Shown here piece by piece: positions 1 to 64,000 of a stretch of 64,000 nt of DNA. The stretch lies in the NCBI GenBank assembly GCA_039648975.1, contig JBBWZK010000069.1, positions 4,428-68,427 of the forward strand, in the 5' to 3' direction. The notes under the pieces were generated by a model. The model did not search any database and had not been told where the DNA came from. It saw nothing but the letters and a program-made list of their open reading frames with translations. Numbering within the stretch: position 1 is the first letter of the stretch; each line of letters opens with the position of its first letter. Position numbers and translations under genes: made by a program. Source of the DNA: Blastocatellia bacterium (GTDB lineage: Bacteria > Acidobacteriota > Blastocatellia > UBA7656).

Positions 1-56
1 TATCTCAAGGAAGGCAAAGCGAAGGTGTAAAGACTTCGCCACAGCACTATACACTA

Positions 57-82
57 GAGGGGCCTCCGCGCCCCTTTTTTTG
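57..82 (+). terminator. Intrinsic terminator after a truncated upstream ORF (stop codon at 28-30)
   Basis: GGGGC (59-63) pairs with GCCCC (70-74) around a 6-nt loop. A run of seven T follows (75-81). Confidence 0.6.
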
Positions 83-137
83 TTGTATCGGCGACAAGAA
101 AAGTTAGTGCGGCGAGGAAAATGCGCGAGTATAATTT

Positions 138-1118
138 ATGGACGATACTCAGATGTCCTTACGTAAGGAGACTTTAGACAATATGCCCGTATTTGACCTT
201 TACTCTAAACGGCAAAAGAAATTAAGGGGTGAAGTGCCGGACATTTATCAGTATGATGATATTCCGCGCGAGCTTCGAGTCCAAATTATCCATATATGGG
301 AGGATGCTTTTTCTAATAACTCTGGAGGTTACATTCAATACGGGAATGAGTTAGTGCATGAAGTCTATAGGCAAATAAATAACATTTTGTGTAGAGAGTA
401 TGGATTATTTGAACTCTTGGAAGATGCGGATTCTCAATATCGTGATGCCCTTGTGAGTTTTTTCCTTTCGTCAGGAACGGATAAAGCACTAGATATAATC
501 GAATTATCTTTTCGTTTTGTTGCCCTAGTTGCAGGAAGTTCTGATTATCAAGTAAGAGTCAGACCATTACTCAATCCCGATGAAGCCATTGAAGAGTTGA
601 ACCAGCGGTTTCGTGAGCAGGGCATTGGCTATCAGTTTGAATCAGACAAGTTAATACGTATTGATTCGCAGCTAATCCATGCAGAGGTTGTAAAGCCCGC
701 GTTGAACTTTTTGAGTGACGTACGGTTCAAAGGCGCAAATGAGGAGTATTTGAAAGCTCATGAGCACTATAGGCATAGAAGATATAAAGAATGTCTGAAT
801 GACTGCCTCAAAGCATTTGAGAGCACAATGAAGGCAATTTGTGACAAGCGTGGATGGACATACAGTCCGACCGATACGGCGAGCAAGTTGATTGATGTCT
901 GTTTCAAGAATGGTCTTATTCCATCACTCTTGCAAAGCGAATTCTCTGCATTACGGACGACGCTAGAGTGCGGAGTGCCTACGGTTAGGAATAAACTCGG
1001 CGGGCATGGTCAGGGGGCACAGCCGACAACCGTCCCAAGTTATCTGGCGAGTTACCTACTGCACCTGACTGCAACGAACATTCTGTTGCTGGTCGAAGCT
1101 GAGAAAGAATTACCGTAG
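138..1118 (+). CDS. AbiJ-NTD4 / HEPN-domain protein (abortive-infection type, STM4504/CBY_0614-like)
   Basis: The N-terminus YSKRQKKLRGEVPDIYQYDDIPRELRVQI matches my memory of the AbiJ N-terminal domain 4 signature. The C-terminus has an Rx4-6H HEPN motif, R-N-K-L-G-G-H-G (nt 987-1007). The gene is AT-rich relative to its flanks. Confidence 0.6.
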   Translation: MDDTQMSLRKETLDNMPVFDLYSKRQKKLRGEVPDIYQYDDIPRELRVQIIHIWEDAFSNNSGGYIQYGNELVHEVYRQINNILCREYGLFELLEDADSQYRDALVSFFLSSGTDKALDIIELSFRFVALVAGSSDYQVRVRPLLNPDEAIEELNQRFREQGIGYQFESDKLIRIDSQLIHAEVVKPALNFLSDVRFKGANEEYLKAHEHYRHRRYKECLNDCLKAFESTMKAICDKRGWTYSPTDTASKLIDVCFKNGLIPSLLQSEFSALRTTLECGVPTVRNKLGGHGQGAQPTTVPSYLASYLLHLTATNILLLVEAEKELP

Positions 1119-1133
1119 GCCAAGAGGACACTT

Positions 1134-2015
1134 ATGGCTGACGAGAACAAAATCCGTGATGCTGCCGACGCCGTGAAAGGTATTGTTGAAGCCGTGCCTG
1201 TTTATCAGGATGCGTTACAGCCTGCCGCGAAGGAGATAGGCGCTGCGCTCCAAAAAGTAACTAAGGCAATACACGTTGCGCTGGCTCCTATCTCGGCTCT
1301 TGTGTGGGGCTATGAAAAGATTGCGGAGTATCTTGATAAGGCGCTCACTGAAAAGTTGAAGAAAGTACCGCCTGAGCGAATTGTCATGCCAAGCCCCAGT
1401 GTGGCTGGCCCGACAATTGAGGCATTGCGGTTCGTAGCCCATGAACCTACCTTGCGCGAATTATATGCGAATTTACTCGCAACTGCTATGGACGCTGATA
1501 CAGCGATAAGCGCACATCCAGCATTTGTAGAAATAATCCGGCAGTTGACACCACATGAAGCGCGCTTGATTTCTCATATGGCTACCTCGTTGTTTAATCC
1601 AGTGCTTTCTGGAGGTATCTCGTTGTTGATTAATGAAGAGGAGGCTGTCATGGAGTTTAGGCATTATTCATTGTTAGACCAAGAAATAGGATTGGAGCAA
1701 GAAATACAAGGCTGGCCTATAGGTCTAACCCTTAGCTACTTAGATAATTTAATGCGCTTAGGACTCGCTGAAATTCTCCCGGCGGTCGAGCAAGGCGACA
1801 TATCTCAATCCAAATATCCCCTGATAGAAGAGCGCGCAAAAGCAGTCGTAACCAATATAGTATCCATGCAGGGAGCAGGAGGAGAGACAAAGGTGAGTTC
1901 ATTAGAGATTAAGGATATACGAACCAGCAAAGAGCTTATACGCCTCACTGCATTAGGCCACCAGTTCCACAGCGTATGCATGGGCAGTCCTGAAAGCAAT
2001 CAGGCAGAAAAATAA
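1134..2015 (+). CDS. Abi-alpha (DUF4393)-like protein
   Basis: Starts 15 nt after the HEPN gene on the same strand. The segment PSPSVAGPTIEALRFVAHEPTLRELYANLLATAMD resembles the conserved core I recall for DUF4393/Abi-alpha. This is a recollection, not a search result. Confidence 0.45.
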   Translation: MADENKIRDAADAVKGIVEAVPVYQDALQPAAKEIGAALQKVTKAIHVALAPISALVWGYEKIAEYLDKALTEKLKKVPPERIVMPSPSVAGPTIEALRFVAHEPTLRELYANLLATAMDADTAISAHPAFVEIIRQLTPHEARLISHMATSLFNPVLSGGISLLINEEEAVMEFRHYSLLDQEIGLEQEIQGWPIGLTLSYLDNLMRLGLAEILPAVEQGDISQSKYPLIEERAKAVVTNIVSMQGAGGETKVSSLEIKDIRTSKELIRLTALGHQFHSVCMGSPESNQAEK

Positions 2016-2052
2016 ATGCCTGAGTGAGAAAGGCAGAAACCCACTCAGGCAT
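2016..2052. terminator. Hairpin between convergent genes; works as an intrinsic terminator mainly for the minus-strand phage operon
   Basis: Perfect 11-bp stem ATGCCTGAGTG (2016-2026) / CACTCAGGCAT (2042-2052). On the minus strand TTTATTTTT follows it. There is no T-run on the plus strand. Confidence 0.5.
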
Positions 2053-2198
2053 AGCCGAGTGCAGCCTTGCCACACCCGACCCAATATAGCTCCCGCTTAC
2101 AATCTATAGCCCCCTATCAGATTCCAAGCGGGAGGCTTCACGTACAGCGAGTCTCGCACAGCCGCCCTACAAGCTGCCGCACGCCTCTAGCCGCACGC

Positions 2199-2552
2199 TT
2201 ATCTTCTTTCAAAGTCTTTCCTGACTGCGCTGAGTATCTGATTGAACAAGTCCCTCTCGCGTTGGACTTCCGCTTTGAAGTCTGCCCGCTGTTGAGCAAG
2301 CTCGGCCCGAAACTCGTCCCGTTGTTCGCGCATTAACGTGTGGTGTCGCTCATTAACTTTGTCGAGGGTTGTGCCAAAACTCTTTCGTTGAGCCTCAAGT
2401 TGAGCCGTGAAGTCTGCCGTGATTTTTGGGAGCAAGGTTTTGAAAACATAATAGACTAGCCAAGCGACCAGTGCGAACGAGCCGAAGTTTACGACCGTCT
2501 TTATCCACTCGGCCTCCCCTGCGGGCACTTGAAATAAAAAGAAAGCAAGCAT
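2199..2552 (-). CDS. Small membrane-anchored coiled-coil protein, last gene of the phage operon (possible holin/lysis or exclusion function)
   Basis: One hydrophobic helix (VVNFGSFALVAWLVYYVF) is followed by a charged helical tail. It lies downstream of the tail genes. There is no enzymatic motif. Confidence 0.4.
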   Translation of the reverse strand: MLAFFLFQVPAGEAEWIKTVVNFGSFALVAWLVYYVFKTLLPKITADFTAQLEAQRKSFGTTLDKVNERHHTLMREQRDEFRAELAQQRADFKAEVQRERDLFNQILSAVRKDFERR

Positions 2553-2633
2553 AAAAACTCCAGAATGTGAACGTGAGCAACTGCATCCTGCGGGCTTTGT
2601 AATCTAGGCAACTCTTATGGTTGCTTGGCGGAG

Positions 2634-3458
2634 CTAAGAATAGAATCCATCCGAGTGAGCAAGGTCAGAATGTGCGTCCACATGAGCCACATCACTGTGC
2701 GAGTCGCTGTGAGCGGCATCACTGTGCGCTGTATCCGTATGCGCCGCATCCGAGTGCGTGTCGCTATGGCCTGCATCCGTGTGCGAATCCGTATGCGCCG
2801 CATCCGTATGCGTGTCAGTATGTGAGTCCGAGTGAGCCGCATCGCTGTGAGCGGCGTCGCTGTGAGCAACATCTGTGTGGCTGTCCGTATGATTATCCGC
2901 GTGAAAGTCACTATGATGCGGCGGGTCGAAGTCGTCTGTGTGAGCATCACTATGAGTATCTGAATGCGAATCGCTGTGAGCCGCATCAGAGTGAGCAGCA
3001 TCCGAGTGCGCCGTGTCAGTATGCGTATCTGAATGCGAATCCGTATGAGCCGCATCGGTATGTGAATCACTATGGCCCGCATCACTGTGCGTATCGCTAT
3101 GAGCAACGTCACTATGCGCAACATCGCTGTGCGCCGTGTCAGTATGAGCATCGGTGTGCGCCGCATCGGTATGGGCATCTGCATGGGGACTGTCACTGTG
3201 ATTATCGTCAGCGGTGCGCGCTATCCCGCCAAAGATAATCCAGCCATGTGAGTATCTGCCGAGCAGCACAACCTCACCTGCGACGGGCCGGTAGCCACTC
3301 AGATATGGGAAGCCCTTGCTGGTCGCACCGCTCTCACCGTCAAAGATGACCGCAGGCAAACCTGTACCCGGATAGGCAGGGTCGATGCGAGCCTTTGCTA
3401 CTTCCAGTAGCCTGTCAGCTACTAGCTCCTGTGTAATTCCGATTATTTTTGAGGGCAT
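2634..3458 (-). CDS. Tail-tip/fibre protein: 85-aa N-domain plus ~185 aa of H-[S/T]-D repeats
   Basis: The ORF is open to 3473. The ATG at 3456-3458 sits 1 nt after the upstream stop (3460-3462), matching the tight coupling of neighbouring genes. The N-domain is paralogous to the preceding gene. The C-terminus is HSDxAHTDxA-type repeats. Confidence 0.6.
   Translation of the reverse strand: MPSKIIGITQELVADRLLEVAKARIDPAYPGTGLPAVIFDGESGATSKGFPYLSGYRPVAGEVVLLGRYSHGWIIFGGIARTADDNHSDSPHADAHTDAAHTDAHTDTAHSDVAHSDVAHSDTHSDAGHSDSHTDAAHTDSHSDTHTDTAHSDAAHSDAAHSDSHSDTHSDAHTDDFDPPHHSDFHADNHTDSHTDVAHSDAAHSDAAHSDSHTDTHTDAAHTDSHTDAGHSDTHSDAAHTDTAHSDAAHSDSHSDVAHVDAHSDLAHSDGFYS
2650..3205 (-). repeat. Imperfect 12-15-nt periodic coding repeat (His/Asp-rich)
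   Basis: About 60 H-S/T-D triplets in two blocks, split by DFDPPHHSDFHADN. The periodicity keeps several frames open on both strands. Confidence 0.85.
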
Positions 3459-3459
3459 A

Positions 3460-3708
3460 TTACGAATTGACAATCTTGCCGAGTATCACCCATGAGCGGC
3501 CATAACGAATCATTGCCACTTGGTCGCCGGGCGCAGGGTGATAACTGCTGAGATAGGTATAGCTCTTGGTCGTTGCAGAGGTTTCGCCATCAAAGACAAC
3601 GGTCGGGCGCAAGGAACCATCCCAGGCGGGATTGATGCGCGCCTGCCGAGTATTTGGCTCTGGCTTGCTGTCCACAATGATTTCAATAACCTTGCTTGCC
3701 TTGCTCAT
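3460..3708 (-). CDS. Small tail-tip protein, paralogue of the N-domain of 2634-3458
   Basis: ARINPAWDGSLRPTVVFDGETSATTKSYTYLSSYHPAPGDQVAMIRYGRSWVILGKI aligns with ARIDPAYPGTGLPAVIFDGESGATSKGFPYLSGYRPVAGEVVLLGRYSHGWIIFGGI. The ATG at 3706-3708 lies 2 nt after the upstream stop at 3711-3713. Confidence 0.6.
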   Translation of the reverse strand: MSKASKVIEIIVDSKPEPNTRQARINPAWDGSLRPTVVFDGETSATTKSYTYLSSYHPAPGDQVAMIRYGRSWVILGKIVNS

Positions 3709-3710
3709 CT

Positions 3711-6278
3711 CTACACCGTGACGATGCGACGGACACTGAGTTTCATCGTGCCGCCCGGACGCATGTCGATTTCCCATTCGAGGACTTCGTACCTTGCGCG
3801 AAGCCTGAACGGGTCAAACTCAAGGTAAATAGAATCGTTGTGGCCGAGCAGAGGCACGATGCCAACTTTCATATCAACTGACTCGTAAATCTGTGAGAGT
3901 TGGAAAAGGGTCTGAACCGCCAGTGCGTCGAGTGCCGTTTGGTCGGCGGCCTGTACGTCTTTGATGACGCGCACTATCTCGCGCCCCCGGCTCGGTATGC
4001 TCGTCGGTGATTCAGGGTTGTTGTTGCTCAACTCACTACGAAGCGGACTCGTTAGTTCCGGCTCGCTTACGATAAGGACGACTGTGTTGGGTACGCCGTA
4101 GGCATCGAGTTCTAATGTCGCCTCCGATTCAACGAGCGACATCTTGTCAGTCTTGAAAGAAAAGATAGGTGTTTGCTGCTGTGGATTCACCCATGCGAGC
4201 GCAATAAACAGGCCGTTCTCGTCAAAGTAATGCACGTAACTTATGGCGGCGCACAGGTCGTCAATGATTTGATAGATAGACGTGCCCGGCTCCCATTCGA
4301 GTGAAGTAGGCAGGGTCGATGTGGTGGCATCGATGTTGTAGCTCGTGATGCCTGCCGTTGCGAGTGCCGCCTTAATTGCTGTTACATAATTCGTGCCTGC
4401 GGCAACGTAGTAGCGGTTCTTTACAATGGTGTCGCCAAGCAGGTGATTGAGGTCGTAGCCATCTATTTGATAAGTAACAGTTCCGCCCGCCGTAGAGTTC
4501 GGGCGAGCGGTTGGTAATACGAATACACCCTGCGCAAACTCTATCCACTTCGAGTTGCTTGAACTTAGAAAGCGCAGGCTTATATCGTTCAGCGTAGGGG
4601 TCTGATTAGTGTTGCTCGTGGTCATGGTTACTTTGACCACAATCGACTTGCCCGCAAGATTGTCGCCAACACTCAGCCCCGGTACTGGCCCGCCGTTGGT
4701 TGCTCGTTGATAGCTGCCCGTGCCAACTTTCACATCAACCGCAAGCGTACAGGCCGCAGGCACGTCCGCATTCCACGAGATGAGGCTGCTCTTGAGATAA
4801 TCGGTAGGGCTGTTGTCCTTGACGGCGATATTGTCGAAGCGCCCGCCGTTGCCGCCGTCGCCGTGGACAGCGATATAGCCGCCGTTGTTGGCGAAGGTGT
4901 ATGTCCCGTAAGAGACACCATCGATGAAGCCCTCGACGGTCGTTGTGCCGATGATGAGCTTAACGTGATGCCATGCGCTCACGCTGACACTTGAGTAACC
5001 CGATGGAGATGACCAACTCGTCCAGCTACTCGTTGACGCAAATCCAGATGAGAGTCCCGCTCGACCTTCAATCCTGAACATCTGCCCGGCTCCGCTGGCG
5101 TTGCACATAAAATAGAAGTTAGCCAACGGGGTTCCCGGCAGCACATACACGTCAAACTCGATTGTCTGATTCGGCGCGACGCCGACGTTACGGTAGGCGT
5201 ACTGAGAAGTCAAAGCCTGAAGAGAGGGCGCAGGGTTGCCGTTCGAGGTATCAACCGTCGCGCTTACTGCCGTCCATTGAGATAAGGAGCCGCACGCATC
5301 AGGGCCATAGATATAAGTCGGGTCTATCGTCGCCGGGCTGAACTCAGGCGATACCCAGTTGCCGCTCGTGTTATAGGGTGCTGATGCACCGAGCGTGACT
5401 GTGCCGTTTGAGTTGGCTGTCACGCTCGTTAAAGTGCCGCTTTGAAAATCAGCCTGCGAGGTTGCCGTGTAGTTGGTCAGCGCGGGCATGAGCAACTTCA
5501 CGTAGGGCATCATGCGGCTGTTAAGAAAGTTGACCGTATCGCGGCTCGTACATGAGAAATACTGATAGTGGTCGTAGGCGGTCGCATTGTTACACCAGAT
5601 GCCGACGCCGCCCACAGCCGTGATGGATGTATCCGTAACGTCGATTACAAGTGCGCCGTTGAAGAAGGCTTTAAGACGCGAACCTTCAACCCTGAAGGCT
5701 ATTGTTGCTGTCGGGCCACTGCGCACAAACGTCGGGTCGGATGAGCCGAGAGCCGTCAGGGTGCCATTTAGTTTTCTCCACAAGATGAGGTTGTTTGTGG
5801 GGTTCTGCCCGCTGTCGTCCGAAACTGATAATAAATAAAAATTGTTCTGGTCTCGGAAGCGCGCAACCAGCCCGCCGTAATGCATCTGGTTAGACGCCAT
5901 CTCTAACTCAACATCTGTGTAGGTAAGCTGGTCGCGTATGTATTGGCAGTCAAACCCGTTCAGGCCGAGTAACTCACCGTTCGCGGTGTCCCATGTGAAA
6001 ACAGAGCTACCGTTGCCGTTGAGCACCCACTCCGCCGAATGGTCAAACTCGAACCGTTCAGTAAAGCCGAGGTCATCCTTATAGCTGGCCTTGAGCGTGC
6101 GGTTTATATCTCTGTCCTGTTTGCTGTAGCTGACCGTGAGCTTATCGATAGTCGTGATTTCTCGTTGCTTGACGTTGCTGCTGTTGAGCAAGTCAATCCT
6201 GAAATCAAGCTCGCGCCTTTCATCGAGTAGGGCGTCTATAATCTCTTGGTCGGTGTATCCGTTGCGAGCGATTATCAT
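3711..6278 (-). CDS. Large tail-tip / receptor-binding protein with two concanavalin/LamG-like lectin inserts
   Basis: 855 aa, positioned after the tape measure and distal tail genes. Two segments have jelly-roll-like patterns (..NNFYLLSVSDD..IAFRVEGSRLKAFFNGALV.. and ..FYFMCNASGAGQMFRIEG..WHHVKLIIG..). The start overlaps the upstream stop (TAATG). Confidence 0.55.
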   Translation of the reverse strand: MIIARNGYTDQEIIDALLDERRELDFRIDLLNSSNVKQREITTIDKLTVSYSKQDRDINRTLKASYKDDLGFTERFEFDHSAEWVLNGNGSSVFTWDTANGELLGLNGFDCQYIRDQLTYTDVELEMASNQMHYGGLVARFRDQNNFYLLSVSDDSGQNPTNNLILWRKLNGTLTALGSSDPTFVRSGPTATIAFRVEGSRLKAFFNGALVIDVTDTSITAVGGVGIWCNNATAYDHYQYFSCTSRDTVNFLNSRMMPYVKLLMPALTNYTATSQADFQSGTLTSVTANSNGTVTLGASAPYNTSGNWVSPEFSPATIDPTYIYGPDACGSLSQWTAVSATVDTSNGNPAPSLQALTSQYAYRNVGVAPNQTIEFDVYVLPGTPLANFYFMCNASGAGQMFRIEGRAGLSSGFASTSSWTSWSSPSGYSSVSVSAWHHVKLIIGTTTVEGFIDGVSYGTYTFANNGGYIAVHGDGGNGGRFDNIAVKDNSPTDYLKSSLISWNADVPAACTLAVDVKVGTGSYQRATNGGPVPGLSVGDNLAGKSIVVKVTMTTSNTNQTPTLNDISLRFLSSSNSKWIEFAQGVFVLPTARPNSTAGGTVTYQIDGYDLNHLLGDTIVKNRYYVAAGTNYVTAIKAALATAGITSYNIDATTSTLPTSLEWEPGTSIYQIIDDLCAAISYVHYFDENGLFIALAWVNPQQQTPIFSFKTDKMSLVESEATLELDAYGVPNTVVLIVSEPELTSPLRSELSNNNPESPTSIPSRGREIVRVIKDVQAADQTALDALAVQTLFQLSQIYESVDMKVGIVPLLGHNDSIYLEFDPFRLRARYEVLEWEIDMRPGGTMKLSVRRIVTV

Positions 6279-8068
6279 TACACTTCTTCTGAGTAGGCTG
6301 TACCAAGCAGGTCGATGCCGACCGTGTCATTGTTAAGCTCGTGATTGAAGGAGCGCGGGCGAGTGGTCAAAACGCCGAAGTAGACATCGCCGCGAGGGGT
6401 ACGGACGCAAAGGGTTGCCCTGCGCTCGACTAAAGCTGCGAAGCTATCCCACTTCGCTTCCGAGGTTGGAATCTCAAGGGTTATCTTGACGGACTTCTTC
6501 TTGGCTTTGCCCCATTCCGCAACGTCACCTTCGCGCCCTAGATAGCGTTTGAGAATGACTTCAGGCTCCCAGTTATCATCGACGCGAGCTTCGAAGCCTG
6601 CGAGATTGAGCGCGGTTGATTGCGCATTGCGAACGTCATGGAGCCATACCCCACTGAGCGTGTAGGTATTGCCGCTCGAAACGGTTGAATCCTGAATCGC
6701 GCCGTTGTCTCCGACCGCACGTACCTTGTAAGAGATTGCTTTGTTGCTCGGAGCCGTATAGTCACGATAGGTTGCGCCGCTTGTTATGCTCTTGGCGATG
6801 CGGGTGTATTTCGTCTCGCCCGCAACCATTCGGTAAACCTGATTCTCCGTGAGGTTCGGCTGCCCTCCGCTCGGCGTCGGGTTCGTGATGGCGATAGACA
6901 TATAGCCGCCGCTCGCTGTGGGCGTGACTGCGATTGTCGGTGTCGCCGGATTCGTGAGGTTGGTTGTTACTACACTCGAAGCCTCCGCACTCGTCACACC
7001 ATCGCTGTTTACGATTGAGACATAGTAGGTGTAAGCGGTATCGTCTGCGAGGACGACACTCGGCACAACGCTTGTCGCCGTACTGGTTACAACACCGCTG
7101 TCATAGGTTGAGGTGCCATCGCTTTTGACGATGCGAATGCGATACTTCACCTGCCCGCTGCTCGTCCAAGTGACGGTAGGCTGCGAGCTTGTAATCGTGC
7201 CCGTGGGAGCCGTGATGCTCGGCGTTGCTGCCGCATTGCCCGCCCGCACGGTCGTCTGAGCCGAGTACGGGCCGAGTGTTGATGTATCATCGCTGCTCGC
7301 TGTGCGTACTCGCCACTCTATGTCCTGTGCGCTGCCATAGGTGTTCGCGGGCAAATCGTAAAACTGACTACTCGTGGTCTGAGTTACCGTAGTCCATGAA
7401 CCTGCGCCAACCGCCCGATGCTGGAATTCAAAGGCTCCCTGCGACTTGCCGCCTGCGTCATTGTGCGTCCACGAGAACCGCTTAATTGCCGTCCTGTCGA
7501 ACGGCGTTGTCGGGCTGAGATTCGTCGGCGCGGAGATTCTGTGATAGGTGATGACGAGTCGCGGACTGGCACTCGTTGCCGACGTACCCGCCGTGAATGT
7601 CATGGTGGATTGCGTGCCGAAATTCTCTGTCCCGTTATTGAGGCGCAACCCGATGTAACCATTCTTGGGAATGTTCGAGATGTTCGAGAGCGTTAGCGTA
7701 TTGTCTGCACTCAGGGTGAATGAGGCTTGCGTGACAGTAAAGGCAAGCGAACCGACCGTCGCATTCCAGTCGGTTGTATCAATCGAGCCATCGTGTGTGT
7801 AGTAGCTGCCCTGAACGTTCGGGTCGGTGAGTCCGGTCGTGCGCGCCGTTGGCTTGATGGTCAGAAATGCCGACACAACAGTCGCATCTACAGGAAGCCC
7901 AACAAAGAAACGAAGAAAGGCTCGCCAAGCATAGTAAGACGAGCCTGAGATAAGTCCCGACTTGACTTGGATAACGTTCGCATCTACCTGAGAGGCTCCG
8001 CCGTCCGTCGTTGCTTCTATCGTTGCGTTGTCACTTGTTGCTGATTGATAGATTGTTACCTGAGACAC
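6278..8068 (-). CDS. Minor tail protein (distal-tail position) with fibronectin-III-like repeats
   Basis: 596 aa immediately after the tape measure gene. It has S/T-rich beta-sandwich repeats (..PTNLSPTTPFDRTAIKRFSWTHND.., ..PSITAPTGTITSSQPTVTWTSSG..). Confidence 0.5.
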   Translation of the reverse strand: MSQVTIYQSATSDNATIEATTDGGASQVDANVIQVKSGLISGSSYYAWRAFLRFFVGLPVDATVVSAFLTIKPTARTTGLTDPNVQGSYYTHDGSIDTTDWNATVGSLAFTVTQASFTLSADNTLTLSNISNIPKNGYIGLRLNNGTENFGTQSTMTFTAGTSATSASPRLVITYHRISAPTNLSPTTPFDRTAIKRFSWTHNDAGGKSQGAFEFQHRAVGAGSWTTVTQTTSSQFYDLPANTYGSAQDIEWRVRTASSDDTSTLGPYSAQTTVRAGNAAATPSITAPTGTITSSQPTVTWTSSGQVKYRIRIVKSDGTSTYDSGVVTSTATSVVPSVVLADDTAYTYYVSIVNSDGVTSAEASSVVTTNLTNPATPTIAVTPTASGGYMSIAITNPTPSGGQPNLTENQVYRMVAGETKYTRIAKSITSGATYRDYTAPSNKAISYKVRAVGDNGAIQDSTVSSGNTYTLSGVWLHDVRNAQSTALNLAGFEARVDDNWEPEVILKRYLGREGDVAEWGKAKKKSVKITLEIPTSEAKWDSFAALVERRATLCVRTPRGDVYFGVLTTRPRSFNHELNNDTVGIDLLGTAYSEEV

Positions 8069-8070
8069 TA

Positions 8071-11000
8071 CTACGTTCTCCTGATGCGAGTGCGAAACTC
8101 GCCCACAAGGCTCTCGACAAATTCATTGGCGCTGTTGTACTGGTCGAGGTCGCGGGCTTCGATGGTGACGTTGATATTGCCGTTGAAGACGTTGGTCGTA
8201 CCCGCGCCTGCGCTGGCTGCGAAAGAGGATTCGCCGTAGTTGGCGCTGACAACGACGAGAGGCTGCGTGGTCGCGCCTACCGATGAGGCTGCCGCTGCCG
8301 CTACGGTCTGCCCTGCCTGTGCTGCCAACGTGCCTAGCGCCTTGCCTGCGTCCGCGAGCGCCGCCGCAATCAGCACCGCCGCATCTCTGAAAGCGGTCGC
8401 CAGCTTCTCCCCTTCGAGCGCAAGGTCGAGTGTCTCCGAGAGCAGCTTGACCGCGTTTTTGAAGTCGCTAATGACCGCTGCAAAGATTTCGGCAGGGATT
8501 GATTTGTAATCGCGCAGGGCCGTGAATGCCTCAACGCCCGCTTTGATTGCCGCAAAGATAGCCGTCGCTTTCTGCGAGAACGCGGTCGCCAGCGACAGCA
8601 TTTGCGTATCCATCGCGGCAACGAGTTCCTGCATCTTCTCGACTGCCAGCTTTATGTCGGCAAGGAAGGAGTCGAAGATTGAAGCATCAAGGGCTTTGTA
8701 ATCGTTGACACCTTGCAGCGAGTCCACGCCGTCTTTAATCAGCGAGACTATCGATTGCGCCCGGTCGCTGAACTTCGCTGCCCACTTCAGCCCTTTGTTA
8801 GAGATGTTCTCCGAAATCTCTATCATTCGCTCGATGGCGTAATCGAGGTCGGCGGCAAACTGGTCGAAGATTTCAGATGAGATGCCTTTGTAGTCGTTGA
8901 GCTTGAGGAAGGCATCAACGCCCGCACCAATGGTGTTCACCACTTCGGCAGCCCGTACCGCAAACTTCTTCGCGTGCTTGACCGCTGAGTTCTCGAAGTT
9001 GTCGCTTATCGCTATGAACAACTCGACGCTGCGCTGGAGAGCTTCGCCAAAGAGGGTGATTGCTTGGTCAGGTACGCCCGTGAAGAAGGAGAGCTTTTCA
9101 AATGCGTCAACGCCTGCACCAATCGCTTCCAGAACCGGGCCGACAGACTCCGCAAATTTCTTCGCGGCATCTATCATCGAGACGTTCCACACCTTAGCGA
9201 GCGAGATGAAAAGCTCGATAACGGTGTGCATCTGGTTAAAGAATTTGTGAATCGCGCCTGACGGGACTTTGGTGAAATCGGCCAGCTTCTCAAAGGTTTC
9301 TAATGCCTTCTGCATCGTGTCGAATGCAGCCTGCATTACATCCTGAGCGCCCTTTTGGACATCCTGCTTGAGTCGCTCTAATTCGAGCCGCTCCTTTTCC
9401 TTCTGAGCCGCACTCTTGCCCCCGCCGAACAATCCGCCGAGGATGCCCCCGATGCCGCCAATCACGGCTCCTATCGGGCCGCCCGCTGCGAAGCCCTGCA
9501 ACGCACCCTGTAAGCCGCCTACAAGCGCACCAATTGCCTTGCTGCCGGTTGCCGCCGCTGTGGATAGCCCTGTGATGAAGCCGCCGAGGGCTGCCTGCGC
9601 GACGCCGAACGCCTTTGATATGCGCCCGCCGCCTTCTTCCGCGCTGCTCGCTATCTCACCTGTTGATTGCGAGGCTGCCTTTGCTGCTTTTTGAATCTGG
9701 TCTTGAGTAGAGTTAACGGTATCGAGTACAACCTGATTCGACTTCTTGAAAATCTTGGAGATTGAATCAACCAGCCCTTGCAGCCCGTCCGGTATCTGGT
9801 TGAATACCTGATGAAGCCCATGCAGGACTGAGTTGATTTTATCGACCCAAGTGAGAAACTTGTCGGTTATCGACTTGAGCTTGTCACCGACCGCGCCCGG
9901 CACATTCTCAAGCGCCTCGATAATCCCGCCGATGCTGCCTTTTACTTTCGCGCGGAAGTTGGGGTCGAACTTGCCCCACACGTCAAGCAGCTTGTTTACC
10001 GTGCTGTCGAGTGCGCCCGGCAGCTTGTTAATGCCGTCAGACCATTCCTTGAGAACTGCCTGCGCCTGTACCCGCACCGCTGGCGGGAGTTGCGCCATCT
10101 TCTCGTTGACGAACTTAACGAGGTCGGTTCCTGTTAGCCCCGCCTGCTCGCCTAGCTTCTGGAAGGTTGAGATGGTGCCTTCAATCGAGGAGCGAATCTT
10201 TAACTGGGCTTCGGCAACCTGAACGCCCTCGTCCATCTTTAGGGCGTCCTCGATTTTCTGGACGCTGCCAATGATGGTGACTGCCGCCTCAGAGAAAGGC
10301 TTTGGCGCTTCACGGCCTAGCTTATCGAGCCGCGCCTGCATCTCATCGGCGCTGCCGTAGACCTTGAGGAAGGCTGTCTTAACCTTGTCGGCAAACTCCT
10401 GCGCCGACTTGTCGCTGGCGTTCGCCATGTCAACAAGGCCCTGCGGGATTTCCTTCAGGACAGGCGGGAGAATCCGTATCTCCGCCTTCACATCGGCAAG
10501 GTGCTTCTTAACCGTGTCAGAGAATTTGTCGAAATCGGCTTGTGTAACCGAAACTATAAGATGGGTTGAGGTCGCGGCTGCTGCCTGTACGCGCTTTAGC
10601 TCGTCACTGAATTCCTTATAGATTTGCGACTGCCTGATGAGAGAAGCCCGCAGGCTCTTTTCGAGTTCAAGGAATTGCTTATCGGAGAAGGTGTCCAGCC
10701 CTCTCGACTTGATGTAATCGTTTACGCCATCGAGGATTTCTTTGAAGGCTTCCTTAACAGACTTCGCTACCTTCTTGAATCCGGGCAGGACAGCTTTCTC
10801 AACTTTGTCAGGCGTCGTAGCGAGTAGGTTGACAACCTTTGCGACCTCGGCATCCATGCCTGCAAGCCCGGAAGCAAAGCCGTCCTTGATGCTCTTGCCA
10901 ACGCCCTTCGAAGGGCCGGATACACCTACACCCGCTTTGTTGAGAAGGTTGACGAGTCCCTTCTCCATATTTGCGGTGTCTTTCTCAGGGCCGGATGGCG

Positions 11001-13260
11001 AGTGAATATCCAGCCCTTCACGAAAGCCATTCCAGATTGATGCACCGATGCTCTTGGCTTTCTCCCAAATCAGCGACGGCAGGTTGGTCAGGAAGTTGAG
11101 AACTGAATCCCAAATGCTCTTGAGAAGCTCAGGGACTTTGCCAATCCATTCACCAATCCCGTTGTAGAGCCTGATACCTGCCTCAAGGCTGTACTGCACA
11201 CCCGCAGCAAAGGCAGACTTAACGAACTCCCATGCAGCGATAGCGAAAGCGCCGAGACGTTCCGGCAGAGTCGCAAAGAAACCGACGACCGCCTCAATCG
11301 CTGACCGAGTTGTATCGATTACAAAGCGAAGTCCCTCGCCAAACAGGCGAGCAAGCGTGCCCGGCAACGCTTCGAGTACGGCGATAATCTTGGCGGGCAG
11401 TTCTGAGAACCACGTTACTATTGCAATGACGAGGTTCGGAATGGTCGAGGTGAAGAACGACTTGATGCCACCCCATGCCGTTTGAATATCGGCAAGGATG
11501 ATGTTCCAGATGCCCTTGAGTAAGGTGAGTAAGCCTTGAAAGATGCCAGAGAGCAGGTCGTTCAAGCCCTGCATCTGTTTTGCAGCGGCAGACTTGAGCA
11601 TCTCCCACGCGCCGCTCCAATCGCCGTTAAGCGCCTTTAGAACTGCGCGAATGACATCGAGAATCGCGGAGAAGTTGTTGCCGATATAACTCAGCAACCC
11701 GGAGAGGATGGGCTTGACGGCTTCATAAACAAACGCGAACGTCGTCGCTATTTGCTTGATGCCCTCCCACAGCTTTTGCAGGACAGGGATAAGGTCGGCA
11801 ACAACTCCATCGACCGCATCCTTGATGCCCGCAAAGTTGGTCGTGTAGGCAACGACGAGCGCCGTGACCGCCGCGATAGCAATACCAATTGGGCCGGTAA
11901 GCACCTCAAGGGCGGTTGCGAATATGCCGGTGCCCGCCGCCGCGCCTGCTGCCGCCTCACCCGCTACCGCCGCACTCGCGCCGAACCCGCCGAACAGACT
12001 TGTTATCGTGCCTATGGCAGATGCAATCTGGCCGAACACGACGAGCGCCGGGCCGATAGCCGCAGCAATGGCTCCTAGAGCCAGTCCTACGGTTTGCGCC
12101 GCAGGCGAGAGATTGCCGAACCATGTAGCAAGCTGTTCAATGACGCCGACCGCTTTCTCGAACAGCGGCATCATGTTATTGACGGCTTGGAAGAGCTTCG
12201 CTCCTAATGGTTCAAGGGCCAGTAGAACTTTGTTCTTGAGGATGGTGAACGATTCAGCAAAGTCGGCTGTCTCGCCGCTCGCCTTCGCAACGGTTTCGCT
12301 GCTGTTCTTGATTGAGTCGAGAAGTGCGCCAACTTCGAAGCGGCCCTCACGAATGGCAGCCGCCATATCAGGCCCGGCGCGAGCGCCGAATATTTGCAGC
12401 GCGATAGCGTTGGCTTTACCGGAGTCGCCTGCATCCTTGATTTTTTGGGTGAGAACTTCTAAGGCTGTGGCAGGGTCTTTGATGCCCTCCTTAGCCATTT
12501 TGGTGAGAGCAATTCTCAGCGAACCTAAGACGAGTTCGGAGTTGACGCCTTCCTTCTCGAACTTGCCCATGATTGCGGCTGCTTGCTCAAAGCCGAACCC
12601 TAGCTGGCGTAGAGGTGCGCCGTACTGGACGAGCTTCTGAGATAGCTCGTTTACACCGACACCCGTTCTTTGACTGACCTTGAGCAGCGTGTCGAGTGCA
12701 GGCGTCTGGTTCTGGACAGAGATAGACCAATCGCCAAACAGGCGAGTCGTGGCTGCAATCTGTGTCTTGAGGTCGCCGCCTGTAATGCGTGCGAGGTTGA
12801 GTTCTGTCTTGGCTAGATTTTCTAGGTCTTCGCCTGTGGCAGAGGTGCGCTGTCCGAGCGCGGTGAGAGCGGTTGATATGTCGCCAAGTGAGGAAGGCGT
12901 ATCAGCCGCAACGTTGCGGAAACTCTGTTGTAGTTTGTCTAACTCTTCGCCGGTCGCGCCTGTGCCGATGCGAATCTTGTCGAATGCATCATCAAACTGC
13001 TCGCCAACTGCGAGAGCCGCCGCACCCGCCGCGACTATCGAAGTCGTGAGGGTTGCGGTAAGAGTAACGCCCGCGCTGGTGGCCGTCTTGCCAACGTTGT
13101 CCAGCTTCGCGGAGATTCGGTCAACGAGGCTGTCAAGACCAGCGGTGCTCGCGCCCTTGCCTATGTCACCGAGAGACTTGTTCGCCTCTTGGATACCTGT
13201 CTTCAGGCCAGATAGGTCGGCTCCGATTTTGGTTAAAACAGAAAGTGCCTCAAGACTCAT
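8071..13260 (-). CDS. Tail tape measure protein
   Basis: 1729 aa, Ala/Gly/Leu-rich and helical. It has a central hydrophobic Gly-rich block, five ~64-aa C-terminal tandem repeats, and the canonical position after the G/T chaperones. Confidence 0.9.
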   Translation of the reverse strand: MSLEALSVLTKIGADLSGLKTGIQEANKSLGDIGKGASTAGLDSLVDRISAKLDNVGKTATSAGVTLTATLTTSIVAAGAAALAVGEQFDDAFDKIRIGTGATGEELDKLQQSFRNVAADTPSSLGDISTALTALGQRTSATGEDLENLAKTELNLARITGGDLKTQIAATTRLFGDWSISVQNQTPALDTLLKVSQRTGVGVNELSQKLVQYGAPLRQLGFGFEQAAAIMGKFEKEGVNSELVLGSLRIALTKMAKEGIKDPATALEVLTQKIKDAGDSGKANAIALQIFGARAGPDMAAAIREGRFEVGALLDSIKNSSETVAKASGETADFAESFTILKNKVLLALEPLGAKLFQAVNNMMPLFEKAVGVIEQLATWFGNLSPAAQTVGLALGAIAAAIGPALVVFGQIASAIGTITSLFGGFGASAAVAGEAAAGAAAGTGIFATALEVLTGPIGIAIAAVTALVVAYTTNFAGIKDAVDGVVADLIPVLQKLWEGIKQIATTFAFVYEAVKPILSGLLSYIGNNFSAILDVIRAVLKALNGDWSGAWEMLKSAAAKQMQGLNDLLSGIFQGLLTLLKGIWNIILADIQTAWGGIKSFFTSTIPNLVIAIVTWFSELPAKIIAVLEALPGTLARLFGEGLRFVIDTTRSAIEAVVGFFATLPERLGAFAIAAWEFVKSAFAAGVQYSLEAGIRLYNGIGEWIGKVPELLKSIWDSVLNFLTNLPSLIWEKAKSIGASIWNGFREGLDIHSPSGPEKDTANMEKGLVNLLNKAGVGVSGPSKGVGKSIKDGFASGLAGMDAEVAKVVNLLATTPDKVEKAVLPGFKKVAKSVKEAFKEILDGVNDYIKSRGLDTFSDKQFLELEKSLRASLIRQSQIYKEFSDELKRVQAAAATSTHLIVSVTQADFDKFSDTVKKHLADVKAEIRILPPVLKEIPQGLVDMANASDKSAQEFADKVKTAFLKVYGSADEMQARLDKLGREAPKPFSEAAVTIIGSVQKIEDALKMDEGVQVAEAQLKIRSSIEGTISTFQKLGEQAGLTGTDLVKFVNEKMAQLPPAVRVQAQAVLKEWSDGINKLPGALDSTVNKLLDVWGKFDPNFRAKVKGSIGGIIEALENVPGAVGDKLKSITDKFLTWVDKINSVLHGLHQVFNQIPDGLQGLVDSISKIFKKSNQVVLDTVNSTQDQIQKAAKAASQSTGEIASSAEEGGGRISKAFGVAQAALGGFITGLSTAAATGSKAIGALVGGLQGALQGFAAGGPIGAVIGGIGGILGGLFGGGKSAAQKEKERLELERLKQDVQKGAQDVMQAAFDTMQKALETFEKLADFTKVPSGAIHKFFNQMHTVIELFISLAKVWNVSMIDAAKKFAESVGPVLEAIGAGVDAFEKLSFFTGVPDQAITLFGEALQRSVELFIAISDNFENSAVKHAKKFAVRAAEVVNTIGAGVDAFLKLNDYKGISSEIFDQFAADLDYAIERMIEISENISNKGLKWAAKFSDRAQSIVSLIKDGVDSLQGVNDYKALDASIFDSFLADIKLAVEKMQELVAAMDTQMLSLATAFSQKATAIFAAIKAGVEAFTALRDYKSIPAEIFAAVISDFKNAVKLLSETLDLALEGEKLATAFRDAAVLIAAALADAGKALGTLAAQAGQTVAAAAASSVGATTQPLVVVSANYGESSFAASAGAGTTNVFNGNINVTIEARDLDQYNSANEFVESLVGEFRTRIRRT

Positions 13261-13342
13261 CGATTACCGTTGGGCGGGGCGCTGCGGAAAAAGGAAAGGG
13301 GCGCGAGATGCACCCCTTCAAAATGGCTAGTTGTGAGAAAGA

Positions 13343-13567
13343 CTACTCTGCGGGTTCGGCTGGCTCGGCTGGTTCGGCTGGCGCTTCTGGCGCTGCGGGT
13401 TCAGCCTTGAACGCGAGATTGAACCGCTCTAACGCTGCATCTATGCCTTCGAGTTGTATTCCGGTATAGCCGAGGCCGAGCAGTTCCGCCTCGGTGTGTT
13501 CTGCGTAGAATTGCGGGTCAAGGTCGAGAATGAATCCGCGAGTTAGTTCATAGTTCAGTTCTGACAT
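13343..13567 (-). CDS. Small acidic phage protein with a C-terminal (P-A-E)n tail
   Basis: 74 aa, lying between the chaperones and the tape measure. A 9-nt tandem repeat encodes PAEPAEPAEPAE. Confidence 0.4.
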   Translation of the reverse strand: MSELNYELTRGFILDLDPQFYAEHTEAELLGLGYTGIQLEGIDAALERFNLAFKAEPAAPEAPAEPAEPAEPAE

Positions 13568-13575
13568 GGGACTCC

Positions 13576-13825
13576 TTACTGGCTGGCTTTGCGGCTGGCC
13601 TCTTTGTTGGCGAGTGCCCGTGCTTCGAGCACCATGCGAATTGCGTTGTAGTCCTTAACCGACCACTCGCGCAGTTCATCAGGGCTGATGCCAAGCTCGA
13701 TACAGACCAGATAAAAACCCACATCAAGGTCAGGTGGGCACTCGCCTTGATTACCACCCGTATAGAAATACTTGGCTAGTTGGCGCGTCGGTGTTTTCTT
13801 TGGGTTCTTACTACTCACCGCTTTT
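13576..13825 (-). CDS. Tail assembly chaperone, T-like extension (probably expressed by recoding from 13811-14149)
   Basis: The frame is open from 13917 with no ATG and no SD. It overlaps the G-like ORF by about 100 nt in the +1 frame. It is in the canonical G/GT position. Confidence 0.45.
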
Positions 13826-14149
13826 CGTCGGAGAGAACGCCGCGTCGATAACCTGCCCGACCAGCGTGTCGAGGATGCGGACAGGAATATTGCGAAGGAT
13901 GTCTTCGTCAAAGCCTAGCTGTTCGCCGTTCTCGTCTACCCAGTCGATGCTTCTAACGAGTTTGAGCAACAACTTGACGAGTACCTGCTGCTGTTCAGCC
14001 GAGCTTCGCGTGCTCAAATCGCTCGGCAGCATCTCCGTGCGCTCCGCAAGGGTGATTCCGTAGGGACGGTAGTAGACCACAACTTTCTCGCCGTCAACAT
14101 CGACGGTCAGAGGCTCAACGTGCGAATACTTAAATGGTGTAAATGCCAT
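13811..14149 (-). CDS. Tail assembly chaperone (gpG-like)
   Basis: 112 aa and acidic, lying between the major tail and tape measure genes. It overlaps the downstream ORF. Confidence 0.6.
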   Translation of the reverse strand: MAFTPFKYSHVEPLTVDVDGEKVVVYYRPYGITLAERTEMLPSDLSTRSSAEQQQVLVKLLLKLVRSIDWVDENGEQLGFDEDILRNIPVRILDTLVGQVIDAAFSPTKSGE

Positions 14150-14208
14150 TACAAATCTGCCTTTCTTTTTGGTTGGTTGAGGGACAAAGGAGGGAAAGAC
14201 GGCCCTGA

Positions 14209-15198
14209 TTAAAGAGCCGTCAGCGTGTTGATGAGATAAAGCTCGACGGCCTTACCCCACGTCGCGTCCTTGAATGCCGCGAACTCCCACTCGGCAGTCA
14301 ATGCGCCTTCAGAGTCGCCCGACTTCGGGTAGCTCTTAACGGCACCGCAGAAATCGAGGTTGAAGGTATAGGGAATTGCAGCCTCAATCGTCGCGCCGGT
14401 CGCAGAGATGCGAACGAATTGCTGCGCGCCGCTGGTCAGCTTCGCTAACGGCCCGCCGTAGCCTGTGTCATCAGCATCGAGCACGAGGGACAGCGCGCAA
14501 TCGGGAGCCTGCTCAACGATGCTGCTGAACGTGGTCGTGCCATCGAGGCGGTGCTGTGGCTTGAAACGGTTGCCAATCGAGAACGAGGCAGCAACATCGA
14601 TGGCGAGTGCAGACGCACCCGTTAGACCCGCCTGCGTGTCGGCCAGCTTCACAGTTACGGACTGCGGGGTAATCGGGACGATAGCTATGGTCGTCGGGCT
14701 GCCGGTCATGGTGATGTCGTCAGCGATTTCCTGACCCATGAACGTGCCGCTGATTTTGATTTCCTGCTTACTGAACTCAATCTTGAGGTCGTTGCAGTGA
14801 CCGTATGCGAACTTCTGAGCGCGGTCGGTATCGCCCTGCTCAATCGTGAAAGTTTTCCACGTATCGGCAGAGTTGGCAGTCACGTCGAACAGCCACTTGC
14901 GCGAGTTGGTGCCGCCGCCCGGCGTCGTGATGGTCGCGGTGCGGAACACAGACGAGAGCGGGTAAACCATCTGCGTATAGGTCGCAGGGGCATTAAAGCT
15001 CGCCTGCACCATGCGCTTGCCGGGTGCAACCTGAGTGGTGACAAACTTCTGGCCGAGAGGCTTGTAGAGCGTTGAATCGCCCTGTGCCTCAACGGTCATT
15101 TCAAACGTGTCGAGCAGTTTGCTTGCTGCGACGCCAGTACCGGGAGTGGTCTCAACACCAAACTGGACTTTGCGTAGAGTCTTACTAACAACAGCCAT
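14209..15198 (-). CDS. Major tail (tube) protein
   Basis: The ATG at 15196-15198 is preceded by GGAGG; the longer ORF begins at a TTG at 15210. The call rests on its ~330-aa size and its position after the tail-completion genes. Confidence 0.65.
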   Translation of the reverse strand: MAVVSKTLRKVQFGVETTPGTGVAASKLLDTFEMTVEAQGDSTLYKPLGQKFVTTQVAPGKRMVQASFNAPATYTQMVYPLSSVFRTATITTPGGGTNSRKWLFDVTANSADTWKTFTIEQGDTDRAQKFAYGHCNDLKIEFSKQEIKISGTFMGQEIADDITMTGSPTTIAIVPITPQSVTVKLADTQAGLTGASALAIDVAASFSIGNRFKPQHRLDGTTTFSSIVEQAPDCALSLVLDADDTGYGGPLAKLTSGAQQFVRISATGATIEAAIPYTFNLDFCGAVKSYPKSGDSEGALTAEWEFAAFKDATWGKAVELYLINTLTAL

Positions 15199-15278
15199 TG
15201 AATCCTCCAAAGGGACGGTTTGGAGGGGGTTGGGAACGGGGTTAGTCTCGGCGCGTGAGACTGTAAGGATTGCTACTT

Positions 15279-15713
15279 TTAATCGGTCTGGACTTGCAGG
15301 AGGTATAGCCCGCCTGAGTGCCGTATCTTTGTGCCGCCCTGCAGCGTTTCAGTAAACGAGCGCGGCTGTGTGCGGACGCATGAGATAACCTTGCCGCCTG
15401 TTATCGTGCCTGCTTTGGCATGAATGAGGGCGTCAACGAGCGTGTATATCGCATCAGCATCGGCGGGCGTGCCTGTGTGCAGCACTTCCACCTTGTAAAT
15501 GACGTTACTGTAGACGCGAGTTGCGCCGCCGTAGCGAGTCTCGTCTTGGCCTGCGATGAACCCGTACAGCACGCATGGGAAACCAGCCTCACCGAAGTCT
15601 TGCGGCACCTCGTCGGCAAAGATATTCCCGCTCGTTGCGGTGTTGACCGCACTACTCCCGCTCAACACGGAATGGAGCCATGTTTCGACTACGCCTTGAA
15701 CAGTAAGAGCCAT
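15279..15713 (-). CDS. Tail terminator / tail-completion protein (DUF3168-like)
   Basis: 144 aa, directly after the HK97 gp10-family gene with a 1-nt overlap. Size and order match gp17/gpU-type proteins. Confidence 0.45.
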   Translation of the reverse strand: MALTVQGVVETWLHSVLSGSSAVNTATSGNIFADEVPQDFGEAGFPCVLYGFIAGQDETRYGGATRVYSNVIYKVEVLHTGTPADADAIYTLVDALIHAKAGTITGGKVISCVRTQPRSFTETLQGGTKIRHSGGLYLLQVQTD

Positions 15714-16045
15714 TAACCACCACCGAGTTTGAGCTTCAATTTTTCACGTGCGCTGATTGCAGCAGGTGTTAGGTAAGGCTGTGCCGCCATCTTGCTCGTG
15801 CCGTACTCGACATAGCCTGCGTACTCAGCGTCACTACCGACCGCGACGTTCAATTCGTCAATCGGCTCCTTGTGGATGGACTCACGCAACGCGCCTGTTC
15901 TAACGGGTGCGAGTGCCTGCGCTTCATTCACAAGTTCGTCGGCTACTTCTTGGATTGCCTGAGAGACAAGGCGGGTAATCTCTTCGAGAACTCTGTCGGT
16001 GTTGTTCACCGCGACGACCACATCAACCGTGAGAGTATTGCCCAT
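15713..16045 (-). CDS. HK97 gp10-family head-tail joining protein
   Basis: Motifs TGALRESIH and YAGYVEYGTSKMAAQPYLTPA are typical of the HK97 gp10 family. Confidence 0.75.
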   Translation of the reverse strand: MGNTLTVDVVVAVNNTDRVLEEITRLVSQAIQEVADELVNEAQALAPVRTGALRESIHKEPIDELNVAVGSDAEYAGYVEYGTSKMAAQPYLTPAAISAREKLKLKLGGG

Positions 16046-16407
16046 TAGCGAAACCGCACCGCATAGACCAGCACCGCAACCTGATTCGAGGTTGTCGTGT
16101 AGCCTTCCGTCACCTGTAGAGTTAGAGAGCCGATAATCAACTTGTCTGAGGGCCGCACGTCAGACCCCGCAGGAAAGTAGACCTTGTAGCCGCTGGTCGC
16201 GTGTAGTTGCTCACCGCTGACCGCCTCGATAGGCGCTTTATCTTCTTCTATGCGGCAGGCAAGCGTTGCAACGTTGCTGTAGCCCGTGCCCGCGCTGCCC
16301 CTCGCATCCGTAACAGTCGTTTTGCGCGCGATAATCGCCGTGCTCGGAAAGTTACCTGAGACACAGGCTCGCATTCTTGATAATTGGTCAGCGGTTAGTG
16401 GACGCAT
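16045..16407 (-). CDS. Head closure / head-tail adaptor protein
   Basis: 120 aa, placed between the connector and gp10-like genes, with overlapping start and stop codons. Confidence 0.5.
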   Translation of the reverse strand: MRPLTADQLSRMRACVSGNFPSTAIIARKTTVTDARGSAGTGYSNVATLACRIEEDKAPIEAVSGEQLHATSGYKVYFPAGSDVRPSDKLIIGSLTLQVTEGYTTTSNQVAVLVYAVRFR

Positions 16408-16410
16408 GGG

Positions 16411-16902
16411 CTAGGCAACCTTGATGGGCGAGAACTTCGCGGCTTGCTTAATACACTGCTCGTAAACTTGAGAGCGTTTATAGCTTTCACCCGCGCCTGA
16501 GAAGTCGAAGTCGGGCGCAACCTTTGCGGCCTTTGCGAGCCAGCCGTTATAAGCTGCCGTATTCATATCCCAAAGGCTTTTCGGCTGTGCGCCGCACTCC
16601 TCCCAAACCAGAGTCGAGCCTTCGAATACACGCCCGCCGTAATACGGATTCCAAAACGGTTCTGTACTGCCTGATGTGCCCGCCTTGATACAGCGATAGC
16701 GCCGACCATTCTGATTTGCAGATGTAGGCACGATTACATCGCCATAGCTATAGCCTGTAGAGGCTACCCATAGGCTACATATCTTCGCGGCTTCGAGAAT
16801 GGGTGCGAGGTCTTCGCCTTCATTAAGCGCAGGCTCAGTATCAAACTGAGTGAGCCGCTTGAGTTCGTCCATCGCTGCGCTTGCGTCGGTGAGGATAGGC
16901 AT
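16411..16902 (-). CDS. Putative head-tail connector / structural protein
   Basis: 163 aa, called by position. The N-terminus ELKRLTQFDTEPALNEGEDLAPILEAA resembles gp6-type connectors. The C-terminal half is not recognised. Confidence 0.35.
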   Translation of the reverse strand: MPILTDASAAMDELKRLTQFDTEPALNEGEDLAPILEAAKICSLWVASTGYSYGDVIVPTSANQNGRRYRCIKAGTSGSTEPFWNPYYGGRVFEGSTLVWEECGAQPKSLWDMNTAAYNGWLAKAAKVAPDFDFSGAGESYKRSQVYEQCIKQAAKFSPIKVA

Positions 16903-17135
16903 TACTTACTCGACTTCTTTGACCGCTTGTTCTCAGGCGGGAATTGAATCGCCTTGTTTTCGGGCGAGGCTTCGATAGCCTTCTCCTCTTGCACGACGAT
17001 AATGCCGTACTTGAGCGCCACAAGGTCGGGCAGTTCGCAGCCTGAACCGACCAAAAGGAAAGCCGCGTCGGGGTCGTTCTCTTCCACAACGCGGCTCCTG
17101 TCACTTGTCAGGTACAATCTCTTTTGAGATAGCAC
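16902..17135 (-). CDS. Small phage protein, unknown function
   Basis: 77-aa ORF, translationally coupled within the head module. Confidence 0.35.
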   Translation of the reverse strand: MLSQKRLYLTSDRSRVVEENDPDAAFLLVGSGCELPDLVALKYGIIVVQEEKAIEASPENKAIQFPPENKRSKKSSK

Positions 17136-17137
17136 TT

Positions 17138-17713
17138 CTAGCTCCTGTAGTAGTCCACGATGACCGCGTTGCCGTTGAGCGCACTCGCAAGCTGCGCCGT
17201 GTTGCCGCTGATGTTAGTCGCATCAAAAGCAACAGTCGGAGCGGTGCCTTCCTTCACGCCGTTGAGGAACGCAGCGAGGACGGTGTTGCGACTCAGCCTG
17301 TGACCTAGCCCTAGCTTCGAGCCAAAGCCGATGGCTGTCGTCGCGCCCGTGCCGTCATGTGCGGGAATCGTGATACTGGTTACGGTTTTGAACGCCTTGC
17401 TGCCGGTAACGGTGCCAGCGGTGTCGACCGTGAACGCGGGCAGGGTTTCGCTAATGCTGTGGCCCTCTGCGTCGGTGCCTGTGACCACAACCTGAATCGC
17501 TTTAATGTCCGTGTTTGTGCCGCCAGCCGTAGCCGTGATGTTACGAGGCACATCGGGATTCGTGATTGCAGTCGTGATTACCTGCTGTGAGCCATTATCC
17601 GTAACCGCCGCATGGACACCCGTAGTAGAAGCAGCCGCAGGACTGCCGACCGCAACGCTGAAAACATCAGCGCCAGCACCCGCAATGATGTTGCCGCCTT
17701 CAATTACTGCCAT
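17138..17713 (-). CDS. Putative capsid decoration / accessory head protein
   Basis: The ATG at 17711-17713 follows AAGGAG. It is a Gly/Thr/Ala-rich beta-type sequence directly downstream of the capsid gene. Confidence 0.4.
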   Translation of the reverse strand: MAVIEGGNIIAGAGADVFSVAVGSPAAASTTGVHAAVTDNGSQQVITTAITNPDVPRNITATAGGTNTDIKAIQVVVTGTDAEGHSISETLPAFTVDTAGTVTGSKAFKTVTSITIPAHDGTGATTAIGFGSKLGLGHRLSRNTVLAAFLNGVKEGTAPTVAFDATNISGNTAQLASALNGNAVIVDYYRS

Positions 17714-17783
17714 ATCTTTCTCCTTAAAAAGCAAAGTCGGGCATAGCCGAAGCCATGCCCGACGTAGCCACGATTACAGTGGA

Positions 17784-19031
17784 TTAGAGGCCGGTAACGG
17801 TGGCGAATGCCTGCGGGCGGTATACTTCGAGCGAGAGACGCTCAACCGCACGGATGCTCTTCTTCACCTTCTGGAAGTCGTCGTTGATGTAGCCAACCTC
17901 AACCGTGATGCCCTTGCGACGAGAGATGTGACTGTATGCGCGGAACGCGCCGATGAGAGCCGTACCCGCGCTGATGGCGGTCGTCTGCACAACGGGCAAG
18001 CCCCAAATGCGCTCAACACCTGAATCGCTCGGCGCACCCCAAATGTAGAGGCCGTCAGACGTGCGAAGCAGGCGCACGTTCTGCCAGTCGGTCGGGTTGA
18101 AGATAACGGCATCCGGCGTGGCGAAAGCGACTGTCATCACCTTGACCATCGCCTTGTACACCGCATCGGGTGACGGGTCTGCGCCCTTCGCCTGCGTCTG
18201 AATGCTCGCCGTGTTCAGCAAGCCCGTGAGGTTCGGAGAATTGCCGTCGCCGTTGAGTAGCTGCGAGTCCTCGCGCAAACCAACCATGTAAACAAGGCGG
18301 TCGTTGATGAGGCTCTGAATGCCGTCAACGTCGTCAAGCTGCTCCTCCGTTACCGGGAGGAAGGTGCCGAGCGACTGCACGGGCGACGTGACTTCGCTGT
18401 AGGCCAGCGCGGACTCGGCAAGGGCCGCACCCTCGTTGCGCTCTGCGGCATTGTTCGTGAAGGTCGTTTCCTTCATGAACTTGACCGCGTTCTGGTTGGT
18501 CGTGCCCTGCGGAATCAGGTCGGCAACACGGAGCGGACGCTGCGCGCTCGGAATAAGCACGCCAGTACGAGTCACCTGCGGCGGGAAACCACCGCTCGTG
18601 GTCATCGTCGTCTTAACGTCGGCATCGGGAAACTCGACCGTATAGCTGTATGAGCTAGAAACGTGACGGCCAACGCGGGACTTATACTCGTTGCTCGCTA
18701 CAAAGAGTTCGCCAAGAGTGCGCGTGCCCTTTGCATCAGTAGAAACCGTGAAGCCGCTTCCCTGAGCAACAGGAAAGCGCATATCGCCCACAGGCTCGCG
18801 CTCAAGACGCTCAAGAGCGGCCTTGTTCTCGTTGGCGATGCGCTCGGCGTCCTGTAGCTTTTCATACTTCTTGGCAAGGTCGTTGAGTTCCTTGTTCTTG
18901 GCATCAACGTCCTCAAGGACTGCCATATCCATATCAAACTCACCGTTCGCATTGCTGTGCTTTGCGAAAATCTCGGCAAGTGCTTGCCGCTTGGCCGCAA
19001 GTTCCTCGGCCATCTGTCGTACATTGGACAT
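17784..19031 (-). CDS. Major capsid protein, HK97 family
   Basis: 415 aa with an N-terminal coiled delta-like region. The core reads ..LIPQGTTNQNAVKFMKETTFTNNAAERNEGAALAES..FLPVTEEQLDDVDGIQSLINDRL... It follows the prohead protease. Confidence 0.9.
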   Translation of the reverse strand: MSNVRQMAEELAAKRQALAEIFAKHSNANGEFDMDMAVLEDVDAKNKELNDLAKKYEKLQDAERIANENKAALERLEREPVGDMRFPVAQGSGFTVSTDAKGTRTLGELFVASNEYKSRVGRHVSSSYSYTVEFPDADVKTTMTTSGGFPPQVTRTGVLIPSAQRPLRVADLIPQGTTNQNAVKFMKETTFTNNAAERNEGAALAESALAYSEVTSPVQSLGTFLPVTEEQLDDVDGIQSLINDRLVYMVGLREDSQLLNGDGNSPNLTGLLNTASIQTQAKGADPSPDAVYKAMVKVMTVAFATPDAVIFNPTDWQNVRLLRTSDGLYIWGAPSDSGVERIWGLPVVQTTAISAGTALIGAFRAYSHISRRKGITVEVGYINDDFQKVKKSIRAVERLSLEVYRPQAFATVTGL

Positions 19032-19047
19032 AATTGCTCCTCTTCTT

Positions 19048-19911
19048 CTAGGCAGCGCCTAGCTGCTTTGCTTGATTTCGTAAAAACTCGGCGTAGAGCT
19101 TGCGGGCTTGTTCTTTGGCCTTGTTCTTCTCGGCGGGGTCGGTTGCTGATAGAAGCTCTTTGATTGAGTTAATCGCTTCCTGCCCGCCATCCCATGCATC
19201 AACCACGCTCTGTAACTTGGCGCGATTGGACGCACTAATAACGCGACCTTCTTTAACTCGAAGCTCGTTTATCGCCTTTGCTCGTGTTGCGAACTCCAGC
19301 ACGGCAGCACGCACCGCTTCGGAGTGGAGTTGAAACGGCAGTCCAGCACGCGAACCGCCGTCAATAAGCTCGTTTAATTCTTTGACCGCCGTAACCGATG
19401 CCGCAGGGTTCGCGGGCACAGTTACAAGCGAGATTTCATATAGGTCGATTTGCTTGAGTAGCCGCACGCCACCCATCACCCCTTCAAGGTTGTCTAGCTT
19501 GAGCGGGATGCTGTTGTTGCGGGCGTATGCGGCGAGTTCATCAAGACTGTCGAAGAACTCGGCATCCTTAATCCGATAACCGATAGATAACTTTTTGATA
19601 ACGCCGTCGCGCAGGAGTGTGAGCGCATCCTTGCCCTGTGCGGTGTCGCTTATCTTCGCCTTGATAAAGAGGCCGTTCTCGTCCTCATGGGCTTCGAGAG
19701 CTTTGCCGATTGGAGTCGTCCAATCGTGCTGCCAAGCAATAAAGCCATTGGCAAGAAACTCTTGCAGGCCGTCTTTGAAAGCGCCCGGCGCGATGATGTC
19801 GCCAACTCTGTCGAGGTTGGAGAATGCGGCTCCGTAGCCTGCGAACTCGCCCTCTTTCAAACTGTCGGCTTTTAGAGAAAAAGATATAGCTTTGCGTTCA
19901 AGCTGATTCAT
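19048..19911 (-). CDS. Prohead protease (HK97/S78 family) with a scaffold-like C-terminus
   Basis: Shows AWQHDWTTPIGKALEAHEDENGLFIKAKI and YEISLVTVPANP, followed by a C-terminal helical region. Confidence 0.85.
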   Translation of the reverse strand: MNQLERKAISFSLKADSLKEGEFAGYGAAFSNLDRVGDIIAPGAFKDGLQEFLANGFIAWQHDWTTPIGKALEAHEDENGLFIKAKISDTAQGKDALTLLRDGVIKKLSIGYRIKDAEFFDSLDELAAYARNNSIPLKLDNLEGVMGGVRLLKQIDLYEISLVTVPANPAASVTAVKELNELIDGGSRAGLPFQLHSEAVRAAVLEFATRAKAINELRVKEGRVISASNRAKLQSVVDAWDGGQEAINSIKELLSATDPAEKNKAKEQARKLYAEFLRNQAKQLGAA

Positions 19912-19948
19912 CAGCCAAACTCCAGTCTGCCTTTGGTTGTTAAGTTGA

Positions 19949-20578
19949 TTACTCTTCGGAAACGGAGGCTGTGGGGCGTTTGCGATACTCTATTGAGCAA
20001 CGACAACGGGCCATGCACTCGCGCCCGCCAATCGGTGTTAGCGTGCCGAGCGGAACCCATCCTGCCGCCGCTTCAGCCGGGCAGTCGCCACAATGATTCG
20101 CGCCGTCATCAAGGATGCTGCGTTCTTCTTCAAAGCCTGCGTCTGCTTTCTCGCCGCGTTTGACGTATTCGTATGTGCCGACACCCGCATCGGCGTATAG
20201 CTCGGCGCGAGTCTTGAGCGTGCCGTCCTTTTGCTGTATGCCTGTGTCGATGTCGATTGTGAACTTGACCAGATAGCGGTCTTGCTCAAGCAACTTGGCA
20301 TTGATGCGGCTGAGAGTATTCTGCGATATGTGGTTAAGACCACCCGCAGCTATCAGGCTCACGCCTGTATGCATGGCTCGCAATCGGCTTGTGATTTTCT
20401 GTTTCCACTCAGGGCCATCTATCTCACCGCCGATTAGCTCTTCGGCTATTTGCCCTAAATCGTCTTTGGTGTCGTCTACCGCAGAGTCAATCCACTCGCG
20501 TACAACGCTGTCGGGTACAGGATTGCCCTTCGCATCAACATACTGCCGATTCGCCTTGTCCCATGTGTACTTAGGCAT
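19949..20578 (-). CDS. Minor head (MuF/gp7-position) protein with a Cys-rich C-terminus
   Basis: Lies between the portal and protease genes. The C-terminus is HCGDC..GW..IGGRECMARCRCSIEY. Confidence 0.45.
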   Translation of the reverse strand: MPKYTWDKANRQYVDAKGNPVPDSVVREWIDSAVDDTKDDLGQIAEELIGGEIDGPEWKQKITSRLRAMHTGVSLIAAGGLNHISQNTLSRINAKLLEQDRYLVKFTIDIDTGIQQKDGTLKTRAELYADAGVGTYEYVKRGEKADAGFEEERSILDDGANHCGDCPAEAAAGWVPLGTLTPIGGRECMARCRCSIEYRKRPTASVSEE

Positions 20579-21983
20579 GGAGCGTGTCAGCGTTTACGAG
20601 GTCACGGGCAAGCGCGGGAGCGTGTTCGCGCCACCATGCCGCGCCTTCATCAAGATTCAACTCGCCCGCCAGCCCTTTATGCTCAATGCCCTTGCCCGCA
20701 CTCACATCAGCAAGCGGGTTCAGCCCGTTGTCGTGTGGGTTCGGTGCGCTCGCCGTGATGTAAACCTCATCGTCGGGCGTAACAGGTAGGCCGACCGCTG
20801 CGCGAGCTTCTGAGCGCTTAATCCAACCGCCCTTAACGCCGATGGTGAGCCGTTGGTAAAGCGCCGTCTGGTCTTCCTGTAGCACTCTCACTTGAGACAG
20901 GTCATGCGATACCCGCATGGTGCCGTCGCTTGTGAAGTCGGGCAGGAGTTGCAGGGTTAGCTCTTCCTCGAAGTGACGCAGCAACGGCACGACATAGCTC
21001 TCGTATGCCGCCTCTCGTGCTTCTTTGAAGTTGGCAAAGGTTGAACGCTGAAGCCCCGCACCGAGGCCGAGAACGATTGCGGGAATGCCAAGTACAGCCG
21101 ATACCCGCTCCTCGTTAATCATTCGAGCCGCTTTCAAGTTCAGGGACTCAGGGTTAAAGCTGAGTTGCTTAACTTCAATACCGCCGCTGGCAACAATCGG
21201 CTCGCCTCTGTTATCGCCTGATGTCTGTCGTTTGATTGCTTCCTTGAGGCTTTCAGCGTCGATGTCCGCGCCGTCCTTGCTGGTCACGATATAAGGCGGG
21301 ACGCCCGAATTGACCAACAATGCAGCCGAGAAGTTTGCAGCCTCGTTGTCGCTGAATATCTCGCGGAACAGCGAGCGCATCGGACTCATGCCGCGTCGGG
21401 TGAGCGGGTTCATGCCGTCCGCAATATGAACTATCTCGGAAGGCTCGAAGCGTTGCGGTATGCCATCAACGAAGTACTCGTAATAGCTGATGAACTGTGA
21501 GCCGTCGCCCGGCCAGCGCGGTCGTACCATCCAGTGAGGCAAGTAATAAAGCTCAACAGGCTTGCCTGCGCCATTGCGCCTCTTGAGAAAGAAGGCGTTG
21601 CCATCCGTCACCCACGAAAGCGCAAAACACTTGAGTAGCGTCGAGCCTGAGTGATAAGGATTCGGGCGTTTGAAGAGTTGAACGAGTGGGTGGTTAGGAA
21701 CAACCTCGTCTTTGCCCTTGCGATTCGTGACAACTGTTAGCGGCGACTCCGGCAAAGTGTTGCCGACCCATCGAACCGCGCTCATCACGATTGAGTTGCG
21801 GGTTACATCTCCAACCTCTGCCTCGTAATCGATTCGGCTGCGTGAGAGAATCGTTGGCAGTAGTCCGTCAAGGAGATGCCAGTTCGCGCCGAAGTAACGA
21901 TTACCTCCACTGCCGCCGAACCCCGTAAACAGCCCCTTGATGGACGCGCCGATTCTTTGTAGTAGCGTTTTATTCTCTCGCAT
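20571..21983 (-). CDS. Portal protein (HK97 family)
   Basis: 470 aa, directly after terL with a 1-nt overlap. Typical portal core segments are present (..NPLTRRGMSPMRSLFREIFSDNEAANFSAALLVNSG..). Confidence 0.85.
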   Translation of the reverse strand: MRENKTLLQRIGASIKGLFTGFGGSGGNRYFGANWHLLDGLLPTILSRSRIDYEAEVGDVTRNSIVMSAVRWVGNTLPESPLTVVTNRKGKDEVVPNHPLVQLFKRPNPYHSGSTLLKCFALSWVTDGNAFFLKRRNGAGKPVELYYLPHWMVRPRWPGDGSQFISYYEYFVDGIPQRFEPSEIVHIADGMNPLTRRGMSPMRSLFREIFSDNEAANFSAALLVNSGVPPYIVTSKDGADIDAESLKEAIKRQTSGDNRGEPIVASGGIEVKQLSFNPESLNLKAARMINEERVSAVLGIPAIVLGLGAGLQRSTFANFKEAREAAYESYVVPLLRHFEEELTLQLLPDFTSDGTMRVSHDLSQVRVLQEDQTALYQRLTIGVKGGWIKRSEARAAVGLPVTPDDEVYITASAPNPHDNGLNPLADVSAGKGIEHKGLAGELNLDEGAAWWREHAPALARDLVNADTLHA

Positions 21984-23278
21984 TATGAAAACGTGATGAC
22001 TCCGCGCCCGCTCAGTTCCGAGAGCGCATACACAACCGCATCAACCTCGTCGTCGTTCTCGGTTGCGACAGGAAAGCGTGTGAGTTGGTCTTCGAGTGAA
22101 GCGAACACGCCAACGTGATGCACCCGCCCTTGCTCGTATAGTGCTGCCGCAGGCTCAGCGCGTACTGTCTTGCCCCTTGAGGCATGAACTGTCTTGATTG
22201 GTGCTGTGCGGCGTATGGTTCGCAGCGTGTGCTCGACCATCTCGCCGCCGTTGTTGCGTTCAGCTATCAGTCGGTCAGCCTTGAACTTGTCGAACAGGTC
22301 GAGGGCGCGTTTCGCCCATGCTTGCGGGGATAGCTTCACACCCTCGCTGTGCAGCAAATAGAACTGGTCGTCGTTACCTTTGCCAGCGACCGCAATACCT
22401 GTGAAATCTGAATCCTCGCCATGCGTTGTCGCGGGGTCTATTGCGACCACGACGCGCTGTAGACTTTCTGGCGCTTCATCAACGCGGTTATTCGCAATCC
22501 AATCAAACTTCCAAAGTGCGCCGGGCACATCGAGCAGGAGCTCGCCTTCAATCTCTTGCCGACCGAGCCGTGTGCCTTCGTATGCGCCTACAACCGTGTC
22601 GATAAAGTTGGCAGCGAGGTTTAATTGATTCTCGTAGGTGCTGCCCTTTGTGATAGCAACCGAGTTATCTTTCTCGGCTTTCTGGACTAGCTCACGGATG
22701 AGCTTTACAGGCTTTGGGGTAGTGGTTGCGATAACCTGCGGGTGTGCGCCGAGGCGCAAACCGAGCAGCAGCATGTCCCATGCTTCCGGTCGGTTCCATG
22801 CCGCAATCTCATCAGCCCATCCCGCATCGTGTTGCGGGCCGCGCAACAGGTCAGGCTCGTCGGCTGAGTAGCAAGTGGCGATTGCCCCGTTCGGCCAGGT
22901 CAACAACCTCTTGCTCGGCTCGTAAACAGGCTTACTATCTTGCGGGCAACAGGCGAGGAGGCCCGACTCACCGCGCACCATAACGTCGCGCACGTCTGCG
23001 GCTGTCCTGCCTACAAGTGCGATGCGTTTGGCAGTACCCGATTCAACCTTTGAACGAACCCACTCGGCACCCGTTCGAGTCTTGCCGAATCCGCGCCCGG
23101 CCATGATTAGCCAGATGAACCATGCGCCATCGGGCGGTAGTTGTTTCTCGCGCGCCCAAAAAGGCCAGCGAAACCTAAGCCTCGCTTTGTCCTGAATCGT
23201 CAGGCTCGCTAGAAACTGGCTGCGCTGTGATTCGGGTAGCAAGAGCAGCCATTCGGCTGTCAAAGTCTGAGGCTGCAT
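21983..23278 (-). CDS. terL: Terminase large subunit
   Basis: Walker A is MAGRGFGKTRTGAEWV, as in the GTA/HK97-like terminase clade. There is a C-terminal RNase-H-like nuclease region. Confidence 0.9.
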   Translation of the reverse strand: MQPQTLTAEWLLLLPESQRSQFLASLTIQDKARLRFRWPFWAREKQLPPDGAWFIWLIMAGRGFGKTRTGAEWVRSKVESGTAKRIALVGRTAADVRDVMVRGESGLLACCPQDSKPVYEPSKRLLTWPNGAIATCYSADEPDLLRGPQHDAGWADEIAAWNRPEAWDMLLLGLRLGAHPQVIATTTPKPVKLIRELVQKAEKDNSVAITKGSTYENQLNLAANFIDTVVGAYEGTRLGRQEIEGELLLDVPGALWKFDWIANNRVDEAPESLQRVVVAIDPATTHGEDSDFTGIAVAGKGNDDQFYLLHSEGVKLSPQAWAKRALDLFDKFKADRLIAERNNGGEMVEHTLRTIRRTAPIKTVHASRGKTVRAEPAAALYEQGRVHHVGVFASLEDQLTRFPVATENDDEVDAVVYALSELSGRGVITFS

Positions 23279-23810
23279 TTGTAATTTCGATTGCGCCGCC
23301 GTCTGCGCCGGTTATCTCTTGGCGGGTAGTCTCAACAGGCATACCTGCGGATGTGCGGTATAGCTTGGCGACCGTCTCAGCCATGCGGGTCACATCGCGC
23401 ACGCTCCAATTCAACGGCTTGATTGTCATTTGCTGACCGTGTTCGTTGGTGTGCTCGACTTGGTAAACCGGGAACTCAAGCATCTGCGCGAGCTTGCTGT
23501 GGATGCGCTCGGCCAGTTTCCACTCTTCGTTGCGTAACTCTTCTCGGCGCTTCGCCCACTTCTCGGCTTCTACCTGTGCGGCTTTTTCGCGGGCTTTCTC
23601 TTGTAGTTCGTTCTGGTGGTCATCGTAGGCTTGTGCGCGGTTTACCCAGTCAAACGTTCTCGACCAACGGTCACAAATCGTTTTACTCTTGCCTAACTTC
23701 TGACTAACCGCCTCAAGCGTGCGTTTCGCGCCCATCTCGAAGTAGCATTTAGCTGCCTCGTAAGCTTTGGCGCTTTCGTTTGTTTGACGTAGCCAACTCT
23801 TGATAGCCAT
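23175..23810 (-). CDS. terS: Terminase small subunit (HTH)
   Basis: It is upstream of and overlaps terL. The N-terminus KAYEAAKCYFEMGAKRTLEAVSQKLGKSKTICDRWSRTFDWVNR is HTH-like. The start is the ATG at 23808-23810; a longer GTG-initiated ORF reaches 23873. Confidence 0.6.
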   Translation of the reverse strand: MAIKSWLRQTNESAKAYEAAKCYFEMGAKRTLEAVSQKLGKSKTICDRWSRTFDWVNRAQAYDDHQNELQEKAREKAAQVEAEKWAKRREELRNEEWKLAERIHSKLAQMLEFPVYQVEHTNEHGQQMTIKPLNWSVRDVTRMAETVAKLYRTSAGMPVETTRQEITGADGGAIEITNAASDFDSRMAALATRITAQPVSSEPDDSGQSEA

Positions 23811-23842
23811 AAAAAAAGGCGGAGCCAATTGCTCGGCTCCGC
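23811..23842 (-). terminator. Intrinsic terminator abutting the terS start
   Basis: 8-bp stem GCGGAGCC (23819-23826) / GGCTCCGC (23835-23842). On the minus strand T7 (23811-23817) follows, then the terS ATG. Confidence 0.5.
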
Positions 23843-23959
23843 TTCTAGGAGATGAGAGGAAGGTAATGGACACCGCACACGAAAAAAGGCGGGCACGGAT
23901 GCGCCTCTCGCCGTTTCAGCCCCCTCAAAAACAACGGCAAGAATCCATGCCCATAAAAC

Positions 23960-24160
23960 TCAATAGCCGCGATAGTCGCTGTTCATATAGGTAGCGACAA
24001 TTTCATCCTGCTCGCGGAGCCAGCGTTTGAACGCAGGGTCGTTCTGCACCTGAGTCTGAATGAACTCGACGCTCTTCCAGCCTCGCACCTTGTCTGTCTG
24101 CTTTCTCTTTGCTTTTGCAAGCGACTGCACATCCGCCGTCGCTTTGTCTTTTCGTCGCAT
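23960..24160 (-). CDS. Small basic phage protein, unknown function
   Basis: 66-aa ORF upstream of the packaging genes. Confidence 0.35.
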   Translation of the reverse strand: MRRKDKATADVQSLAKAKRKQTDKVRGWKSVEFIQTQVQNDPAFKRWLREQDEIVATYMNSDYRGY

Positions 24161-24178
24161 GGTGAAGCCGCACGGGAC

Positions 24179-24532
24179 TCAGCCAGCTTTCTCTAAAAGT
24201 TTTGCCTGATGCCAGCGCAATAGCATCTCCGCATAGTTGTCGGTGCTGTCATTGCCCGCACCAAAGCGAAAGTACTCAACATCACATGCGGGTATCGGTG
24301 AAGGCGCATAGCTAAACACTCTGCGCATCATCACGCCGAACAAAGCCCGCAGCCCGAAAGAGGGCGAGGTCTGTTCAAGCGAACGTAGCTGTGTGCGATT
24401 CGTTTCAGGGTCGAGCGTGAGCAAGTATTGCTTGCGTTCCTGTTCGGCAAGTTGCCGCTGATGCTCAAGGACATAAAGTTTCTTCTTGCGCGCAGCTTCG
24501 CGGCGAGCCTTCGGCTTGCGGTGTCGTGCCAT
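24179..24532 (-). CDS. Phage protein, unknown function
   Basis: 117-aa ORF co-oriented with the late operon. Confidence 0.35.
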   Translation of the reverse strand: MARHRKPKARREAARKKKLYVLEHQRQLAEQERKQYLLTLDPETNRTQLRSLEQTSPSFGLRALFGVMMRRVFSYAPSPIPACDVEYFRFGAGNDSTDNYAEMLLRWHQAKLLEKAG

Positions 24533-24947
24533 TTATCTCCTCGGTGCTTTCAGGCACACGAATCCTGTCGATGATTTTTGGGGTTTCACGGTGCCCGCGT
24601 CTCAACGAGCAATGCCCGGAGACTGCGGATAGTCTTTAGGTAGGTGTGTGAGCGAGAAACCTGAAAGTTTCTATCGGACACGGGGCCAACCATGTCTGTT
24701 CTTTTTATCTGCTACAACCTGTAACTTGCTGACAATTCAGCTTACACATCAAGAAGTAACTCGATTCACAATAAGAGTCAACGGTTTCGAAGCAAAAAAT
24801 ATGCTCGGAATGAAAAAACTGTTTCATACAAGTTACAGACAACTTTGCTTTACATTTTCGTGCGTCTGGACTACTACAAGAATTAAGGCGAGTAGATTTG
24901 GCAGGGTTAAGGGGATACAGGCAGTTTGTTTTGCTTGGCGGGCCGCC

Positions 24948-25253
24948 TCAACTTTTCTTCGACCGCAACACAGACCACCGATAGCCCTGACCAGCGGGCA
25001 GCTTCGCAGGCAGTTCAATAGCATCGTCAACCAGCGCGTCGATGTACACGCCCGCAACACGCCCATATTCCAACAGCACCAGCAAATCAGGCTCGCGCAC
25101 CCCACGCTCGAACGCCGAGATAGAATCCTGAAACAACTCTCCGGTCAGGCCCATTCGGCCAATCAACTCATTCTGTGATAGGCCGAGAGCGGTGCGAACG
25201 TGCAGGAGTTTTTCTGCAAGGCGGTCAGGTTTTCGGCGGGAAGCTCGGCCCAT
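24948..25253 (-). CDS. XRE-family HTH transcriptional regulator (phage repressor-like)
   Basis: LRTALGLSQNELIGRMGLTGELFQDSISAFERGVREP is a classic Cro/CI-type HTH. Confidence 0.8.
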   Translation of the reverse strand: MGRASRRKPDRLAEKLLHVRTALGLSQNELIGRMGLTGELFQDSISAFERGVREPDLLVLLEYGRVAGVYIDALVDDAIELPAKLPAGQGYRWSVLRSKKS

Positions 25254-25302
25254 CAGGAGGCACCCCCTGACGGTAGAAGCTCATCATTTTTTTGCTTGCG
25301 AG

Positions 25303-25320
25303 TAAGGGTATTTACCCTTA
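25303..25320. promoter_or_regulatory. Operator-like palindrome upstream of the XRE gene
   Basis: TAAGGGTA-TT-TACCCTTA, with perfect 8-bp arms. It lies in the divergent region between 25253 and 25461. Confidence 0.4.
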
Positions 25321-25460
25321 GTATGTCGTCGCTATTGTGAATTGCCGGGAACTTTAGTAATTTTAGCTCCCTAGCAGCACTCATCATCAGCGATGCGCCG
25401 CCTGATACATAGGATGGCACTCAAAATAGCAAAGAACGACTCGCCGCGAAAGGAGAACCG

Positions 25461-25940
25461 ATGAATCACGATGCTCCCCCTGTTTCTCAACAGGAAAAGC
25501 CGCCGCTGCCACTCGCCGTACGAGTTTCTGTTCTAATCGGGATAATTGTGGGCGGACTCTACCTCGCATCCTTCCTCGCAGACAAAAAAACTCTACAGCC
25601 TGAATCACAATCTGCCACGCCCCATACCTCGCAACAATCCAACTCAGCCACACCGAAACGCACCAAGTCGGTAGGAGATGAAGTTAAGATTTATGTTGAA
25701 GGGCTGAAGACGATTACGGTCGCGGTTGACGAGGACGCCTATAGTGAGCTGGACAAAGTGTTTCAGGCGAAAGACCAGTATGGGTACGACCATCTGTTAG
25801 CCGAGGGGAGAATCTTTCGTGTGACAAACAATACGAGGGCACTCATCCTTGAAAATGGCTTCTTTAAGTTAAAAGTGCGGATTCTTGAGGGCATCAAGCA
25901 GGGATACGCCGGACTGGTTCCGAGAGAATGGCTCCAGTAG
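25461..25940 (+). CDS. Membrane-anchored protein, unknown function (lysogeny-region moron)
   Basis: One TM helix (VSVLIGIIVGGLYLASFL) plus a ~90-aa globular domain. It is divergent from the XRE gene. Confidence 0.4.
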   Translation: MNHDAPPVSQQEKPPLPLAVRVSVLIGIIVGGLYLASFLADKKTLQPESQSATPHTSQQSNSATPKRTKSVGDEVKIYVEGLKTITVAVDEDAYSELDKVFQAKDQYGYDHLLAEGRIFRVTNNTRALILENGFFKLKVRILEGIKQGYAGLVPREWLQ

Positions 25941-26072
25941 AGCGGACTTCTACCAGCCCCCTTGTCCTATGCCGCCGCGCCTGTTGTGCCCTGTGACGCG
26001 TTTCTCTGGTTGCGTCCCTGTGCGGCTTACCTGAATCCAGCGAAAGGTTTGTCAGGGCTGATATGGCCGACG

Positions 26073-26113
26073 CTGGTTCAGTGGGTGAACCGCTCTGGTT
26101 CAGTGGGTGAACC
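26073..26113. promoter_or_regulatory. Two tandem GGTTCA-N5-TGAACC palindromes, 22-bp period
   Basis: CTGGTTCAGTGGGTGAACC occurs at 26073-26091 and again at 26095-26113. Confidence 0.4.
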
Positions 26114-26891
26114 ACCGTCGATATTAGGCCGATTTTCAGAGATTTTAGTACCTATCTGCGGTCGGCGGTCGATTTTATCTCCCCGCGCCGCTCGCGTCCC
26201 TCTCCTTCTCAGTAATGTAGGTAGCATATCTCTTTAGAAAGGACAGACAGGGGCCATTCCCTGCTGATACATTAAATAATGTGCAGGGTTCCAAAGCTAT
26301 TCGTGGAGTGAATTGATGACGGCTGTTATCGTTTAGTTAGCAGAAACGAGCTTATGCTCAGATTTATTAAGCTGATAAAATCGACCGACGACTTATCAGG
26401 TATCAGTTAAGGACTCGGACGTAGACCCCATTGCCGCATCAACTAGCGACCCGTTGCCGAGGAAAAACACTCAAGCGAACTTGAGCCAAAAATCTAATTT
26501 CACCGTTTCTCAAAGAGCCTGCTGAAACTCTGCCTAACACCGAGAGGGCTTGTCTCTCGTAGCCTTGCCGGATAAACCGGCTACGCGCCCGTTTTTTCGC
26601 GGAGAACGTTTGCGTGATTACCACAACCGCTTGCAGGCCGAACCTGCAAAAGTTCACTCTTCCAATGCCGACAGGCGATGCCTGCCACAAAACACACTCC
26701 GCGCCAAGCAGCCGCGAACGGCCCGCCTGTCGCTATCACTACCTCATGGGATAATCCAACCTGAGAGTAAAATTACATTCGACACCAGAGTAACTCGAAT
26801 AAATAGAATGTCAATAATTGTGGTCGACTTTCCGTTTCAGTTATGAAACACTTTTTTTGATGGGCGCAGTCTCCCGCGCCCATGCTGATAA

Positions 26892-27143
26892 TTAAACCGT
26901 CGCCGCTGCTATCGGCAGCCACACAACCTCCGCTCGGTGCGAGTACTTAATCGCAACGAGCCACGCATTCAAGAAATCGCCCGCGTAACCGCGCACCCTC
27001 AACAGGCCATCGCCGTTTGCGCTCAGAGCTTCAGCCGGTACGACCGCAGTCAAGCCTGCGCCCGCCGTCGCTACGTAATCAAAGTCACCATCTAGCATGA
27101 GTAGGAAATCATCGTCGTCTTGTTGGACTCGAACTTTCAACAT
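26892..27143 (-). CDS. Small acidic protein, unknown function
   Basis: The ATG at 27141-27143 begins MLKVRVQQDDDDFLLMLDG... The track ORF extends to 27200. Confidence 0.35.
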   Translation of the reverse strand: MLKVRVQQDDDDFLLMLDGDFDYVATAGAGLTAVVPAEALSANGDGLLRVRGYAGDFLNAWLVAIKYSHRAEVVWLPIAAATV

Positions 27144-27262
27144 AGTTGTCACCTTTCTCTTCTTCGTTTGTAACTGTCTGCACACAGCCATCGTTTTCAA
27201 GAATGCGGGTAGCTATTAACCGACAGAGCTTCGCCCACGCCGCCGATTGTTCGGGGGGAACC

Positions 27263-27469
27263 TCAAGCGCACCCATCGCTCGCCTCCTGCACAGGCGGCA
27301 ACTTCACGCCGAGTGCGCTTTCTAATCTTTGGATTTCGTCGGGACGGGGTATCCTGCGGGAGTTCTCGATACGGCTCAGGCGGGTTTCTTCAACTCCTGC
27401 CTTCGTCGCCAATTCGAATAGTTTCAGGCCCGCTCTGATTCGGGCGATACGCAACTCTAAACCAAACAC
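27263..27469 (-). CDS. XRE/Cro-like HTH regulator
   Basis: IRAGLKLFELATKAGVEETRLSRIENSRRIP is an HTH. The GTG start is preceded by GGAGG (27477-27481). Confidence 0.7.
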   Translation of the reverse strand: MFGLELRIARIRAGLKLFELATKAGVEETRLSRIENSRRIPRPDEIQRLESALGVKLPPVQEASDGCA

Positions 27470-27482
27470 ACGAACACCTCCA

Positions 27483-27497
27483 AAGGGATAATCCCTT
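27483..27497. promoter_or_regulatory. Operator-like palindrome just upstream of the Cro-like gene SD
   Basis: AAGGGAT-A-ATCCCTT. It shares the AAGGG...CCCTT half-sites with the palindrome at 25303-25320. Confidence 0.4.
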
Positions 27498-27874
27498 CAA
27501 AAGCCTGCCGGTTCCTTTTCGGTTTGGTTTAACTGCCTTACAATGTTGAGATTACTATAACAGCAATTTGATGTCAATAGTTAAACTAAGTAAATAAAGC
27601 GGTTATGTATACTACTTGTGGAATACTTAGTAGGTGTGGCTTAGGATAAGTTGCGCCAACAGCGCGGGATACAGGGAATCTATAACTCCTTTTCGGCAGT
27701 AAATTTTTTTTTGCAGGCGGGTAGGGTTTTGGTCAAAAAAACAGAGTCGGCGTTAAGCTGTCGGGACGTTGCCAAACTTACTCCTTTGAAGTATTAGTAT
27801 AAAGTACATAATCGCAACGGCACTCATTCAAGAAGCAAACTAGCCGAATAGGACAAGGGAGGTTAAAGCGTCCA

Positions 27875-30800
27875 ATGCGTATTGACGAATCAACCCGCAA
27901 CACACTTAGCCAGTACCTAACGGATATTCGAAGCCTGCCGAACGAGTCCGCGAAAACAAACAGGTTCTCCGCGCTCGTTGCCACGTTGTTTCCCGGCACC
28001 TCTGCGTCCACTGAGTTAGCAGCAGGGGTCGAGAAGATGATTCGCATCGATACGTTGGACGGTGAGAAGCGAGGGCGGATGGATGCCTATTACGGCAATG
28101 CAATCGTGGAGTTTGAAAGGTCTTTGAAGGCTACTGGGGCGGAAGCTGAAAGGCAGTTGAGGGAGTATACGGCGGGCGTTTGGAAAAAGAGCAAGGAGAG
28201 AAGACAAATCCTGTGTGTAGCTTCTGACGGTATCGTGTGGAAAACTTATCGGCCATCGCTCAAGGAAGGAACGAAGGCGAAAGTCACACCTGAAGACGTT
28301 GTATTGGAGTCACTGAGAACTATTGAAGTCACCGAGCAAACGCTTGATGACTTTTATATGTGGCTGACCAGTTTTCTTTTCCGGCCTTCTCGCATCGCGC
28401 CGACCGCAAGTCAATTCCAGTTTGACTTCGGGGCAACCAGTCCGGCCTTTGTCGATGCGATGGAAACATTAAGCCGAGCATGGGAAGCCGTTAGTAAAGA
28501 GTCCGAGCCGCAGTTGATGTACAACACATGGCAGAGGTATTTGACGGTCACATACGGCCAACTCGGCAAGGCTGAAACTCAAGAACTCCACAAGCTGTTT
28601 TTGAAGCATACCTATCTCGCAAGCGTTGCCAAACTGCTGATATGGGCATCCCTCTCGCGTGGCAGAACCGAAACCAGCCTTCGTGAAGTTGCGAAGGAGA
28701 TTCTGTCGGGCCAATATTTTCAAGCTCGAAAGATTGCCAATCTCGTTGAGGACGATTTCTTTCAGTGGGTGAGGCGGCCAAAAGCTGAAGCCATCGTTTC
28801 GGAAGTATGGGAGCGAATCCTCGACCAGATGACCACTTATGATTTGCCGCTTCTCAATCAAGATGTTCTGAGGGGCGTGTATCAAGAGCTAGTCGACCCG
28901 AAAGACCGTCATGAATTAGGCGAGTACTATACGCCCGAATGGTTATGCGAAAGGGTTGTCGATGAACTACTACCTTCAAGCGGGTTCGTGAGCGTTCTCG
29001 ACCCCACATGCGGCTCAGGCAGTTTTCTACACGCTGTCATTGCTCATCAATTAAATGCAAATCAGGAAGGCGGAGATGCAACACGCCTGCGCCAAATACT
29101 CGAAAACGTAGCGGGGATAGATATTCATCCACTGGCCGTCACTATAGCGAAGGCTACTTATTTGCTCGCGGTGCGCTCGCTGTTGAAGGCAACGAAGCGG
29201 CCCATTCAAGTCCCTGTCTACCTTGCCGATTCGCTCTTTCTACCAAGAGAGGTGTCACAAATGAGTTTTGGCGAAGTGCCAGGCTATGAGATACGCTTCG
29301 GCAAAGATAGCAAGGTGTCCATCCCTGAAGAACTTGTCCAAACGCCCGAATTGTTTGACCCCGCGATTGCGGCATCGGCGCAGATTGCCCTCGACCATGC
29401 AAAGACCAATAAGGAGAGCGAGAAATCACTTCAGGCATATCTAAAGCAGGCCGTGCCCGAACTCATCGAGCATAAAGACTCGGATGCGATGGTTACTGCG
29501 CTTTGGTCTTTCACAAAGGAGTTGAGCAGCCTGATAAAGAAGAAAGAGGACACCATTTGGGCCTTCATCGTGAGGAACAGCTACCGGCCAGCGATGTTCC
29601 GAGAAAGATTCGACTATATAGTTGGCAACCCTCCGTGGCTCTCATACAGATACATTTCTGACCCTGAGTATCAAGCCGAGGTAAAGAAGCGGGCCATTGA
29701 CGATTATGGCATAGCTCCTAATTCTCGAAAGCTATTCACGCAAATGGAGCTTGCTACAATCTTCTTAGCTCACACTCTTTCAACATTCGGGCGGAAGGAT
29801 GCTCACCTCGCATTTGTATTGCCTAGAAGCGTGGTGTCGGCTGACCAGCATGAGAATTTACGAGTACGCAGCTATAAAGCGCCGATAGAACTGTATGAAC
29901 TTTGGGATATGGTTGATGTATATGAAATATTCAAGGTTCCGACGTGCGTCCTATTCGCTAAGAAGATAGATAAGCCCGTCGTACCTTCCACCAACTATTC
30001 TCTTCCTGCAATCGAATGGAGCGGCGACTTACCATCCCGCGATGTGGCATGGAGTGAGGCGCAGAACTATTTAACAAGTGAAAAAGCCACAGCGAAGATT
30101 ATCTATCTAGGAGAGCGCACCGCCCTTTCCACGAAGCCCGGTAGAACCAAGCCCAACTCTCCCAGTTTGTACTCAAAGGATTTTCATCAGGGAGCTACCA
30201 TTGTCCCGCGTAGTGTCTACTTCGTTCAGGCCGAGGGGCTTGAGGGCGAAGCGGACGCCGATAGTCTCTACTGGGCAGAAACCGAGCCTGAGCAAGCTAA
30301 GGAGGCAAAGGAGCCGTACAAAGATGTTTATCTCAAGGGACACGTTGAGGGACGCTTTTTGTTTTCGACGGCTCTATCTAGGCACGTCCTACCGTTCGTA
30401 TTCTTAGAGCCTGCCGTCGTGGTTCTACCTGTCGAAGAAAATAAAGGAAAATTAGAGTTAAAGACTGCCGACCAGTTAAGAGAGGAGGGATACAGAGAAT
30501 TCTCGTCTTGGATGGAGCAAGCTGAGACAATATGGAACTCAAAGCGCGGAGATAAAGCCGACAAGCAAACCATCTATGAAAGGCTAGATTATGGTAGTGG
30601 ACTGACCATCCAAAAACCTAATGCAAAATACATCGTGCTTTACAACGCCGCAGGAACTAACATCTCGGCAACTCGCGTGTTCCGAAAGGACTTGGTGCTT
30701 CCTTTTATTATCGAGCATAAATTGTATTGGTGTGCTTGTGCGAACGCTGACGAGGCAGATTACTTAACGGCAATTCTGAACGCTGAGTATGTTAACGATT

Positions 30801-31066
30801 TAATCAAACCCTTCCAGTCTCATGGACTAATGGGCGAAAGGGATATTGAGAAGAAGGTTCTAGACCTTCCCATCCCTCCGTTTAACCCTAATAAGTCAGA
30901 GCACAATGACATTGTTGAATTAGGGAAACGGGCGCGACTCGAAGCGGCAGCATTCGTAAAGAAAGTCTCTTTTCCAAAATCGCTCGGCAGACGCCGCGCT
31001 ATGGTCAGAGAGGCTATTGTGGACACGCTACAGGAAATCGACATGGCTGTAAAAAAACTGTTTTGA
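27875..31066 (+). CDS. MmeI/PglX-like single-chain N6-adenine DNA methyltransferase (possible type IIG/IIL enzyme)
   Basis: SAM motif I is VLDPTCGSGSFL (28994-29029) and motif IV is NPPW (29627-29638). The N-terminal block GRMD70AYYGNAIVE79FE81R resembles the MmeI-family D..ExK nuclease motif, with Lys replaced. About 400 aa of TRD-like C-terminus follows. GGGAGG lies upstream of the ATG. Confidence 0.75.
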   Translation: MRIDESTRNTLSQYLTDIRSLPNESAKTNRFSALVATLFPGTSASTELAAGVEKMIRIDTLDGEKRGRMDAYYGNAIVEFERSLKATGAEAERQLREYTAGVWKKSKERRQILCVASDGIVWKTYRPSLKEGTKAKVTPEDVVLESLRTIEVTEQTLDDFYMWLTSFLFRPSRIAPTASQFQFDFGATSPAFVDAMETLSRAWEAVSKESEPQLMYNTWQRYLTVTYGQLGKAETQELHKLFLKHTYLASVAKLLIWASLSRGRTETSLREVAKEILSGQYFQARKIANLVEDDFFQWVRRPKAEAIVSEVWERILDQMTTYDLPLLNQDVLRGVYQELVDPKDRHELGEYYTPEWLCERVVDELLPSSGFVSVLDPTCGSGSFLHAVIAHQLNANQEGGDATRLRQILENVAGIDIHPLAVTIAKATYLLAVRSLLKATKRPIQVPVYLADSLFLPREVSQMSFGEVPGYEIRFGKDSKVSIPEELVQTPELFDPAIAASAQIALDHAKTNKESEKSLQAYLKQAVPELIEHKDSDAMVTALWSFTKELSSLIKKKEDTIWAFIVRNSYRPAMFRERFDYIVGNPPWLSYRYISDPEYQAEVKKRAIDDYGIAPNSRKLFTQMELATIFLAHTLSTFGRKDAHLAFVLPRSVVSADQHENLRVRSYKAPIELYELWDMVDVYEIFKVPTCVLFAKKIDKPVVPSTNYSLPAIEWSGDLPSRDVAWSEAQNYLTSEKATAKIIYLGERTALSTKPGRTKPNSPSLYSKDFHQGATIVPRSVYFVQAEGLEGEADADSLYWAETEPEQAKEAKEPYKDVYLKGHVEGRFLFSTALSRHVLPFVFLEPAVVVLPVEENKGKLELKTADQLREEGYREFSSWMEQAETIWNSKRGDKADKQTIYERLDYGSGLTIQKPNAKYIVLYNAAGTNISATRVFRKDLVLPFIIEHKLYWCACANADEADYLTAILNAEYVNDLIKPFQSHGLMGERDIEKKVLDLPIPPFNPNKSEHNDIVELGKRARLEAAAFVKKVSFPKSLGRRRAMVREAIVDTLQEIDMAVKKLF

Positions 31067-31190
31067 TAGTTGTGTCTTTTTTTTAAGTTAGACAGGCTAG
31101 AGGTTAGAAGCGGAGAAACCTTCCTTGCTTGACAGAGTAACTGCCAGTCAAAATAATGAGGCCGCACGTCATAGGAAGAGGGGAGAGCGT

Positions 31191-32342
31191 GTGAGTCAGC
31201 ATAACCAGATGGACTTATTTGGTCAGCCAATAACTGAAAAAGTCCTATTAGAAAATGACGTTCACTTGCTGGCCCTAACCGAGATTCAGGGTATCGGTTC
31301 TGCGACCGCTCGGTCATTTTTTGAAATGTTTGATGGCGATTTATCGCGGGTTTGGAGCGCGCAGGCAGAAGAGTTATATGAAGGGCTGCGGAAGTCACGG
31401 GCGCAACATCCGATAAATATTGTCAACAAAATACACAAAGACTCTGCGAAGCTAATCGAGTTGGCGCGAGACCGGCTTCGGATGTTCAAGGAGCGAAGGA
31501 AGATTTCGGTCATTTTCCGCGACACCCCCGAATACCCAGTCACGCTCCTTGACCTGCCTAATCCGCCTGCATGGATATTTGTACAGGGCGATTCAAAGCT
31601 CCTACACAACACAAATCTCGTCGCGGTTGTTGGCACTCGCACGCCCACAGAGAACGGAATTGAAGCGGCCAAACGGCTCTCAATTTTACTCGTCACAAAC
31701 GGAGCCTTGATTCTGTCGGGTTTGGCTGAAGGCATAGACGAGGTGGGCCATCGCACAGCCGTCGACCACGGTGTTCCTACCGTCTCGGTGTTAGGTCACG
31801 GCATCGACATCGTATTTCCTCGGTCAACTGCTGCCTTACGGCAACAGATAATCGATGTCGGCGGCGCTGTGGTGACTGAATATCTGCCGAGAGACTCCTA
31901 CAATGCCGAGCGATTCGTTCAGAGAAACCGCATTCAGGCTGCGCTCTCACAAGCGGTTGCGATTGTGGAAGGAAAGACAAAGAGCGGTACGGCGCATACG
32001 GTACGTTTTGCCAAACAACTTAAAAGGCCGTTGTTCGGCGTCCGAATTGGTCGGCCAACTAAGTCACCGAATCAGGAATTGCTCGAAGAGTTGAGTAAAA
32101 ATAATGCGCCCGTGTTTGACCTCGATGCTCTTGATACAAAGGAAGCTCTGACTAAATTTATGCACGAGCATCTTTCTTTGGGCAATAATCTACATGCCCC
32201 TGCCAAGCCGTCGCGGTTCCGCATGATTCTGAAAGAACTCGATAGGATTATTGAATACTATGGCGCGAATGACGCAGACTATCAGTACCTCATTGATGAA
32301 ATAGACCAACGCCGTAAAGGAAGTAAGAAAGATGCCAATTAA
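31191..32342 (+). CDS. DprA/Smf-family (SLOG Rossmann) protein
   Basis: VAVVGTRTPTENG..LSGLAEGIDEVGHRTAV..TVSVLGHGIDIVFP..RFVQRNRIQAAL..VEGKTKSGTAHTVRFA is the DNA_processg_A pattern. An N-terminal HhH/SAM-like segment (LLALTEIQGIGSATARSFF) is present. The start is ambiguous: TTG 31125, GTG 31191 after GGGGAG, or ATG 31209. Confidence 0.8.
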   Translation: MSQHNQMDLFGQPITEKVLLENDVHLLALTEIQGIGSATARSFFEMFDGDLSRVWSAQAEELYEGLRKSRAQHPINIVNKIHKDSAKLIELARDRLRMFKERRKISVIFRDTPEYPVTLLDLPNPPAWIFVQGDSKLLHNTNLVAVVGTRTPTENGIEAAKRLSILLVTNGALILSGLAEGIDEVGHRTAVDHGVPTVSVLGHGIDIVFPRSTAALRQQIIDVGGAVVTEYLPRDSYNAERFVQRNRIQAALSQAVAIVEGKTKSGTAHTVRFAKQLKRPLFGVRIGRPTKSPNQELLEELSKNNAPVFDLDALDTKEALTKFMHEHLSLGNNLHAPAKPSRFRMILKELDRIIEYYGANDADYQYLIDEIDQRRKGSKKDAN

Positions 32343-33486
32343 GGCTGTTATACTCGACCTTGATGGAACGCTCATCGATACCACGGACAATATCGTGGCC
32401 GGTGTTCCACAGATGATTTCGAGTCTTCAACAGAATGGCGTAGCCGTCTATGTTGCGTCCAACAGATTGCCTGCGCCACCAGTGGATTTTAATGGGCTAG
32501 GAATAACTCCGAACGAGTACCTCACGAGGCGCAGAGTTGGCCAACGTAAGGGAACGGGTGCGTTTGTTGATGCGGTTCTAGCAAACCTTAGAATCGAAAG
32601 AAATGAACTCCTATATTTGGGAGATTCCGTCAATGATATGAGAGAGGCTGTTAATAGTAAGGTAGCCTTCTTTCTAGCGGCTTGGTCAAATCCAACGTAT
32701 TCATACGGGCTTGCAATTAAGACGCCTGCGCGATTTGCTCATATCGTGAAGACTTTTTTCTTAAAAGACAAGCTATGGTTTTACCGGATAAACAGTGTCG
32801 ACCACCTTACTCGAACTGTCGCTGTACGAGCACTCCTAGACCCGGACACCGCAATTTCAACTGGCATCAGAGACCTCCTAAAAAGGAATATACTTGGCCC
32901 ACCTATAAAGACCTATTCCCTACCTGCCTATTTATCCTTCCATCTGTTCTCAAGCGTGTATCTTGAGGGCTTACATTTACATGGAAGTCAGGGAGGGCCA
33001 ACCATTTGGTGTATTTATCCGGGGCATGATGGCAGTCAGGGCAGAGTCTTAAGTACTTTCGCACAGGTGGTATCACGATTGTTTCATGACAATTATCAAC
33101 CTTCTTTAATTAATCGGCATACTCCTTCTATAAAAAGTGCATATGCACGATGGCGCGGCGAAACGGTCGATTTTGCTAATCAACTAAAGACAATCAACCT
33201 CTCTCCTGCACTTCGCAGATTCATAGAAGACAGGACTATATTAGTCTTTGACGATTTCACTACTGAGGCTTATAGCTTTGAAGCGGCAAGGAACTTTTTA
33301 TACAACGCAGGTGCGCGTGAAGTAATCAGTATTGCTGTTGGGAAGTATCGGAAACCCTACTATCCTCACTGTCCACATCCCGGCGTTGTTTGGGATAGTT
33401 TCGCTCCCGCCAATCTTGAGGATAGAGATTTTAGAATCGACGCAGTTGAGGAAAACTACGACCTCGATGCGGTCACTCCCTTTTAG
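32332..33486 (+). CDS. HAD-phosphatase :: ComF/GntX-like phosphoribosyltransferase fusion
   Basis: HAD motif I is VILDLDGTLIDT and motif IV is YLGDSVNDMREA. The C-terminus IWCIYPGH..LINRHTPSIKSAYAR..ILVFDDFTTEAYSFEAARNFLYNAGAREVISIAVGKY is a PRTase fold with a non-canonical PRPP loop. It overlaps the DprA-like gene by 11 nt. Confidence 0.65.
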   Translation: MPIKAVILDLDGTLIDTTDNIVAGVPQMISSLQQNGVAVYVASNRLPAPPVDFNGLGITPNEYLTRRRVGQRKGTGAFVDAVLANLRIERNELLYLGDSVNDMREAVNSKVAFFLAAWSNPTYSYGLAIKTPARFAHIVKTFFLKDKLWFYRINSVDHLTRTVAVRALLDPDTAISTGIRDLLKRNILGPPIKTYSLPAYLSFHLFSSVYLEGLHLHGSQGGPTIWCIYPGHDGSQGRVLSTFAQVVSRLFHDNYQPSLINRHTPSIKSAYARWRGETVDFANQLKTINLSPALRRFIEDRTILVFDDFTTEAYSFEAARNFLYNAGAREVISIAVGKYRKPYYPHCPHPGVVWDSFAPANLEDRDFRIDAVEENYDLDAVTPF

Positions 33487-33526
33487 TAGTTGCCAATCCC
33501 TATATTGGGTAGGCCATTAGACGCCT

Positions 33527-33558
33527 AAAAAAAAGGGGCAAGCCCGAAAGCCTACCCC
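33527..33558 (-). terminator. Intrinsic terminator of 33568-34194
   Basis: The minus-strand RNA is GGGGUAGGC-UUUCGG-GCUUGCCCC followed by U8. The G-U pairs make the stem strand-specific. Confidence 0.65.
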
Positions 33559-33567
33559 GCCTGCGCT

Positions 33568-34194
33568 CTACAGCGTGCCGCATGGTCTAGCACCACTCCA
33601 TACCCGTTTGAGGCTGCCGCCCGGCCCCCACTTCGTCTTCCGATACAAGGCGTCCACGTACCAAACGTAACGCACGCCGTCCTGCAAGGTACGGAGGCAC
33701 ACGATGTCTACGCCGCCTAAGTTCTCATAAGGCAGTCTGTCCCTGCCCAAGTTTGCCCACTCGCCGCCCGGCTGGATTCTGTGCCCGTGCAGGCGGTAAA
33801 ACCCGTCGTCCTTAGAGTGCGAGTTCCAGCCAAACTGGAGGCGCTCCTCGTGCAAGGCGTACCCCTCGCGGGAAAGAAACCAGCGCCGCTTGTACTCCTC
33901 AAGGCCCGCCAGTTTCATGTCCATGTCGACTACCACGATGCCGTCGTGCGCCTCCCGCCTGTCCCTGTCGTGGCTGTAGTTGGATACACGCTCCGACGCC
34001 AGAAGCCAGATAGCCCGTGCGTGCGTTTTCACATAGTCGCTCACTGCAATAGCCGCAGCCGTAAAGTCATCCTCGGTTACGGATTCCTTAGCTGCTTTGC
34101 GCCGTGCCGAGCCGCCCGCATGACGAGCGCCGGTCGCCGTAGGCAGATAAATCACGTTGGTCGTTTCTGTGTTCTCGGTTCTTTCGTTCATCAA
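33568..34194 (-). CDS. Hypothetical protein (GC-rich orphan inside the island)
   Basis: 208-aa ORF with its own terminator. I recognise no motif. Confidence 0.4.
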   Translation of the reverse strand: MMNERTENTETTNVIYLPTATGARHAGGSARRKAAKESVTEDDFTAAAIAVSDYVKTHARAIWLLASERVSNYSHDRDRREAHDGIVVVDMDMKLAGLEEYKRRWFLSREGYALHEERLQFGWNSHSKDDGFYRLHGHRIQPGGEWANLGRDRLPYENLGGVDIVCLRTLQDGVRYVWYVDALYRKTKWGPGGSLKRVWSGARPCGTL

Positions 34195-34508
34195 AATTCG
34201 TCTCCTTTTTTCATTGATTTGGGGATAAAACTAGCCCCTCTAAACTCCCGATTTTGAAGTCCCGATTTGCTTTGTTTGTCAATAACAAAATGCAGGCATG
34301 AGCAAAAAAAAGGCAGGCCGTTTAAGCCCGCCCGGTGCCCATTTTAAGCGTTGTATATGTCCTTCTCCGGTGTATTCTAGTGTTTCATCGCAATAGATTT
34401 GATGGACGGAATGCAAGAAATCGCCCGAAAAAAGGAGATTCTATCCTACAAATTCATTGCGATGAAACACAAGGACGCCCTCCATTCTTTCATTTCCCTA
34501 AAAGGTAA

Positions 34509-34537
34509 TTGACATTTCTCTCATTAAATAATATAAC
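34509..34537 (+). promoter_or_regulatory. Sigma70-type promoter for the membrane-protein pair
   Basis: TTGACA (34509-34514), a 17-nt spacer, then TATAAC (34532-34537). It lies about 60 nt upstream of the ATG at 34600. Confidence 0.5.
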
Positions 34538-34599
34538 GTGCGCATCAATTGGATTTCCTTAGCAAAATGAGTTGATAAATTTACACTAGGCGGATATAT

Positions 34600-35295
34600 A
34601 TGAGTGCACCAGATAAACAACCACCGAATCGTTACGAGAATTACAAAAAACGAGCTAAAAAACAGGAAGACTTTACTAGGAAATCCACTATCAACGTGAC
34701 TATATCAATTATAGTGGCGCTATTCGGATTAGTGTTCGCTCTATTTGTCATGTATAAAGATGTTGAATTTCAAAAGCAATACAATTGGAAATTGATAGCG
34801 GTATTGAGTTCTATCGGGTTCATAATTCTTGCTCTAATGGCCTTATATACGCCACGATTACTGAAATTAAATCCAAAAACGGAAAGTCAGACAGAAAAAA
34901 AAGAGGTGGGATTAAGGGCTACAGTTGTCGGCTTATTAGTAGATGATAAACAAAAGAGCTTTTTTACTATATATATATCACTTTTAATAGGTTTCCTTAT
35001 TTATCTAGTTTCGATTTATTTTGCAGGTCAGGCTATAAGCATAGGAACTCTGTCTTTACTAGCAGCTTTCCTATTAGCACTCTTTCTTAACCAATACTTA
35101 TTGAAGTATCGATTGAAATATGGATACTTTGGCACGACCGAACACGAAGCACGCGAGATAATTGACCTAATTCTCAAACATTCTGATAAATCAGACTTCT
35201 CCGATGGGGATGGCCTTAATGAGCTTTTCCCTGAACCAGAGAGAGGGGGGACGGGGCATCGAGTATTAGTTCCATCACTGGACAATGACAGATGA
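34600..35295 (+). CDS. Four-TM membrane protein, unknown function
   Basis: 231 aa with four hydrophobic helices and a Lys-rich N-terminus. It is very AT-rich. Confidence 0.5.
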   Translation: MSAPDKQPPNRYENYKKRAKKQEDFTRKSTINVTISIIVALFGLVFALFVMYKDVEFQKQYNWKLIAVLSSIGFIILALMALYTPRLLKLNPKTESQTEKKEVGLRATVVGLLVDDKQKSFFTIYISLLIGFLIYLVSIYFAGQAISIGTLSLLAAFLLALFLNQYLLKYRLKYGYFGTTEHEAREIIDLILKHSDKSDFSDGDGLNELFPEPERGGTGHRVLVPSLDNDR

Positions 35296-35738
35296 AAAAC
35301 GCTGATGCTGATTCGGTGACAGCCTTTCTTAAACGGGCAACTGATATTTTGTTCGTACAGAACCCAAAAGGAACTGCACTAGGAGTCCTCTTCGGATTTA
35401 TGCTGTATGGACTTTCACTAATGTTTGCTCCTGCTTTGGGAAAAATTAGCTTTATAGACCTTACTAAGGTTTATGCAATCTACTATGTGATTTTCGGAAT
35501 GTTCGTTTTTAACATACGCTCTTACTTTCGGAGACGAGAGTTCAGCCCGGAAATTGAAAAGGCATTTGAGGTAATTAGGGAAGCACGCAAGTCAGGGAAT
35601 ATGGGTGAACTAGAAGCAAAGATAGAATATCGCAAACTGATTCATAAGGTGTTGGAAGAAGTAACAATCAAGGTTCCTCCAACACCTGAACCGCGACGCC
35701 GAAAACCTATTGCCTCCAAATCCCAATCAGGTAGTTAA
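35292..35738 (+). CDS. Two-TM membrane protein with a charged helical tail, unknown function
   Basis: 148 aa, with an ATGA overlap onto the previous gene. It is AT-rich. Confidence 0.5.
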   Translation: MKNADADSVTAFLKRATDILFVQNPKGTALGVLFGFMLYGLSLMFAPALGKISFIDLTKVYAIYYVIFGMFVFNIRSYFRRREFSPEIEKAFEVIREARKSGNMGELEAKIEYRKLIHKVLEEVTIKVPPTPEPRRRKPIASKSQSGS

Positions 35739-35809
35739 TTCACCTTGAAGTCTTTACCCGCTAAACCTTATTTTAATCGGGCTATGCGCTACCAAACTTC
35801 CACCTCGCT

Positions 35810-36568
35810 TCACATCAGTTGGCACAACGCTATTTTCCAGCCGGTCAACCCTTGGGGTACAGCCTTAAAACGACGGTGTTCCGTCCCGAATAGCAAAATG
35901 TTATGCGCCCCCGCCGTAGCCACTTCGATTGCCCGCTTCGCATGCGCCTGGCCGCGCACTTCGCGGAAGTCTTCCGGGTAATCATCGAGGTGCGCCAGCA
36001 AGGTTTCGGCTTCGATCTCAAGCGGCGCGGGCGGCGTCGGGCTATTGATCAACTCGACTACCGCCTTGAGCGAAGCGACCGGATAAACGTTGACGCCCGT
36101 GACGACCGCCGCTTCCTCGGCGTTCTCTTCGGGCAGCAGCAAACGCTTTGCGCCATTAGCCCGCGCTGCTACCGCGATGGATAGCGCGCCCTTGACGGGG
36201 CGCACGCGACCGTCGAGCGATAACTCGCCGACGATCACCGTGTCGGTCAACTCTTCGCATTTGAGGTCGCCGTTCGCGCCGAGAATGCCGACGGCAATCG
36301 GCAGGTCGAAGCTTGAGCCTTCTTTCTTCACATCGGCGGGCGCGAGGTTGACCGTGACGCGATGAATCGGGAAGAAGAAGCCGCAGTTATTGATGGCGGC
36401 GCGAATGCGTTCGCGGCTCTCGCGCACGGCGGCGTCCGGCAGTCCGACCATAGTGAACGACGGCGCGAGGCTGTCGCCCGCCTTCGGCGTCAGGTCAACT
36501 TCAACGTCCATCACGTAGGCATCAATGCCATACACGGCGGCGCTCAAGGTCTTGAATAGCATGGCCAC
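35810..36568 (-). pseudogene. comM: comM/yifB (Mg-chelatase-like competence ATPase), 5' fragment truncated by insertion
   Basis: The N-terminal Lon-like domain and ..DFREVRGQAHAKRAIEVATAGAHNILLFG are intact. The expected GPPGxGKT is replaced by TEHRRFKAV... from nt 35884 downward. A stop follows at 35810. Confidence 0.8.
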
Positions 36569-37016
36569 TCCCCCTGCGTTGATCAGGCCGCAAGCCTGTT
36601 TGATACGGATTTAGTCGTTGCCCGCGCTGACAGACGCAATCGCGCCGCAGTTCGCCTGGCTTTCAGATTGACTTAGGTGGGGAAGCTATTCAGCTTGTCG
36701 AGTCGGGATCAGCCGCCTTTTATTAACGAAGCAATCTATGCTTAAAATTTCTCTTTTACCTGGCAGCAGATTCATTCTACCTCAGGAATTCAAACAAGGC
36801 ATGAGAAAGGCGGCAAGTTCGTCGAGGGCTAAACTTTCCGCGCCCGACTGCCAGCCGGCGCTCGGCTGCGGTAAGCGCATCTTTATAGCAATCGAGTGTA
36901 TGATCAATTAAAAAGGCGTTGATCCACTTTTATAATTATGATAACTTAGCAACCATCGTTGGTTTTGGATTATTGTTCCCTGTAAATATGTCTCCGGCAT
37001 CTGAAAGGAGAACGCC

Positions 37017-37733
37017 ATGAAAAAAGGATTTCGCGCTTTGTGTCTGATGGTTTTTGGAATCGGCATATTGTCATTCTCGCTGGCATGGGAAAAAAGCAAG
37101 AGTGACGTTGAGCCATCCCGCCCTTTCGTGGCGGTTTATTACCAAGCCCATGCAACTCCTGATGGCAAGCGAACTATCACCAGTTGGCGCACGAGGTATG
37201 TCAAGGCAAACGGCGAATGGAAAGTCGTCGCGCACGGCTCTGATGCCATCGCTGCTTTTGCATATGATGCCGCAGGCGCTTCGGGAACCTCGTCAACGGT
37301 TCTTGCCGGAACGGCTGAAGGTGTTTTTGTCAAACCCTCTGGCGCAACGGAGCGCAAATCATTAGGCTCCGCTTCTACTGAGAAGTCATGGGACTCCTCC
37401 GTTCCTGAGATGCTCGATAAGAAATTTCACTCACATAGTTTTCTGAGGAATCACCCGGAATTTGTTCGCATGGATAAGGTTGCCGGATTGGAAGTCTATG
37501 TCCTGAGGTGGGTCAGTGAAGACAATCAGAATTTCTGGGTTGAAGATAGTTATTCTCCCTTAACAGGTAGAAACCCGCTGCGAATCCTTTCGCATGAGCT
37601 TGATGGCAGTGAATATATGATTGAAGCAGTTAAGGTAGAGTTCAGAGACCTGCCTGACAACTTGAATGACGACATCCAATCGCTACCCAACACTGGACAT
37701 TTGGGCGATAAGACGACACCGCCCAAGCAATAG
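37017..37733 (+). CDS. Secreted protein, unknown function
   Basis: Signal peptide MKKGFRALCLMVFGIGILSFSLA. AAAGGAG lies upstream of the ATG. Confidence 0.5.
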   Translation: MKKGFRALCLMVFGIGILSFSLAWEKSKSDVEPSRPFVAVYYQAHATPDGKRTITSWRTRYVKANGEWKVVAHGSDAIAAFAYDAAGASGTSSTVLAGTAEGVFVKPSGATERKSLGSASTEKSWDSSVPEMLDKKFHSHSFLRNHPEFVRMDKVAGLEVYVLRWVSEDNQNFWVEDSYSPLTGRNPLRILSHELDGSEYMIEAVKVEFRDLPDNLNDDIQSLPNTGHLGDKTTPPKQ

Positions 37734-37790
37734 AATGCAAATTAACCTCTGATCCACTACCGCATAACTTTACTCACAGGAGGGGCAGGC

Positions 37791-38660
37791 TTACAGGCTT
37801 GTCCCTCCTGTCGTTTTTCCACCTTCTTTGTGTAAAGCCTGATCGAGCGCGGCGAATTCATCGAGCGATAAGGTCTCCGCGCGGCGCTGCGGATTAATGC
37901 CCGCCCGTTCAAGCACCACAGCAATCTCATTCGTGATGCCGAGCGCAGAGCGTGCGGCTTTCAAGTTGTTGGCTATCGTCTTGCGCCGTTGCGCGAAGGC
38001 AGCGCGCACCAGCGCGAAGAACCGCGCTTCGTCTGTGACATCAACCGCAGGCTGCTCGCGCACGGTCAGCCGCAGAATAGCCGATTGCACTTTCGGACGC
38101 GGGCGGAACGCGCTCGCCGGCACGTCGAATAGCTTCGCGGCCCGACAATGATACTGCACGAGCACCGAAAGATAGCCGTAGTCGCGGCTGCCGGGCGGAC
38201 TCGCGATGCGCTCGACGACTTCGCTTTGCAGCATCAAGGTCATGTCGAATAGCCGGTCGCCGAGGCGCATCAGCCGCTCAATGATCGGCGTCGAAATGTA
38301 ATAAGGCAGGTTCGCAACCACACGTATGCGCGGTCGGCCATCCGTGTGCGTCGCGGTGCGCCATCCTTCGCTTGCCGAATCGAGCAACGCGTTCCAGTCG
38401 ACGCCCATTGCATCAGCTTCGATGATGGCAACACGGTCAGCGGCAAAGCTGCGCCGCAACTCTTCGATTAAGCGTTGATCAATCTCAATGGCGAGCAGGT
38501 AAGGGCTGGCCTCCAACAGCAAGCCTGTGAGCGCGCCGGTGCCTGGGCCGATCTCGATAATCAGATCACCCGGCTGAGGCCGGACGCTATCGACAATGCG
38601 GCGCGCGATCTGGCGGTCGGCGAGAAAGTTCTGTCCGAGACTTTTCTTTGCGGTAATCAA
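37791..38660 (-). CDS. rsmA: 16S rRNA (adenine1518/1519-N6)-dimethyltransferase
   Basis: KSLGQNFLADRQIARRIVDSV..IIEIGPGTGALT..NLPYYISTPI matches RsmA/KsgA. Confidence 0.9.
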   Translation of the reverse strand: MITAKKSLGQNFLADRQIARRIVDSVRPQPGDLIIEIGPGTGALTGLLLEASPYLLAIEIDQRLIEELRRSFAADRVAIIEADAMGVDWNALLDSASEGWRTATHTDGRPRIRVVANLPYYISTPIIERLMRLGDRLFDMTLMLQSEVVERIASPPGSRDYGYLSVLVQYHCRAAKLFDVPASAFRPRPKVQSAILRLTVREQPAVDVTDEARFFALVRAAFAQRRKTIANNLKAARSALGITNEIAVVLERAGINPQRRAETLSLDEFAALDQALHKEGGKTTGGTSL

Positions 38661-38662
38661 GC

Positions 38663-39661
38663 TTACTTTTCGTCGCGGTATCGCGGATAGCCGGTGAACT
38701 CTTTGAAGCCTGGTGATTCGGTGATGACCACCGCTTGCATCTCACGGGCAATAGCTTGCTGCTGATCTGCCGAGCCTGCGGCGTCGACGATGCAGGTCAC
38801 TTTGTCAGCCGCATGAACGAGCGGCGAGGCTTTCGTTGATGCAGCCAATACCAGCACGCTTACGGCGCGCAACTCGGCAAGCGGGGCGAGCAGTCTTGCC
38901 GCAAGGATTTGCTGATCTGCCAAGCTTTCGCTGGCAGGCGCGATTCTGGCCAGTTCAATGGTCGAGGCTTTCTCGCGATCATTCATCGTCGGCAACCGTG
39001 CGCCGGCTCGCTGCAAGACCGCGCGCGCGCCGGCGATGATCAGCGGACGGTGCCGATGTCTTGCAAAACTTGATTGCAGGATATTCAACGTTGCCGCGCT
39101 CAATGATTCGAGCAGAATCGCATCGTACTCCGTTGCGGTTTCGAGAAATTTGGTTGAGGGTATCCAGGCGCGCACGGTTTGCTCGATGGCCTCAACCCGC
39201 ACCGCATGGATGAAAGGCAAACCGGTTTGTGCGAACTTGAAGAAGGCTTCGTTGATGCGCTGCGATTCTGCTTCCAACAATCCGACCTCGACGACAATGC
39301 CGGCGTCGCGCAATTGTTCGAGGCCGCGCCCGCGAACCCGCGAATGTGGATCGGCGACCGCAATCACTGCGCGCGCGATGCCCGCTTCGATGACGGCATC
39401 CGTGCAAGGCGGCGTACGGCCTTGAAAACAACACGGCTCCAGGCTGCAATAAAGCGTCGCGCCGCGCGCCTGTTCGCCCGCCTGTTCGAGCGCGTAAACT
39501 TCGGCGTGCTTGAGATGTTCGTAAAGAAAGAAGCCTTCGCCGACGACGCGCCCATCGCGCACGACGACCGCGCCGACCGCAGGGTTCGGGCTGACCAGCC
39601 CTGTGCCGCGCCGCGCCAGTTCAAGCGCGCGCTTCATGAATTGTTCGTCGAGTTCGCTCAT
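38663..39661 (-). CDS. ribD: RibD-type pyrimidine deaminase with a divergent C-terminal domain
   Basis: The CDA zinc motifs HAEVYAL and SLEPCCFQGRTPPC are present. The C-terminal half lacks the usual reductase SLDG-type pattern. Confidence 0.7.
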   Translation of the reverse strand: MSELDEQFMKRALELARRGTGLVSPNPAVGAVVVRDGRVVGEGFFLYEHLKHAEVYALEQAGEQARGATLYCSLEPCCFQGRTPPCTDAVIEAGIARAVIAVADPHSRVRGRGLEQLRDAGIVVEVGLLEAESQRINEAFFKFAQTGLPFIHAVRVEAIEQTVRAWIPSTKFLETATEYDAILLESLSAATLNILQSSFARHRHRPLIIAGARAVLQRAGARLPTMNDREKASTIELARIAPASESLADQQILAARLLAPLAELRAVSVLVLAASTKASPLVHAADKVTCIVDAAGSADQQQAIAREMQAVVITESPGFKEFTGYPRYRDEK

Positions 39662-39679
39662 TCAATATCAGAAGAAAAT

Positions 39680-39769
39680 GGCCACAGAGGCGCCGCAGAC
39701 ACAGAGAATACCTTGGAAAAACCTGCTTTCCAAAAATCTTTCTTCATCTTTCTCTGTGTCTCTGTGGCC
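39680..39769. repeat. Inverted repeat hairpin (CACAGAG-type units) between the tsaD stop and the ribD start
   Basis: GGCCACAGAG..ACACAGAGAA (39680-39708, with a 9-nt bulge) pairs with TTCTCTGTGTCTCTGTGGCC (39750-39769). Confidence 0.7.
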
Positions 39770-39799
39770 AATCCGCTGTCCTCATTCGTGTAATTCAAT

Positions 39800-40873
39800 T
39801 TATAGACGATAGCGCGCTTTCGCGGGCACCTCGTAGCCTTCCAGCTTGAGGTTATCGAGCCTGATCGATGTTGAAGCCGTGAATGCAAGTCCATGATCAT
39901 CGCCGCGCAAGAGCTTCGGATAACCTGCCGCCGCGATCATCGCCGCATTGTCGGTCGTCAGAATCGGGCTCGGATAATAGACTGGCGCGTTGAAGTCTTC
40001 GGCCTTGAGACTCCGGCGCAGGGCGCTGTTGCAGGCGACGCCGCCGGCCAGAATGATCGTGCGCGGATGATGACGGCGCACCGCCGCACGGACGCGAGCG
40101 AGCAGCGAACGAATCACTTTATCCTGAAAGCTGGTCACCAGATTGATGATCGTTTCAGTCGGCATTTCGCCCGCTTGCAAAGGCTCGATGCGATGCTCGC
40201 GCACATAACGCAGCACGGCGGTCTTCAGGCCGCTGAAGCTGAAATCGAGATTCGGCGAATCCATGCGCGGAATCGTGAAGACTAGATCAGCCGCCCGCGC
40301 ATCGCCTTGCGTAGCCAGCCGGTCAATCACCGGCCCGCCGGGATAGCCGAGCCCCAGCAGCTTCGCCACTTTGTCGTAAGCTTCGCCTGCCGCATCATCG
40401 CGCGTCCGCCCGATGATGGCGTACTGTCCTGCTTCGGGAATCAGGAAGAGCGTCGTGTGCCCGCCCGACACCACCAGCGCCAGCGCAGGGTATTGGACCG
40501 GCGGATGCTCGAAGACCACTGAATAGATGTGACCTTCGATGTGATTGACGCCGACAATCGGCTTGCGCGCGACGAAAGCCAGCGACTTCGCGTAGCTGAT
40601 GCCGACCAGCAACGAGCCGATCAGTCCCGGCCCCTGGGTCACGGCGATGCCGTCAATCTCCTGTAAGGTCACGCCGGCATCCGCCAGGGCTTGATTGACG
40701 ACCGGCGCGATGTGATTGAGGTGTTCGCGCGAAGCCAGTTCCGGCACGACGCCGCCGAACGGCGCGTGCGTTTTAATTTGCGAAGCGATGACATTCGATA
40801 AAACCTTGCGCCCGTCTTCGATGACGGCGGCGGCAGTTTCGTCGCACGAGCTTTCAATGCCAAGTGTGAGCAT
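39800..40873 (-). CDS. tsaD: tRNA N6-adenosine threonylcarbamoyltransferase
   Basis: [41 protein letters not shown].. is the Kae1/TsaD signature. Confidence 0.9.
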
Positions 40874-40924
40874 ACATGTTTATTCTACACGAGCGGCGCA
40901 TTGCATCGAAACGCGCTGTCAAGA

Positions 40925-41049
40925 GTGACAAGTGACAAGACATGGTGAATTTATAACGATGAATGAGACGCGTGATCCAGGGAGCGCGCGGCATTCAGCG
41001 CGCCTTTCTTTCGCCCGCCACTCCTTTCTTGTCACTTGTCACTTGTCAC
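40925..41049. repeat. Heptamer-array inverted repeat (GTGACAA units) in the tsaD/adh divergent region
   Basis: GTGACAAGTGACAAGA (40925-40940) pairs with TCTTGTCACTTGTCACTTGTCAC (41027-41049). Confidence 0.8.
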
Positions 41050-41071
41050 CTCAGTTATTAATCTGAAGACC

Positions 41072-42085
41072 ATGATGAAAGCTGCCGTCCTGCACGAATA
41101 CAAACAACCGCTGGCCATCGAAACCGTCGACACGCCGATGCTTGAGGCCGATGAAGTGCTCATCAAAGTCGAAGCCTGCGGCGTCTGCCATTCCGATCTG
41201 CATCTCGCCGAAGGCGACTGGCAACAGCTATTGCGAATCATCAAGAAGCCGCTCATACCGGGCCACGAAGTCGCCGGGCGCGTGGTGGCCAGAGGCGCGG
41301 CGGTGACGACGCTCGACATAGGCGACCGCGTCGGCGTCGCGTGGGTCTACTGGACTTGCGGCGAATGTGATCTGTGCCGCGAAGGCCAAGAGAATCTCTG
41401 CCGCAAGCAGATCATCACCGGCGCGATGGTCGATGGCGGCTTTGCCGAATTCATCCGTGCGAAAGCCTCGCACGCCCTGCGCGTTCCCGACCGGCTCACT
41501 TCCGAGGAGGCCGCGCCGCTCTTCTGTGCAGGCGTGACGGTCTATCGCGCCGTCACGCGCGCCAATCTCTCTCAGGGTCAGCGGCTGGCGGTCTTCGGCA
41601 TCGGCGGGCTCGGCCACCTCGCGGTGCAGATCGCCAGACACTTCGGCGCGCAAGTGATCGCCGTTGACATCGCTGAAGACAAGCTGGAGATTGCTCGATC
41701 ATTCGGCGCCGAGATGACTATCAACGCGGCGGCGGAAGATGCTGTGAAAGCTCTGCGCAAACTCGGCGGCGCGCATGCGGCGGTGGTGACATCGGGCGCG
41801 AAGGCAGCCTATGACGCGGCATTTTATGCCGTGCGACCGGGCGGCAGGCTGGTCGTCGTCGGCATGCCTGCCGAGCCGTTGAGCTTCCCGGCCATCATGA
41901 TGCGCGAGATGACCATCACCTCGGCGGCGACCGGCACGCGCGAAGACCTGCGCGCCGTCTTGCAGTTGGCGGCAGAAGGCAAGGTGCGTTGTTTGATCGA
42001 CACCGCGCCGCTTGAAGCGATCAACGACATTCTTGATGCGATGCGCGGCGGCAAAATCGCGGGCCGCGTGGTGCTGAAGTTTTAG
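41072..42085 (+). CDS. Zinc-dependent alcohol dehydrogenase
   Basis: CGVCHSDLHLAEGDW and the GIGGLGHLAVQ Rossmann motif are present. ATG ATG at 41072-41077; the track ORF starts at an upstream TTG inside a repeat. Confidence 0.85.
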   Translation: MMKAAVLHEYKQPLAIETVDTPMLEADEVLIKVEACGVCHSDLHLAEGDWQQLLRIIKKPLIPGHEVAGRVVARGAAVTTLDIGDRVGVAWVYWTCGECDLCREGQENLCRKQIITGAMVDGGFAEFIRAKASHALRVPDRLTSEEAAPLFCAGVTVYRAVTRANLSQGQRLAVFGIGGLGHLAVQIARHFGAQVIAVDIAEDKLEIARSFGAEMTINAAAEDAVKALRKLGGAHAAVVTSGAKAAYDAAFYAVRPGGRLVVVGMPAEPLSFPAIMMREMTITSAATGTREDLRAVLQLAAEGKVRCLIDTAPLEAINDILDAMRGGKIAGRVVLKF

Positions 42086-42920
42086 GCAGGCCGCTGTGGT
42101 TGCGCCCCTGTTTTAACGACTGGCGCGGCTTCCATTCAATTTTGGAGGTAAAGCTGTAGGGTTTAAGACAAGGATAAAACGGGTTGCGAGAGGCTAATTG
42201 CGGCCAGCCAGGTTCAAGACGAACGCATACTATGCAATTCGGCTTTTCAGCAAAGAAAGCGTTCACCCTCCAAGACAAGTCGGTATAGTTTACATAAAGC
42301 GGCTCAACCGGCGGAGCGTCATTCCCATGGCAAGGATCAGGCAACGGGCCTTCTTCTCGGTTTAGCCCCGCCGGGTCGATGAAATCCAGCGGCGCATTCA
42401 GCACATAGGCATAGCGATTCCAACTCTGCGGCGACTCCGCTCCGGCGCTCGCCTTAAACGGATCGGCGGATTGGAAGCGTCCCGTACCAGATGAATAATT
42501 CCGGTTCGCCGCATAGTCAGTGCCGCTCTGGCTGTCGCGCTCATAGCTGGTGAAGTGCTGCTTCTGCTGCGTGCCGCTCTCAGCGAAGTCTTCGCCAAAT
42601 GGCAGGTGCGCCTGCTGGCCAACCGCTGTGCCGCTTGTGTTCAAGGTCAACCGCACACTCAGCTGGTCGTTCAGCAGGTAAGTCGTCGTGCCGCCAACGA
42701 TCCTGGCAATCTTCCAGTTGCCGGCGTAGACATAATTCACCAACACTGCGCCCGTGCTGCCGTTATGTTCAGCTAATCCCTGTCCGCCTTTCCAGAGGTA
42801 ATGCGTCACCGTGCTGCCGACGGTCGTTTTGTACCGCCGGTTCTGATGGTCATAGCTGTAGCTCGCCGTCGCTCCACCATCCACGCTCACCAGCCGGTTC
42901 TCCGAGTCATAGGCCCAAAC
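42021..42920 (-). pseudogene. Orphan Rhs core-end plus truncated toxin tip (no own start)
   Basis: It is homologous to the main Rhs C-terminal core (..YSYDHQNRRYKTT..SVRLTLNTSG..HLPFGEDFAESGTQQKQHFTSYERDSQSGTDYA..DPAGL). Homology begins right after the stop of the upstream gene. The tail reads into the 3' end of adh. Confidence 0.7.
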
Positions 42921-42925
42921 GGCTC

Positions 42926-43486
42926 TTACTGCTTGCAGAGTCGAATGGCCTGTGCAAATGCTTGGCCGACTCTTTCAGCGATCTTTTTACTTCTGCTGTT
43001 AAGAACAATGGTCACCTGGTCAAGGGCATAAATTTCCGGCTCACCGTTAAGCTTTACCAAGTCCGCCGTTACTGCATTTTTCTTATCCACAGTAAAAATG
43101 TCTATTGTGAAGCCTGTCATACCTGGAGAAAGTTTGCTGATTTTTATGCTGACAGGGTCTAAATCTCTTAGCTGAAAACCTAATTTTTCAGTACCGCTCT
43201 GGGGCTTCCTATCCGGAAAGGAACGCTTTTGGAAGTCATTTTGTATCTCCATCCGACAGCCATCAACAACTGCGATTTTCGAGGTGTAGATGATTTGAGC
43301 ATCATTGCGTTTATGGGTGATAATGGCATCACGGTCAAGTTGATCTTTAATCCAATTCAGTGTGTCCTGAAGTGAAGAGTTGCTGTCTTGAACACCAACG
43401 GGCTCTGGGTATGCCGCAAGATCCGTTGCAAGCAGCAACATAAGCATGAAAAACAGGACAGCAGCGCGAAGCACGTTTTTTTTCAT
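42926..43486 (-). CDS. Secreted/lipoprotein-like protein (immunity candidate for the HExxH cassette)
   Basis: The ATG at 43484-43486 follows AAAGGAG. The signal peptide is MKKNVLRAAVLFFMLMLLLA. It lies directly downstream of the orphan toxin fragment. Confidence 0.45.
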   Translation of the reverse strand: MKKNVLRAAVLFFMLMLLLATDLAAYPEPVGVQDSNSSLQDTLNWIKDQLDRDAIITHKRNDAQIIYTSKIAVVDGCRMEIQNDFQKRSFPDRKPQSGTEKLGFQLRDLDPVSIKISKLSPGMTGFTIDIFTVDKKNAVTADLVKLNGEPEIYALDQVTIVLNSRSKKIAERVGQAFAQAIRLCKQ

Positions 43487-43699
43487 GGGAGGCGCTCCTT
43501 TCATTTCAAGGCTATTCAGAACCGTATGCCACGATCACCATTGTCCATCCATCCTTGGCCTTGCGCTGAATTCTATAACAGAGTAGCGGAACACTTCCTG
43601 GTTGAACATCGCACGCACACGCTGTGATGGAACTGACCCATTGCCGGATCAACCAGGCAAATTTCATCTTGCTGCTTCCGCACACCTACCGAATCGGAT

Positions 43700-44194
43700 T
43701 CACTTTTTCTTATTTCGCGGGCAGCCGTGATCCAAAAAATCATCGATGGCATCTGAAGCTGAGAATTCGGGGCCGTCATACCCAAACAAAGCTTTCGCAA
43801 TTGCCCCATGGTTGCCCGTACCATAGAAGAGATGCAAAACCTCATGGGTAATGATTCTATTACGATGGTACTGACCAAATATTCCTTCCGAATAGAATCT
43901 TCTACCCACAGCGATTGTATTTTCCTGAATCCAGCTTCCCGCCCAAACATAGCTAAGCCTGTTGAAGATGTTGGCGTCCGCAGAATGACTGTACAAATCA
44001 ACCTCGAAGAATACATGGTTATTAGCGATGGCTTTGTTATGTTCGTCTTTCTCGAAATCAATATAATAAGCGTTTCTAGCCCTGTTCAAAAACGACCAGA
44101 GGATTCCCTTATTGAAAAAGTATGTCGTACAACCAGGCTTGTCAGCGAAGAAAGGATAAACTCTATAAGTCGGTATAGTTTACATAAAGCGGCT
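43700..44194 (-). pseudogene. Orphan toxin C-terminal cassette with an HExxH metallopeptidase motif, frame-disrupted at its 5' junction
   Basis: An ITHEVLH motif is present. The 5' end shares ..PLYVNYTDL and ..FFADKPGC.. with the other orphan, but a stop and frame change intervene (44165-44190). There is no ATG. Confidence 0.5.
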
Positions 44195-44256
44195 TATCCG
44201 AATGAATAATCCACATCTAGCCGCAAAGAGAAACGTCGTTGTTAATTCAAATCCGC

Positions 44257-45045
44257 TCAGTTGGACTTCCAAATCTGCCTTATGGCTTCTTTAACATAAC
44301 GAAGGAGTTCCTCATCCCTATTTTTGTTTAGTAATTCTTCCAGAATTGGCAGGGCGCGAGTGTCGCCCATAGCTCCCAAAATCATAGCGGCCCTTGCCTG
44401 GATTTTGACCGTTTCTGCCCTGATGAAAAATTCCGAAGGGGTATGATCAAAACCAAATTTGGTAGCAGCGGCTCTTGATTCTGCCGTCTCAATTGCTTCA
44501 ATGATTCTTGGAAATATCACAGGGCCTATCCTTACTAAAGCTTTCATTGCCGGGTTCATTCTCTCTTCCGAACCTATGCTATCTTCCGTTTCCATCATCT
44601 TCATAAGAACAGGGATCGCTGCCTCAGCGCGCAAGCGTCCGAGCAATTCACATATATCTGATTTTAACCTCCAATTCACTACTAATTCTCCTAATTGATT
44701 TACAAGCCTTACCGCTTCTCTTCGACTCTCTTTTGGAAGCGAGCGTAAACGTTCGTCAAGCTCAGATGCCTCCATTTCTTTGCCACGTAAATACCTTGCT
44801 GTGGGATTTGTGATAATATCTTGAAGAAGATCTATGAGAGGTTGCACAGAGGCTTGTCCTAGTTGAATGAGTTTCTCTTTTGCCGCTTGTCTTTCTTCGT
44901 CATTTGCTGACCATAAGTCATCGATTGCGCCGGCAACCTCACGATCTTGTGATACTCTCTGTTGGGGGTAGCTGGTTAATCGCCCCCCCGAGCCGAAAGC
45001 TAGAGTGAGTATCCCGCTGATCGCCAAAAATCTCTTCAAGCGCAT
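44257..45045 (-). CDS. HEAT-repeat protein with a signal peptide (immunity candidate of the main Rhs toxin)
   Basis: PBS-lyase/HEAT-like repeats are present (..AAIPVLMKMMETED.., ..RALPILEELLNKNRDEE..). It sits 64 nt downstream of the Rhs stop. Confidence 0.5.
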   Translation of the reverse strand: MRLKRFLAISGILTLAFGSGGRLTSYPQQRVSQDREVAGAIDDLWSANDEERQAAKEKLIQLGQASVQPLIDLLQDIITNPTARYLRGKEMEASELDERLRSLPKESRREAVRLVNQLGELVVNWRLKSDICELLGRLRAEAAIPVLMKMMETEDSIGSEERMNPAMKALVRIGPVIFPRIIEAIETAESRAAATKFGFDHTPSEFFIRAETVKIQARAAMILGAMGDTRALPILEELLNKNRDEELLRYVKEAIRQIWKSN

Positions 45046-45109
45046 TTATTCACCTCCGTACTATGTGACGTAAGCTGCACCGACACCATCAATACTGCGA
45101 GGGCTGTTA

Positions 45110-47209
45110 TTAAATGCTTTTTATACGGGCGCTCCAAGCTGGATTGCCGTCCGTAATGGTCAGCGTCAAAAACAAGATTGCTGCGCAACTCCGCCTTGGG
45201 TCTTGCGTGTTTTTCACGTTGAAGGTGAAGGTCCAATTAATATGCCCGCTGACGACTTTTTGACCATTACCTTTAGGATCGCTGGCTATCTTTCGAATAT
45301 CAGGAGTGTCAACAACGAAAAGCCAGCCGCGTTTCGTCCAATCTTCATTGCTTTCGCCGGGACCATCCGGTTCAGGTCCTAAATTTTTACTAACATCATA
45401 TGGATTCCCATTATAGAGAATAGTTACATTACCCATTCTCAGTACAATTCTTGATGCCACCCAATGGGCCGGGTCTTTATCATCTTTCGGCAACTGAACG
45501 CGGAGTTCATCAACATATCCCCAGAAGCCATCTTCGACAGGATTTTCCACCGGACCTATCGTAGTAGCAGAAGCAAAGTGCCCCCCTATGTGATAATCGC
45601 CGTTCAAGTGGAGGCCACGAGCTCCCAACGTCACATGGCATCTTTTTGGCGGCGGCGGATCAGGCTCATAGTGACAAGGCTCTGGTAGCGTTGGTTCTTC
45701 GACATTCAACCCCGACGGGTCAACGAAATCTACTGGCGACCCCATCACATACGTATACCGATTCCAACTCTGCGGCACCGACGCGTCCGCGCTTGGCTCG
45801 AATGGGTCCGCTGACTGGAAGCGACCTACAGCGGCGGCATAATTGCGATTCCCCGCATAGTCAGTACCGCTCTGACTGTCGCGCTCATAGCTGGTGAAAT
45901 GCTGCTTCTGTTGCGTGCCACTCTCCGCAAAGTCCTCACCATACGGTAAATGTGCCTGCCGTCCGACCACCGCCGCACCGCTGGTATTCAACGTCAAGCG
46001 CACGCTCAGCCGGTCGCTCAACAAGTAATTCGTCGTGCCGCTGGCGATCTTGGCGATGGGCCGGCTGCCGGCGTAGAGGTAATTCACCAGCATTGTTCCC
46101 GTGCCGCCATTGTGCTCAGCCAGTACCTTCCCCGCTTGCCAAATGTAATGCGTGAGGCTGCTGCCCGCCGTGGTTTTGTACCGCTGGTTCTGATGGTTAT
46201 AGGCATAGTTCGCCGTCGTGCCTGAGTCGACGGCCACCACACGGTTCTCACTGTCATAGGTGTAGCTATGCACTCCGTCGTTGGTCACATTGCCCGCCAC
46301 ATCATAGGTGTAATTCACGCCGTTGACGCTCTGGAGGCGATTGGTCGTCATCCCACCGCTCTGCTGCAAGACGAGGCTTTGAATCTGGTGGAAGCCTTTG
46401 GCGTCGTCGTAAGCTGCCGTACGGTTGCCCCAACGGTCATAGCTGTATGCCCGGTCGGCGCTCTGCCCATTCGAGGTCTGTAAGGATATTTTAAGCCTCG
46501 CTAGATTGTCGTAATAGTAGGTCGCCGATTCCGTCGTGCCGTTGATCGTTCCCAATACGCCGGTCAATTGCCCCGCATTGCCGGCTGTCGTGTTTACTCC
46601 CATCTGGCCGGCTTGCGCGTTGTAGCTATAGGTTAAGTCCATGCGATTGGTGTACGGCGACGTGGTGCCCGCCTTCTGTGAGGTCATCTGCATGCGCGCC
46701 GCGTCGTAGCCGAACTGCTCGGTCACGCCGTTGCCATACGTGTTACTGGACACTTGCCCGGCGATGTTATGACTATGACCGCTCACATAATCCGTGCCGG
46801 CGCTGCCGCTCGGATAATTGGCCAGACTACTCACGATGCCCGTGCTGTCGTGCCCAATATAGAGCAGTTGGCCTGACGGATAGGTCATCTGCGTCAACTG
46901 ATTGGCCTCGTTGTAGCTGTTGTAGCTGGTCGTGTAGTTGCGCGTGCCAATCGTCTGCACGCTACTGGCGATTCGGAAGCTGCTATCAAAAGTGTAACGC
47001 TCCTGATAATCACTGCCGACGTTGACCCGCAACAGTTCCCCCATCGCCGTCGTGCTGTAGCCGGTGCCGGAATCTTGGTCATAGATGTAAGTCACGGTCG
47101 GCGCGGTGGTCACTCCACTCACTGTGTTGTAACTCACCTGCGTCAGGCGATTAAGCGTGTCATGCGTATAGGTCGTCACCACGCCACGGATGTCCGTGCG
47201 CGTCGCCAC
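45110..47209 (-). pseudogene. Rhs/YD-repeat protein, C-terminal fragment (core end, DPxGL, unknown toxin domain)
   Basis: YD repeats, ..RFQSADPFEPS..NRYTYVMGSPVDFVDPSGL, then about 200 aa of unique C-terminus. The open frame continues upstream of 47209 without a start. Confidence 0.7.
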
Positions 47210-47988
47210 CGCATTGGCAGCCGTATAGGTGTAGGTCGTCGTCCATTGATTCGACTGGCTCGGATCGCCTTGCTCTGGAATCTTCTCACCAGTGAGTCTC
47301 GATAAGGCATCGTACTTGTTCTTGGAATCTGTCCGCCTTGATTGACCTCGGTCAGATTGCCCAGCACGTCGTAAGTATAATTCGTCGCCTGAGAGAGTAC
47401 GCCAGACGAGTTTTGTTCGTTGATCGTTACCATGTGACCCAAGCCATCTGTCAGCCGTTGCATCTTTCGATTTACTTGATCAGTTATGGTCACGCTGTTG
47501 CCACTGGAGCTGGTCTGCACAATTTGACTATCCGGCAAAGTCACAGTAGTTTGTCGTCCGAGCGCATCATAGCTGTAATTTGTCCAGTATGACGGCGTGC
47601 CGCCAGCAATGAACGGATTGCTCACGCCCGCTACCCGCCCCATCGTATCATAAGTTGTGTTGACCTGCCCGCCAAATTCATTTGTCTGCTTAATGACTTG
47701 GCCCCAGCCGTCGTATTCGGTCGTCGTCGTGATGGCCCTCGGCGTCCCCTGGTCATCATAGCTGATGGTATGTGCGACCGTCAGCGACCCGTCGTTGTAA
47801 CTGGTCGAAGCGACCGCCCCGCTCGGCGCAGTCGCTTGCGTGGCACGAAAGGCCGCGTCATAGGCATACTGCGTCTGTCGATTGTTGGCATCCTTCTGCC
47901 AATCCGACAGCCCGGTGTTGAAATCGTAATGCATCTGCTCGGTCAGTTGTGGCCCACCGGCATTGCCTTTCGTCACCTGTTCCGTCAT
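47176..47988 (-). pseudogene. Rhs/YD-repeat protein, middle fragment
   Basis: YD repeats continue to ..YTYDVLGNLTEVNQGGQ, then the sequence goes out of frame. It is in the same frame as the N-terminal fragment, separated from it only by the TAG at 48121-48123. Confidence 0.7.
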
Positions 47989-48120
47989 GGCCCAGAACGT
48001 GGTCTGTGAGGCTATCTGCGTCTGCTCGTTGCAGCAGGCTAATTGCTCTTTGACCGTGTTGCCAAAGGCATCTATCTTGCGCAGCCGTGTGTAAGAGAAA
48101 TTGTTCGCCAGGTCATACCA

Positions 48121-50592
48121 CTACGTCGTGCCAGTGACGTTGCCGCGCAATGTGTAACTGGCATAATACCAGGACAAATGGCCGGGCGGATTCTCAGGCA
48201 GTTGGCCTTGGGCGTCTCGGTATTCTTCCATGCCGCCCATCGCATTGTAGTCGTCATAAGCATAGATCGTCTTTGCCATCAGCACATCGTCGGCGTCGTT
48301 GGAATTCAGTTGCGCGTCATAGACGTCCGCCTCAATGATCAGATTGCGCAGGTAGGCGTTCACATAGCTGGTGTCGGTCTTGTAGACTGCACGCGTGCGT
48401 CGCCGCACCTGCCACTGGCCGCCCGCCTGATAGCCATACTCGCGCCTGTTCGTGACGTTGCCATAGCTGTCATAATCATAATCCACCTTTGTCGGCGTGC
48501 CCGCGTCGTCATAGCTCGTCACCGCCTGCACCTGCGGCTCGCCGCCGCCATCGTTGACGTATGCCAGTTCGCTTTTCGCCATCAGCGTGCCGCTGCTGTT
48601 CTTGACTTCGCTCCGCACCAGCAAGCCATTGGCTATCGCCGACGGGTTGGTTGAGCGTATCAGATTGTGCGTCGAGTAGTCGGGCCGCGTGATCGTGAAG
48701 GTCTTCTCCTGTGCGCTGCCGTTGGTGCTGCTCGAATAGGCGTAGGTCGCCGTTGGCGCATTCACCGCGCTCTCGGTACGTTGCGTGAAGGCCGGCGCGT
48801 CAGTAATCGGCCCCGCGGTCGGATAGGTGAACGACACATTGTTGCTCTCCACGCCGTCTGGCGAGCCGACGGTCATCTGCCGCCGCCCTGACATACTCGT
48901 GACGACGCCGTAAATCGAGTAGCTCGGCATGTAGCCGGTGCCGGTCGCTGGAAAGGTGATATGTTTGAGCGTTGTGATGCTGCCGCCCGTGCCGCGCTCA
49001 ACCGTCAAGCCGCTGAACGTGCCGTTGGTCGTTACCATTTGATAATCGAACTGCACGATGGTCTGCGTCACTGGATTCTGCCCCGTGCCGCCATAGCCTG
49101 GCACGATGATCGAGGTCAGGCGATAGTTGGTATCATAATTGAATTGAATCATCCGCCCCAGGGTGTCAATGAGGTAATCAATCGCCATCGGCGCAAACAC
49201 TTCACAGTACATTCCCCCATTTCCCTGGACGCAATCGGGCTTGTAGGCAACCTGCACATAGTTGCCGTTGCGGTCGCTGATGGTCGTCGGCAGCAGGCGA
49301 TTGTTGACCATCGAGAAGTAAACACTCGTGCCGTCCGGGTAGTAGAGATAGCCTCCGTGGCTGCCATTGCCGGTGTAGGTGATATGGCTGCCGTCATTGG
49401 TTTCAAACGGCCCGCCCAGATCGTAACCGCTGCCTGCCCACGCGCCGCCGCCGAGATAATGGCGCGTGCCATCCGGGTCAATCAGCATGTACTTGCAGGT
49501 AGGATTGCCACCCGCTGATATATCATAAGTGACGATGCGTCCAAAGCCGAGCGAGAAGCCTGGCGCGGGCCAGCCTACGATGGCGTTATAAGCTACGTTG
49601 TTGTTGCGCCGCGACCACAGGCGGCTGTTGTAATAGAGTGTCAAATTCGCGCCGATACCGCGCCCGCCGAGGCTGACAAGCGGCGCGGCAAAGTTGAAGT
49701 TCGAGCCTTCCGGCAGCACTGTGCCCATGCGCGTGCTTTCAGCGGCGCGGTTGCGTGGCGAGCCAACGAGATTGCGCGGATCATTCCACTGTTCGTCATA
49801 GCCAAGGTCATCTGTCCAACCCGACTGCGCTTGTGCCGTTGGCGACAAGTGATTGAGCAGGGAGGCAGCAACTTGCTCGACTGTGCGGCTCTGGTTAGCT
49901 CCGCTGGTTGTGGTTTCATTGAGGCCCAGTTGGTCAGCTTGCCATTCGGCGTCTGACTGCCTTGGACGATGACCAGGCCGCACCAGCAGGGGAACGCTGG
50001 CCCGCACGCTACCAGCGCGACAGGTAAGGCGCACCAGCCCTGGCTGCAACAGGCGGGCCCGGCCTGCGTCGTCAATCACGGCCTTGTCGGCATTTGAAGT
50101 TTCCCAATCGAAGCGCACGCCTTGAATGATCTGGCCGCTGGCGTTAAGGGGCAAAGCAGTGAAAGTAACCGTCTGACCGAGATAGCCGACAAACCGGCGC
50201 GGGGTGACTTGCAGTTGCGTAACATAAGCGAGACGGTCAGCGAGAGTCTCTTGACGCACTGGTTTAGCCGAACGACGCAAGAGACCTTTGAACCATTCAA
50301 GGGCGACCGGCACCGGCGCTATCGTGTCTTTGGCGACTTGCACGGCTAGCGCGGAAGCGGCGCTGATGGCATAGCCGGCATCCGGCACAATCAACAACCC
50401 CAGGATGAGCACGAGGCAAAGTATTCGCCGCCGCCCGCCGCGAACGAACATCCGGGGCAGAGTCGTTGAAGAATGACGAGAACGGTAAGCAAGTGGCGAG
50501 TGCGGTGAACGCATGAGGATGCTCCTATAAGTCGGACATGCGCCTGCCCTGCCTGACATAAACTGAGTTCTTCTGATTAGCGAAAGCGGCAC
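48121..50592 (-). pseudogene. Rhs/YD-repeat protein, N-terminal fragment (signal-anchor, Ig-like domain, YD repeats)
   Basis: 823 aa ending ..RGNVTGTT then TAG. YD-repeat sequence (WYDLANNFSYTRL..) continues in frame after the stop. Confidence 0.7.
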
Positions 50593-51148
50593 GGCGACTA
50601 TGGGCTATGCATCTCCCCGCAGAAGCCGACGGCTTCAGCGATAAACTACGGATAGGAAAGCTGATTGCTACCGCAAGACTACTGTGGGCTTTTTGTTCGT
50701 TTGACCAAAATCGATTGAAATGTTCAACGACTTGAATTGTAATCTTGCTCACAGGTAGCAGAGGCAGCCGCGATAATATTCAATTCACATTTTAATGTCA
50801 AGGATTATTTTATTGGCAGTCTGCCTCGCCATGGCCTGAACGGCGAGGCGAGTTGACTTTGTAGGCAGAGTGCAAAGAGAGGTTAGGTTTTCGGCAAACC
50901 CTGAAGGTTCGCCTGATGAAAACTATTGACTCTCGCGGCATCCTCTCTTACCATCCCACCACATAGAGTCCCCCAATATGTTTGCTTGCCCCAGTTAAGT
51001 AGGAGTGTTTGGTTCTGCCCCTTTGGTGTTAGCGCGACCCCGCTGAACGCAGCAAGCCGAGCGTATTCGAGATGAGGGAACGGCCTCGCCTCACACGTCG
51101 CCCCAACCGCCGAATGCTCGCTGCCTGCGCACCCCGGAGCAAGCAATC

Positions 51149-54100
51149 ATGGCTCGATTCAAACTCCACCTGACGGTTCTTTCGTTCTTCATACTCGCAT
51201 TAATCTTTGCAGGGCGGCAGCCTGCCTATACTGATTCGTCGGCGCAAAAGTCGCCACATGCGGTCTTCGATGCAACCTATCGCAGCCGCACGGCGACGCA
51301 CAAAGTCATCATACAGGCCGATGACCCGGCGCTCGGCGGTTCTCTGCTGGCCGATGGCGCCACGGTCGTCGAAGACTACGGCAGCTTCGTGCTGATGAGC
51401 GTCCCGGATCGCGCGGCTGAAACCGTCTCGACGCAATCGCTCACAGGCTCCGCCGTGCGCGATGACATGAACGTGCTATTGCTGCGGGCGCATTCGTTCG
51501 ACACCACCAGCGTCAGCGATGAAGAATTTTCAACCTCATCACTCGGCGAGCTTGAGCCGTCCGACGAACAGCTTTATCTTGTGCAGATGGTCGGCCCGGT
51601 CAAAAAAGACTGGGTGCGCCAGCTTCAGGATGCAGCCGAGATCGTCTCTTACATACCCAACAACGCTTATCTCGTGCGCGCCACGCCGCAAGGCTTTGCG
51701 CGCCTCAGAGAAATGAAGTCCGGCGACCACAGCTTCGTGCAATTCGCCGGCTCGTATAAGCCCGAATTCCGCATCGCGCCGGAAATCGCCATCAATTCCG
51801 ATACAGTAATCAATGTTACTGTGCAAATCGCCAACGGCAAGCGCGTCGCCAGAGACATCGAAGAGGTTGCCGCCGTTTCTCAAGCCTTGATCGAGCCGCC
51901 GCACACGGCGCTCGGCTACACCAACTTGCGCCTGCGGGTCAGCGCACGGCAACTCGCAGACATCGCCCGCAAGAGCAACGTCGTCTGGATCGAGCCGTTC
52001 GCAACGCCCGAACTGCTGGACGAAAAGCAAGGCATGATCGTCGCCGGTCTGTATAACGGCAACACCTTGAATCCGCATGGCTATCTTACCTGGCTGGCCT
52101 CGAAGGGCATCACCTCGCCGCCCGATTTCGCCATTGATATCGCCGACACAGGGATTGACAAAGGCAGCCTCGACCCGGCGGAGATTCACAAAGACTTTCT
52201 CGGCGCGGGCGGCTTGTCGCGCGTCGTCTATGCGCGCTATGTCGCCGGCGGCGGCCTTGAAGGAACCGTCAACGACTCTCAGGGACATGGGACGATCAAC
52301 GCGGCGATTGCCGGTGGCTATAACGACAAGACCGGCGCGCCTTACGTCGACAGCGACGGCTATAGCCTCGGTCTCGGCATCCATCCGTTTGCCAAGCTCG
52401 GCGTCTCGAAGATCTTCGGGCCGGATTATTTGAGTCCGTCGTTTACGGCGTTGATCGATCAGATGTACGGCAGCGGCGCGCGCATCTCGAATAACAGTTG
52501 GGGCACGTATAACAATAATTACACAGTGGATAGCCAGACCTATGACGCGCTGGTGCGCGACGCGCGCGAGGGCGATGAAGGCAATCAGGAACTGACGGTC
52601 ATTTTTTCGTCAGGCAACAAAGGCGCGGGCGGTCATCTGACTTCGCCGGGCAATGCCAAGAACACCATCATGGTCGGGGCCAGCGAAAACCTGCGAGCCG
52701 GAATCGATGGCTGCCAAGTTGATTCGAGCGGCGCGGACGACATCAATTCAATTATTGATTTTTCATCCAGCGGCCCGACCACCGACGGGCGCTTCAAGCC
52801 TGAGATCATTGCGCCGGGCACACACATACAGGGAGCGCGCTCGCAGGACAGAGGCTTCACCGCCGGCGGCGTCTGCGGGCCGGGCAACTATCCGACAGAT
52901 CAAACGACTTATACATGGTCGTCGGGCACCAGCCATGCTGCGCCCGCCGTCTCTGGAGCTGCCGCCTTGTTGCGCCAGTTCTTCCAACAATCGGTCGGCC
53001 ATCCGCCGAGCCCTGCGATGGTCAAAGCCTATTTGACCAACGCGGCGACCTATATGACAGGCTTTCGCGCAGGCGGCACGCTGCCGAGCGCCGATCAAGG
53101 CTTTGGCCTGCTGAACATCGGTCGCGCGCTCGATGAAACACCGCGCCTCATGGTGGATCAGGATCAGGTGCTTGCCAACACAGGCCAGGTCTACACGCTC
53201 ACAGGTCATATCGTCGATCCGTCGAAGCCTTTACGCATCACCCTGGCGTGGACGGACGCGCCGGGATCGCCAGCCGCGAGCCCTGTGGTCAACAACCTCG
53301 ACTTGCAAGTTGATGTCGGCGGCAAAACTTATCTCGGCAATCACTTCAGCGGCGCATTTTCGTTAGAAGGCGGCAGTGCCGATGCGTTGAACAACCTCGA
53401 AGCGGTCTATGCGCCGACCGGCACAGCGGGCGAATTCACCGTGCGCATCGTGGCGGCCAACATTGCCGGCGACGGCATTCCCGGCAACGGCGACAGCACC
53501 GATCAGGATTTCGCTTTAGTCGTTTACAATGCAATCGGTTCGGACGGCAGCGGTGGCGGCGGCGGCGGTGGTGGCGGCAGCCTGGATTCGCCGCCGACCG
53601 TCAACCTCAAGTATCCGCTGGGTGGCGAACACATCACCGTCGGCAGCTTCCTGCGCGTGCTCTGGGATGCGTCGGACGATAAAGGGCTTCAGAGCCAGCG
53701 CATAGCATTCTCGGCTGATGGATTTACTTACAATCGGATCGGCGCGGTTGATGGCACAACGCGGCAATTCGACTGGCGTGTGCCGGCGATTCCAACGCCA
53801 GTGGCGCGCATTCGCGTGACGGCGCAGGACGGCGTCAATCTGCCTGTCTCGTCGACCAGTCCGGGGCCTTTTCAGATTGTCAGTGGCCCGCCCGACAACG
53901 TGCCGCCAACCGTGCTGGTGACCGCGCCCAACAAGAACACGACCGTTGGCGGCGGCCAGGCGCTGACGATTCAGTGGCGCGAAACCGACAACGTCGGCGT
54001 CGTGCAGCGCGTCATCGAGTTGTCGACTGACAACGGCAACACCTGGACGCGCATTCTATCAATCAGCGCGCCGAGCAGCGGCGAGAATCAAAAGTATGAT

Positions 54101-54511
54101 TGGATCGTTCCGGTTGATATGGCGACGCTGAAGGCGCAGGTGCGGGTTGCCGTTTATGACGGCGCAGGCAATTCGGCAACTGCAGTCAGCGGTGGCAACT
54201 TCGACGTCTGGCCGCTGCCGATCATTACCAACGTCGTTTATAACGAGGGCACGCCGGCTAACCTGGAAATCTCAGGCCGCAATTTCCGCAATGGCGAAAC
54301 CGAGATCTGGGTCAACGGCAAGGTGCTCGCCAAAATCTTCTTCCAGGACAAGTTCTACGAGGGCCAGGGCATCAGCCGCAAGGTGTTCAGCAAAGACAAG
54401 AAGCTCAACAAGAAAGTGCCGGTCAAATCGGAAGTCGCCGTCGTCGTGAAGTTTCCGAAGACCGGCCAAGCATCGCCGGCCTTCACTTACAAGCGGCCAA
54501 GAAACCCTTGA
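51149..54511 (+). CDS. Secreted subtilisin-like (S8) serine protease with C-terminal Ig-like domains
   Basis: The catalytic triad contexts are IADTGID, GHGTINAAIAGG and SGTSHAAPAVSGAAALL. It has a signal peptide and a G9 linker. Confidence 0.9.
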   Translation: MARFKLHLTVLSFFILALIFAGRQPAYTDSSAQKSPHAVFDATYRSRTATHKVIIQADDPALGGSLLADGATVVEDYGSFVLMSVPDRAAETVSTQSLTGSAVRDDMNVLLLRAHSFDTTSVSDEEFSTSSLGELEPSDEQLYLVQMVGPVKKDWVRQLQDAAEIVSYIPNNAYLVRATPQGFARLREMKSGDHSFVQFAGSYKPEFRIAPEIAINSDTVINVTVQIANGKRVARDIEEVAAVSQALIEPPHTALGYTNLRLRVSARQLADIARKSNVVWIEPFATPELLDEKQGMIVAGLYNGNTLNPHGYLTWLASKGITSPPDFAIDIADTGIDKGSLDPAEIHKDFLGAGGLSRVVYARYVAGGGLEGTVNDSQGHGTINAAIAGGYNDKTGAPYVDSDGYSLGLGIHPFAKLGVSKIFGPDYLSPSFTALIDQMYGSGARISNNSWGTYNNNYTVDSQTYDALVRDAREGDEGNQELTVIFSSGNKGAGGHLTSPGNAKNTIMVGASENLRAGIDGCQVDSSGADDINSIIDFSSSGPTTDGRFKPEIIAPGTHIQGARSQDRGFTAGGVCGPGNYPTDQTTYTWSSGTSHAAPAVSGAAALLRQFFQQSVGHPPSPAMVKAYLTNAATYMTGFRAGGTLPSADQGFGLLNIGRALDETPRLMVDQDQVLANTGQVYTLTGHIVDPSKPLRITLAWTDAPGSPAASPVVNNLDLQVDVGGKTYLGNHFSGAFSLEGGSADALNNLEAVYAPTGTAGEFTVRIVAANIAGDGIPGNGDSTDQDFALVVYNAIGSDGSGGGGGGGGGSLDSPPTVNLKYPLGGEHITVGSFLRVLWDASDDKGLQSQRIAFSADGFTYNRIGAVDGTTRQFDWRVPAIPTPVARIRVTAQDGVNLPVSSTSPGPFQIVSGPPDNVPPTVLVTAPNKNTTVGGGQALTIQWRETDNVGVVQRVIELSTDNGNTWTRILSISAPSSGENQKYDWIVPVDMATLKAQVRVAVYDGAGNSATAVSGGNFDVWPLPIITNVVYNEGTPANLEISGRNFRNGETEIWVNGKVLAKIFFQDKFYEGQGISRKVFSKDKKLNKKVPVKSEVAVVVKFPKTGQASPAFTYKRPRNP

Positions 54512-54535
54512 GGCTCGCGCCCAGCGGCAAAAATC

Positions 54536-54568
54536 AAAGCGCGGATGACGATCAGCCATCCGCGCTTT
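54536..54568. terminator. Bidirectional hairpin between convergent genes
   Basis: AAAGCGCGGATG (54536-54547) / CATCCGCGCTTT (54557-54568), a 12-bp stem. Confidence 0.55.
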
Positions 54569-54592
54569 CACTTATGAAGAAGACTACAAAAC

Positions 54593-55081
54593 TTAAACGC
54601 TAATCCGGCAGCCGCAGAGCAGTTCAATCTCAACTTCGGATTGATGCGTCACCGTATGGTCACGGCGTGCGTGCAGGACTTCAAGCGTATAGGGGTTGAA
54701 CACGATCACATCTTTGACGCCCTGCCGGAGATAAAATTCGCGCCCGATTTCCAGATCTTTCGCTTCAAACCCTTTGCTGATGACTTCAATCACCGCTTCC
54801 GGCACAAGGGAAATCGCCTCCTCTTCTTCTTCCGGCTCGCGACAAAAGATCGAAATATCCGGGCGCTTCAATGAACCATCCGGGAAACTGATGTAAACAT
54901 CGGCAGCGTGGATCCAGTCACACCGTGTCTGCGATAAGGCAGGCGACTTGCGAATCCCAGAGCGTATGCGGTCAACGGCTTTCTGGTGTTTATAGACGGG
55001 GCTTGGTTCCCAGATCGGGATACCGCCGACAATCTCAAGCCTGACACCCATCTCATCTGCCCGCAAGAATCTTGAATCCAT
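54593..55081 (-). CDS. Uma2-family (DUF820) endonuclease
   Basis: ..GIPIWEPSPVYKHQ..PDISIFC..PEAVIEVISKGFEAKDLEIGREFYLRQGVKDVIVFNP.. is the typical Uma2 pattern. Confidence 0.7.
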   Translation of the reverse strand: MDSRFLRADEMGVRLEIVGGIPIWEPSPVYKHQKAVDRIRSGIRKSPALSQTRCDWIHAADVYISFPDGSLKRPDISIFCREPEEEEEAISLVPEAVIEVISKGFEAKDLEIGREFYLRQGVKDVIVFNPYTLEVLHARRDHTVTHQSEVEIELLCGCRISV

Positions 55082-55102
55082 TGCCGCTCCGTGAAATGTA
55101 AT

Positions 55103-56317
55103 CTAAGTTGTTTTCGCTTTCAATCCTTTGCGCGCGCCTTCGTTGGCGACTTCGGCCTGTTCGATGGCGCGGCGCAAGGCGTCGCTTTCGCGCTCGTCAT
55201 TGGTCGCAGGCGTCAAGGCCCGCAAGGTCTGCAACTGATGGTCTGTCCCTTCGCGCAAAATGTCCAGCGCTTTCGCAAGCGCCTTGCTCTTCGGATTGTG
55301 TTCGTAAGCGTCTTCGAGCTTGGCGATGCATTCCTCGATGGCGCGGGCATAGTGGCGCAGCAGATTGGCGCGATCCAGCTTCGGCAACTCGCCCCATTCC
55401 TTCTTCTCTTCTTCAGTCTTCTTCTGCGCTTTCACTTCGGTTGGCGCAGGCACAGGGTTGAGGGCCGCAAGCCTGCGGTCGGCGATCCTCATGAAGACCT
55501 TGATGCGGTCGTCAGGCGATTGCGCCTTGCGGACGTGGTCGTCCTCTTCTTCGGTCAGGTAATCGCCGGGAATCTGCCGAACCCATCGGCGCAGGCTCGC
55601 CGCGCGCAGTCCATCACGAATTGGTAATGAATATCGCCAGATCACTTGATACAGGATTGACTCAACGCGCCAGGATTCGAGCGCCAGCGGAGAGGCCGGC
55701 GGCAGCAGATTGTTGCGGTTCTCGGTCTGCGGCGGCTTCTCGGCGTCAGGGTCTTTCAAGACCTCGCCGCTGGCAATGGCGATGTTGAGCATCTGCACGC
55801 GAAAGCGCTTGGCGCGTTTGATGGCGGCTTCGGCAAACTGCACGCGCTCGGCGGGAAACAGGCGCTCGACGGATTCCAGCGTCCGCAGTTCTTTGTACAG
55901 CGATTGCTCGACCTTTTTCGCGGCGCTGCGCTTGCCATCATCGAGCGCCTCGGCGGCCTTCACGCATTCAGCCATCGCCTTTTGAAAGGCGTCAAGCTCA
56001 CGTTCAGCGCGCAGCGTATCATTGCTTTTGATCGCAGTGAGCGCCGCTTCAACGCGCCCTTCGGCGATCTTCATGTAAGCTTCAACTGCCTTCTTGGGAT
56101 TGTGCGCCTCGGCAAGCAAGCCCTTCTCCTGCGCCGTCAGCAGATCGGCAAGCGGCGTCGGGTCAACCGGCAATGGCGGCAGGTCGCCTTGAGCCTTTGC
56201 AGCCGGCGCGTACAAAATAACCAGGCCGACAAGCAGCGCAGCGGCGACGCTTGGCAGCCAGCCCCGCAAGCGAGCCGCCGCCGTCGCGCCTTTGTCAGAA
56301 TCATCGCTGTCCTTCAT
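55103..56317 (-). CDS. Secreted helical protein, unknown function
   Basis: The ATG at 56315-56317 lies 2 nt after the upstream stop. A signal-anchor (VAAALLVGLVILYAPAAKA) is present and the sequence is charged and helical. Confidence 0.45.
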   Translation of the reverse strand: MKDSDDSDKGATAAARLRGWLPSVAAALLVGLVILYAPAAKAQGDLPPLPVDPTPLADLLTAQEKGLLAEAHNPKKAVEAYMKIAEGRVEAALTAIKSNDTLRAERELDAFQKAMAECVKAAEALDDGKRSAAKKVEQSLYKELRTLESVERLFPAERVQFAEAAIKRAKRFRVQMLNIAIASGEVLKDPDAEKPPQTENRNNLLPPASPLALESWRVESILYQVIWRYSLPIRDGLRAASLRRWVRQIPGDYLTEEEDDHVRKAQSPDDRIKVFMRIADRRLAALNPVPAPTEVKAQKKTEEEKKEWGELPKLDRANLLRHYARAIEECIAKLEDAYEHNPKSKALAKALDILREGTDHQLQTLRALTPATNDERESDALRRAIEQAEVANEGARKGLKAKTT

Positions 56318-56319
56318 GC

Positions 56320-57768
56320 TCACTTCCCTTTTGCCGGCGACTTGCACTTGCCTTCCTTAGCGAGCCGGGCAAGCAAACTCAGGCGCAGGTTAGCGCTATC
56401 AAGCTCCAGCTTATTCTTGGTCGCGTCGGCTCGCCGCGTGAATTCTTGATAAGCGCGTTGCGCCTGCGGACCATCGCTCAATTTATCGAAGGCAATACCG
56501 AGAAAGTAATAGCTCGCCGCTACCTCTGGCTTCTGGCGAATCAGCCAGATGAACTCGACTGCCGCCTGCGGAAACTGCTTCAACTCAAAGAGCGCCGTCG
56601 CCAGGCTGGCGTGCGCCGCGTAGTTATTGGCGTCGCGCTGCAACGCTTCGGCAAGCACCGCGAGCGCCGGCTCGAATTGCCGCGAGCGCACGAGTGCCGC
56701 GCCCAGTTGAACGCGCGCGTGGTTGTCTTTTGCATCAATTTCCAGCGCCCGCTGATAATAAACGGCAGCTTCCCCGGGCTGCTGTTTGAAAAGCAAGTCG
56801 CCCGCCGTCACCAGCAGCCGTGCATCGTTGGGCCGCAGTTTGATGAGGCCGGCAATCTCTTTCATGGCCTCCGCGGTCTGGCCGCCTTCGGCCATCAGGC
56901 GGGCGATTTCCGTGCGCAGCGCATAATCGTTCGGGCGCTCGATGAGCAGCGTACGGTAGATTTGCAGCGCCGTCTGCGGCTGCCCTGTGCGCGTGTAGAG
57001 CGTCGCCAGCCGCAGCGCCGTCTCCTGCGACGGCTGTGTGCGATAAGCGATAGAGTAATCGGCAATCGCTTTGGCCGTATCGCCGTGCGCTTCGTAGAGT
57101 CGCGCACGTCCCTCGCGCGCCGTCGCGATGCTGGCATCCATCTCGATGGCTTTCGAGTAATCGGCAAACGCCTCCTCGGCTTTGCCTGTGCGTTCTTCGG
57201 CAATGCCGAGCAGCGCATAGATGAGCGCCGTCGCTTCGCCCTGTTCGATTGCGGCGCGCAGGTGCTCAAGGGCTTTCTGCGGCTCGTTGGTTTTGAGCAG
57301 CGCGCTGGCATAGAGCAGACGCACGCCGGTGATCTTCGGATCGAGTTCGAGGGCGCGGGCAAGCGCCGCCTTGGCGTCGGGCGTTGCATCGCGATCCAGC
57401 AGCACCTGGCCGAGGGCGCGATAAGCGCGGGCGAAGTTCGGCTCCATGGCGATGACTTTTCTGAGATCGGCTTCGGCCTCTTTGTCGCGGGCCAGGGCAA
57501 TCAGCGCCGTGGCGCGTTGATAGTACGGCTGGTAAAGCGACGGCGCGGCGTTGATGGCGTTGCTGTAATAGCGCACCGCCGCCGAATGATCGCCGCGCTG
57601 CTGGGCATTCTGCCCTTCTTCAAAAGCGGCGGCGGCCCGCTGATCTTCATTGTGACTATTGGTTTGCGCCCGACAGATCGGCGCGGCGACGACCAGTAAA
57701 GTAACGACGATTATAAAACCGGAAAGGCGCATACGGATGACAACCTCGCAAGCCATCATAGCACCCAC
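56320..57768 (-). CDS. TPR-repeat protein (secreted)
   Basis: About ten 34-aa TPR units (..A..Y..A..P....A...LG..). The probable start is MRLSGFIIVV at 57732. Confidence 0.75.
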   Translation of the reverse strand: MGAMMACEVVIRMRLSGFIIVVTLLVVAAPICRAQTNSHNEDQRAAAAFEEGQNAQQRGDHSAAVRYYSNAINAAPSLYQPYYQRATALIALARDKEAEADLRKVIAMEPNFARAYRALGQVLLDRDATPDAKAALARALELDPKITGVRLLYASALLKTNEPQKALEHLRAAIEQGEATALIYALLGIAEERTGKAEEAFADYSKAIEMDASIATAREGRARLYEAHGDTAKAIADYSIAYRTQPSQETALRLATLYTRTGQPQTALQIYRTLLIERPNDYALRTEIARLMAEGGQTAEAMKEIAGLIKLRPNDARLLVTAGDLLFKQQPGEAAVYYQRALEIDAKDNHARVQLGAALVRSRQFEPALAVLAEALQRDANNYAAHASLATALFELKQFPQAAVEFIWLIRQKPEVAASYYFLGIAFDKLSDGPQAQRAYQEFTRRADATKNKLELDSANLRLSLLARLAKEGKCKSPAKGK

Positions 57769-57830
57769 GCCATCGGCGCATCAACAGAACGACTTTGAGC
57801 CGAAGCGGGTAACGTTTACTGGCATCATCA

Positions 57831-57973
57831 GTCCATTAGGGACGAAATGTTTATAGCCACCATTGCCGATAATACTCCAAGCTCCGTTAGGAGCGTAATG
57901 TTGACATTTCGCCCCTACGAGGCTTGGCTTCTTTTCGACGCTCGCAACTATAAACATTTCGTCCCTACGGGAC
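57831..57973. repeat. MITE/REP-like nested palindromic element
   Basis: The 26-bp terminal inverted repeats are GTCCATTAGGGACGAAATGTTTATAG (57831-57856) and CTATAAACATTTCGTCCCTACGGGAC (57948-57973). Internal mini-hairpins GCTCC-GTTA-GGAGC and GCC-CCTACGA-GGC are present. Confidence 0.6.
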
Positions 57974-58069
57974 TGGCACAAAACTGAGCCACGGCGTCAC
58001 AACAACCCTTACAGACTTCAGACCTTGAGCGATCATCAGCACGGGCTAATCGTTCGTGCTGCTATACTC

Positions 58070-58660
58070 ATGGACATGAAAGCCGATGGATTTGTCACGG
58101 CAGGCGGCAAGAGTTCGCGCATGGGCCGCGATAAAGCCTGGCTCGAACTCGACGGCGCAACCATGATTGCGCGTGTCGTTGCAGCGCTCAGACCTGTGAC
58201 CGCGAGCGTGACGATCATCGCCAATCGCCCTGAATATGGACGACTCAATTTGCCTGTCGTCGCTGATACACACAACGGCATCGGCCCGCTTGAAGCCATC
58301 CGCACAGCCTTAGCCCATTCCCGACAGCCGCGCGTTGTGCTGGCCGGCTGCGACCTGCCTTTTGTCACGCCGCAATTGTTTACTTACCTGCTGTGTGTTG
58401 ATGGCAACGCACAGGCGGTTGTGCCTCTGGATGAAAGCGGGCGATTAGAGCCACTGTGCGCCATCTATTCGACCGCTGCGCTTGACGCTGTGACCGAGTT
58501 GATCGCCAATGGCGAGCGCAAGGTGAGCCGCTTGTTCGAGCGCATCCCGACGCGCTTTGTGGCGTTCAGCGAGCTTCATCATCTGGCCGGGGCAAGGCGG
58601 TTTTTTGAAAACATCAATTCGCCGCAAGATTATCAGCGGATTATTGCCAGCTTAAAATAA
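58070..58660 (+). CDS. mobA: Molybdenum cofactor guanylyltransferase
   Basis: GFVTAGGKSSRMGRDKAWLELDGATMI is present. ATG at 58070; the track ORF starts at TTG 58025. Confidence 0.8.
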   Translation: MDMKADGFVTAGGKSSRMGRDKAWLELDGATMIARVVAALRPVTASVTIIANRPEYGRLNLPVVADTHNGIGPLEAIRTALAHSRQPRVVLAGCDLPFVTPQLFTYLLCVDGNAQAVVPLDESGRLEPLCAIYSTAALDAVTELIANGERKVSRLFERIPTRFVAFSELHHLAGARRFFENINSPQDYQRIIASLK

Positions 58661-58904
58661 TCTGATTGGGTGGAAAGGCCCGAAAGGAAAGACAAATTTC
58701 AAATTAATGAAGAAAAGGCTTGCGTTCCGCACGAGACGTTACATATACTTGCGGCTCTTGGGTATCCCCTCAGATCTAACTAGTTGTCATGATGGTCGCT
58801 GTCATGACTGTTAATGTGGCGCGCGGCTTGAAATCTGCTCCCCAGCAGGCAGCCCCTATAGGTGAGATTCCCATACATTATCCCTTAAGGGTAGAGGCTG
58901 AAAA

Positions 58905-59195
58905 ATGACTCTATTTTGTAAGCTAAGTAGAAAACATTACTGGTGCACACCGCATCGCTCGGAAGATCATCGGTTAGTGCAAGTCTGTTATGAATGCGGT
59001 GCCGAGCGTCCGGCCCGCGAGCTGCACACCGAAAAATTGCCCGAGGGTGTTCATCGCACACTGGCGACCGCGACGAGGAATCTCACCGGTGTTGTCGCCA
59101 GACCTGTTGGACTGGAAAGGCCAGAGAGCAGAAGAAGCGATCAACGCCTGGCCCTGGGTCAAGCCACTTTGAGCCGGCTGACGCTGGTGAAGTAA
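58905..59195 (+). CDS. Small Cys-containing (zinc-ribbon-like) protein, unknown function
   Basis: C..x7..C ... CYEC spacing is seen. GAGG lies 8 nt upstream of the ATG. Confidence 0.35.
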   Translation: MTLFCKLSRKHYWCTPHRSEDHRLVQVCYECGAERPARELHTEKLPEGVHRTLATATRNLTGVVARPVGLERPESRRSDQRLALGQATLSRLTLVK

Positions 59196-59330
59196 ATGAT
59201 GCATGCAGAATGATGAATGATGAACTAAAGAGGAATAGGAAGCGTCGGCGCGTTGCGCCGGATTATTTATAAACCATCCCACGTCCGTTTCCGCCGCACA
59301 TTCATCATTCATCACTCATCATTCATCATT
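59195..59330. repeat. Heptamer-array inverted repeat (AATGATG units) at the 3' end of the response-regulator gene
   Basis: AATGATG units at 59195-59224 pair with TTCATCATTCATCACTCATCATTCATCATT (59301-59330). The right arm includes the last codons and the stop codon of the gene. Confidence 0.8.
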
Positions 59331-60659
59331 TCCTTTTGTCGGTTTCTTCAAGCCGAATTTTTCGAGGCGATATTGCAGCGTGCGGAACGACAGCCCCAGT
59401 AGTTTGGCGGCGCGCGTGATGTTCCAGCCGGTCTGCTCCATCGCCTGTGTGATCAAAGACTTCTCTACTTCATCGAACGAAATGCCTTCGGGCGGCAGCT
59501 TGAAAGTGAAAGCGCCCGCGCCGCTCGCTTCCTGGCGAATCTCCACAGGCAAATCTTCCACATCAATCGTATCGCCTTCACATAACAGGATGGCGCGCTC
59601 GATGGCCGATTCCACCTGCCGCACGTTGCCCGGCCACGCATAGTTCATCAGGAAGTTGCGCGCCGACGGCGTCAGGCCGCGAATCAAGCGATGCGCCGTG
59701 GCGCTGTGCTTGGCGATGAAGTGTTCGATCAATGGCGGAATATCCGTGCGCCGATTGCGCAGTGGCGGAATGGTAATCGGAATAATATTCAGACGGTAAT
59801 AGAGGTCTTCGCGGAAACGGCCATCTTTGACCATGGCTTCGAGATCGCGGTTGGTCGCCGCGATGACTCGCACATCGACGCGCAGAGGCCGCGAGCCGCC
59901 GACGCGCATGACCTCTTTTTCCTGTAGAGCGCGCAGCAGCTTGGCCTGCATGCTGATGTTCAAGTCGCCGATTTCATCGAGAAAGAGCGTGCCTTTGTCG
60001 GCGAGTTCAAACTGGCCCTTCTTCTGCGCGTGCGCGCCAGTGAACGAGCCTTTTTCGTGACCGAACAACTCGGATTCGATCAGGTTTTCGTTGATGGCGG
60101 CGCAGTTGACAGCTTGAAAGATTTCGCCGGCGCGCGGGCTGGCTTTGTGTATGGCGCGGGCGACGCGCTCTTTGCCGACGCCCGATTCGCCGCGCACCAA
60201 CACGGTCGAAGTCGAGCCTGCGACTTTCAAGATCATCTTCTTGACGCGCTCCATCTCTTCGCTTGCGCCGATGATTTCATCGTCAATGCTGTTCAAGCGA
60301 CTGAGCGCGCTTTCGACGACCTTCAACAACTGCTCGCGATCAATCGGCTTTTCGAGATAATCATAAGCGCCGCTGCGCAAGGCTTCTTTCACCGATTCGA
60401 CAGAGCCGTGCGCCGTCATCATCACGACGAGCCGCGACGGGTCGTCTCTGAGCAACTCGCTGAGCAGCGTCAGACCGTCCATGCCGGTCATCTTGTAATC
60501 GGTGAGCACGAGGTCGAAATCCTGCTCGCGCGCCAGCTTCAGCGCGTGTTCACCGCTCTGCCCGGTCGTCACCTGATACCCATCGTCTTCAAGGATGAGC
60601 GTGTAGATTTCTCGCTGGTTGCGTTCGTCATCGACGACCAGCACTTTATTTCTTGGCAT
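59319..60659 (-). CDS. Sigma-54-dependent response regulator (NtrC/AtoC family)
   Basis: It has a REC domain ([12 protein letters not shown]), an AAA+ domain ([23 protein letters not shown]) and a Fis-type HTH. The ATG at 60657-60659 follows AAGGGAGAA. Confidence 0.9.
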
Positions 60660-60676
60660 TCGCTGTTCTCCCTTAA

Positions 60677-60769
60677 CGTGATGCGTGATACGTGATGCGT
60701 GATTCATCGGGCATTGTGAGTTTGCATAAGGTGCAAACCTCCGGTCACGCATCACGCATCACGTATCAC
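60677..60769. repeat. Heptamer-array inverted repeat (CGTGATG units) filling the kinase-regulator intercistronic gap
   Basis: CGTGATG CGTGATA CGTGATG CGTGATT (60677-60704) pairs with TCACGCA TCACGCA TCACGTA TCAC (60745-60769). At least 18 bp are complementary. Confidence 0.8.
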
Positions 60770-62261
60770 TTCCTTCCGCTGCCGGCAGCGTAACGGTAAA
60801 AGTCGTGCCGCGATCTAACTGGCTCTCGACGGCAATGCTTCCCTTATGCTCTTCGATGATCTTTCGGGTTACCGCCAGCCCGAGCCCGAAGCCCGACTGC
60901 TTGGTTGAAAAATAGGGTTCAAAAATTTTACCCAGTGATTCTTCGCTGATGCCGACGCCTGTGTCGCTGATCTTCACTTCAACGTCGCCGTCGTGACGTG
61001 CGACCTGTGCGGTGAGATGCCCGCCCGTAGGCATGGCTTGCAGCGCGTTGATGGCGAGATTCGAGACAAATGATTTCAAGCGCTCACGGTCGCCGCGCAC
61101 GCTGGCCGGGCCGCTGGCTTCGTCAATCGTCACGGCGACGCCCTGTATATCGGCCTGCTGACGCAGCAGCGCCAACGTCTCTTCGACCAGTTGCCGCATA
61201 TCTATGGTTTCAACCGCAAAGCGCGCCGGTCGCCCATAATTCAACAGATCGTTGACCAGATGCTTCAAGCGTTCGATCTCATCTTTGATCGACGAGAGCA
61301 ACTGCGTGAACTTCTCGCGCCGCGCCGGGTCTTCGGGCGCGTACTTCTTGTTGACGTGATCAATTGAGAGATTGATTACATTCAGCGGATTGCGAATCTC
61401 GTGGGCCACCGATTGCGTCAATCGCCCGATGACGGCGGCGCGCTCGGATTGATTCAGACGTTCTTCAAGGTCGCGTTTCGATTTCAGCCCATCAATCATT
61501 TCATTAAACGTCGTGGCGAGCTGGCCGACTTCGTCATTGCGCTTCACTGTGACCTGAAAATCGAGGTTGCCGGCGGCGACGACGCGCGCCGCGCGCGCCA
61601 GTTCCTGAATCGGGCGCGTGAAGCTCCAGCCGATCAACACGGCGATGGCGATGGCAATCAGCAACAGGCCGGAGGTGGCGACCAGCCGATAATTCGACAG
61701 TTCTTTGTTATTGTCTGAGAGCGTCTGCGACGCCGCTTTGATCTGATTGATCGTGGATTTCTGCGACAACACGATGACGATCCAATGCAGTCCTTTAGTC
61801 GTCACCACGGGCAAGTCGTAGGTCCTGGTCAGGCCGCCGTGAATATCGACTTCGCCCTCGACCGGATCGCCGGCAAGCTCTTTGGCGATGGCTTCGCTCG
61901 GCACCGGAATGTACTCGTTGATCTTTTCACGCAGCGTGCTATCTTTCACTTTGCCGTCGCTGTCGGCGACCAGGATGTGCTCAACGGCGGGCGGCAACTC
62001 GTCGGGCTTAACCGTCTGGTAAAGAAACTCTTCTTTATCGAGGTTCCCCTGGGCAAGATTAATGGCTTGCGCGAAATCGCCGATCAGGCCATTGAGGGCG
62101 GCAGTGACTTTCTGATTCTGTGTGTCGATCTCCACAGCGGCGCGCTTGGCAGCCCAGTGGTCGAGCAAGATAACCAGGGCAATCGTCAGCAATAAAAAAG
62201 ACGCGAGCAGCAATATCAGCCGCGCCCGAAAGCTCATCAGGAATCTTACTTTGTCACTCAT
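60759..62261 (-). CDS. HAMP-domain sensor histidine kinase
   Basis: Two TM segments, a HAMP domain, the H-box SVAHEIRNPL, and N/G boxes (..ISDTGVGI.., GFGLGLAVTRKII). Confidence 0.9.
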   Translation of the reverse strand: MSDKVRFLMSFRARLILLLASFLLLTIALVILLDHWAAKRAAVEIDTQNQKVTAALNGLIGDFAQAINLAQGNLDKEEFLYQTVKPDELPPAVEHILVADSDGKVKDSTLREKINEYIPVPSEAIAKELAGDPVEGEVDIHGGLTRTYDLPVVTTKGLHWIVIVLSQKSTINQIKAASQTLSDNNKELSNYRLVATSGLLLIAIAIAVLIGWSFTRPIQELARAARVVAAGNLDFQVTVKRNDEVGQLATTFNEMIDGLKSKRDLEERLNQSERAAVIGRLTQSVAHEIRNPLNVINLSIDHVNKKYAPEDPARREKFTQLLSSIKDEIERLKHLVNDLLNYGRPARFAVETIDMRQLVEETLALLRQQADIQGVAVTIDEASGPASVRGDRERLKSFVSNLAINALQAMPTGGHLTAQVARHDGDVEVKISDTGVGISEESLGKIFEPYFSTKQSGFGLGLAVTRKIIEEHKGSIAVESQLDRGTTFTVTLPAAEGSDT

Positions 62262-62493
62262 ACATGACGCCTATGGCTTTGATGCCCTCACCCGGCCTTT
62301 GTCACCTGCGCCTGTCGTCTTATTTGCCATCATAGCACACGGCGCGCGGCTTCAGGAGTCGTCGCCGCTCGAGTTGCCCGGCCAACCGTGCCAACGCGCG
62401 GGCCAACCAGGTGCATCATCGTTATTGAATAAGATTGAAAATGAAGCCCGTGCGGTAGAATCTAAAGTTGAGGACAGAAGAGTGGAGGAACAG

Positions 62494-62634
62494 ATGAGAT
62501 ACATTAAGCCAGCCATCCTGGGGATGTGCGCGCGCGCCGCGGGAGCGGAATTTGGCAAAGCCTCGACGCCAATCGAATCAGGCACGATTGACGTGCAGGC
62601 CATTGTCACGCTCACCGTCGAGATCGCCCAGTAA
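62494..62634 (+). CDS. Candidate 46-aa small ORF
   Basis: The ATG is preceded by GGAGGA at 4-5 nt. The peptide is MRYIKPAILGMCARAAGAEFGKASTPIESGTIDVQAIVTLTVEIAQ. No partner genes are nearby. Confidence 0.3.
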   Translation: MRYIKPAILGMCARAAGAEFGKASTPIESGTIDVQAIVTLTVEIAQ

Positions 62635-62915
62635 GCCATAACTCTGACGGGACGAATGAATGAACAGAGCGTCGGGAAGTATTGAGGCAAGCTGCAACGG
62701 TAAGGGGTTGCGGCAATCCGTTGAAGTGAATCGTCAAAGGTCGTGCAGCCGACTTCTGAAGCATCGCTTTAAGGTGAGGGCGGTCGACAGCGCGGGTTTT
62801 CTGAATTGCCATCGTCGCCATACGGCTAGTATTTCATACGTCTCCGGTTCATCCTTGTTCGGTTGCGCCGTCAGATATTATAGTTGACCCAGCTTGTTCA
62901 GCTTGATGAAATCCT

Positions 62916-63974
62916 ATGATGCAAAACTTCAGAACCATCATTCAGCGCCTACTGGCGCTTGGCCTTTTATTGCTGGCGGTCAATCTTTCGGGCTGTGCGC
63001 AGCCGAAGCCGATCAAAGATTTGCAGCCGACCGTGATTCTCGTCTCGTTGGACGGGTTTCGTAACGATTACCTGGAGAAATACGATCCGCCCAACCTGAA
63101 TCTTCTGGCGCGCGAGGGCGTGCGCGCCCGCTGGATGACGCCGTCGTTCCCCAGCAAAACTTTCCCTAACCATTACGCCATTGCCACAGGGCTTTATCCG
63201 CAAAATAACGGCATCGTCGAAAACAACATCTACGACCGTGAATCCCATGTCCTCTTCACTATGGACAATCGGCAAGAGGTGCGCAACGGGCGCTGGTGGC
63301 TGGGCGAGCCGATCTGGATCACTGCCGAAAAGCAGGGGCAGCGCGCCGCCCCCTTCTTCTTTCCCGGCAGCGAGGCGGAAATCGCCGGCCTTCGACCGAC
63401 CTTCTGGAAGCCTTTTGACGACGGCATGCCGAATAATGCGCGCGTTGATACGGTGCTTTCCTGGCTCGATCTGCCGGTGAATCAGCGGCCTACGTTTCTG
63501 AGCCTGTACTTCAGCGACGTCGACAGTGCGGGGCATGAGTTCAGCCCGGACTCAAGCGAGACGAAAGATGCGGTGCTCAAAGTTGACCGCGCCATCGCCA
63601 GGCTGATTGCCGGACTCAAAACGCGCGGGATTTTCACGAAGGTTAATCTGATTATCATTTCCGATCACGGCATGACGGCGGTGAATTCCAATAACGCCAT
63701 TCTCCTGGATGAGCTATTCGACACCAATCTGGCGGAGAAGATTTTGTGGACAGCGGAAATCGCCGGCATCTTTCCCAAAGAAGGTCAAGAAGAGGTGATT
63801 TACGAAGCTCTGAAAGCCGGTTTGCCGCCGCAGGCAAAGGTTTATCACAAACGCGAAGTCCCTGCACGTTTTCATTATTCCGACAGCCCGCGCATCCCGC
63901 CGCTTTTGGTTCTACCGGACGAAGGCTGGATCATCACGAATCGCAAACGCTTTGCCGATACTGAGCGACAGTGA
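62916..63974 (+). CDS. Ectonucleotide pyrophosphatase/phosphodiesterase (alkaline-phosphatase superfamily)
   Basis: VILVSLDGFRNDY..PSFPSKTFPNHYAIATGLYP..SDVDSAGHEFGP-type motifs and a signal peptide are present. Confidence 0.85.
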   Translation: MMQNFRTIIQRLLALGLLLLAVNLSGCAQPKPIKDLQPTVILVSLDGFRNDYLEKYDPPNLNLLAREGVRARWMTPSFPSKTFPNHYAIATGLYPQNNGIVENNIYDRESHVLFTMDNRQEVRNGRWWLGEPIWITAEKQGQRAAPFFFPGSEAEIAGLRPTFWKPFDDGMPNNARVDTVLSWLDLPVNQRPTFLSLYFSDVDSAGHEFSPDSSETKDAVLKVDRAIARLIAGLKTRGIFTKVNLIIISDHGMTAVNSNNAILLDELFDTNLAEKILWTAEIAGIFPKEGQEEVIYEALKAGLPPQAKVYHKREVPARFHYSDSPRIPPLLVLPDEGWIITNRKRFADTERQ

Positions 63975-64000
63975 ACGATGAATCACTTGCGTGGCGGGCA

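Follow-up and report, generated by a model that had tools for sequence, protein, structure and literature searches.

A gene on the minus strand of a 64-kb stretch of bacterial DNA (the window, meaning the whole stretch analysed) closes a siphovirus-type tail module and encodes a protein in which short His- and Asp-containing units follow one another almost to the C-terminus, which raises the question of what such a chain builds at a phage tail tip and what holds it together. As a rule, phage fibres owe their stability to trimeric β-structures, in some cases supplemented by a small number of HxH metal sites. The reading favoured here, to which about an even chance is given, is that the product forms a structural fibre or needle at the tail tip of a siphovirus-type prophage; it would be trimeric and held by a His/Asp ladder through metal ions or salt bridges. 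If this is true, a ladder encoded in the sequence would run the full length of the shaft, its register written as a palindrome of four- and five-residue units.

The reading frame opens with an ATG at position 3458 and ends with a stop codon at 2634-2636 (ORF translation, minus strand), and its features are collected in Table 1. The translation bears out an earlier description of an 85-residue N-domain followed by near-pure repeat in two blocks, between which lies the sequence DDFDPPHH. The earlier note had put the number of His-Ser/Thr-Asp triplets at about 60 and the His content at about 30%, figures which proved too high: on counting, the HxD motifs number 40, of which 37 are H[S/T]D, and the His content is 21.7% in the 189-residue repeat region and 15.3% over the full 274 residues. 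The repeat units comprise four or five residues (HSDAA, HSDS, HTDT and similar), and the repeat region contains 41 His and 42 Asp with no Glu, Lys, Arg or Cys. The HxD pattern lies far above chance expectation, shuffling of the repeat region with its composition kept (20,000 trials) having yielded a mean of 9.0 and a maximum of 19 HxD motifs against the 40 observed. Searches of Pfam, NCBIfam and the PDB returned no match to the protein, and a phmmer comparison with all PDB chains, gp37 and other solved fibres included, gave none at E ≤ 10. The HxH motif is absent from all 274 residues.

Table 1. Coordinates of the array gene, its parts and the two tail genes preceding it (positions within the window)
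Feature	Positions	Strand	Description	Evidence
Whole gene	2634..3458	minus	274-aa tail-tip protein: OB-fold anchor and predicted HxD hairpin array	ORF and translation
N-domain	3204..3458	minus	Residues 1-85, predicted OB-fold anchor	phrog_12764 family
Arm 1	2934..3200	minus	Residues 87-175, 89 aa, 20 HxD	
Turn DFDPPH	2916..2933	minus	Residues 176-181, predicted distal hairpin tip	Mirror-symmetry centre
Arm 2	2649..2915	minus	Residues 182-270, 89 aa, 20 HxD	
C-terminal GFYS and stop codon	2634..2648	minus	C-terminus of orthologue is GFYA	
82-aa N-domain paralogue	3460..3708	minus	Stand-alone form, immediately upstream	phrog_12764, E 1.4e-14
Tal-like tail-tip/hub protein	3711..6278	minus	855 aa	phrog_1887 'tail protein', E 4e-34; phrog_177 'baseplate hub', weak

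Gene order on the minus strand runs from the large terminase through portal, protease, capsid, tape measure (1729 aa) and Dit-like (596 aa) genes to the Tal-like gene, after which come the gene for the 82-aa protein and then the array gene as the last of the module, confirming the position at the distal end of a siphovirus tail operon that had been proposed earlier. The 82-aa protein aligns with the N-domain family and was called identically in an independent Logan contig; the junction between the two small genes, formed by the stop codon of one and the start codon of the other, reads TAATATG. To judge from gene order, both OB-fold proteins most likely dock on the Tal-like protein.

The N-domain is matched by the phrog_12764 profile over residues 6-79 (E 1e-11) and by an HMM built from 122 family members (E 1.7e-20), with conserved columns at P35, F39, D40, G41, L53, Y56, P58 and G77. 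A search with the single sequence gave zero homologues; these were retrieved with an alignment query. Nearly all of the 198 members detected are stand-alone proteins of about 80 residues, and the family usually occurs in this form as the last tail gene or else fused to collagen-like fibres, as in Bacillus phage vB_BpsS-36, in which the domain is joined to collagen triple-helix repeats. Such repeats are obligate-trimer fibre modules. Fusion to an HxD array is confined, among the detected members, to the lineage of the window and its orthologue. Homologous proteins of phrog_12764 and phrog_26792 in Bacillus and Geobacillus siphophages (019DV002 gp30, Finn gp28) share 28-35% identity with the N-domain and a conserved FDGE...YLSSY.P core, but are mostly about 80 residues long and lack the array. 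The last place in the tail module is common to the window protein and the corresponding genes of Novomoskovsk, 019DV002, Jayan, Finn and GBK1, and Novomoskovsk gp33, a homologue of the N-domain, is annotated as a 'receptor-binding protein'.

An AlphaFold2 (AF2) model of the N-domain reached a pLDDT of 82, with the core above 90. Foldseek searches of BFVD returned proteins combining the N-domain with collagen repeats and Gp5/Vgr OB-fold proteins (E 6e-6 to 2e-3), those named 'Gp5/Vgr OB-fold domain' falling at E 2e-3 to 9e-3. Matches in the PDB were weak (E 0.05-0.3) and comprised P2 gpV (3qr8, E 0.058, TMq 0.54), the R2 pyocin spike (4s37), Mu gp45 (9ki1_V) and P1 (9vzk_q), interspersed with OB-folds of a generic kind, proteasome Rpt and YjeQ among them. 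The fusion of the family elsewhere to trimeric fibre modules supports the earlier designation as a tail-tip protein, and the modelled N-domain may resemble the OB-fold of gp5/VgrG/gpV spikes.

The array is mirror-symmetric. From the N-terminus onwards, the unit lengths in arm 1 are 5 4 5 4 5 5 5 4 5 4 5 4 4 5 5 5 4 4 4 and those in arm 2 are 4 4 4 5 5 5 4 4 5 4 5 4 5 5 5 4 5 4 5, the second series being the exact reverse of the first (19/19), an agreement reached by none of 2000 shuffles. When residue i is mapped onto residue 355-i, His stands opposite His in 20 of 20 cases. Because the four- and five-residue unit lengths mirror perfectly, the array is predicted to fold as an in-register antiparallel hairpin with 20 His paired with 20 His. 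The mirror is likewise perfect (19/19) in an orthologue (L001, described below), where DDFDPPHH is unchanged, and high scores have been obtained for more distant relatives (P0001, 15/17; P0002, 14/16; P0004, 16/19; P0012, 11/11; P0021, 10/10; P0057, 9/9). Across the array family, symmetry reaches a shuffle p ≤ 0.05 in 24 of 95 members, and the two arms are almost always equal in length when counted in residues. Many relatives carry an insert of 30-90 residues exactly at the turn, as would be expected for a distal head domain. An AF2 monomer model of the array, obtained with 62 homologues, is uninformative on fold or oligomer, since its pLDDT is 58 and it lacks secondary structure.

The orthologue, a protein of 276 residues and 71% identity, comes from another metagenome (IMG/VR contig 3300044457_000003) and aligns with the window array with zero indels and the same unit pattern. 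His has been conserved at 93% and Asp at 95% of positions, against 56% for other repeat residues, with dS saturated and dN about 0.3; judged from these substitutions, the HxD array is under strong purifying selection. Slippage or recombination in the repeat DNA had been suggested by the earlier note, along with a comparison of repeat numbers among relatives and the possibility of assembly collapse. Slippage was rejected, since the orthologue shows no indel despite saturated synonymous divergence, exact DNA repeats within the gene reach at most 20 nt and codon use is mixed, Ser being encoded by both AGY and TCN codons; the same observations tell against collapse. Repetitive coding DNA does misassemble easily, and TRF detects degenerate periods of 12, 15 and 27 nt here. 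Nevertheless, a collapsed or chimeric artefact is exceedingly unlikely, considering that an independent Logan assembly of SRR27941616 (contig SRR27941616_1050521) contains the same gene call and an identical protein, that the same architecture recurs in the second metagenome and that the frame runs on from the conserved N-domain.

The HxD array defines a family of phage fibre modules not described before, with members in at least 223 protein clusters, at 42 IMG/VR loci and in cultured Thermus phages. The IMG/VR loci were scanned with a degenerate DNA pattern as query, and 39 of them were informative. In 37 of the 39, the same locus encodes either a radical SAM (rSAM)/SPASM protein accompanied by its DUF483 partner or a peptide β-hydroxylase, and in 36 the modifying enzyme lies immediately downstream of the array gene. 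An rSAM is present in 32 (immediately downstream in 31, upstream at L047), while a further five have a homologue of the HExxH β-hydroxylase alone, downstream. An rSAM also adjoins the HxD gene at all nine loci sampled from protein hits, eight reached via the contigs encoding these hits and the ninth, IMG/VR locus L002, found when viral sequences were first scanned. The distance from array gene to downstream enzyme in relatives is 0-400 nt. The rSAM enzymes beside arrays form one family with 26-61% mutual identity, and the nearest NCBIfam models are DynA, AmcB and YhhB (E 1e-14 to 1e-21); as scores of 51-75 bits fall far under the cut-offs of 425-450, these enzymes make up a separate family. 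At L002, a neighbouring protein exceeds the cut-off of the TIGR04267 peptide β-hydroxylase model (70.5 vs 40 bits), and the bacterial locus L012 has PqqD and ScmC genes in addition. The closest array relatives of the window protein (P0001-P0003, P0021 and P0038) likewise have an rSAM. No ORF of at least 100 residues with a CxxxCxxC motif occurs in the 64-kb window, and tblastn with the family rSAM, DUF483 protein and HExxH hydroxylase found no homologue either in the window or across roughly 19 kb of the contig carrying the orthologue. A scan of genome contigs for the array yielded one locus, which was discarded as spurious since the match was a PT-rich linker in an unrelated Binatia protein.

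Because neither modifying enzyme is encoded in the window, the rod would be held by its own His/Asp ladder. The OB-fold N-domain would anchor the protein under the Tal hub, probably as a trimer, with the 82-aa paralogue beside it. The array would then turn back at DFDPPH, its 89-residue arms running antiparallel in exact register, and along the resulting rod, long and thin, 20 His-His rungs flanked by Asp would follow one another up to the conserved turn at its distal tip. This ladder may coordinate divalent metal ions, with each chain contributing two His to a rung and each layer of the trimer thus containing six, as in T4 gp37; alternatively, it may form His-Asp salt bridges. Charge pairing or metal binding fits the composition, as 41 His accompany 42 Asp with no other charged residue, and either would also neutralise the 42 Asp of each chain. 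At the distal end of the phage, such a rod could act as a probe or as a device for contact when infection begins.

The nearest structural parallel is the T4 gp37 needle, in which seven Fe ions have an octahedral ligand set of six His, as related in a paper citing the original structure (PMC11705849, citing Bartual 2010). Both are distal tail devices of phages in which arms fold back antiparallel with the tip at the turn, an arrangement read for the window protein from its sequence alone, and both have regularly spaced, in-register His, which in a trimer of the window protein would also amount to six per layer. Relatives of the window protein, like gp37, carry inserted 'head' domains at the turn. 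The window protein differs in lacking HxH and any sequence or PDB similarity to gp37, in having HxD in units of four or five residues, 20 rungs instead of seven and a His:Asp ratio of 1:1, and in belonging to a family genetically linked to rSAM and hydroxylase enzymes; its metal binding is putative. P2 gpV is another phage spike with an HxH metal site. Weighing against a needle held by its own ladder are the poor AF2 monomer model of the array, the absence of HxH and of similarity to gp37 or other PDB entries, the modifying enzymes at 37 of 39 related loci and the rSAM genes of the closest array relatives. As so many related loci encode a modifying enzyme, this type of array may normally need covalent maturation.

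The main rival to the ladder is therefore maturation in trans, in which the array would be a RiPP-type substrate of an enzyme supplied by the host or encoded elsewhere than in the 64-kb window, and the fibre would be covalently stapled. An rSAM/SPASM enzyme could join His and the Asp β-carbon, either inside one motif or between the two arms, or a hydroxylase could β-hydroxylate Asp. This is a serious alternative form of stapling because arrays in relatives, those best matching the window among them, almost always adjoin such enzymes, the rSAM proteins forming a single family, and the TIGR04267 match and the PqqD and ScmC genes point the same way. The nearest models, DynA, AmcB and YhhB, although matched below cut-off, are i-to-i+2 crosslinkers. 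Triceptide motifs have the form Omega1-X2-X3, and in the motifs HAA, HNR and HTK known enzymes join His-C2 and the β-carbon of the third residue (PMC11499958). The 40 HxD repeats fit this pattern, with His or an aromatic residue in position 1 and the modified residue in position 3 as in the triceptide precursors of three-residue cyclophane-forming rSAM/SPASM enzymes (HaaB, YhhB, HtkB) and in dynobactin (DynA), but no cognate rSAM/SPASM occurs in the window, the HxD substrates would be virion proteins of 200-1400 residues with 20-77 motifs rather than short leader-core peptides, and the crosslink is putative. A second parallel is the HXS anti-phage system, where the His-Xaa-Ser repeats of HxsA are matured by the rSAM enzymes HxsB and HxsC and a covalent modification has been mapped to a repeat (PMC13128918). 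Both systems couple a His-x-small/polar repeat protein to rSAM maturases; HxsA, however, has five HxS repeats and a peptidoglycan-binding domain and acts in bacterial defence, whereas the window protein is a phage tail protein with 40 HxD. NCBIfam searches gave no match to HxsA-D, save a weak match of one relative's rSAM to HxsB (E 1e-8). Against maturation in trans stand the lack of rSAM, DUF483 and HExxH homologues in the window and the orthologous contig, where relatives would have the enzyme within 400 nt, and the fact that the next gene in the window encodes a 117-aa membrane protein. Modification is putative for every member of the family, and on balance this reading is considered rather unlikely for the window protein.

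A disordered acidic, His-rich spacer or stalk with no defined fold or specific chemistry is less probable still. Ser-Asp repeats form the stalks of MSCRAMMs, the LPXTG-anchored staphylococcal adhesins, and low complexity, a low-confidence array model and the only NCBIfam signals of relatives, weak composition-driven matches to the SD repeats of ClfA, ClfB and Sdr (E 0.002-0.04; cut-offs 999-2500 bits), would suit such a stalk, although the window protein itself has no NCBIfam match. A spacer would have no need of an exact mirror of four- and five-residue units that is conserved in the orthologue, nor of equal 89-residue arms, zero indels over saturated synonymous divergence and retention of His and Asp at 93-95%. 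It could also be supposed that an rSAM-dependent fibre has lost its maturase in a defective prophage and that the array is a decaying, non-functional remnant of it. The maturase cassette is indeed absent, the window lacks the additional 503-aa tail-fibre gene of the orthologous phage, no replication module was identified in it and no endolysin is evident by the tail module. The ORF is nonetheless intact in two lineages, with dN about 0.3 against saturated dS, and both have kept the His and Asp residues and the perfect symmetry. As the array is free of indels and its His and Asp are conserved over saturated synonymous divergence, a relic was rejected as very improbable, and slippage, artefact and the SD-repeat-like spacer were rejected as well.

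The tight linkage of the HxD family to peptide-maturase genes suggests that phages apply RiPP chemistry to proteins of their own virions, a practice for which no report was found in the literature. It is conceivable, with a likelihood put somewhat short of even, that HxD arrays are the first virion structural modules with RiPP-type maturation, by which a mirror-symmetric hairpin would become a covalently stapled or metal-chelating tail-tip nanorod. The rSAM/SPASM enzyme with its DUF483 partner, or the αKG-HExxH β-hydroxylase, would then modify each H-x-D motif at its His ring or at the β-carbon of its Asp, and the window protein would be matured in trans or represent an enzyme-independent derivative. 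Since it has the array without the enzymes, the window protein offers a natural control. These possibilities bear on metal binding by phage particles, on the engineering of rigid protein rods and on the annotation of a 'hypothetical' tail gene that recurs. Nothing specific came from literature searches on tail fibres with HxD or abundant His, on rSAM enzymes with tail fibres and on triceptides in phages. An 'rSAM module' has been described in Thermus phages Cumys and phiMa, its third gene being given as unknown and a role in DNA modification being speculated (PMC11437467); that account discusses neither the HxD array nor where it lies in the tail module. The module is the same three-gene cassette as in the array family, from which the window protein differs in having the array alone. 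Phage Cumys provides a direct test system for the maturation idea: Cumys_13 is the HxD-array protein, Cumys_11 the DUF483 protein and Cumys_12 the rSAM, 51% identical to that of locus L011.

The protein under study (274 aa) consists, after residue 85, of a near-pure array of H-x-D units of four or five residues each (HSDAA, HSDS, HTDT and similar). Forty HxD motifs are present, of which 37 are H[S/T]D, and the 189-residue repeat region is composed of 21.7% His (n = 41) and 22.2% Asp (n = 42), with no Glu, Lys, Arg or Cys. When the residues of this region were shuffled (20,000 trials), chance HxD motifs averaged 9 and never exceeded 19. The two-block layout and the 85-aa N-domain described in an earlier note are correct, while its figures of about 60 triplets and 30% His were too high. 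The spacings between successive His residues (5 4 5 4 5 5 5 4 5 4 5 4 4 5 5 5 4 4 4 [9] 4 4 4 5 5 5 4 4 5 4 5 4 5 5 5 4 5 4 5) form a perfect palindrome about the turn H-T-D-DFDPPH-H-S-D, each side comprising 19 units and each arm exactly 89 residues. This 19/19 symmetry was reached in none of 2000 shuffles of unit order and is also found in the orthologue on IMG/VR contig 3300044457_000003 (L001). Under the mapping of residue i to 355-i, every His of the first arm faces a His of the second (20/20). A direct-repeat (duplication) register was far worse than the mirror, at 11/19. Mirror scores in relatives sharing the array are 15/17 (P0001), 14/16 (P0002), 16/19 (P0004), 11/11 (P0012), 10/10 (P0021), 9/9 (P0057) and 17/19 (P0272), with 24 of the 95 testable family members at shuffle p ≤ 0.05. 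The two arms of relatives are nearly always equal in residue length, and many carry an insert of 30–90 residues, rich in aromatic residues, Gly, Pro or Cys, exactly at the turn. Judged from its sequence, the array is a hairpin, the palindrome being a requirement of in-register antiparallel fold-back.

The possibility that the repeat is an artefact, a worry raised in the earlier note, is scarcely credible: an independent Logan contig (SRR27941616) calls an identical 274-aa protein and the orthologue (276 aa) is 71% identical, and the sequence is therefore not an assembly product. Comparison with the orthologue also reveals strong purifying selection. The two arrays differ by no indels, with conservation of 93% for His and 95% for Asp, compared with 56% for other repeat residues, and roughly one in two of the codons for conserved His and Asp carries a synonymous difference. 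In a Nei-Gojobori analysis, dS is saturated and dN is about 0.3 in the N-domain and array alike. The longest exact DNA repeat in the array is 20 nt, synonymous codons for His, Asp and Ser are well intermingled (Ser being encoded by both AGY and TCN), and TRF reports only degenerate periods of 12, 15 and 27 nt. As the array is indel-free, with conserved His and Asp, mixed codons and saturated dS, its DNA is not a recent or unstable repeat, contrary to the slippage hotspot proposed from first inspection, and the protein is no relic, a reading which these observations make very improbable.

The tail-tip position of the protein is given by its place in a siphovirus-type structural module of minus-strand genes, which starts near 23.3 kb and ends at 2.2 kb. 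The order is large terminase, portal, protease, major capsid, decoration-like protein, 1729-aa tape measure, 596-aa Dit-like and 855-aa Tal-like proteins, followed by an 82-aa protein, the array protein and a 117-aa membrane/coiled-coil protein; the module contains no sheath-sized gene. Ig-like domains in the Dit-like protein and a weak 3-keto-disaccharide-hydrolase/LamG-like region in the Tal-like protein (residues 84–220) suggest that both are "evolved" carbohydrate-binding tail-tip proteins. No endolysin is evident near the 117-aa protein gene. In L001, two genes missing from the window separate the array gene from that of the membrane protein: one for an additional tail-fibre-like product (503 aa) and one for an 81-aa product. 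The AbiJ-like and Abi_alpha genes beyond the module, the latter with a homologue at the same place in L001, probably represent abortive-infection morons carried by the phage. The window yielded no recognisable integrase or replication module; its ComM-like fragment may mark the site of integration or the element's right border.

Coordinates of the features discussed, in the window unless another contig is named
Feature	Location	Strand	Remarks
AbiJ_NTD4/DUF7014 (326 aa) and Abi_alpha (293 aa) proteins	138-2015	+	Convergent on tail module; low-GC patch (0.456 vs about 0.55)
117-aa protein	2199-2552	-	Single TM, coiled-coil; weak phrog_404 match; next gene after array gene
Array protein	2634-3458	-	ATG at 3458; 274 codons
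Stand-alone N-domain paralogue (82 aa)	3460-3708	-	Directly upstream of array gene; overlaps Tal stop; junction to array gene TAATATG
Dit-like and Tal-like genes	3711-8068	-	Dit-like: Ig/FN3-like inserts (PF25788; phrog_37549)
Type IIG-like restriction-modification enzyme (N6_Mtase/Eco57I, 1063 aa), DprA, HAD hydrolase	27875-36568		
Truncated ComM-like ChlI/Mg-chelatase fragment	35810-36568		252 aa
Extra tail-fibre-like and 81-aa genes	L001 9086-10829		
Abi_alpha homologue	L001 11409-12335		
rSAM with HGD-rich tail	L002 9772-11100		IMGVR_UViG_3300050506_000126
Array with Cys-rich insert	L045 266-1573		IMGVR_UViG_3300043446_003463
Cumys_13 to Cumys_11 (HxD fibre, rSAM, DUF483)	L061 3961-7191		PQ109079.1; cultured myophage; directly after baseplate/tail-collar genes

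Residues 1–85 and the 82-aa protein are paralogues matching phrog_12764, a domain family of which the array protein is a true member, and the same pair of adjacent copies, one bare and one with the array, occurs in L001. A profile search recovered 198 relatives of the N-domain, nearly all stand-alone proteins of about 80 aa from phages and prophages of Bacillus, Geobacillus, Priestia and Clostridia. The gene closes the tail module in cultured Bacillus/Geobacillus siphophages, with the lysis genes directly after it; it bears an extension of about 115 aa in the Andromedavirus group and is annotated as a receptor-binding protein in phage Novomoskovsk. AF2, given 122 sequences, models a small β-barrel with confidence (pLDDT 82, core above 90). 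In BFVD, Foldseek detected this domain N-terminal to the collagen triple-helix repeats of a Bacillus phage vB_BpsS-36 protein (E 6e-6), within a fibre that also has an endosialidase-chaperone domain, and in "Gp5/Vgr OB-fold" proteins. Matches in PDB were weak (E 0.05–0.3), with spikes (P2 gpV, R2 pyocin spike, Mu gp45, P1 and CIS baseplate spikes) mixed with generic OB-folds. The domain is read as an OB-fold anchor carrying trimeric fibre modules at the tail tip. Among the loci examined, its fusion to an HxD array is confined to the window/L001 lineage.

The array protein has no match in Pfam, NCBIfam or PDB. In a word-indexed search, 132 proteins proved to have the array; phmmer, run exhaustively over 1.84 billion representatives, gave 223 clusters at E ≤ 1e-3, of which 100 remained at E ≤ 1e-10 and 16 at E ≤ 1e-30. 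Nearly always the array forms the C-terminal region, preceded by N-terminal regions of many unrelated types: Ig/MG2-like domains, "MAWTTPRTW..." fibre N-termini, "GSxWxEGxxLHY" repeats, Tal-like and J-like proteins reaching 1400 aa, and bacterial secreted proteins. A radical-SAM (rSAM) gene with a product of about 400 aa lies within two genes of the array gene in all nine sampled contexts (eight from contigs encoding protein matches, plus IMG/VR locus L002 from a first viral scan). These enzymes constitute one family, 26–61% identical (the L015 gene call is N-terminally truncated), whose nearest NCBIfam models, all far below cut-offs, are the rSAM/SPASM peptide maturases DynA, AmcB and YhhB, which are i-to-i+2 side-chain crosslinkers, and anSME. 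They are accompanied by a DUF483-like protein of about 200–250 aa, stand-alone or fused to a methyltransferase-like C-terminus. Some loci have a homologue of the αKG-HExxH peptide β-hydroxylase in addition to, or in place of, the rSAM; that of L002 passes the TIGR04267 cut-off (70.5 vs 40 bits). An independent IMG/VR scan with a degenerate DNA pattern for HxDxAHxDxHxDxAHxD yielded 42 loci, 39 with usable flanks. The rSAM is directly downstream of the array gene in 31 of these, the hydroxylase homologue alone in five, and at L047 the array gene is flanked by both, with the rSAM on its upstream and the hydroxylase homologue on its downstream side; neither enzyme occurs in the remaining two, L045 and the contig of the orthologue (there listed as L049). 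This tie of HxD arrays to RiPP-type enzymes appears to be undescribed, a literature search having found no paper linking such rSAM enzymes to phage fibres; if confirmed, it would represent a new kind of virion maturation.

Covalent maturation of the present array in trans, as in its relatives, is a possible but rather unlikely explanation. An rSAM or hydroxylase adjoins the array in nearly all related loci examined, and the array is a plausible substrate because triceptide synthases are able to join His-C2 to the β-carbon of the third residue in HAA, HNR and HTK motifs (PMC11499958) and rSAM enzymes of the HXS defence system mature a His-Xaa-Ser repeat protein (PMC13128918). However, a maturase is absent locally: tblastn with all rSAM, DUF483 partner and hydroxylase sequences gave no match at E ≤ 0.01 in L001 or in the window, which covers 64 kb of the 73-kb source contig; none of the window's ORFs of 100 aa or more contains CxxxCxxC, and the gene following the array gene encodes the 117-aa membrane protein. 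A disordered spacer is improbable. An enzyme-independent ladder is given about an even chance. The protein would trimerise, as suggested by the collagen repeats on relatives of its anchor and by their resemblance to spike OB-folds, and two arms per chain would then give a rod of six strands. At each of the 20 rungs, every chain would contribute two Asp-flanked His, making six in the trimer. With His and Asp at 1:1 and no other charged residue, the 42 negative charges per chain would be compensated within the rod, possibly by bound divalent cations or His-Asp pairs, either of which would render it sensitive to metal and pH. The distal tip would be the turn, or the inserted domain in relatives. 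Such a fold-back layout with its tip at the turn has been described for the T4 gp37 needle (as cited in PMC11705849); the likeness to this HxH needle lies in layout and possibly ligand geometry, but not in motif or homology. Triceptide or HxsA-type substrates are alike in motif, but the array protein lacks their defining neighbouring enzyme. On the ladder reading, the protein would count as a tail fibre or needle of the phage whose ladder is built on His.

Several related loci show further variation. The L045 array contains many near-identical AHTDAHTDT copies, apparently a recent expansion, with a Cys-rich insert, and is followed by a 2680-aa ORF. The L002 rSAM ends in its own HGD-rich tail (HGDAPHGDEHGDHWDD...PHGDAPHGDHTD), resembling its presumed substrate, and the same contig encodes two HxD proteins, one of 1186 aa with an internal array followed by a further domain. 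At the bacterial non-phage locus L012 (GCA_973789185.1, CCZJXY010000031.1), a secreted 319-aa HxD protein with a signal-like N-terminus is accompanied by an rSAM, a 513-aa partner, PqqD, ScmC/AAA_16 and NTP_transf_5, a typical RiPP setting which suggests that a RiPP-like form of the system exists in cells. Cultured phages with the cassette are the Thermus phages Cumys, phiMa and phiLo. Cumys_13 is an HxD-array protein, downstream of baseplate genes and directly upstream of an annotated "rSAM protein" and "DUF483-domain protein". This three-gene "rSAM module" has been reported as recurrent in prophages, with the third gene unexplained and DNA modification suggested (PMC11437467), an idea that fits poorly with the tail-gene context in Cumys. 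In the jumbo phage phiLo, the rSAM comes after IS605 transposase fragments.

Follow-up and report, generated by a model that had tools for sequence, protein, structure and literature searches.

Does a mobile element that splits comM and carries both a DprA-family gene and a PRTase-fold gene act on the competence pathway, or do its genes resemble competence genes for another reason? The locus that raises this question lies in a window of 64,000 nucleotides (contig JBBWZK010000069.1, positions 4,428 to 68,427) of an uncultured Blastocatellia (Acidobacteriota) MAG, which is 85% complete with 2.7% contamination. In our reading, the region under study, the cargo end of a prophage on its right side, is very probably the right end of a ~39.8-kb serine-recombinase prophage that is inserted in the Walker-A codons of comM and carries a ShosTA operon. 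The likeness to competence genes would then be coincidental, because the DprA and PRTase folds are shared and ancient and do not reflect a shared pathway.

The interruption of comM, which the original prediction had described, is borne out by the alignments. The window contains the 5' fragment of a YifB-type comM (35882..36568, minus strand; residues 1-229) that encodes the ChlI/Lon-like N-domain and the first part of the AAA+ domain. The corresponding open reading frame (35810-36568, minus strand) matches ChlI (Pfam 7e-45) and positions 1-30 of Mg_chelatase, and the fragment matches TIGR00368 at 1.7e-65. Residues 1-229 are 90% identical to intact comM of same-genus genomes, and homology to the intact comM of 19 relatives ends at residue 229 (window ~35882-35885), past which 23 codons from the element extend the frame as far as a stop at 35810. 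The rest of the gene is found 39.8 kb away, at C100:2-526 (minus strand) of the contig that contains the window, 3.9 kb to the left of the window, and extends onto the end of contig C21, which shares a 96-bp overlap with C100. The one-gene layout of ChlI, AAA+ Mg_chelatase and Mg_chelatase_C is accordingly split, and no intact copy of comM was found in the 85% complete assembly. Using blastn of the intact comM of three relatives (G002, G001 and G003) against C100, we mapped the left junction to C100:~523-526 and the right junction, attR, to window positions 35870..35895, within the Walker-A (GPPGSGKT) codons; the two halves overlap by ~12 bp where they meet (C100:40309 and C100:523). The gene is well known as an often used attachment site of many unrelated elements (PMC4774983, PMC12378983). 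Here too comM is merely the attB of the integrase, and its disruption is separate from the cargo. In other Blastocatellia, truncated 5' copies of comM form arrays that lie upstream of an intact comM; a Pfam search of the cargo between these 5' fragments gave no match, and the arrays may be more informative on the use of this site by elements than the original finding.

The inserted DNA has the traits of a tailed temperate phage, namely a serine integrase at one end, genes for head, packaging and tail, and flanks that are the two halves of a disrupted host gene. The integrase, a large serine recombinase with Resolvase, Recombinase and Zn_ribbon_recom domains, borders the other comM half at attL, 3.9 kb left of the window. 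The structural module (3711..23873, minus strand) comprises, according to PHROG matches, the small and large terminase, portal, head protease, major head protein and tail proteins including a tape measure protein of 1729 amino acids. Because neither replication nor lysis genes were recognised in the prophage, its gene content suggests that it may be defective. A search of 185,579 species genomes with the integrase returned no close relative. Serine recombinases with 46-48% identity to it are present in two relatives (G002 and G011) on contigs other than those of comM, and these homologues do not establish a conserved lineage of comM-targeting integrases.

That a DprA-family gene lies inside the insert was correctly recognised from the sequence: its product matches PF02481 (DNA_processg_A) at 7e-58. 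The gene (31191..32342, plus strand) probably starts with the GTG at 31191, encoding 383 amino acids, and not with the TTG at 31125. Several lines of evidence identify it as the antitoxin gene shosA. The PADLOC model for ShosA (PDLC03961) matches the protein at 1.4e-75, and a PDB sequence search found E. coli ShosA (9vzo/8zva) at 8e-44 compared with 2e-20 for the best canonical DprA. The AF2 model (pLDDT 90) has 8zva as its top Foldseek match (6.6e-22, target-normalised TM 0.83) and comprises a SAM-like helical N-domain, the DprA Rossmann domain and a two-helix C-terminal extension, without the DprA winged helix. Of the three domains of the DprA layout (DprA_N, DNA_processg_A and DprA_WH), the island copy has only DNA_processg_A, and its score against TIGR00732 (172.8 bits) is below the equivalog cut-off of 191.15. 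In a phylogenetic tree, the window copy falls inside the ShosA clade and apart from the vertically inherited dprA clade (SH-aLRT 98); with groups collected by similarity search and a midpoint root, the tree shows this separation and not a direction of transfer. The island copy is not vertically inherited.

The neighbouring gene had been described as a ComF-type gene with a PRTase fold, of which the fold was confirmed and the ComF type was not. The gene (32332..33486, plus strand) encodes an N-terminal HAD-type hydrolase (DLDGT at 9, GDSVND at 97; HAD families in Pfam cover residues 6-114) followed by a C-terminal PRTase domain, and PADLOC, PDB sequence, fold and motifs agree in naming it shosT, the toxin gene. 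The PADLOC ShosT model matches at 1.9e-34, and the PDB sequence search found E. coli ShosT (8zvb) at 9e-26. The full-length fold of the AF2 model (pLDDT 87) matches 8zvc, 8zvd and 8zvb at 3e-25 to 3e-23, the next match being at 5e-5. The acidic pair of the PRPP loop is present, as VFDDF at 305-309 aligns with VIDDF of 8zvb, and D307/D308 are invariant in an alignment of 10 homologues. By this alignment the pair would correspond to D331/D332 of E. coli ShosT, whose mutation abolishes toxicity (PMC11961720). We rejected ComF as an identity for this protein. The zinc ribbon of ComF is absent, no comF model including TIGR00201 matches at E<=0.01, a HAD domain is present instead, and the fold match is weak, with H. 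pylori ComF ranking no. 50 at 7e-4. A BLASTP alignment to the genome's own ComF covers only 46 residues, the PRPP-loop stretch.

With the same orientation and an overlap of 11 nt, shosA and shosT constitute a single translationally coupled operon, which by sequence and modelled fold is a ShosTA (Shosta) toxin-antitoxin, anti-phage and abortive-infection system. A promoter-like site, TTGACA-17-AATAAT (31129..31157, plus strand), followed by a purine-rich ribosome-binding site, lies in the 124-nt gap upstream of shosA; it is a consensus match only, at 11 of 12 positions, in a region that has no overall excess of such sites. The pair sits 2.4-4.7 kb inside the right junction, so that the original placement about 3 kb inside the insert was fair. 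The same module recurs in unrelated defence islands and proviruses: a ShosT-like gene directly follows a ShosA-like gene in three genome or metagenome loci (L024-L026) and in 8 of 11 IMG/VR contigs, the latter retrieved with an alignment query after a single ShosA query had given nothing. The pair is conserved in them at 25-57% identity, and its neighbours differ each time. None of the 11 other ShosA+ShosT loci has comM in the flanking DNA retrieved (up to 6 kb), which leaves the suggested competence-pathway theme as a single case.

Directly upstream of the gap is a gene for a single-chain type IIG restriction-modification enzyme (27875..31066, plus strand; PADLOC REase_MTase_IIG 1.6e-79; Pfam N6_Mtase and Eco57I). 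Co-orientation, adjacency and a gap of just 124 nt could suggest that this enzyme, the DprA-like and the HAD-PRTase protein form one new three-gene defence system. We give this reading the slimmest of chances and dropped it, as 14 further ShosA-like loci, which have differing upstream neighbours, all lack a relative of the IIG gene, a promoter-like site lies within the gap, and the IIG enzyme and ShosTA each match complete known systems that function independently. The IIG enzyme is separate defence cargo outside the ShosTA module. Further cargo is found near the integrase end in a low-GC patch (GC 0.43-0.49), where an AbiJ-like gene (138-1118, plus strand; AbiJ_NTD4 and DUF7014, with Pfam matches at 8.5e-25 and 7e-52) is followed by an Abi_alpha gene (1134-2015, plus strand; Pfam 1.2e-41). 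Between shosT and attR (33568..35738, GC 0.40-0.45) lie an uncharacterised frame of 208 amino acids (33568-34194, minus strand) and two uncharacterised membrane-protein frames of 231 (34600-35295, plus strand) and 148 amino acids (35292-35738, plus strand). For these three, Pfam, PHROG and PADLOC gave nothing above noise, and they were not found beside other ShosA-like loci. Most small frames at 24-27 kb likewise lack matches in these three collections, except for an HTH protein (27263-27469) and a frame that weakly matches a PHROG of unknown function (25461-25940).

A search for separate canonical dprA and comF loci had been proposed as a check alongside phylogeny, and the genome has both genes. 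A canonical dprA with all three domains lies next to topA on C21 and, as C21 is physically joined to C100, is linked to comM. Each of the 20 relatives has one high-scoring canonical dprA (20/20), and the island type occurs in none (0/20). The island and C21 proteins share 32% identity, and PF02481 scores 267 bits for the C21 protein versus 198 bits for the island copy. The separate C21 gene, the gene content of the relatives and the tree speak against the island copy as the working DprA of this genome, and that candidate was set aside. TIGR00201 (comF) matches only one gene in the whole genome, on contig C137, whose product combines DZR_2 and Pribosyltran and is a zinc-ribbon ComF. ComEC and a ComEA-like gene are also found on other contigs of the bin; the comF, comEC and comEA contigs were assigned to the host by binning. 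The genome thus has a dprA besides the island copy, which is itself not vertical, and it retains further competence genes, whereas the original prediction would have fallen with a sole, vertically inherited dprA or a lack of the remaining machinery. Without being formally refuted, the competence idea thus gives way to an explanation with better support.

How far might the element nevertheless interfere with transformation? Its paralogues of DprA and ComF could in principle act as decoys or dominant negatives or redirect incoming ssDNA and, together with the split comM, guard the element from deletion by transformation. ShosA binds ssDNA and RecA much like DprA (PMC12961424), so that competition with DprA is biochemically conceivable; the prophage does disrupt comM, and elements that inhibit transformation are known (PMC12378983). 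We nevertheless consider this highly improbable. By zinc ribbon, comF models and fold rank the PRTase protein is ShosT and not ComF, the pair is an obligate toxin-antitoxin unit that occurs in many contexts without comM, we found no evidence of transformation in Blastocatellia, and comM/YifB is kept in non-transformable bacteria such as E. coli. Nothing we found supports decoys or dominant negatives, the pair being ShosTA and occurring in a range of defence islands and proviruses that lie away from comM, and nothing supports a redirection of incoming ssDNA by such a pair. Of the three options offered by the original prediction, only that of unrelated repurposed folds is supported, with a DprA-fold antitoxin and a PRTase-fold toxin. 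It is similarly very doubtful that ShosA, besides its role in ShosTA, competes with the host DprA for incoming ssDNA and, with comM split, reduces transformation-mediated chromosomal curing; if it did, the prophage would pursue a two-pronged strategy against its own curing.

For the ShosTA operon, the E. coli system provides a likely mode of action. ShosTA is a type IV toxin-antitoxin and anti-phage system with a DprA-fold antitoxin and a PRTase-fold toxin; the toxicity of ShosT, its neutralisation by ShosA without binding of ShosT, and protection from phages are known for the E. coli system only (PMC11961720, PMC12961424; mechanism and phage defence also in 10.1101/2022.05.11.491447). Because the window proteins share just 23-31% identity with the tested E. 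coli proteins (structural alignments), we infer these three properties for the prophage pair. By analogy, ShosT would bind PRPP through its PRTase domain, aided by the N-terminal hydrolase/pyrophosphatase domain, and would lethally disturb purine and DNA metabolism, while ShosA would bind ssDNA and RecA and offset the damage without contacting ShosT. An infecting phage that stops the expression of host genes or swamps the cell with ssDNA would abolish ShosA function, upon which ShosT would kill or arrest the cell, and the module would therefore protect the lysogen, and hence the prophage, from other phages. The pair may also stabilise the prophage. That it serves mainly as an addiction module, killing prophage-free cells after segregation rather than defending against phages, appears unlikely to us. 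ShosTA initially came to light as a toxin-antitoxin pair (10.1101/2022.05.11.491447), E. coli ShosA is intrinsically unstable (PMC11961720), and shosTA is located next to attR of an element that could be lost by excision or recombinational curing, all of which would suit addiction. However, two independent studies have shown phage defence by the family, and in this prophage shosTA clusters with dedicated defence genes (restriction-modification and Abi); the two roles are also compatible with each other.

Publications already describe both ShosTA and the use of comM as a hot spot for insertion, and in this respect the locus is ordinary. Its practical lesson is that, where a mobile element carries neighbouring DprA-fold and PRTase-fold genes, the appropriate reading is ShosTA (or PsyrTA) and not competence genes, even if the element occupies a competence-associated gene. 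The co-occurrence of ShosTA, a type IIG restriction-modification enzyme and two Abi genes on one prophage of an uncultured soil acidobacterium adds a modest data point.

Among known systems, ShosTA of E. coli APEC O1 (PDB 8zva and 9vzo for ShosA; 8zvb-d and 9w2p/q for ShosT) is the best sequence, HMM and fold match for both window proteins. The two systems share the two-gene operon, a ShosA with SAM-like N-domain and DprA Rossmann domain, a ShosT with N-terminal HAD-like hydrolase and non-canonical PRTase with the conserved DD PRPP loop, and carriage by mobile elements, as E. coli ShosTA is likewise found in mobile defence hot spots. They differ in length, ShosA having 383 amino acids here and ~318-331 in E. 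coli, with an extra two-helix C-terminal extension of ~60 residues, and ShosT having 384 compared with 424, about 40 residues fewer. The window pair also fits PADLOC PDLC03961/03962 better than PDLC02997/03012, and is carried by a serine-integrase prophage in an acidobacterial host. PsyrTA (RqlHI) has a DprA-like antitoxin too, but the PADLOC PsyrA match to the window protein (1.9e-27) is much weaker than that of ShosA, and the partner gene fits ShosT models and no PsyrT model. Canonical DprA/Smf has the DprA Rossmann fold with ssDNA and RecA binding in common with ShosA, which lacks DprA_WH, and canonical ComF(C) has the PRTase fold in common with ShosT, the zinc ribbon belonging to ComF and the HAD domain to ShosT. 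Serine-integrase prophages that split comK are represented by A118 and phi10403S of Listeria. Elements inserted in comM of Aggregatibacter, Acinetobacter baumannii (AbaR), Mannheimia, Francisella, Pseudomonas syringae and Vibrio cholerae likewise split a transformation-linked gene (PMC4774983, PMC12378983). Compared with these, the present prophage combines a large serine recombinase with a crossover exactly in the Walker-A codons, and it extends the known comM hot spot to Acidobacteriota.

The chromosomal comM of this genome, a MAG of 6.9 Mb in 486 contigs (completeness 85%, contamination 2.7%) whose nearest named relatives are all "Blastocatellia bacterium" MAGs (Acidobacteriota), is interrupted as originally predicted, and its halves could be mapped at both ends of the insert against intact comM genes of the same genus. 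The 5' fragment (35810-36568, minus strand) encodes the ChlI N-domain and, of the Mg_chelatase AAA+ domain, positions 1-30 only. Its match to the YifB/ComM equivalog covers the first ~218 positions, and its alignment to the intact proteins (513-514 aa) ends at residue 229. A whole-genome search located the next part (Mg_chelatase positions 26-200) at 2-526 (minus strand) of C100, the contig of which the window covers 4428-68427, and the last part, with Mg_chelatase_C, at the end of C21, the sole contig physically linked to C100; the two contigs join, since 96 bp at the end of C21 recur identically at the start of C100. Nucleotide alignment placed the junction ends of the two halves at C100:40309 (window 35882) and C100:523, where they overlap by ~12 bp. 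The gene is broken within its Walker-A loop, in the codons for ...AGAHNILL(I/F)G|PPGSGKT. The insert therefore measures ~39.8 kb, from window position -3904 to ~35881, and its leftmost 3.9 kb falls outside the window. The Walker-A motif stays with the 3' fragment, which has lost the entire N-domain, and the split probably abolishes ComM function. Unrelated elements in many Gram-negative bacteria repeatedly use comM as their attachment site, as is well documented, and a reduction of curing by transformation through such insertions has been proposed but is unproven (PMC4774983, PMC12378983). The split is thus explained independently of the cargo of the insert.

By its gene content, the insert is, or derives from, a tailed prophage. 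A large serine recombinase (559 aa; Resolvase, Recombinase and Zn_ribbon_recom) lies directly at the left junction and is followed by an HTH_26 regulator, a RAMA-domain protein and an HNH/AP2 protein. The structural module (3711-23873, minus strand) comprises small and large terminase, portal, head protease, major head protein, a 1729-aa tape measure and tail proteins; no replication or lysis genes were recognised in the prophage. Accessory genes occupy lower-GC patches at both ends. At the right end, a type IIG restriction-modification enzyme (27875-31066, 1063 aa, PADLOC 1.6e-79) is followed by the DprA-like gene, the PRTase gene and three ORFs without assigned function.

The DprA-like ORF spans 405 codons from a TTG at 31125; the other gene call, which we term shosA (31191-32342, plus strand), gives 383 aa from a GTG at 31191, upstream of which a TTGACA-17-AATAAT site (31129-31157) precedes a purine-rich RBS. 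Its product carries the DprA Rossmann domain (PF02481, 7e-58), confirming a DprA-family gene inside the insert. The protein stays below the dprA equivalog cut-off (172.8 vs 191.15 bits), and the domain search found no DprA winged helix in it. PADLOC ShosA is the family model that fits it best (1.4e-75), far ahead of PsyrA in second place (1.9e-27). Among solved structures, the sequence search is headed by the "DprA-like antitoxin protein ShosA" entries 9vzo and 8zva (8e-44), the best canonical DprA reaching 2e-20. An AlphaFold model (30 homologues, pLDDT 90) likewise matches 8zva first (6.6e-22, TM 0.83 on target), and DprA structures rank after it.

The second gene, shosT (32332-33486, plus strand, 384 aa), overlaps shosA by 11 nt. 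The N-terminal third of ShosT matches HAD hydrolases (DLDGT at 9, GDSVND at 97), and none of the Pfam PRTase models reaches E=1 against the protein. PADLOC ShosT matches it at 1.9e-34, solved ShosT structures (8zvb and others) match residues 73-334 at 9e-26, and its model (pLDDT 87) aligns over its full length to three ShosT entries (3e-25 to 3e-23), followed by a HAD phosphatase at 5e-5. The published layout of E. coli ShosT, hydrolase 1-164 and PRTase 165-424, is exactly that of the window's protein, and the residues taken to correspond to D331/D332, whose alanine exchange in the PRPP loop renders E. coli ShosT non-toxic (PMC11961720), are D307/D308 in VFDDF, invariant in ten homologues. Because of this agreement in HMM matches, structure, layout and the DD pair, the two predicted proteins belong to the ShosTA family at the level of sequence and fold. 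The window's ShosT and its closest relative have an intact HAD nucleophile motif, DxDGT; the other aligned homologues carry degenerate versions of it (DVSGT, DLKGT, SVEDT, SLRNV; columns 10-16 of alignment A2), so the N-domain may not act as a phosphatase in every family member.

The original prediction had called this second gene ComF-type. The PRTase fold stands; an identity as ComF is ruled out since the comF model matched nowhere in the protein in a whole-genome search, BLASTP against the ComF-like protein of this genome aligned only 46 residues around the PRPP loop, and H. pylori ComF came 50th in the fold search (7e-4). That genuine ComF-like gene, with a double zinc ribbon and Pribosyltran, resides at a separate locus on contig C137; contigs C23 and C396 carry ComEC and a ComEA-like gene, respectively. 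A separate canonical dprA is present as well (C21, 381 aa, DprA_N, DNA_processg_A and DprA_WH, 267 bits), adjoining topA ~7.7 kb from the comM 3' end and sharing 32% identity with the island copy. Each of 20 relatives (20/20) has one canonical dprA (203-275 bits, Pfam model), other DprA matches, found in four of them, reach at most 119 bits, and a second copy at 198 bits is particular to this genome. A maximum-likelihood tree separates 19 canonical DprAs of Blastocatellia from 30 ShosA-like proteins by long branches (SH-aLRT 98), with a metagenomic protein of 55% identity nearest to the window copy. The island copy thus falls outside the canonical group; because the groups were gathered by similarity, the tree shows its non-vertical placement only. 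The proposed competence theme is displaced by ShosTA, and the third option offered with it, that of repurposed folds, proved right.

ShosA homologues are scattered, the nearest named ones including Herpetosiphon (Chloroflexota) and an Acidobacteriota MAG. On three long contigs with homologues of 44-55% identity, the next gene always encodes a HAD-bearing protein of 385-391 aa, 42-57% identical to the window's ShosT, and ShosT lies directly downstream in 8 of 11 IMG/VR contigs carrying a ShosA-like gene. The neighbours differ among the three contigs (DEAD/MZB helicase and Mrr nuclease; HTH, trypsin and ThiF/JAB/E2; genes without assignment), and neither the type IIG enzyme nor the three downstream ORFs are conserved beside ShosA at other loci. 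The pairing is conserved, whereas its genomic context is not. In fetched flanks of up to 6 kb, comM was present at none of the other paired loci (0/11). The IMG/VR contig L117 is the only one examined with comM near a DprA gene; ShosT is absent there, and the DprA in question is apparently the canonical host copy adjoining comM, in agreement with the proximity of the two genes in several relatives. Canonical dprA (C21:13638-14783) and comM are 1-8 kb apart here and in at least five relatives (G002:C46, G011:C63, G007:C22, G010:C219, G005:C8), a neighbourhood that could mislead the annotation of prophage ends, as in L117.

The prophage carries further cargo. Its end nearest the integrase has a second defence patch (138-2015, plus strand, GC 0.43-0.49), made up of an AbiJ-like gene (138-1118; AbiJ_NTD4 and DUF7014, HEPN-like) and Abi_alpha (1134-2015). 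Outside the prophage, another type IIG enzyme of this genome (C416:1049-4156) shares 35% full-length identity with the prophage-borne one. A 208-aa ORF convergent with shosT (33568-34194, minus strand) has a strong minus-strand terminator-like hairpin at 33558-33535 and no family match, and tblastn in this genome returned only itself. Directly inside attR, the right prophage junction, two overlapping genes (34600-35738, plus strand, GC ~0.40-0.45) encode small membrane proteins of 231 and 148 aa, which match SLATT and PycTM at noise level only and may be superinfection-exclusion or defence cargo.

In several other Blastocatellia, one to three truncated 5' copies of comM (residues 1-225 or 1-258, 70-89% identity, 1.5-6 kb spacing) lie upstream of an intact comM in the same orientation, and the intervening genes lack Pfam matches. 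This arrangement was seen at the fetched loci L037 (3004-3777 and 5359-6131), L051 (1-487, then 3004-4548), L057 (2-705, then 3001-4540), L069 (3004-3678) and L047 (427-507, then 3004-4542). The truncated copies resemble scars left by elements that insert into comM and bring a replacement 5' part, which the prophage of the window, in contrast, does not supply. In G004, a genome of the same genus, comM pieces lie on four contigs (C155, C66, C79, C33), and two end at residues 229-232, the same Walker-A position as the window junction, which suggests another insertion.

While anatomy, family membership and pair conservation were established for this locus, we infer its ShosTA function from remote homology and its mode of action from the E. 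coli system. There, ShosT uses PRPP, whose binding is essential for toxicity, assisted by the pyrophosphatase domain, and it disturbs purine metabolism, causing aberrant duplication of DNA, filamentation and death; without binding ShosT, ShosA binds ssDNA and RecA, promoting repair; and the toxin is unleashed by phage shut-off of host expression (T7 Gp0.7) together with either ShosA instability or phage ssDNA and replication proteins (PMC11961720, PMC12961424). By analogy, the window's ShosT would exert PRPP-dependent toxicity with its N-domain assisting, and ShosA would counteract it through ssDNA and RecA binding and repair, without touching ShosT. An infecting phage would cause ShosA to fail and ShosT to be unleashed. 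Carried on a prophage, the module would defend the lysogen against other phages and may stabilise the element too.

DprA homologues as antitoxins and PRTase domains in the toxins were described for both ShosTA and PsyrTA by Millman et al. (10.1101/2022.05.11.491447), and earlier publications cover ShosTA itself, its presence in prophage hot spots and the use of comM as a target. Within the ShosTA family, the locus is divergent: structural alignments give 23-31% identity to the E. coli proteins, a two-helix C-terminal extension makes the window's ShosA longer, its ShosT is shorter, and the pair best fits the second of the two PADLOC ShosTA model pairs. The setting of the pair is a serine-integrase prophage in comM of an acidobacterium.

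Follow-up and report, generated by a model that had tools for sequence, protein, structure and literature searches.

A prophage integrated in comM of a Blastocatellia bacterium carries a divergent ShosTA toxin–antitoxin module

Within the window, i.e., the whole stretch of 64,000 nucleotides analysed here (contig JBBWZK010000069.1 of a Blastocatellia bacterium), a protein composed of a HAD-fold hydrolase domain and a PRTase domain is a divergent ShosT, the toxin component of ShosTA (Shosta), a type IV toxin-antitoxin system directed against phages, and the gene directly upstream encodes its DprA-like antitoxin, ShosA. This membership rests on sequence, fold, key residues, gene order and context, while the complete reading, in which the two genes (Table 1) form a ShosTA anti-phage module carried as prophage cargo in comM, has in our estimation a probability of roughly 0.88. 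The module is divergent but ordinary, for its architecture is already known: the initial annotation, made from the sequence alone, regarded the fusion as undescribed, but it matches in both sequence and fold ShosT, of which crystal structures have been solved (PMC11961720; PMC12961424; PDB 8ZVB-D, 9W2P/Q). Identifying the fusion as a protein whose structures have been solved and whose mechanism is published thus removes a false lead, and it provides a correct annotation for a prophage-borne block of defence cargo in an environmental genome.

Table 1. Location of the shosTA genes, their predicted promoter and the domains of ShosT in the window.
Feature	Position	Strand	Evidence
Likely shosA-shosT promoter, TTGACA-17-AATAAT (11/12 matches)	31129..31157	+	Consensus scan only
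shosA, DprA-like antitoxin, 383 aa from GTG 31191	31191..32342	+	PADLOC, PDB, Pfam, residues
shosT, toxin, 384 aa	32332..33486	+	PADLOC, PDB sequence matches, AlphaFold/Foldseek
Capless HAD-fold hydrolase domain of ShosT, aa 1 to about 145	32332..32766	+	Pfam/NCBIfam HAD matches, Foldseek, motif tallies
Non-canonical type I PRTase domain of ShosT, aa about 150-384	32779..33483	+	E. coli ShosT alignment, hhalign, PF00156 in homologues
Predicted PRPP-binding loop of ShosT, V305-FDDFTTEAYS-315	33244..33276	+	Alignment to E. coli ShosT and canonical loops

The shosT open reading frame starts with ATG, 9 nt downstream of a Shine-Dalgarno sequence (AAGGAAG), and its product is recognised by the PADLOC ShosT models PDLC03962 (E=1.9e-34) and PDLC03012 (E=2.9e-26), as well as by the phage family PHROG 10564 (2.6e-25), PHROGs phage families existing for ShosA too. 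At the sequence level, it also matches the E. coli ShosT crystal structures (8ZVB/C/D, 9W2P/Q) in the PDB (phmmer, E=9e-26 for 8ZVB). The ShosT family is of moderate size, 273 clusters (formed at 50% identity) scoring E<=1e-30. A structure predicted by AlphaFold from an alignment of 27 sequences (mean pLDDT 93.6, pTM 0.92) contains the two-domain ShosT fold, i.e., an N-terminal Rossmann/HAD-like hydrolase followed by a C-terminal PRTase. When this model is compared with the PDB using Foldseek, ranks 1-3 are occupied by 8ZVC, 8ZVD and 8ZVB, all matched over the full length with a TM of about 0.7 (for 8ZVC: E=7.7e-28, TMq 0.76, 423 aligned columns), and the next matches are KdsC, GmhB and other small capless HAD phosphatases. 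Such a structure prediction had been proposed in the initial annotation, much of which stands: the open reading frame and all the motifs quoted for it are real, the combination of a HAD-like hydrolase with a type I PRTase is a genuine two-domain protein, and the implied point that this protein is not a housekeeping enzyme is upheld.

The C-terminal half of ShosT holds the three quoted strings YPGH (Y229-P-G-H232), RHTPSIKSAYAR (R262-HTPSIK268SAYA-R273) and VFDDFTTEAYS (V305-FDDFTTEAYS-315). The Pfam family Pribosyltran (PF00156) does not match the window ShosT itself, but it matches 10 of 27 close homologues, and a profile of the C-terminal half of the family can be aligned (hhalign, probability 93.5%) with seven canonical PRTases encoded by this genome. 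The domain can be placed among the PRTases at the level of fold and superfamily, with a motif that is non-canonical. Across the PRPP loop, the profile alignment is ungapped and pairs E312 with the Thr, A313 with the Gly and S315 with the Thr/Ser of the canonical motif; the canonical loop reads (D/E)D-x-x-x-T-G-x-T, the ShosT consensus D-D-F-T-T-x-G-x-S and the window loop D-D-F-T-T-E-A-Y-S. The acidic pair is kept, and an Ala at the canonical loop-Gly position is also found in the PRPP synthetase of the same genome. Hence, the loop does depart from the textbook motif, as had been noticed, although in another manner than was described: there is no deletion before TT, where one residue was said to be missing (the alignment to the seven canonical PRTases being ungapped), and Glu312 does not replace the loop Gly but stands at the canonical Thr, the Gly position being held by Ala313. 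Likewise, the epithet “ComF-like” is appropriate for the PRTase fold but not beyond, the ComF of H. pylori appearing at Foldseek rank 48 with a TM of 0.31.

The suggestion that such a loop would point to a non-catalytic, sensor-like role finds no support either. E. coli ShosT shares the DDFxTE pattern, and PRPP-Mg is bound at this loop: its IDDFCTEGNA (D331/D332/E336/G337/N338) contacts both the hydroxyls of the ribose and the 5'-phosphate, the backbone of E336-N338 holding the 5'-phosphate site (PMC12961424). The toxicity of E. coli ShosT requires D331/D332 and R285 (PMC11961720; PMC12961424). According to pairwise alignments, E. coli H240, K280, R285, D331 and D332 correspond to H232, K268, R273, D307 and D308 in the window protein. 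Moreover, R262, R273, D307, D308 and T311 are near-invariant across 262 aligned full-length members of the family, a biased sample collected with the window protein and E. coli ShosT as search seeds. That the toxicity residues D331/D332/R285 are the near-invariant D307/D308/R273 of this alignment further counters a sensor-like role.

The protein encoded upstream of ShosT is the DprA-like antitoxin ShosA. It matches the PADLOC ShosA model PDLC03961 with E=1.4e-75 and the Pfam family DNA_processg_A at 7e-58; in the PDB, its E-values are 8e-44 for ShosA 9VZO and 1e-43 for ShosA 8ZVA, against 2e-20 for a true DprA (3UQZ). The Arg residues by which E. coli ShosA binds ssDNA (R139/R234/R261) are conserved, as is R206 among the basic residues contacting RecA, of which K200 is replaced by R; at the dimer interface, D/H stand in place of L181/F182 in the window protein. 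The mechanical call of the shosA open reading frame runs from TTG 31125 to 32342 (405 aa). ShosA homologues have 383-385 aa, with alignments starting at residues 21-25 of this 405-aa frame, and the candidate promoter falls within its 5' end, past the stop codon of the preceding methyltransferase gene (31066) and a T-run, so that translation likely starts further downstream, at GTG 31191, which is preceded by the Shine-Dalgarno sequence AGGAAGAGG. The end of shosA overlaps shosT by 11 nt, and the overlap is identical in the closest homologue (57% identity), the two genes being in the same order in E. coli phage 10W, with a 1-nt gap. In five of six independent homologous loci, ShosA lies directly upstream of ShosT, the exception being one Chloroflexia MAG homologue without an adjacent ShosA. 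The housekeeping dprA of the genome is a separate, better-scoring gene on another contig.

The module is part of the cargo of a prophage whose insertion site is comM. An element of ~40 kb splits this gene, with its N-terminal part at window positions 35885-36565 (minus strand) and its C-terminal part where the contig begins, abutted there by a large serine recombinase of 559 aa. Three congeneric genomes have an intact comM, and this gene is a common attachment site of serine-recombinase elements. Terminase genes and XRE-type regulators are found in the element, along with other defence-type cargo at its left end (one AbiJ-like and one Abi_alpha gene), whereas shosTA is located at its right end, in a block of lower GC content (0.49 vs 0.56). 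All 40 related genomes searched lack a full-length homologue of ShosT, which fits a horizontal arrival of ShosTA with the prophage; in Enterobacteria, ShosTA occurs in P2-like prophages. Across the whole window, there is no match to Rfam structured RNAs and no tRNA gene, and a search for repeats around the shosTA operon gave nothing meaningful.

Regarding function, the toxicity of ShosT, its neutralisation, the trigger and the defence itself would follow for the window pair by analogy with the E. coli work, a transfer over a long distance, given that identity to the sole characterised ShosT is only 28%. The E. coli ShosT is a toxin that ShosA neutralises with no binding between the two, and together they confer protection against phage, 10^6-fold in the case of T7 (PMC11961720; PMC12961424). 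Transposed to the window pair, the PRTase domain of ShosT would bind PRPP and transfer its phosphoribose to an acceptor, which would upset purine/nucleotide metabolism, damage or duplicate DNA and halt growth. The N-terminal HAD-fold domain may assist by hydrolysing a phosphate-containing product, PPi having been proposed as the substrate of the hydrolase domain in E. coli ShosT (PMC11961720; PMC12961424). ShosA would be a labile, DprA-like ssDNA-binding protein acting with RecA, able to repair or prevent the damage without contacting ShosT. A phage that shuts off host transcription, or that floods the cell with ssDNA, would then cause ShosA function to be lost, and the ready-made ShosT would abort the infection. 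For the E. coli system, two trigger models have been published, and they differ from each other (PMC11961720; PMC12961424).

The same two proteins could also serve mainly in addiction, i.e., in stabilising the prophage, instead of defending against other phages. Their position on a mobile element, beside the attachment site, suits such a role, as does the history of the system, which was originally identified as a toxin-antitoxin pair, according to the citation of Kimelman 2012 in 10.1101/2022.05.11.491447. Yet, with the 10^6-fold protection that E. coli ShosTA confers against T7 (PMC11961720; PMC12961424) and the other defence genes among which the window pair is found (type IIG enzyme, AbiJ-like, Abi_alpha), we consider addiction as the main role to be very unlikely. 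Addiction and defence roles of ShosTA are not mutually exclusive.

A slightly more improbable reading involves the 1063-aa type IIG-like methyltransferase encoded just upstream of shosA. The methyltransferase gene, shosA and shosT lie side by side, in one orientation, within a single low-GC cargo block, and they could form a modification-linked defence of a new kind, made of this MmeI/PglX-like enzyme, the DprA-like protein and the HAD-PRTase fusion. However, tblastn finds the methyltransferase at none of the seven homologous ShosTA loci examined, where the upstream neighbours all differ (helicase, HTH gene, Imm21, phage gpA), and a near-consensus promoter and a T-run stand between the methyltransferase gene and shosA. 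Moreover, the enzyme is self-sufficient, as it matches the PADLOC model of single-polypeptide type IIG enzymes with E=1.6e-79. We thus rejected the three-gene system: being absent near ShosTA in homologous loci and separated from shosA by the latter's own (consensus-predicted) promoter, the methyltransferase is a neighbour and not a component. The least likely reading of all, a competence module whose ComF-like PRTase and DprA would compensate for, or interfere with, transformation in a host with a split comM, draws on DprA, ComF and ComM all being transformation proteins, on the interruption of comM by the element and on the presence of H. pylori ComF (7P0H) among the Foldseek matches, but it was rejected on the fold ranking (rank 48 for ComF versus 1-3 for ShosT) and on the separate dprA retained by the genome, and it is further opposed by the N-terminus being a HAD domain and not the zinc-finger domain of ComF, by the far better fit of ShosA to solved ShosA than to true DprA and by the general frequency of comM as an attachment site for serine-recombinase elements.

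Returning to the ShosTA module, the comparison with E. coli brings a useful by-product, in that the PRTase residues are near-invariant family-wide, whereas the clade of the window protein has retained the HAD catalytic set that the clade of E. coli ShosT has lost. The N-terminal HAD motifs had been reported as complete, and all four are indeed present: motif I is D9-L-D11-G-T13, motif II S43-N44, motif III K73 and motif IV G97-D98-S-V-N-D102. The Pfam families Hydrolase, HAD_2 and Hydrolase_3 match aa 6-114 above their cut-offs; among NCBIfam models, HAD-IIIA is the best, yet below its cut-off, and none of the named HAD subfamilies reaches its own. In the biased sample described above, the catalytic set (D9/K73/D98/D102) is intact in about 46% of the 262 proteins. 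It is intact in 34/34 members of the window clade (defined by at least 40% identity) and in 86 of the 207 remaining members of the family, against 0/21 in the E. coli ShosT clade, where the nucleophile has become Ser (S9) and the first Asp of motif IV Arg (R98).

Pairwise alignment further equates N53 and K92 of E. coli ShosT with N44 and K73 here. The window protein has no basic counterpart of E. coli R56 (phosphate site), the region aligning with a gap, and R56 is the residue that was mutated in E. coli ShosT to probe the hydrolase domain (PMC11961720). The window protein has the canonical HAD catalytic residues instead, and the absence of R56 is a difference between clades and not a feature defining the family. 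In E. coli, the “pyrophosphatase” activity of ShosT is Mg-independent and mutating it barely changes toxicity (PMC11961720), two observations with which the loss of the HAD set in that clade is consistent. Conversely, the conservation of the full catalytic set in the window clade suggests that the domain is there probably a real, genuinely active Mg-dependent phosphohydrolase.

A tentative extension, which we regard as rather doubtful, is that the window clade and the approximately 46% of the 262 sampled proteins with a competent HAD domain reflect an ancestral two-step ShosT, in which transfer by the PRTase would be followed by dephosphorylation of the product or of PPi by means of the Asp nucleophile, the E. 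coli mechanism being a degenerate derivative. If this were true, the product might be, e.g., a toxic nucleoside instead of a nucleotide, and the window clade would be better suited to finding the acceptor substrate of ShosT. Because the HAD set is kept here and lost in the E. coli clade, which was used in all experiments, members of the family resembling the window protein are in any case the natural choice for testing the hydrolase domain and the acceptor substrate.

Among known systems, the closest is ShosTA of E. coli APEC O1 and P2-like prophages (ShosT 8ZVB/8ZVC/8ZVD, 9W2P/9W2Q; ShosA 8ZVA, 9VZO), in which ShosT consists of an N-terminal domain of hydrolase/pyrophosphatase fold (1-164) and a non-canonical monomeric PRTase domain (165-424) (PMC11961720; PMC12961424). 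Both toxins share a HAD-fold hydrolase and a non-canonical, monomer-type PRTase with the DDFxTE loop, and both modules have a DprA-like antitoxin immediately upstream, a location in prophage cargo and the residues for PRPP contact, ssDNA binding and RecA contact. In contrast, identity to the E. coli counterparts is only 28% for ShosT and 36% for ShosA. The window ShosT is 40 aa shorter, keeps the HAD nucleophile and the motif IV Asp (DLDGT, GDSVND) where the E. coli clade has S9 and R98, and has Ala at the loop Gly of E. coli ShosT, whereas the window ShosA has an extra C-terminal tail of ~65 aa, absent in E. coli, and a different dimer-interface pair.

PsyrTA/RqlHI also pairs a DprA-like antitoxin with a PRTase-containing toxin causing DNA damage and filamentation, and the PADLOC PsyrA model matches the window ShosA at 1.9e-27, but the ShosA and ShosT models score far better and PsyrT, a fusion with a RecQ-like helicase, represents another toxin architecture. 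ComF (ComFC) has in common with ShosT the type I PRTase fold, a PRPP loop containing DD and a functional link with DprA; it differs by its N-terminal zinc-finger and the lack of a HAD domain, and its structural similarity to ShosT is weak. Finally, the small capless HAD phosphatases (KdsC/YrbI, GmhB; HAD-IIIA) and the HAD-type pyrophosphatase BT2127 display the four motifs and the capless Rossmannoid core of the ShosT N-terminus, from which they differ by the PRTase fusion of the latter; the small capless phosphatases are the best structural matches outside ShosT (Foldseek), and it is with the PPase of B. thetaiotaomicron that Pu et al. compared the hydrolase domain of E. coli ShosT (PMC11961720).

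The comM gene is split by an element of about 40 kb, which extends from the contig start to window position 35885 and contains a terminase gene, tail-size ORFs and XRE regulators. This element is a prophage, placed in comM by a large serine recombinase (see table). Three congeneric genomes have an uninterrupted comM, with open frames of 527–543 aa.

The AbiJ_NTD4 + DUF7014 and Abi_alpha proteins both have strong PHROG matches, and their gene pair is probably a second abortive-infection module. The two membrane proteins each match PHROG families of unknown function, with additional weak matches of the longer one to SLATT_1 (E = 7e-4) and PycTM (E = 2e-3); together, their genes may form a membrane effector module. 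As for the ORF convergent with shosT, it has no match in Pfam, NCBIfam, PADLOC or PHROGs, and a strong intrinsic terminator lies beside it (33535–33558, followed by T8). Finally, the type IIG-like enzyme is matched by the PADLOC model REase_MTase_IIG (1.6e-79), as well as by the N6_Mtase, Eco57I and MmeI_Mtase models. Judged by synteny, it is independent of ShosTA, and its nuclease activity is uncertain from its sequence, because its N-terminal block reads D...ExE at the position of D...ExK in MmeI-type enzymes.

Coordinates of the features discussed (L024, piece at the contig start, left of the window; L011, Escherichia phage 10W locus)
Feature	Position	Strand	Location
Large serine recombinase, 559 aa	L024:520-2199
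comM parts	L024:2-526 + window 35885-36565
AbiJ_NTD4 + DUF7014 protein (326 aa), adjoining Abi_alpha protein (293 aa)	window 138-2015	+	prophage left end
Single-chain type IIG-like enzyme, 1063 aa	window 27875-31066
ORF convergent with shosT, 208 aa	window 33568-34194	-
Two overlapping AT-rich membrane-protein genes, 231 + 148 aa	window 34600-35738		extreme end of prophage
Escherichia phage 10W ShosT	L011:1180-2451

Outside this genome, a Chloroflexia MAG (contig_39593) encodes a solitary ShosT homologue (48% identical) that lacks an adjoining DprA-like gene. Its neighbours are P450, thioesterase and TetR genes, with a gene of the LOG/SLOG type 4.4 kb downstream. This homologue may be either an orphan ShosT or a domesticated one. 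The precomputed Pfam HAD match is absent from close enterobacterial ShosT homologues, but present in more distant ones. The E. coli ShosT clade (phage 10W; P0182–P0203), which includes the characterised protein, lacks both the HAD nucleophile, IFSIADVV replacing ILDLDGTL, and the first Asp of motif IV, which reads GRSQED.

Follow-up and report, generated by a model that had tools for sequence, protein, structure and literature searches.

A siphovirus-like prophage splits comM in a soil acidobacterium, most probably by means of its own large serine recombinase

The DNA analysed here, referred to as the window, is a stretch of 64,000 nucleotides from a Blastocatellia bacterium (G000:C100:4428-68427), and it contains a comM gene that breaks off before its ATPase motifs; what interrupted this gene, and where the rest of it went, are the questions that the locus raises. 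The host assembly is of the metagenome type, 85% complete and distributed over 486 contigs.

Regarding the retained portion, the comM 5' part lies on the minus strand at 35892..36568 (approximately codons 1-226), and it consists of the ChlI/Lon-like N-domain, a linker and positions 1-30 of the Mg_chelatase AAA+ domain; the Walker A codons would come immediately after the point where it breaks off. It is read within a minus-strand ORF of 252 aa (35810-36568) whose translation ends in ...AIEVATAGAHNILLFGTEHRRFKAVPQGLTGWKIALCQLM*. Pfam assigns residues 35-149 of this ORF to ChlI (PF13541, E 7e-45), while residues 200-229 cover only positions 1-30 of the 207-position Mg_chelatase model; because the match stops at model position 30, the AAA+ domain is cut just before Walker A. 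Residues 1-226 have 91% protein identity with comM of the same genus, after which the protein passes from ...AIEVATAGAHNILLFG into TEHRRFKAVPQGLTGWKIALCQLM*, the latter part being unlike any ComM. Homology to the intact comM of relatives stops at window position 35892, which is the last base of a TTGCT core and falls within the second Leu codon, and nothing comM-like is found beyond it; the frame continues into a phage-encoded tail fused to comM, ..(L)FGTEHRRFKAVPQGLTGWKIALCQLM*, at 35810..35891 on the minus strand. The preliminary description had recognized both the junction and the stop of the read-through frame at 35810-35812, but it considered comM intact up to 35885-35887, and the alignment to relatives places the limit at 35892, 5-7 nt earlier in the gene: the F and G codons past 35892 are phage DNA, with the G agreeing with comM by chance.

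As for the missing portion, the P-loop and the rest of ComM (∼290 aa) are absent from the window, as had been noted, and they were found outside it by a profile search of the whole assembly, in the place foreseen by the preliminary description, upstream of window position 1. Positions 26-200 of the PF01078 model matched C100:2-526 on the minus strand with an E-value of 1.5e-84; this comM 3' half precedes window position 1 by ∼3.9 kb, and its first codons are those of the Walker A region, LLIGPPGSGKT, ...LLIGPPGSGKTMLAKR. The piece at C100:2-521 continues on contig C21, the end of which matched Mg_chelatase_C (PF13335, E 6e-35) in a profile search. C21:22858-22953 is identical to C100:1-96, a 96-base overlap inside the comM 3' half, and because their ends overlap in this way the two contigs are adjacent in the genome. 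When the flanks are joined at the shared TTGCT, an in-frame comM of 516 codons is obtained, with HNILLIGPPGSGKT restored; the ComM/YifB domain set, namely ChlI, the AAA+ Mg_chelatase with Walker A GPPGxGKT, and Mg_chelatase_C, is complete across three in-frame pieces that are 91-93% identical to comM of the same genus.

The uninterrupted comM of relatives, which the preliminary description had suggested as the reference, set the att core to TTGCT and the length of the insert to 39,797 bp. The joined site gave a single unbroken HSP across the junction in three genomes of the same genus (G001, G002 and G003; 82-83% DNA identity), and in 34 of 40 relatives the site is spanned by an open comM frame that is 517 aa or longer. 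A chance pattern is ruled out, since the halves rejoin in frame and the joined site aligns unbroken with the three same-genus genomes. The window viewed alone, where the 3' half is missing, would also agree with a comM truncated by deletion or decay beside unrelated phage DNA, a reading that the preliminary description tied to a 3' half missing beyond the left end or to relatives with the same short gene and no phage DNA beside it. Instead, the 3' half was located at the far end of the phage DNA, where it starts at the very codon at which the 5' half stops, and the empty sites of the relatives are uninterrupted; in addition, the phage-side junction sequences form an inverted repeat and the gene of a large serine recombinase (LSR) adjoins the junction, all of which makes a deletion extremely improbable. 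The other reading to be weighed at this point is that C100 is a chimera, assembled from phage and host reads at a short repeat, as might happen in a metagenome-type assembly fragmented into 486 contigs, and the contig indeed breaks in the comM 3' half, with the 96-bp overlap to C21. However, both junctions are in one 73-kb contig, at the same comM nucleotide and with an in-frame rejoin, and the 5-bp shared core is far below the k-mer of any assembler; moreover, the spacing downstream of a metagenomic LSR with 85% identity is the same, and another LSR, with 61% identity, adjoins a comM half on an independent contig, so a chimera is highly improbable. Given the in-frame rejoin, the unbroken alignment and the 34/40 open comM frames, deletion and chimera are both excluded for practical purposes.

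The insert occupies positions 1..35891 of the window and continues for 3,901 bp past its left edge, to C100:527; this outer stretch encodes an HNH-AP2 protein, a RAMA-domain protein, an XRE/HTH_26 regulator and the LSR. The preliminary description had regarded the DNA next to comM as phage, and the structural genes recognized with PHROGs and Pfam bear this out, identifying a tailed prophage. They are all on the minus strand and start with the terminase large subunit (21983..23278; phrog_979, 2.7e-36, and phrog_2, 8.9e-26), the portal protein (20571..21983; phrog_12, 8e-61), the head maturation protease (19048-19911; phrog_80, 2.7e-52) and the major head protein (17784-19031; phrog_10, 9e-57). 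Head-tail joining and tail genes, including a head decoration-like one, occupy 14209..16902 (PHROGs/Pfam); among them are HK97-gp10-like and gp17-like connector/tail-completion proteins (15279-16045; PHROGs/Pfam) and a 333-aa protein with no family match, presumably the tail tube by its position. The tape measure protein of 1729 aa (8071-13260) is followed by distal tail/virion structural proteins (6278-8068 and 3711-6278), a tail-tip protein with His-x-Asp repeats (2634-3473) and a minor tail protein (2199-2552), each assigned with PHROGs/Pfam. A gene for an XRE-type regulator is found at 27263-27469, and a second regulator adjoins the LSR. A colinear structural module, an integrase and repressor-type regulators are what defines a tailed temperate phage, and all are present here; the LSR and every recognized structural gene read as open frames over their full length. 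Judged by its genes, the insert is an HK97-like siphovirus prophage. Genes for lysis, replication and a recombination directionality factor were not recognized in the prophage with PHROGs or Pfam, which may mean either that it is defective or that these genes are too divergent from those of described phages. Finally, two overlapping genes for small membrane proteins (34600..35738, plus strand), with no significant family match in Pfam or PADLOC, form the stretch with the lowest GC content and the last coding unit before the right junction.

The arms of the prophage carry defense genes on the plus strand. In the left arm, an AbiJ_NTD4/DUF7014 protein (138-1118; Pfam) and an Abi_alpha protein (1134-2015; Pfam) match the PADLOC candidates PDC-S32 and PDC-S47; the Abi_alpha gene keeps its place on the contig that carries P0002, the LSR with 85% identity. 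In the right arm, a type IIG restriction-methyltransferase (27875-31066; Pfam, and PADLOC REase_MTase_IIG, 1.6e-79) is followed by the genes of ShosA (31125-32342; PADLOC, 1.4e-75) and ShosT (32332-33486; PADLOC, 1.9e-34). These two genes are DprA-like and HAD-PRTase genes, respectively, and they constitute a ShosA/ShosT defense pair rather than competence genes; the idea that DprA/ComF-like genes act here as competence mimics was rejected, as they score as ShosA/ShosT and the host has its own dprA, at C21:13926-14549, ∼8 kb further along C21, and its own comEC.

A recombinase had been predicted beside the other junction, and the gene found there encodes an LSR of 559 aa (C100:520-2199, minus strand, outside the window) that adjoins the comM 3' half and ends exactly at attL. 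Its Pfam domains are Resolvase (PF00239, E 1.2e-26, residues 21-167), Recombinase (PF07508, E 2.7e-19, residues 191-306) and Zn_ribbon_recom (PF13408, E 1.2e-12, residues 321-377); the catalytic motif RVST is conserved in YCRVSTAKQ, with the serine at position 28. Residues ∼400-500, beyond the zinc ribbon, in or after which serine integrases have a coiled-coil motif that governs directionality, are, by eye, rich in heptad-like charged repeats. The closest solved structures are those of the SPbeta integrase YokA/SprA (9dxh, E 6e-16) and of the TP901-1 and A118 integrases. At the sequence level, the identity of the protein does not exceed 27% to any integrase among 50,697 GenBank phage records, nor 85% to any metagenomic protein, and no relative of it was found in IMG/VR.

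The preliminary description had also postulated an att-type site within comM; such a site was found, and it is of the serine-integrase kind, with a 5-bp core, a central TT and arms with imperfect dyads. The hybrid site attR (35871..35920, minus strand) joins the comM 5' part to the P' arm, and it comprises the host B half-site (35897-35920, 24 nt with nominal limits), the central TT (35895-35896) and the phage P' half-site (35871-35894, 24 nt with nominal limits), the latter containing GACGGAACACCG. The TTGCT core is at 35892..35896 (minus strand), with its second copy at C100:522-526, outside the window like attL (C100 ∼498-547), where the P arm is joined to comM from LLIGPPGSGKT onward. TTGCT is the only sequence common to both junctions, which share no long direct repeat. 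In the attP reconstructed from the phage-side halves of attL and attR, the arms CGGTGTTTCGTC and GACGGAACACCG are symmetric about ACA-TT-GCT; the best dyad axis falls on TT with 16/24 matches, a score equalled by 2 of 2000 shuffles, and that of attB, determined independently, falls on the same TT with 12/24. Short sites of ∼40-50 bp with imperfect dyads around a 2-bp crossover, and an attP and an attB that share the core only, are the rule for serine integrases. Because both best axes fall there, within the shared core, TT is the likely crossover dinucleotide, any dinucleotide in TTGCT being formally possible. An exact 30-mer across the reconstructed attP had no match in IMG/VR.

Collectively, these data make it very probable that an LSR-mediated prophage insertion splits comM. 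A temperate HK97-like siphovirus of 39,797 bp would have integrated in the chromosomal comM, a gene for a yifB-type Mg-chelatase-like AAA+ helicase, of a soil acidobacterium that appears to be Blastocatellia/Pyrinomonadaceae-like, most likely through site-specific recombination by its own LSR. The enzyme would pair an attP of ∼50 bp with an attB at the codons H-N-I-L-L-I-G, just upstream of Walker A, cut both sites at the central TT, and rejoin them after subunit rotation; the predicted products are attR (window 35871-35920) and attL, with comM split between them. The features of the DNA that argue for this course of events are the split itself, the in-frame rejoin, the empty sites of the relatives, the domain set of the LSR, the att geometry and the phage structural genes. 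The recombination chemistry would be the one established for serine integrases, and by the same analogy excision with the help of a directionality factor is a possibility. While the prophage is resident, comM should be nonfunctional, as established knowledge predicts for a 5' fragment without the whole ATPase domain.

As a separate observation, the LSR frame crosses attP (C100:520-570 / window 35846-35896): in the integrated state its stop, TGA, takes one base from the end of the core and two from host DNA, giving 559 aa, and in the circular phage form the frame would be 15 codons longer, ..QLHC-YSGRNTVVLRLYPKG*, and encode 574 aa.

Regarding the distribution of such elements, the same register recurs in three other elements or remnants joined to comM, with 21 nt from AACAT to the arm motif GAAC(A/G)CC. 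One of these is on the Logan contig SRR25377792_685706 (L039, 4780-5603), where an LSR with 61% identity adjoins the comM 5' half at the same nucleotide register and, like the LSR described above, ends inside host DNA. Since it faces the 5' half and not the 3' half of comM, the sequence places this related element at the same comM site in the opposite orientation. Its central dinucleotide is probably CT in the comM sense, versus TT here. In Bxb1 and phiC31 the central dinucleotide alone fixes the polarity of integration, and if only this dinucleotide determines polarity, the opposite orientation in L039 is expected. The GC of TTGCT was also considered as a palindromic crossover that would account for the orientation in L039, and it was rejected, as the dyad arms are symmetric about TT.

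The second case is that of G004, from the same genus, where the site exists in two versions (L033, G004:C79 4795-5810; L034, G004:C33). One contig is uninterrupted across it, and on the other, comM codons 177-227 run into a P'-like arm of another sequence, GTTATGTCCAGAACGCCGG; an LSR was not found anywhere in this 99%-complete genome. The second version may represent a stranded remnant, a duplicated copy or a mixed population. In the third case, G011, from the same family (L031, G011:C63:108000-121000), a truncated comM 5' copy (3564-4349) breaks off at this site too, where it runs into a P'-like arm; over 788 bp, including 113 bp upstream, it matches the intact copy with 97% identity. Next come a 3-kb remnant with a TPR protein, an attL-like junction (∼7280-7360, 27 comM codons), 2.5 kb of DNA and then an intact comM (9857-11401), an unexplained arrangement for which duplication or re-acquisition of comM are the candidate origins. 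Because the elements and remnants in L039, G004 and G011 share the register, the comM site is, on these sequences, a recurrent target in this bacterial family.

The closest LSR in metagenomic data, P0002, with 85% identity, is encoded on a contig where the genes are in the same order, Abi_alpha, HNH, RAMA, HTH and LSR. Its next gene call begins 29 nt after the LSR stop, a comparison made on coordinates alone, and in G000 the LSR stop and the comM ATG in ..KT-M-LAKR are likewise 29 nt apart, which suggests that the P0002 element is in the same comM position. On another contig (L038), with an LSR of 71% identity, the DNA downstream of the LSR contains neither comM nor a recognizable P' arm. The LSR homologues in the 40 relatives were discarded as instances of the same element: the best are 46-48% identical, and these do not adjoin comM.

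On the host side of the junction, a gene for a 238-aa signal-peptide protein (37017-37733, plus strand), with no Pfam family and a lower local GC of 0.51, is located between comM and ksgA. In G001-G003 ∼1.1 kb is missing at this position, and with it any counterpart of the gene; in G004 a homologue with 63% identity adjoins the P'-like arm of the truncated comM copy, and the gene may be a small mobile or cargo gene tied to comM-targeting elements.

These comparisons also bear on the present state of the prophage. One reading, possible though doubtful, is that it is a stranded remnant that no longer excises, with comM permanently inactivated. The lysis, replication and directionality factor genes that went unrecognized agree with this, as do the decayed remnants at the same site in G004, which has no LSR, and in G011, with its 3 kb between att-like junctions; against it, neither the LSR nor any recognized structural gene is truncated, the two att arms are undamaged and show the 16/24 dyad, and unrecognized genes are to be expected in a phage that lacks close relatives both in IMG/VR and among the GenBank phages. 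The opposite reading is active lysogeny, a reversible switch in which excision without lysis restores comM, as for phi10403S/comK and SPbeta/spsM. Precise excision at TT would indeed restore the intact comM frame, dprA and comEC are retained in the host genome, the known switches are built on elements that bear an LSR, and the intact comM beside the disrupted copy in G011 may indicate selection to keep the gene. Nevertheless, 44-45-mers spanning the attB or attP junction were absent from every contig of the host assembly, and the targeting of competence genes by LSRs is general and equally explained by a conserved, nonessential target sequence, so that active lysogeny is improbable here; to our knowledge, natural transformation is not documented for this lineage. 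A more elaborate form of the switch, in which the 15-aa trimming of the LSR tail upon integration could bias its direction and related LSRs invert the orientation through the central dinucleotide, is quite improbable. The preferred interpretation is still that of a prophage inserted in comM by its LSR.

This target is not new for such enzymes. According to Durrant et al. (2022, PMC10083194), 12.4% of predicted site-specific LSRs target homologues of the Mg-chelatase/ATP-dependent-protease family (ComM/YifB), and LSR targets in general show a strong enrichment for genes of DNA competence. Compared at the gene level with the elements of Durrant et al., the one described here has the same combination of Resolvase, Recombinase and Zn-ribbon domains in the LSR, a short core and an insertion in the ComM/YifB coding sequence, but its host is acidobacterial and its LSR is without a close characterized relative. 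The sr1WO phages of Wolbachia, such as WORiC, integrate into a Mg-chelatase gene by a large serine recombinase (PMC9203015); they too are tailed temperate phages with the LSR at one prophage end and pieces of the Mg-chelatase-like gene on the flanks, and in their case, too, attP is obtained when the non-host portions of attL and attR are put together (PMC9203015). In contrast, the host here belongs to an unrelated phylum, and the prophage has no eukaryotic association module.

The Listeria phages A118 and phi10403S (comK) and Bacillus SPbeta (SprA/YokA, spsM) are further examples of LSR prophages in a protein-coding gene that excision would restore; the target of the Listeria phages is also a competence gene, comK, different from the comM interrupted here. 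For the Listeria comK phages and SPbeta, regulated excision that restores the target gene was demonstrated experimentally, whereas the present element is known from its sequence alone. The AbaR/Tn6022-type islands of Acinetobacter baumannii are large acquired elements that interrupt the same gene family, comM. These islands are Tn7-like transposons, with TniABC-type transposition and target-site duplications; unlike the element described here, they involve neither serine integrases nor phages.

In conclusion, both the comM target and the LSR mechanism are already well catalogued, this gene being the commonest published target of such integrases, and the main value of the finding is in annotation: both ends of a complete-looking acidobacterial prophage are fixed to the nucleotide, the "truncated" comM is explained, and the adjacency of C21 and C100 is established. 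For a phylum poor in genetic tools, the locus also yields a predicted LSR/attP/attB triplet, a candidate integration vector to be tried in Acidobacteriota. Finally, it extends to a further lineage the already known tendency of serine integrases to target ComM/YifB genes, and it offers a natural example of what appear to be related integrases acting at the same site in opposite orientations.
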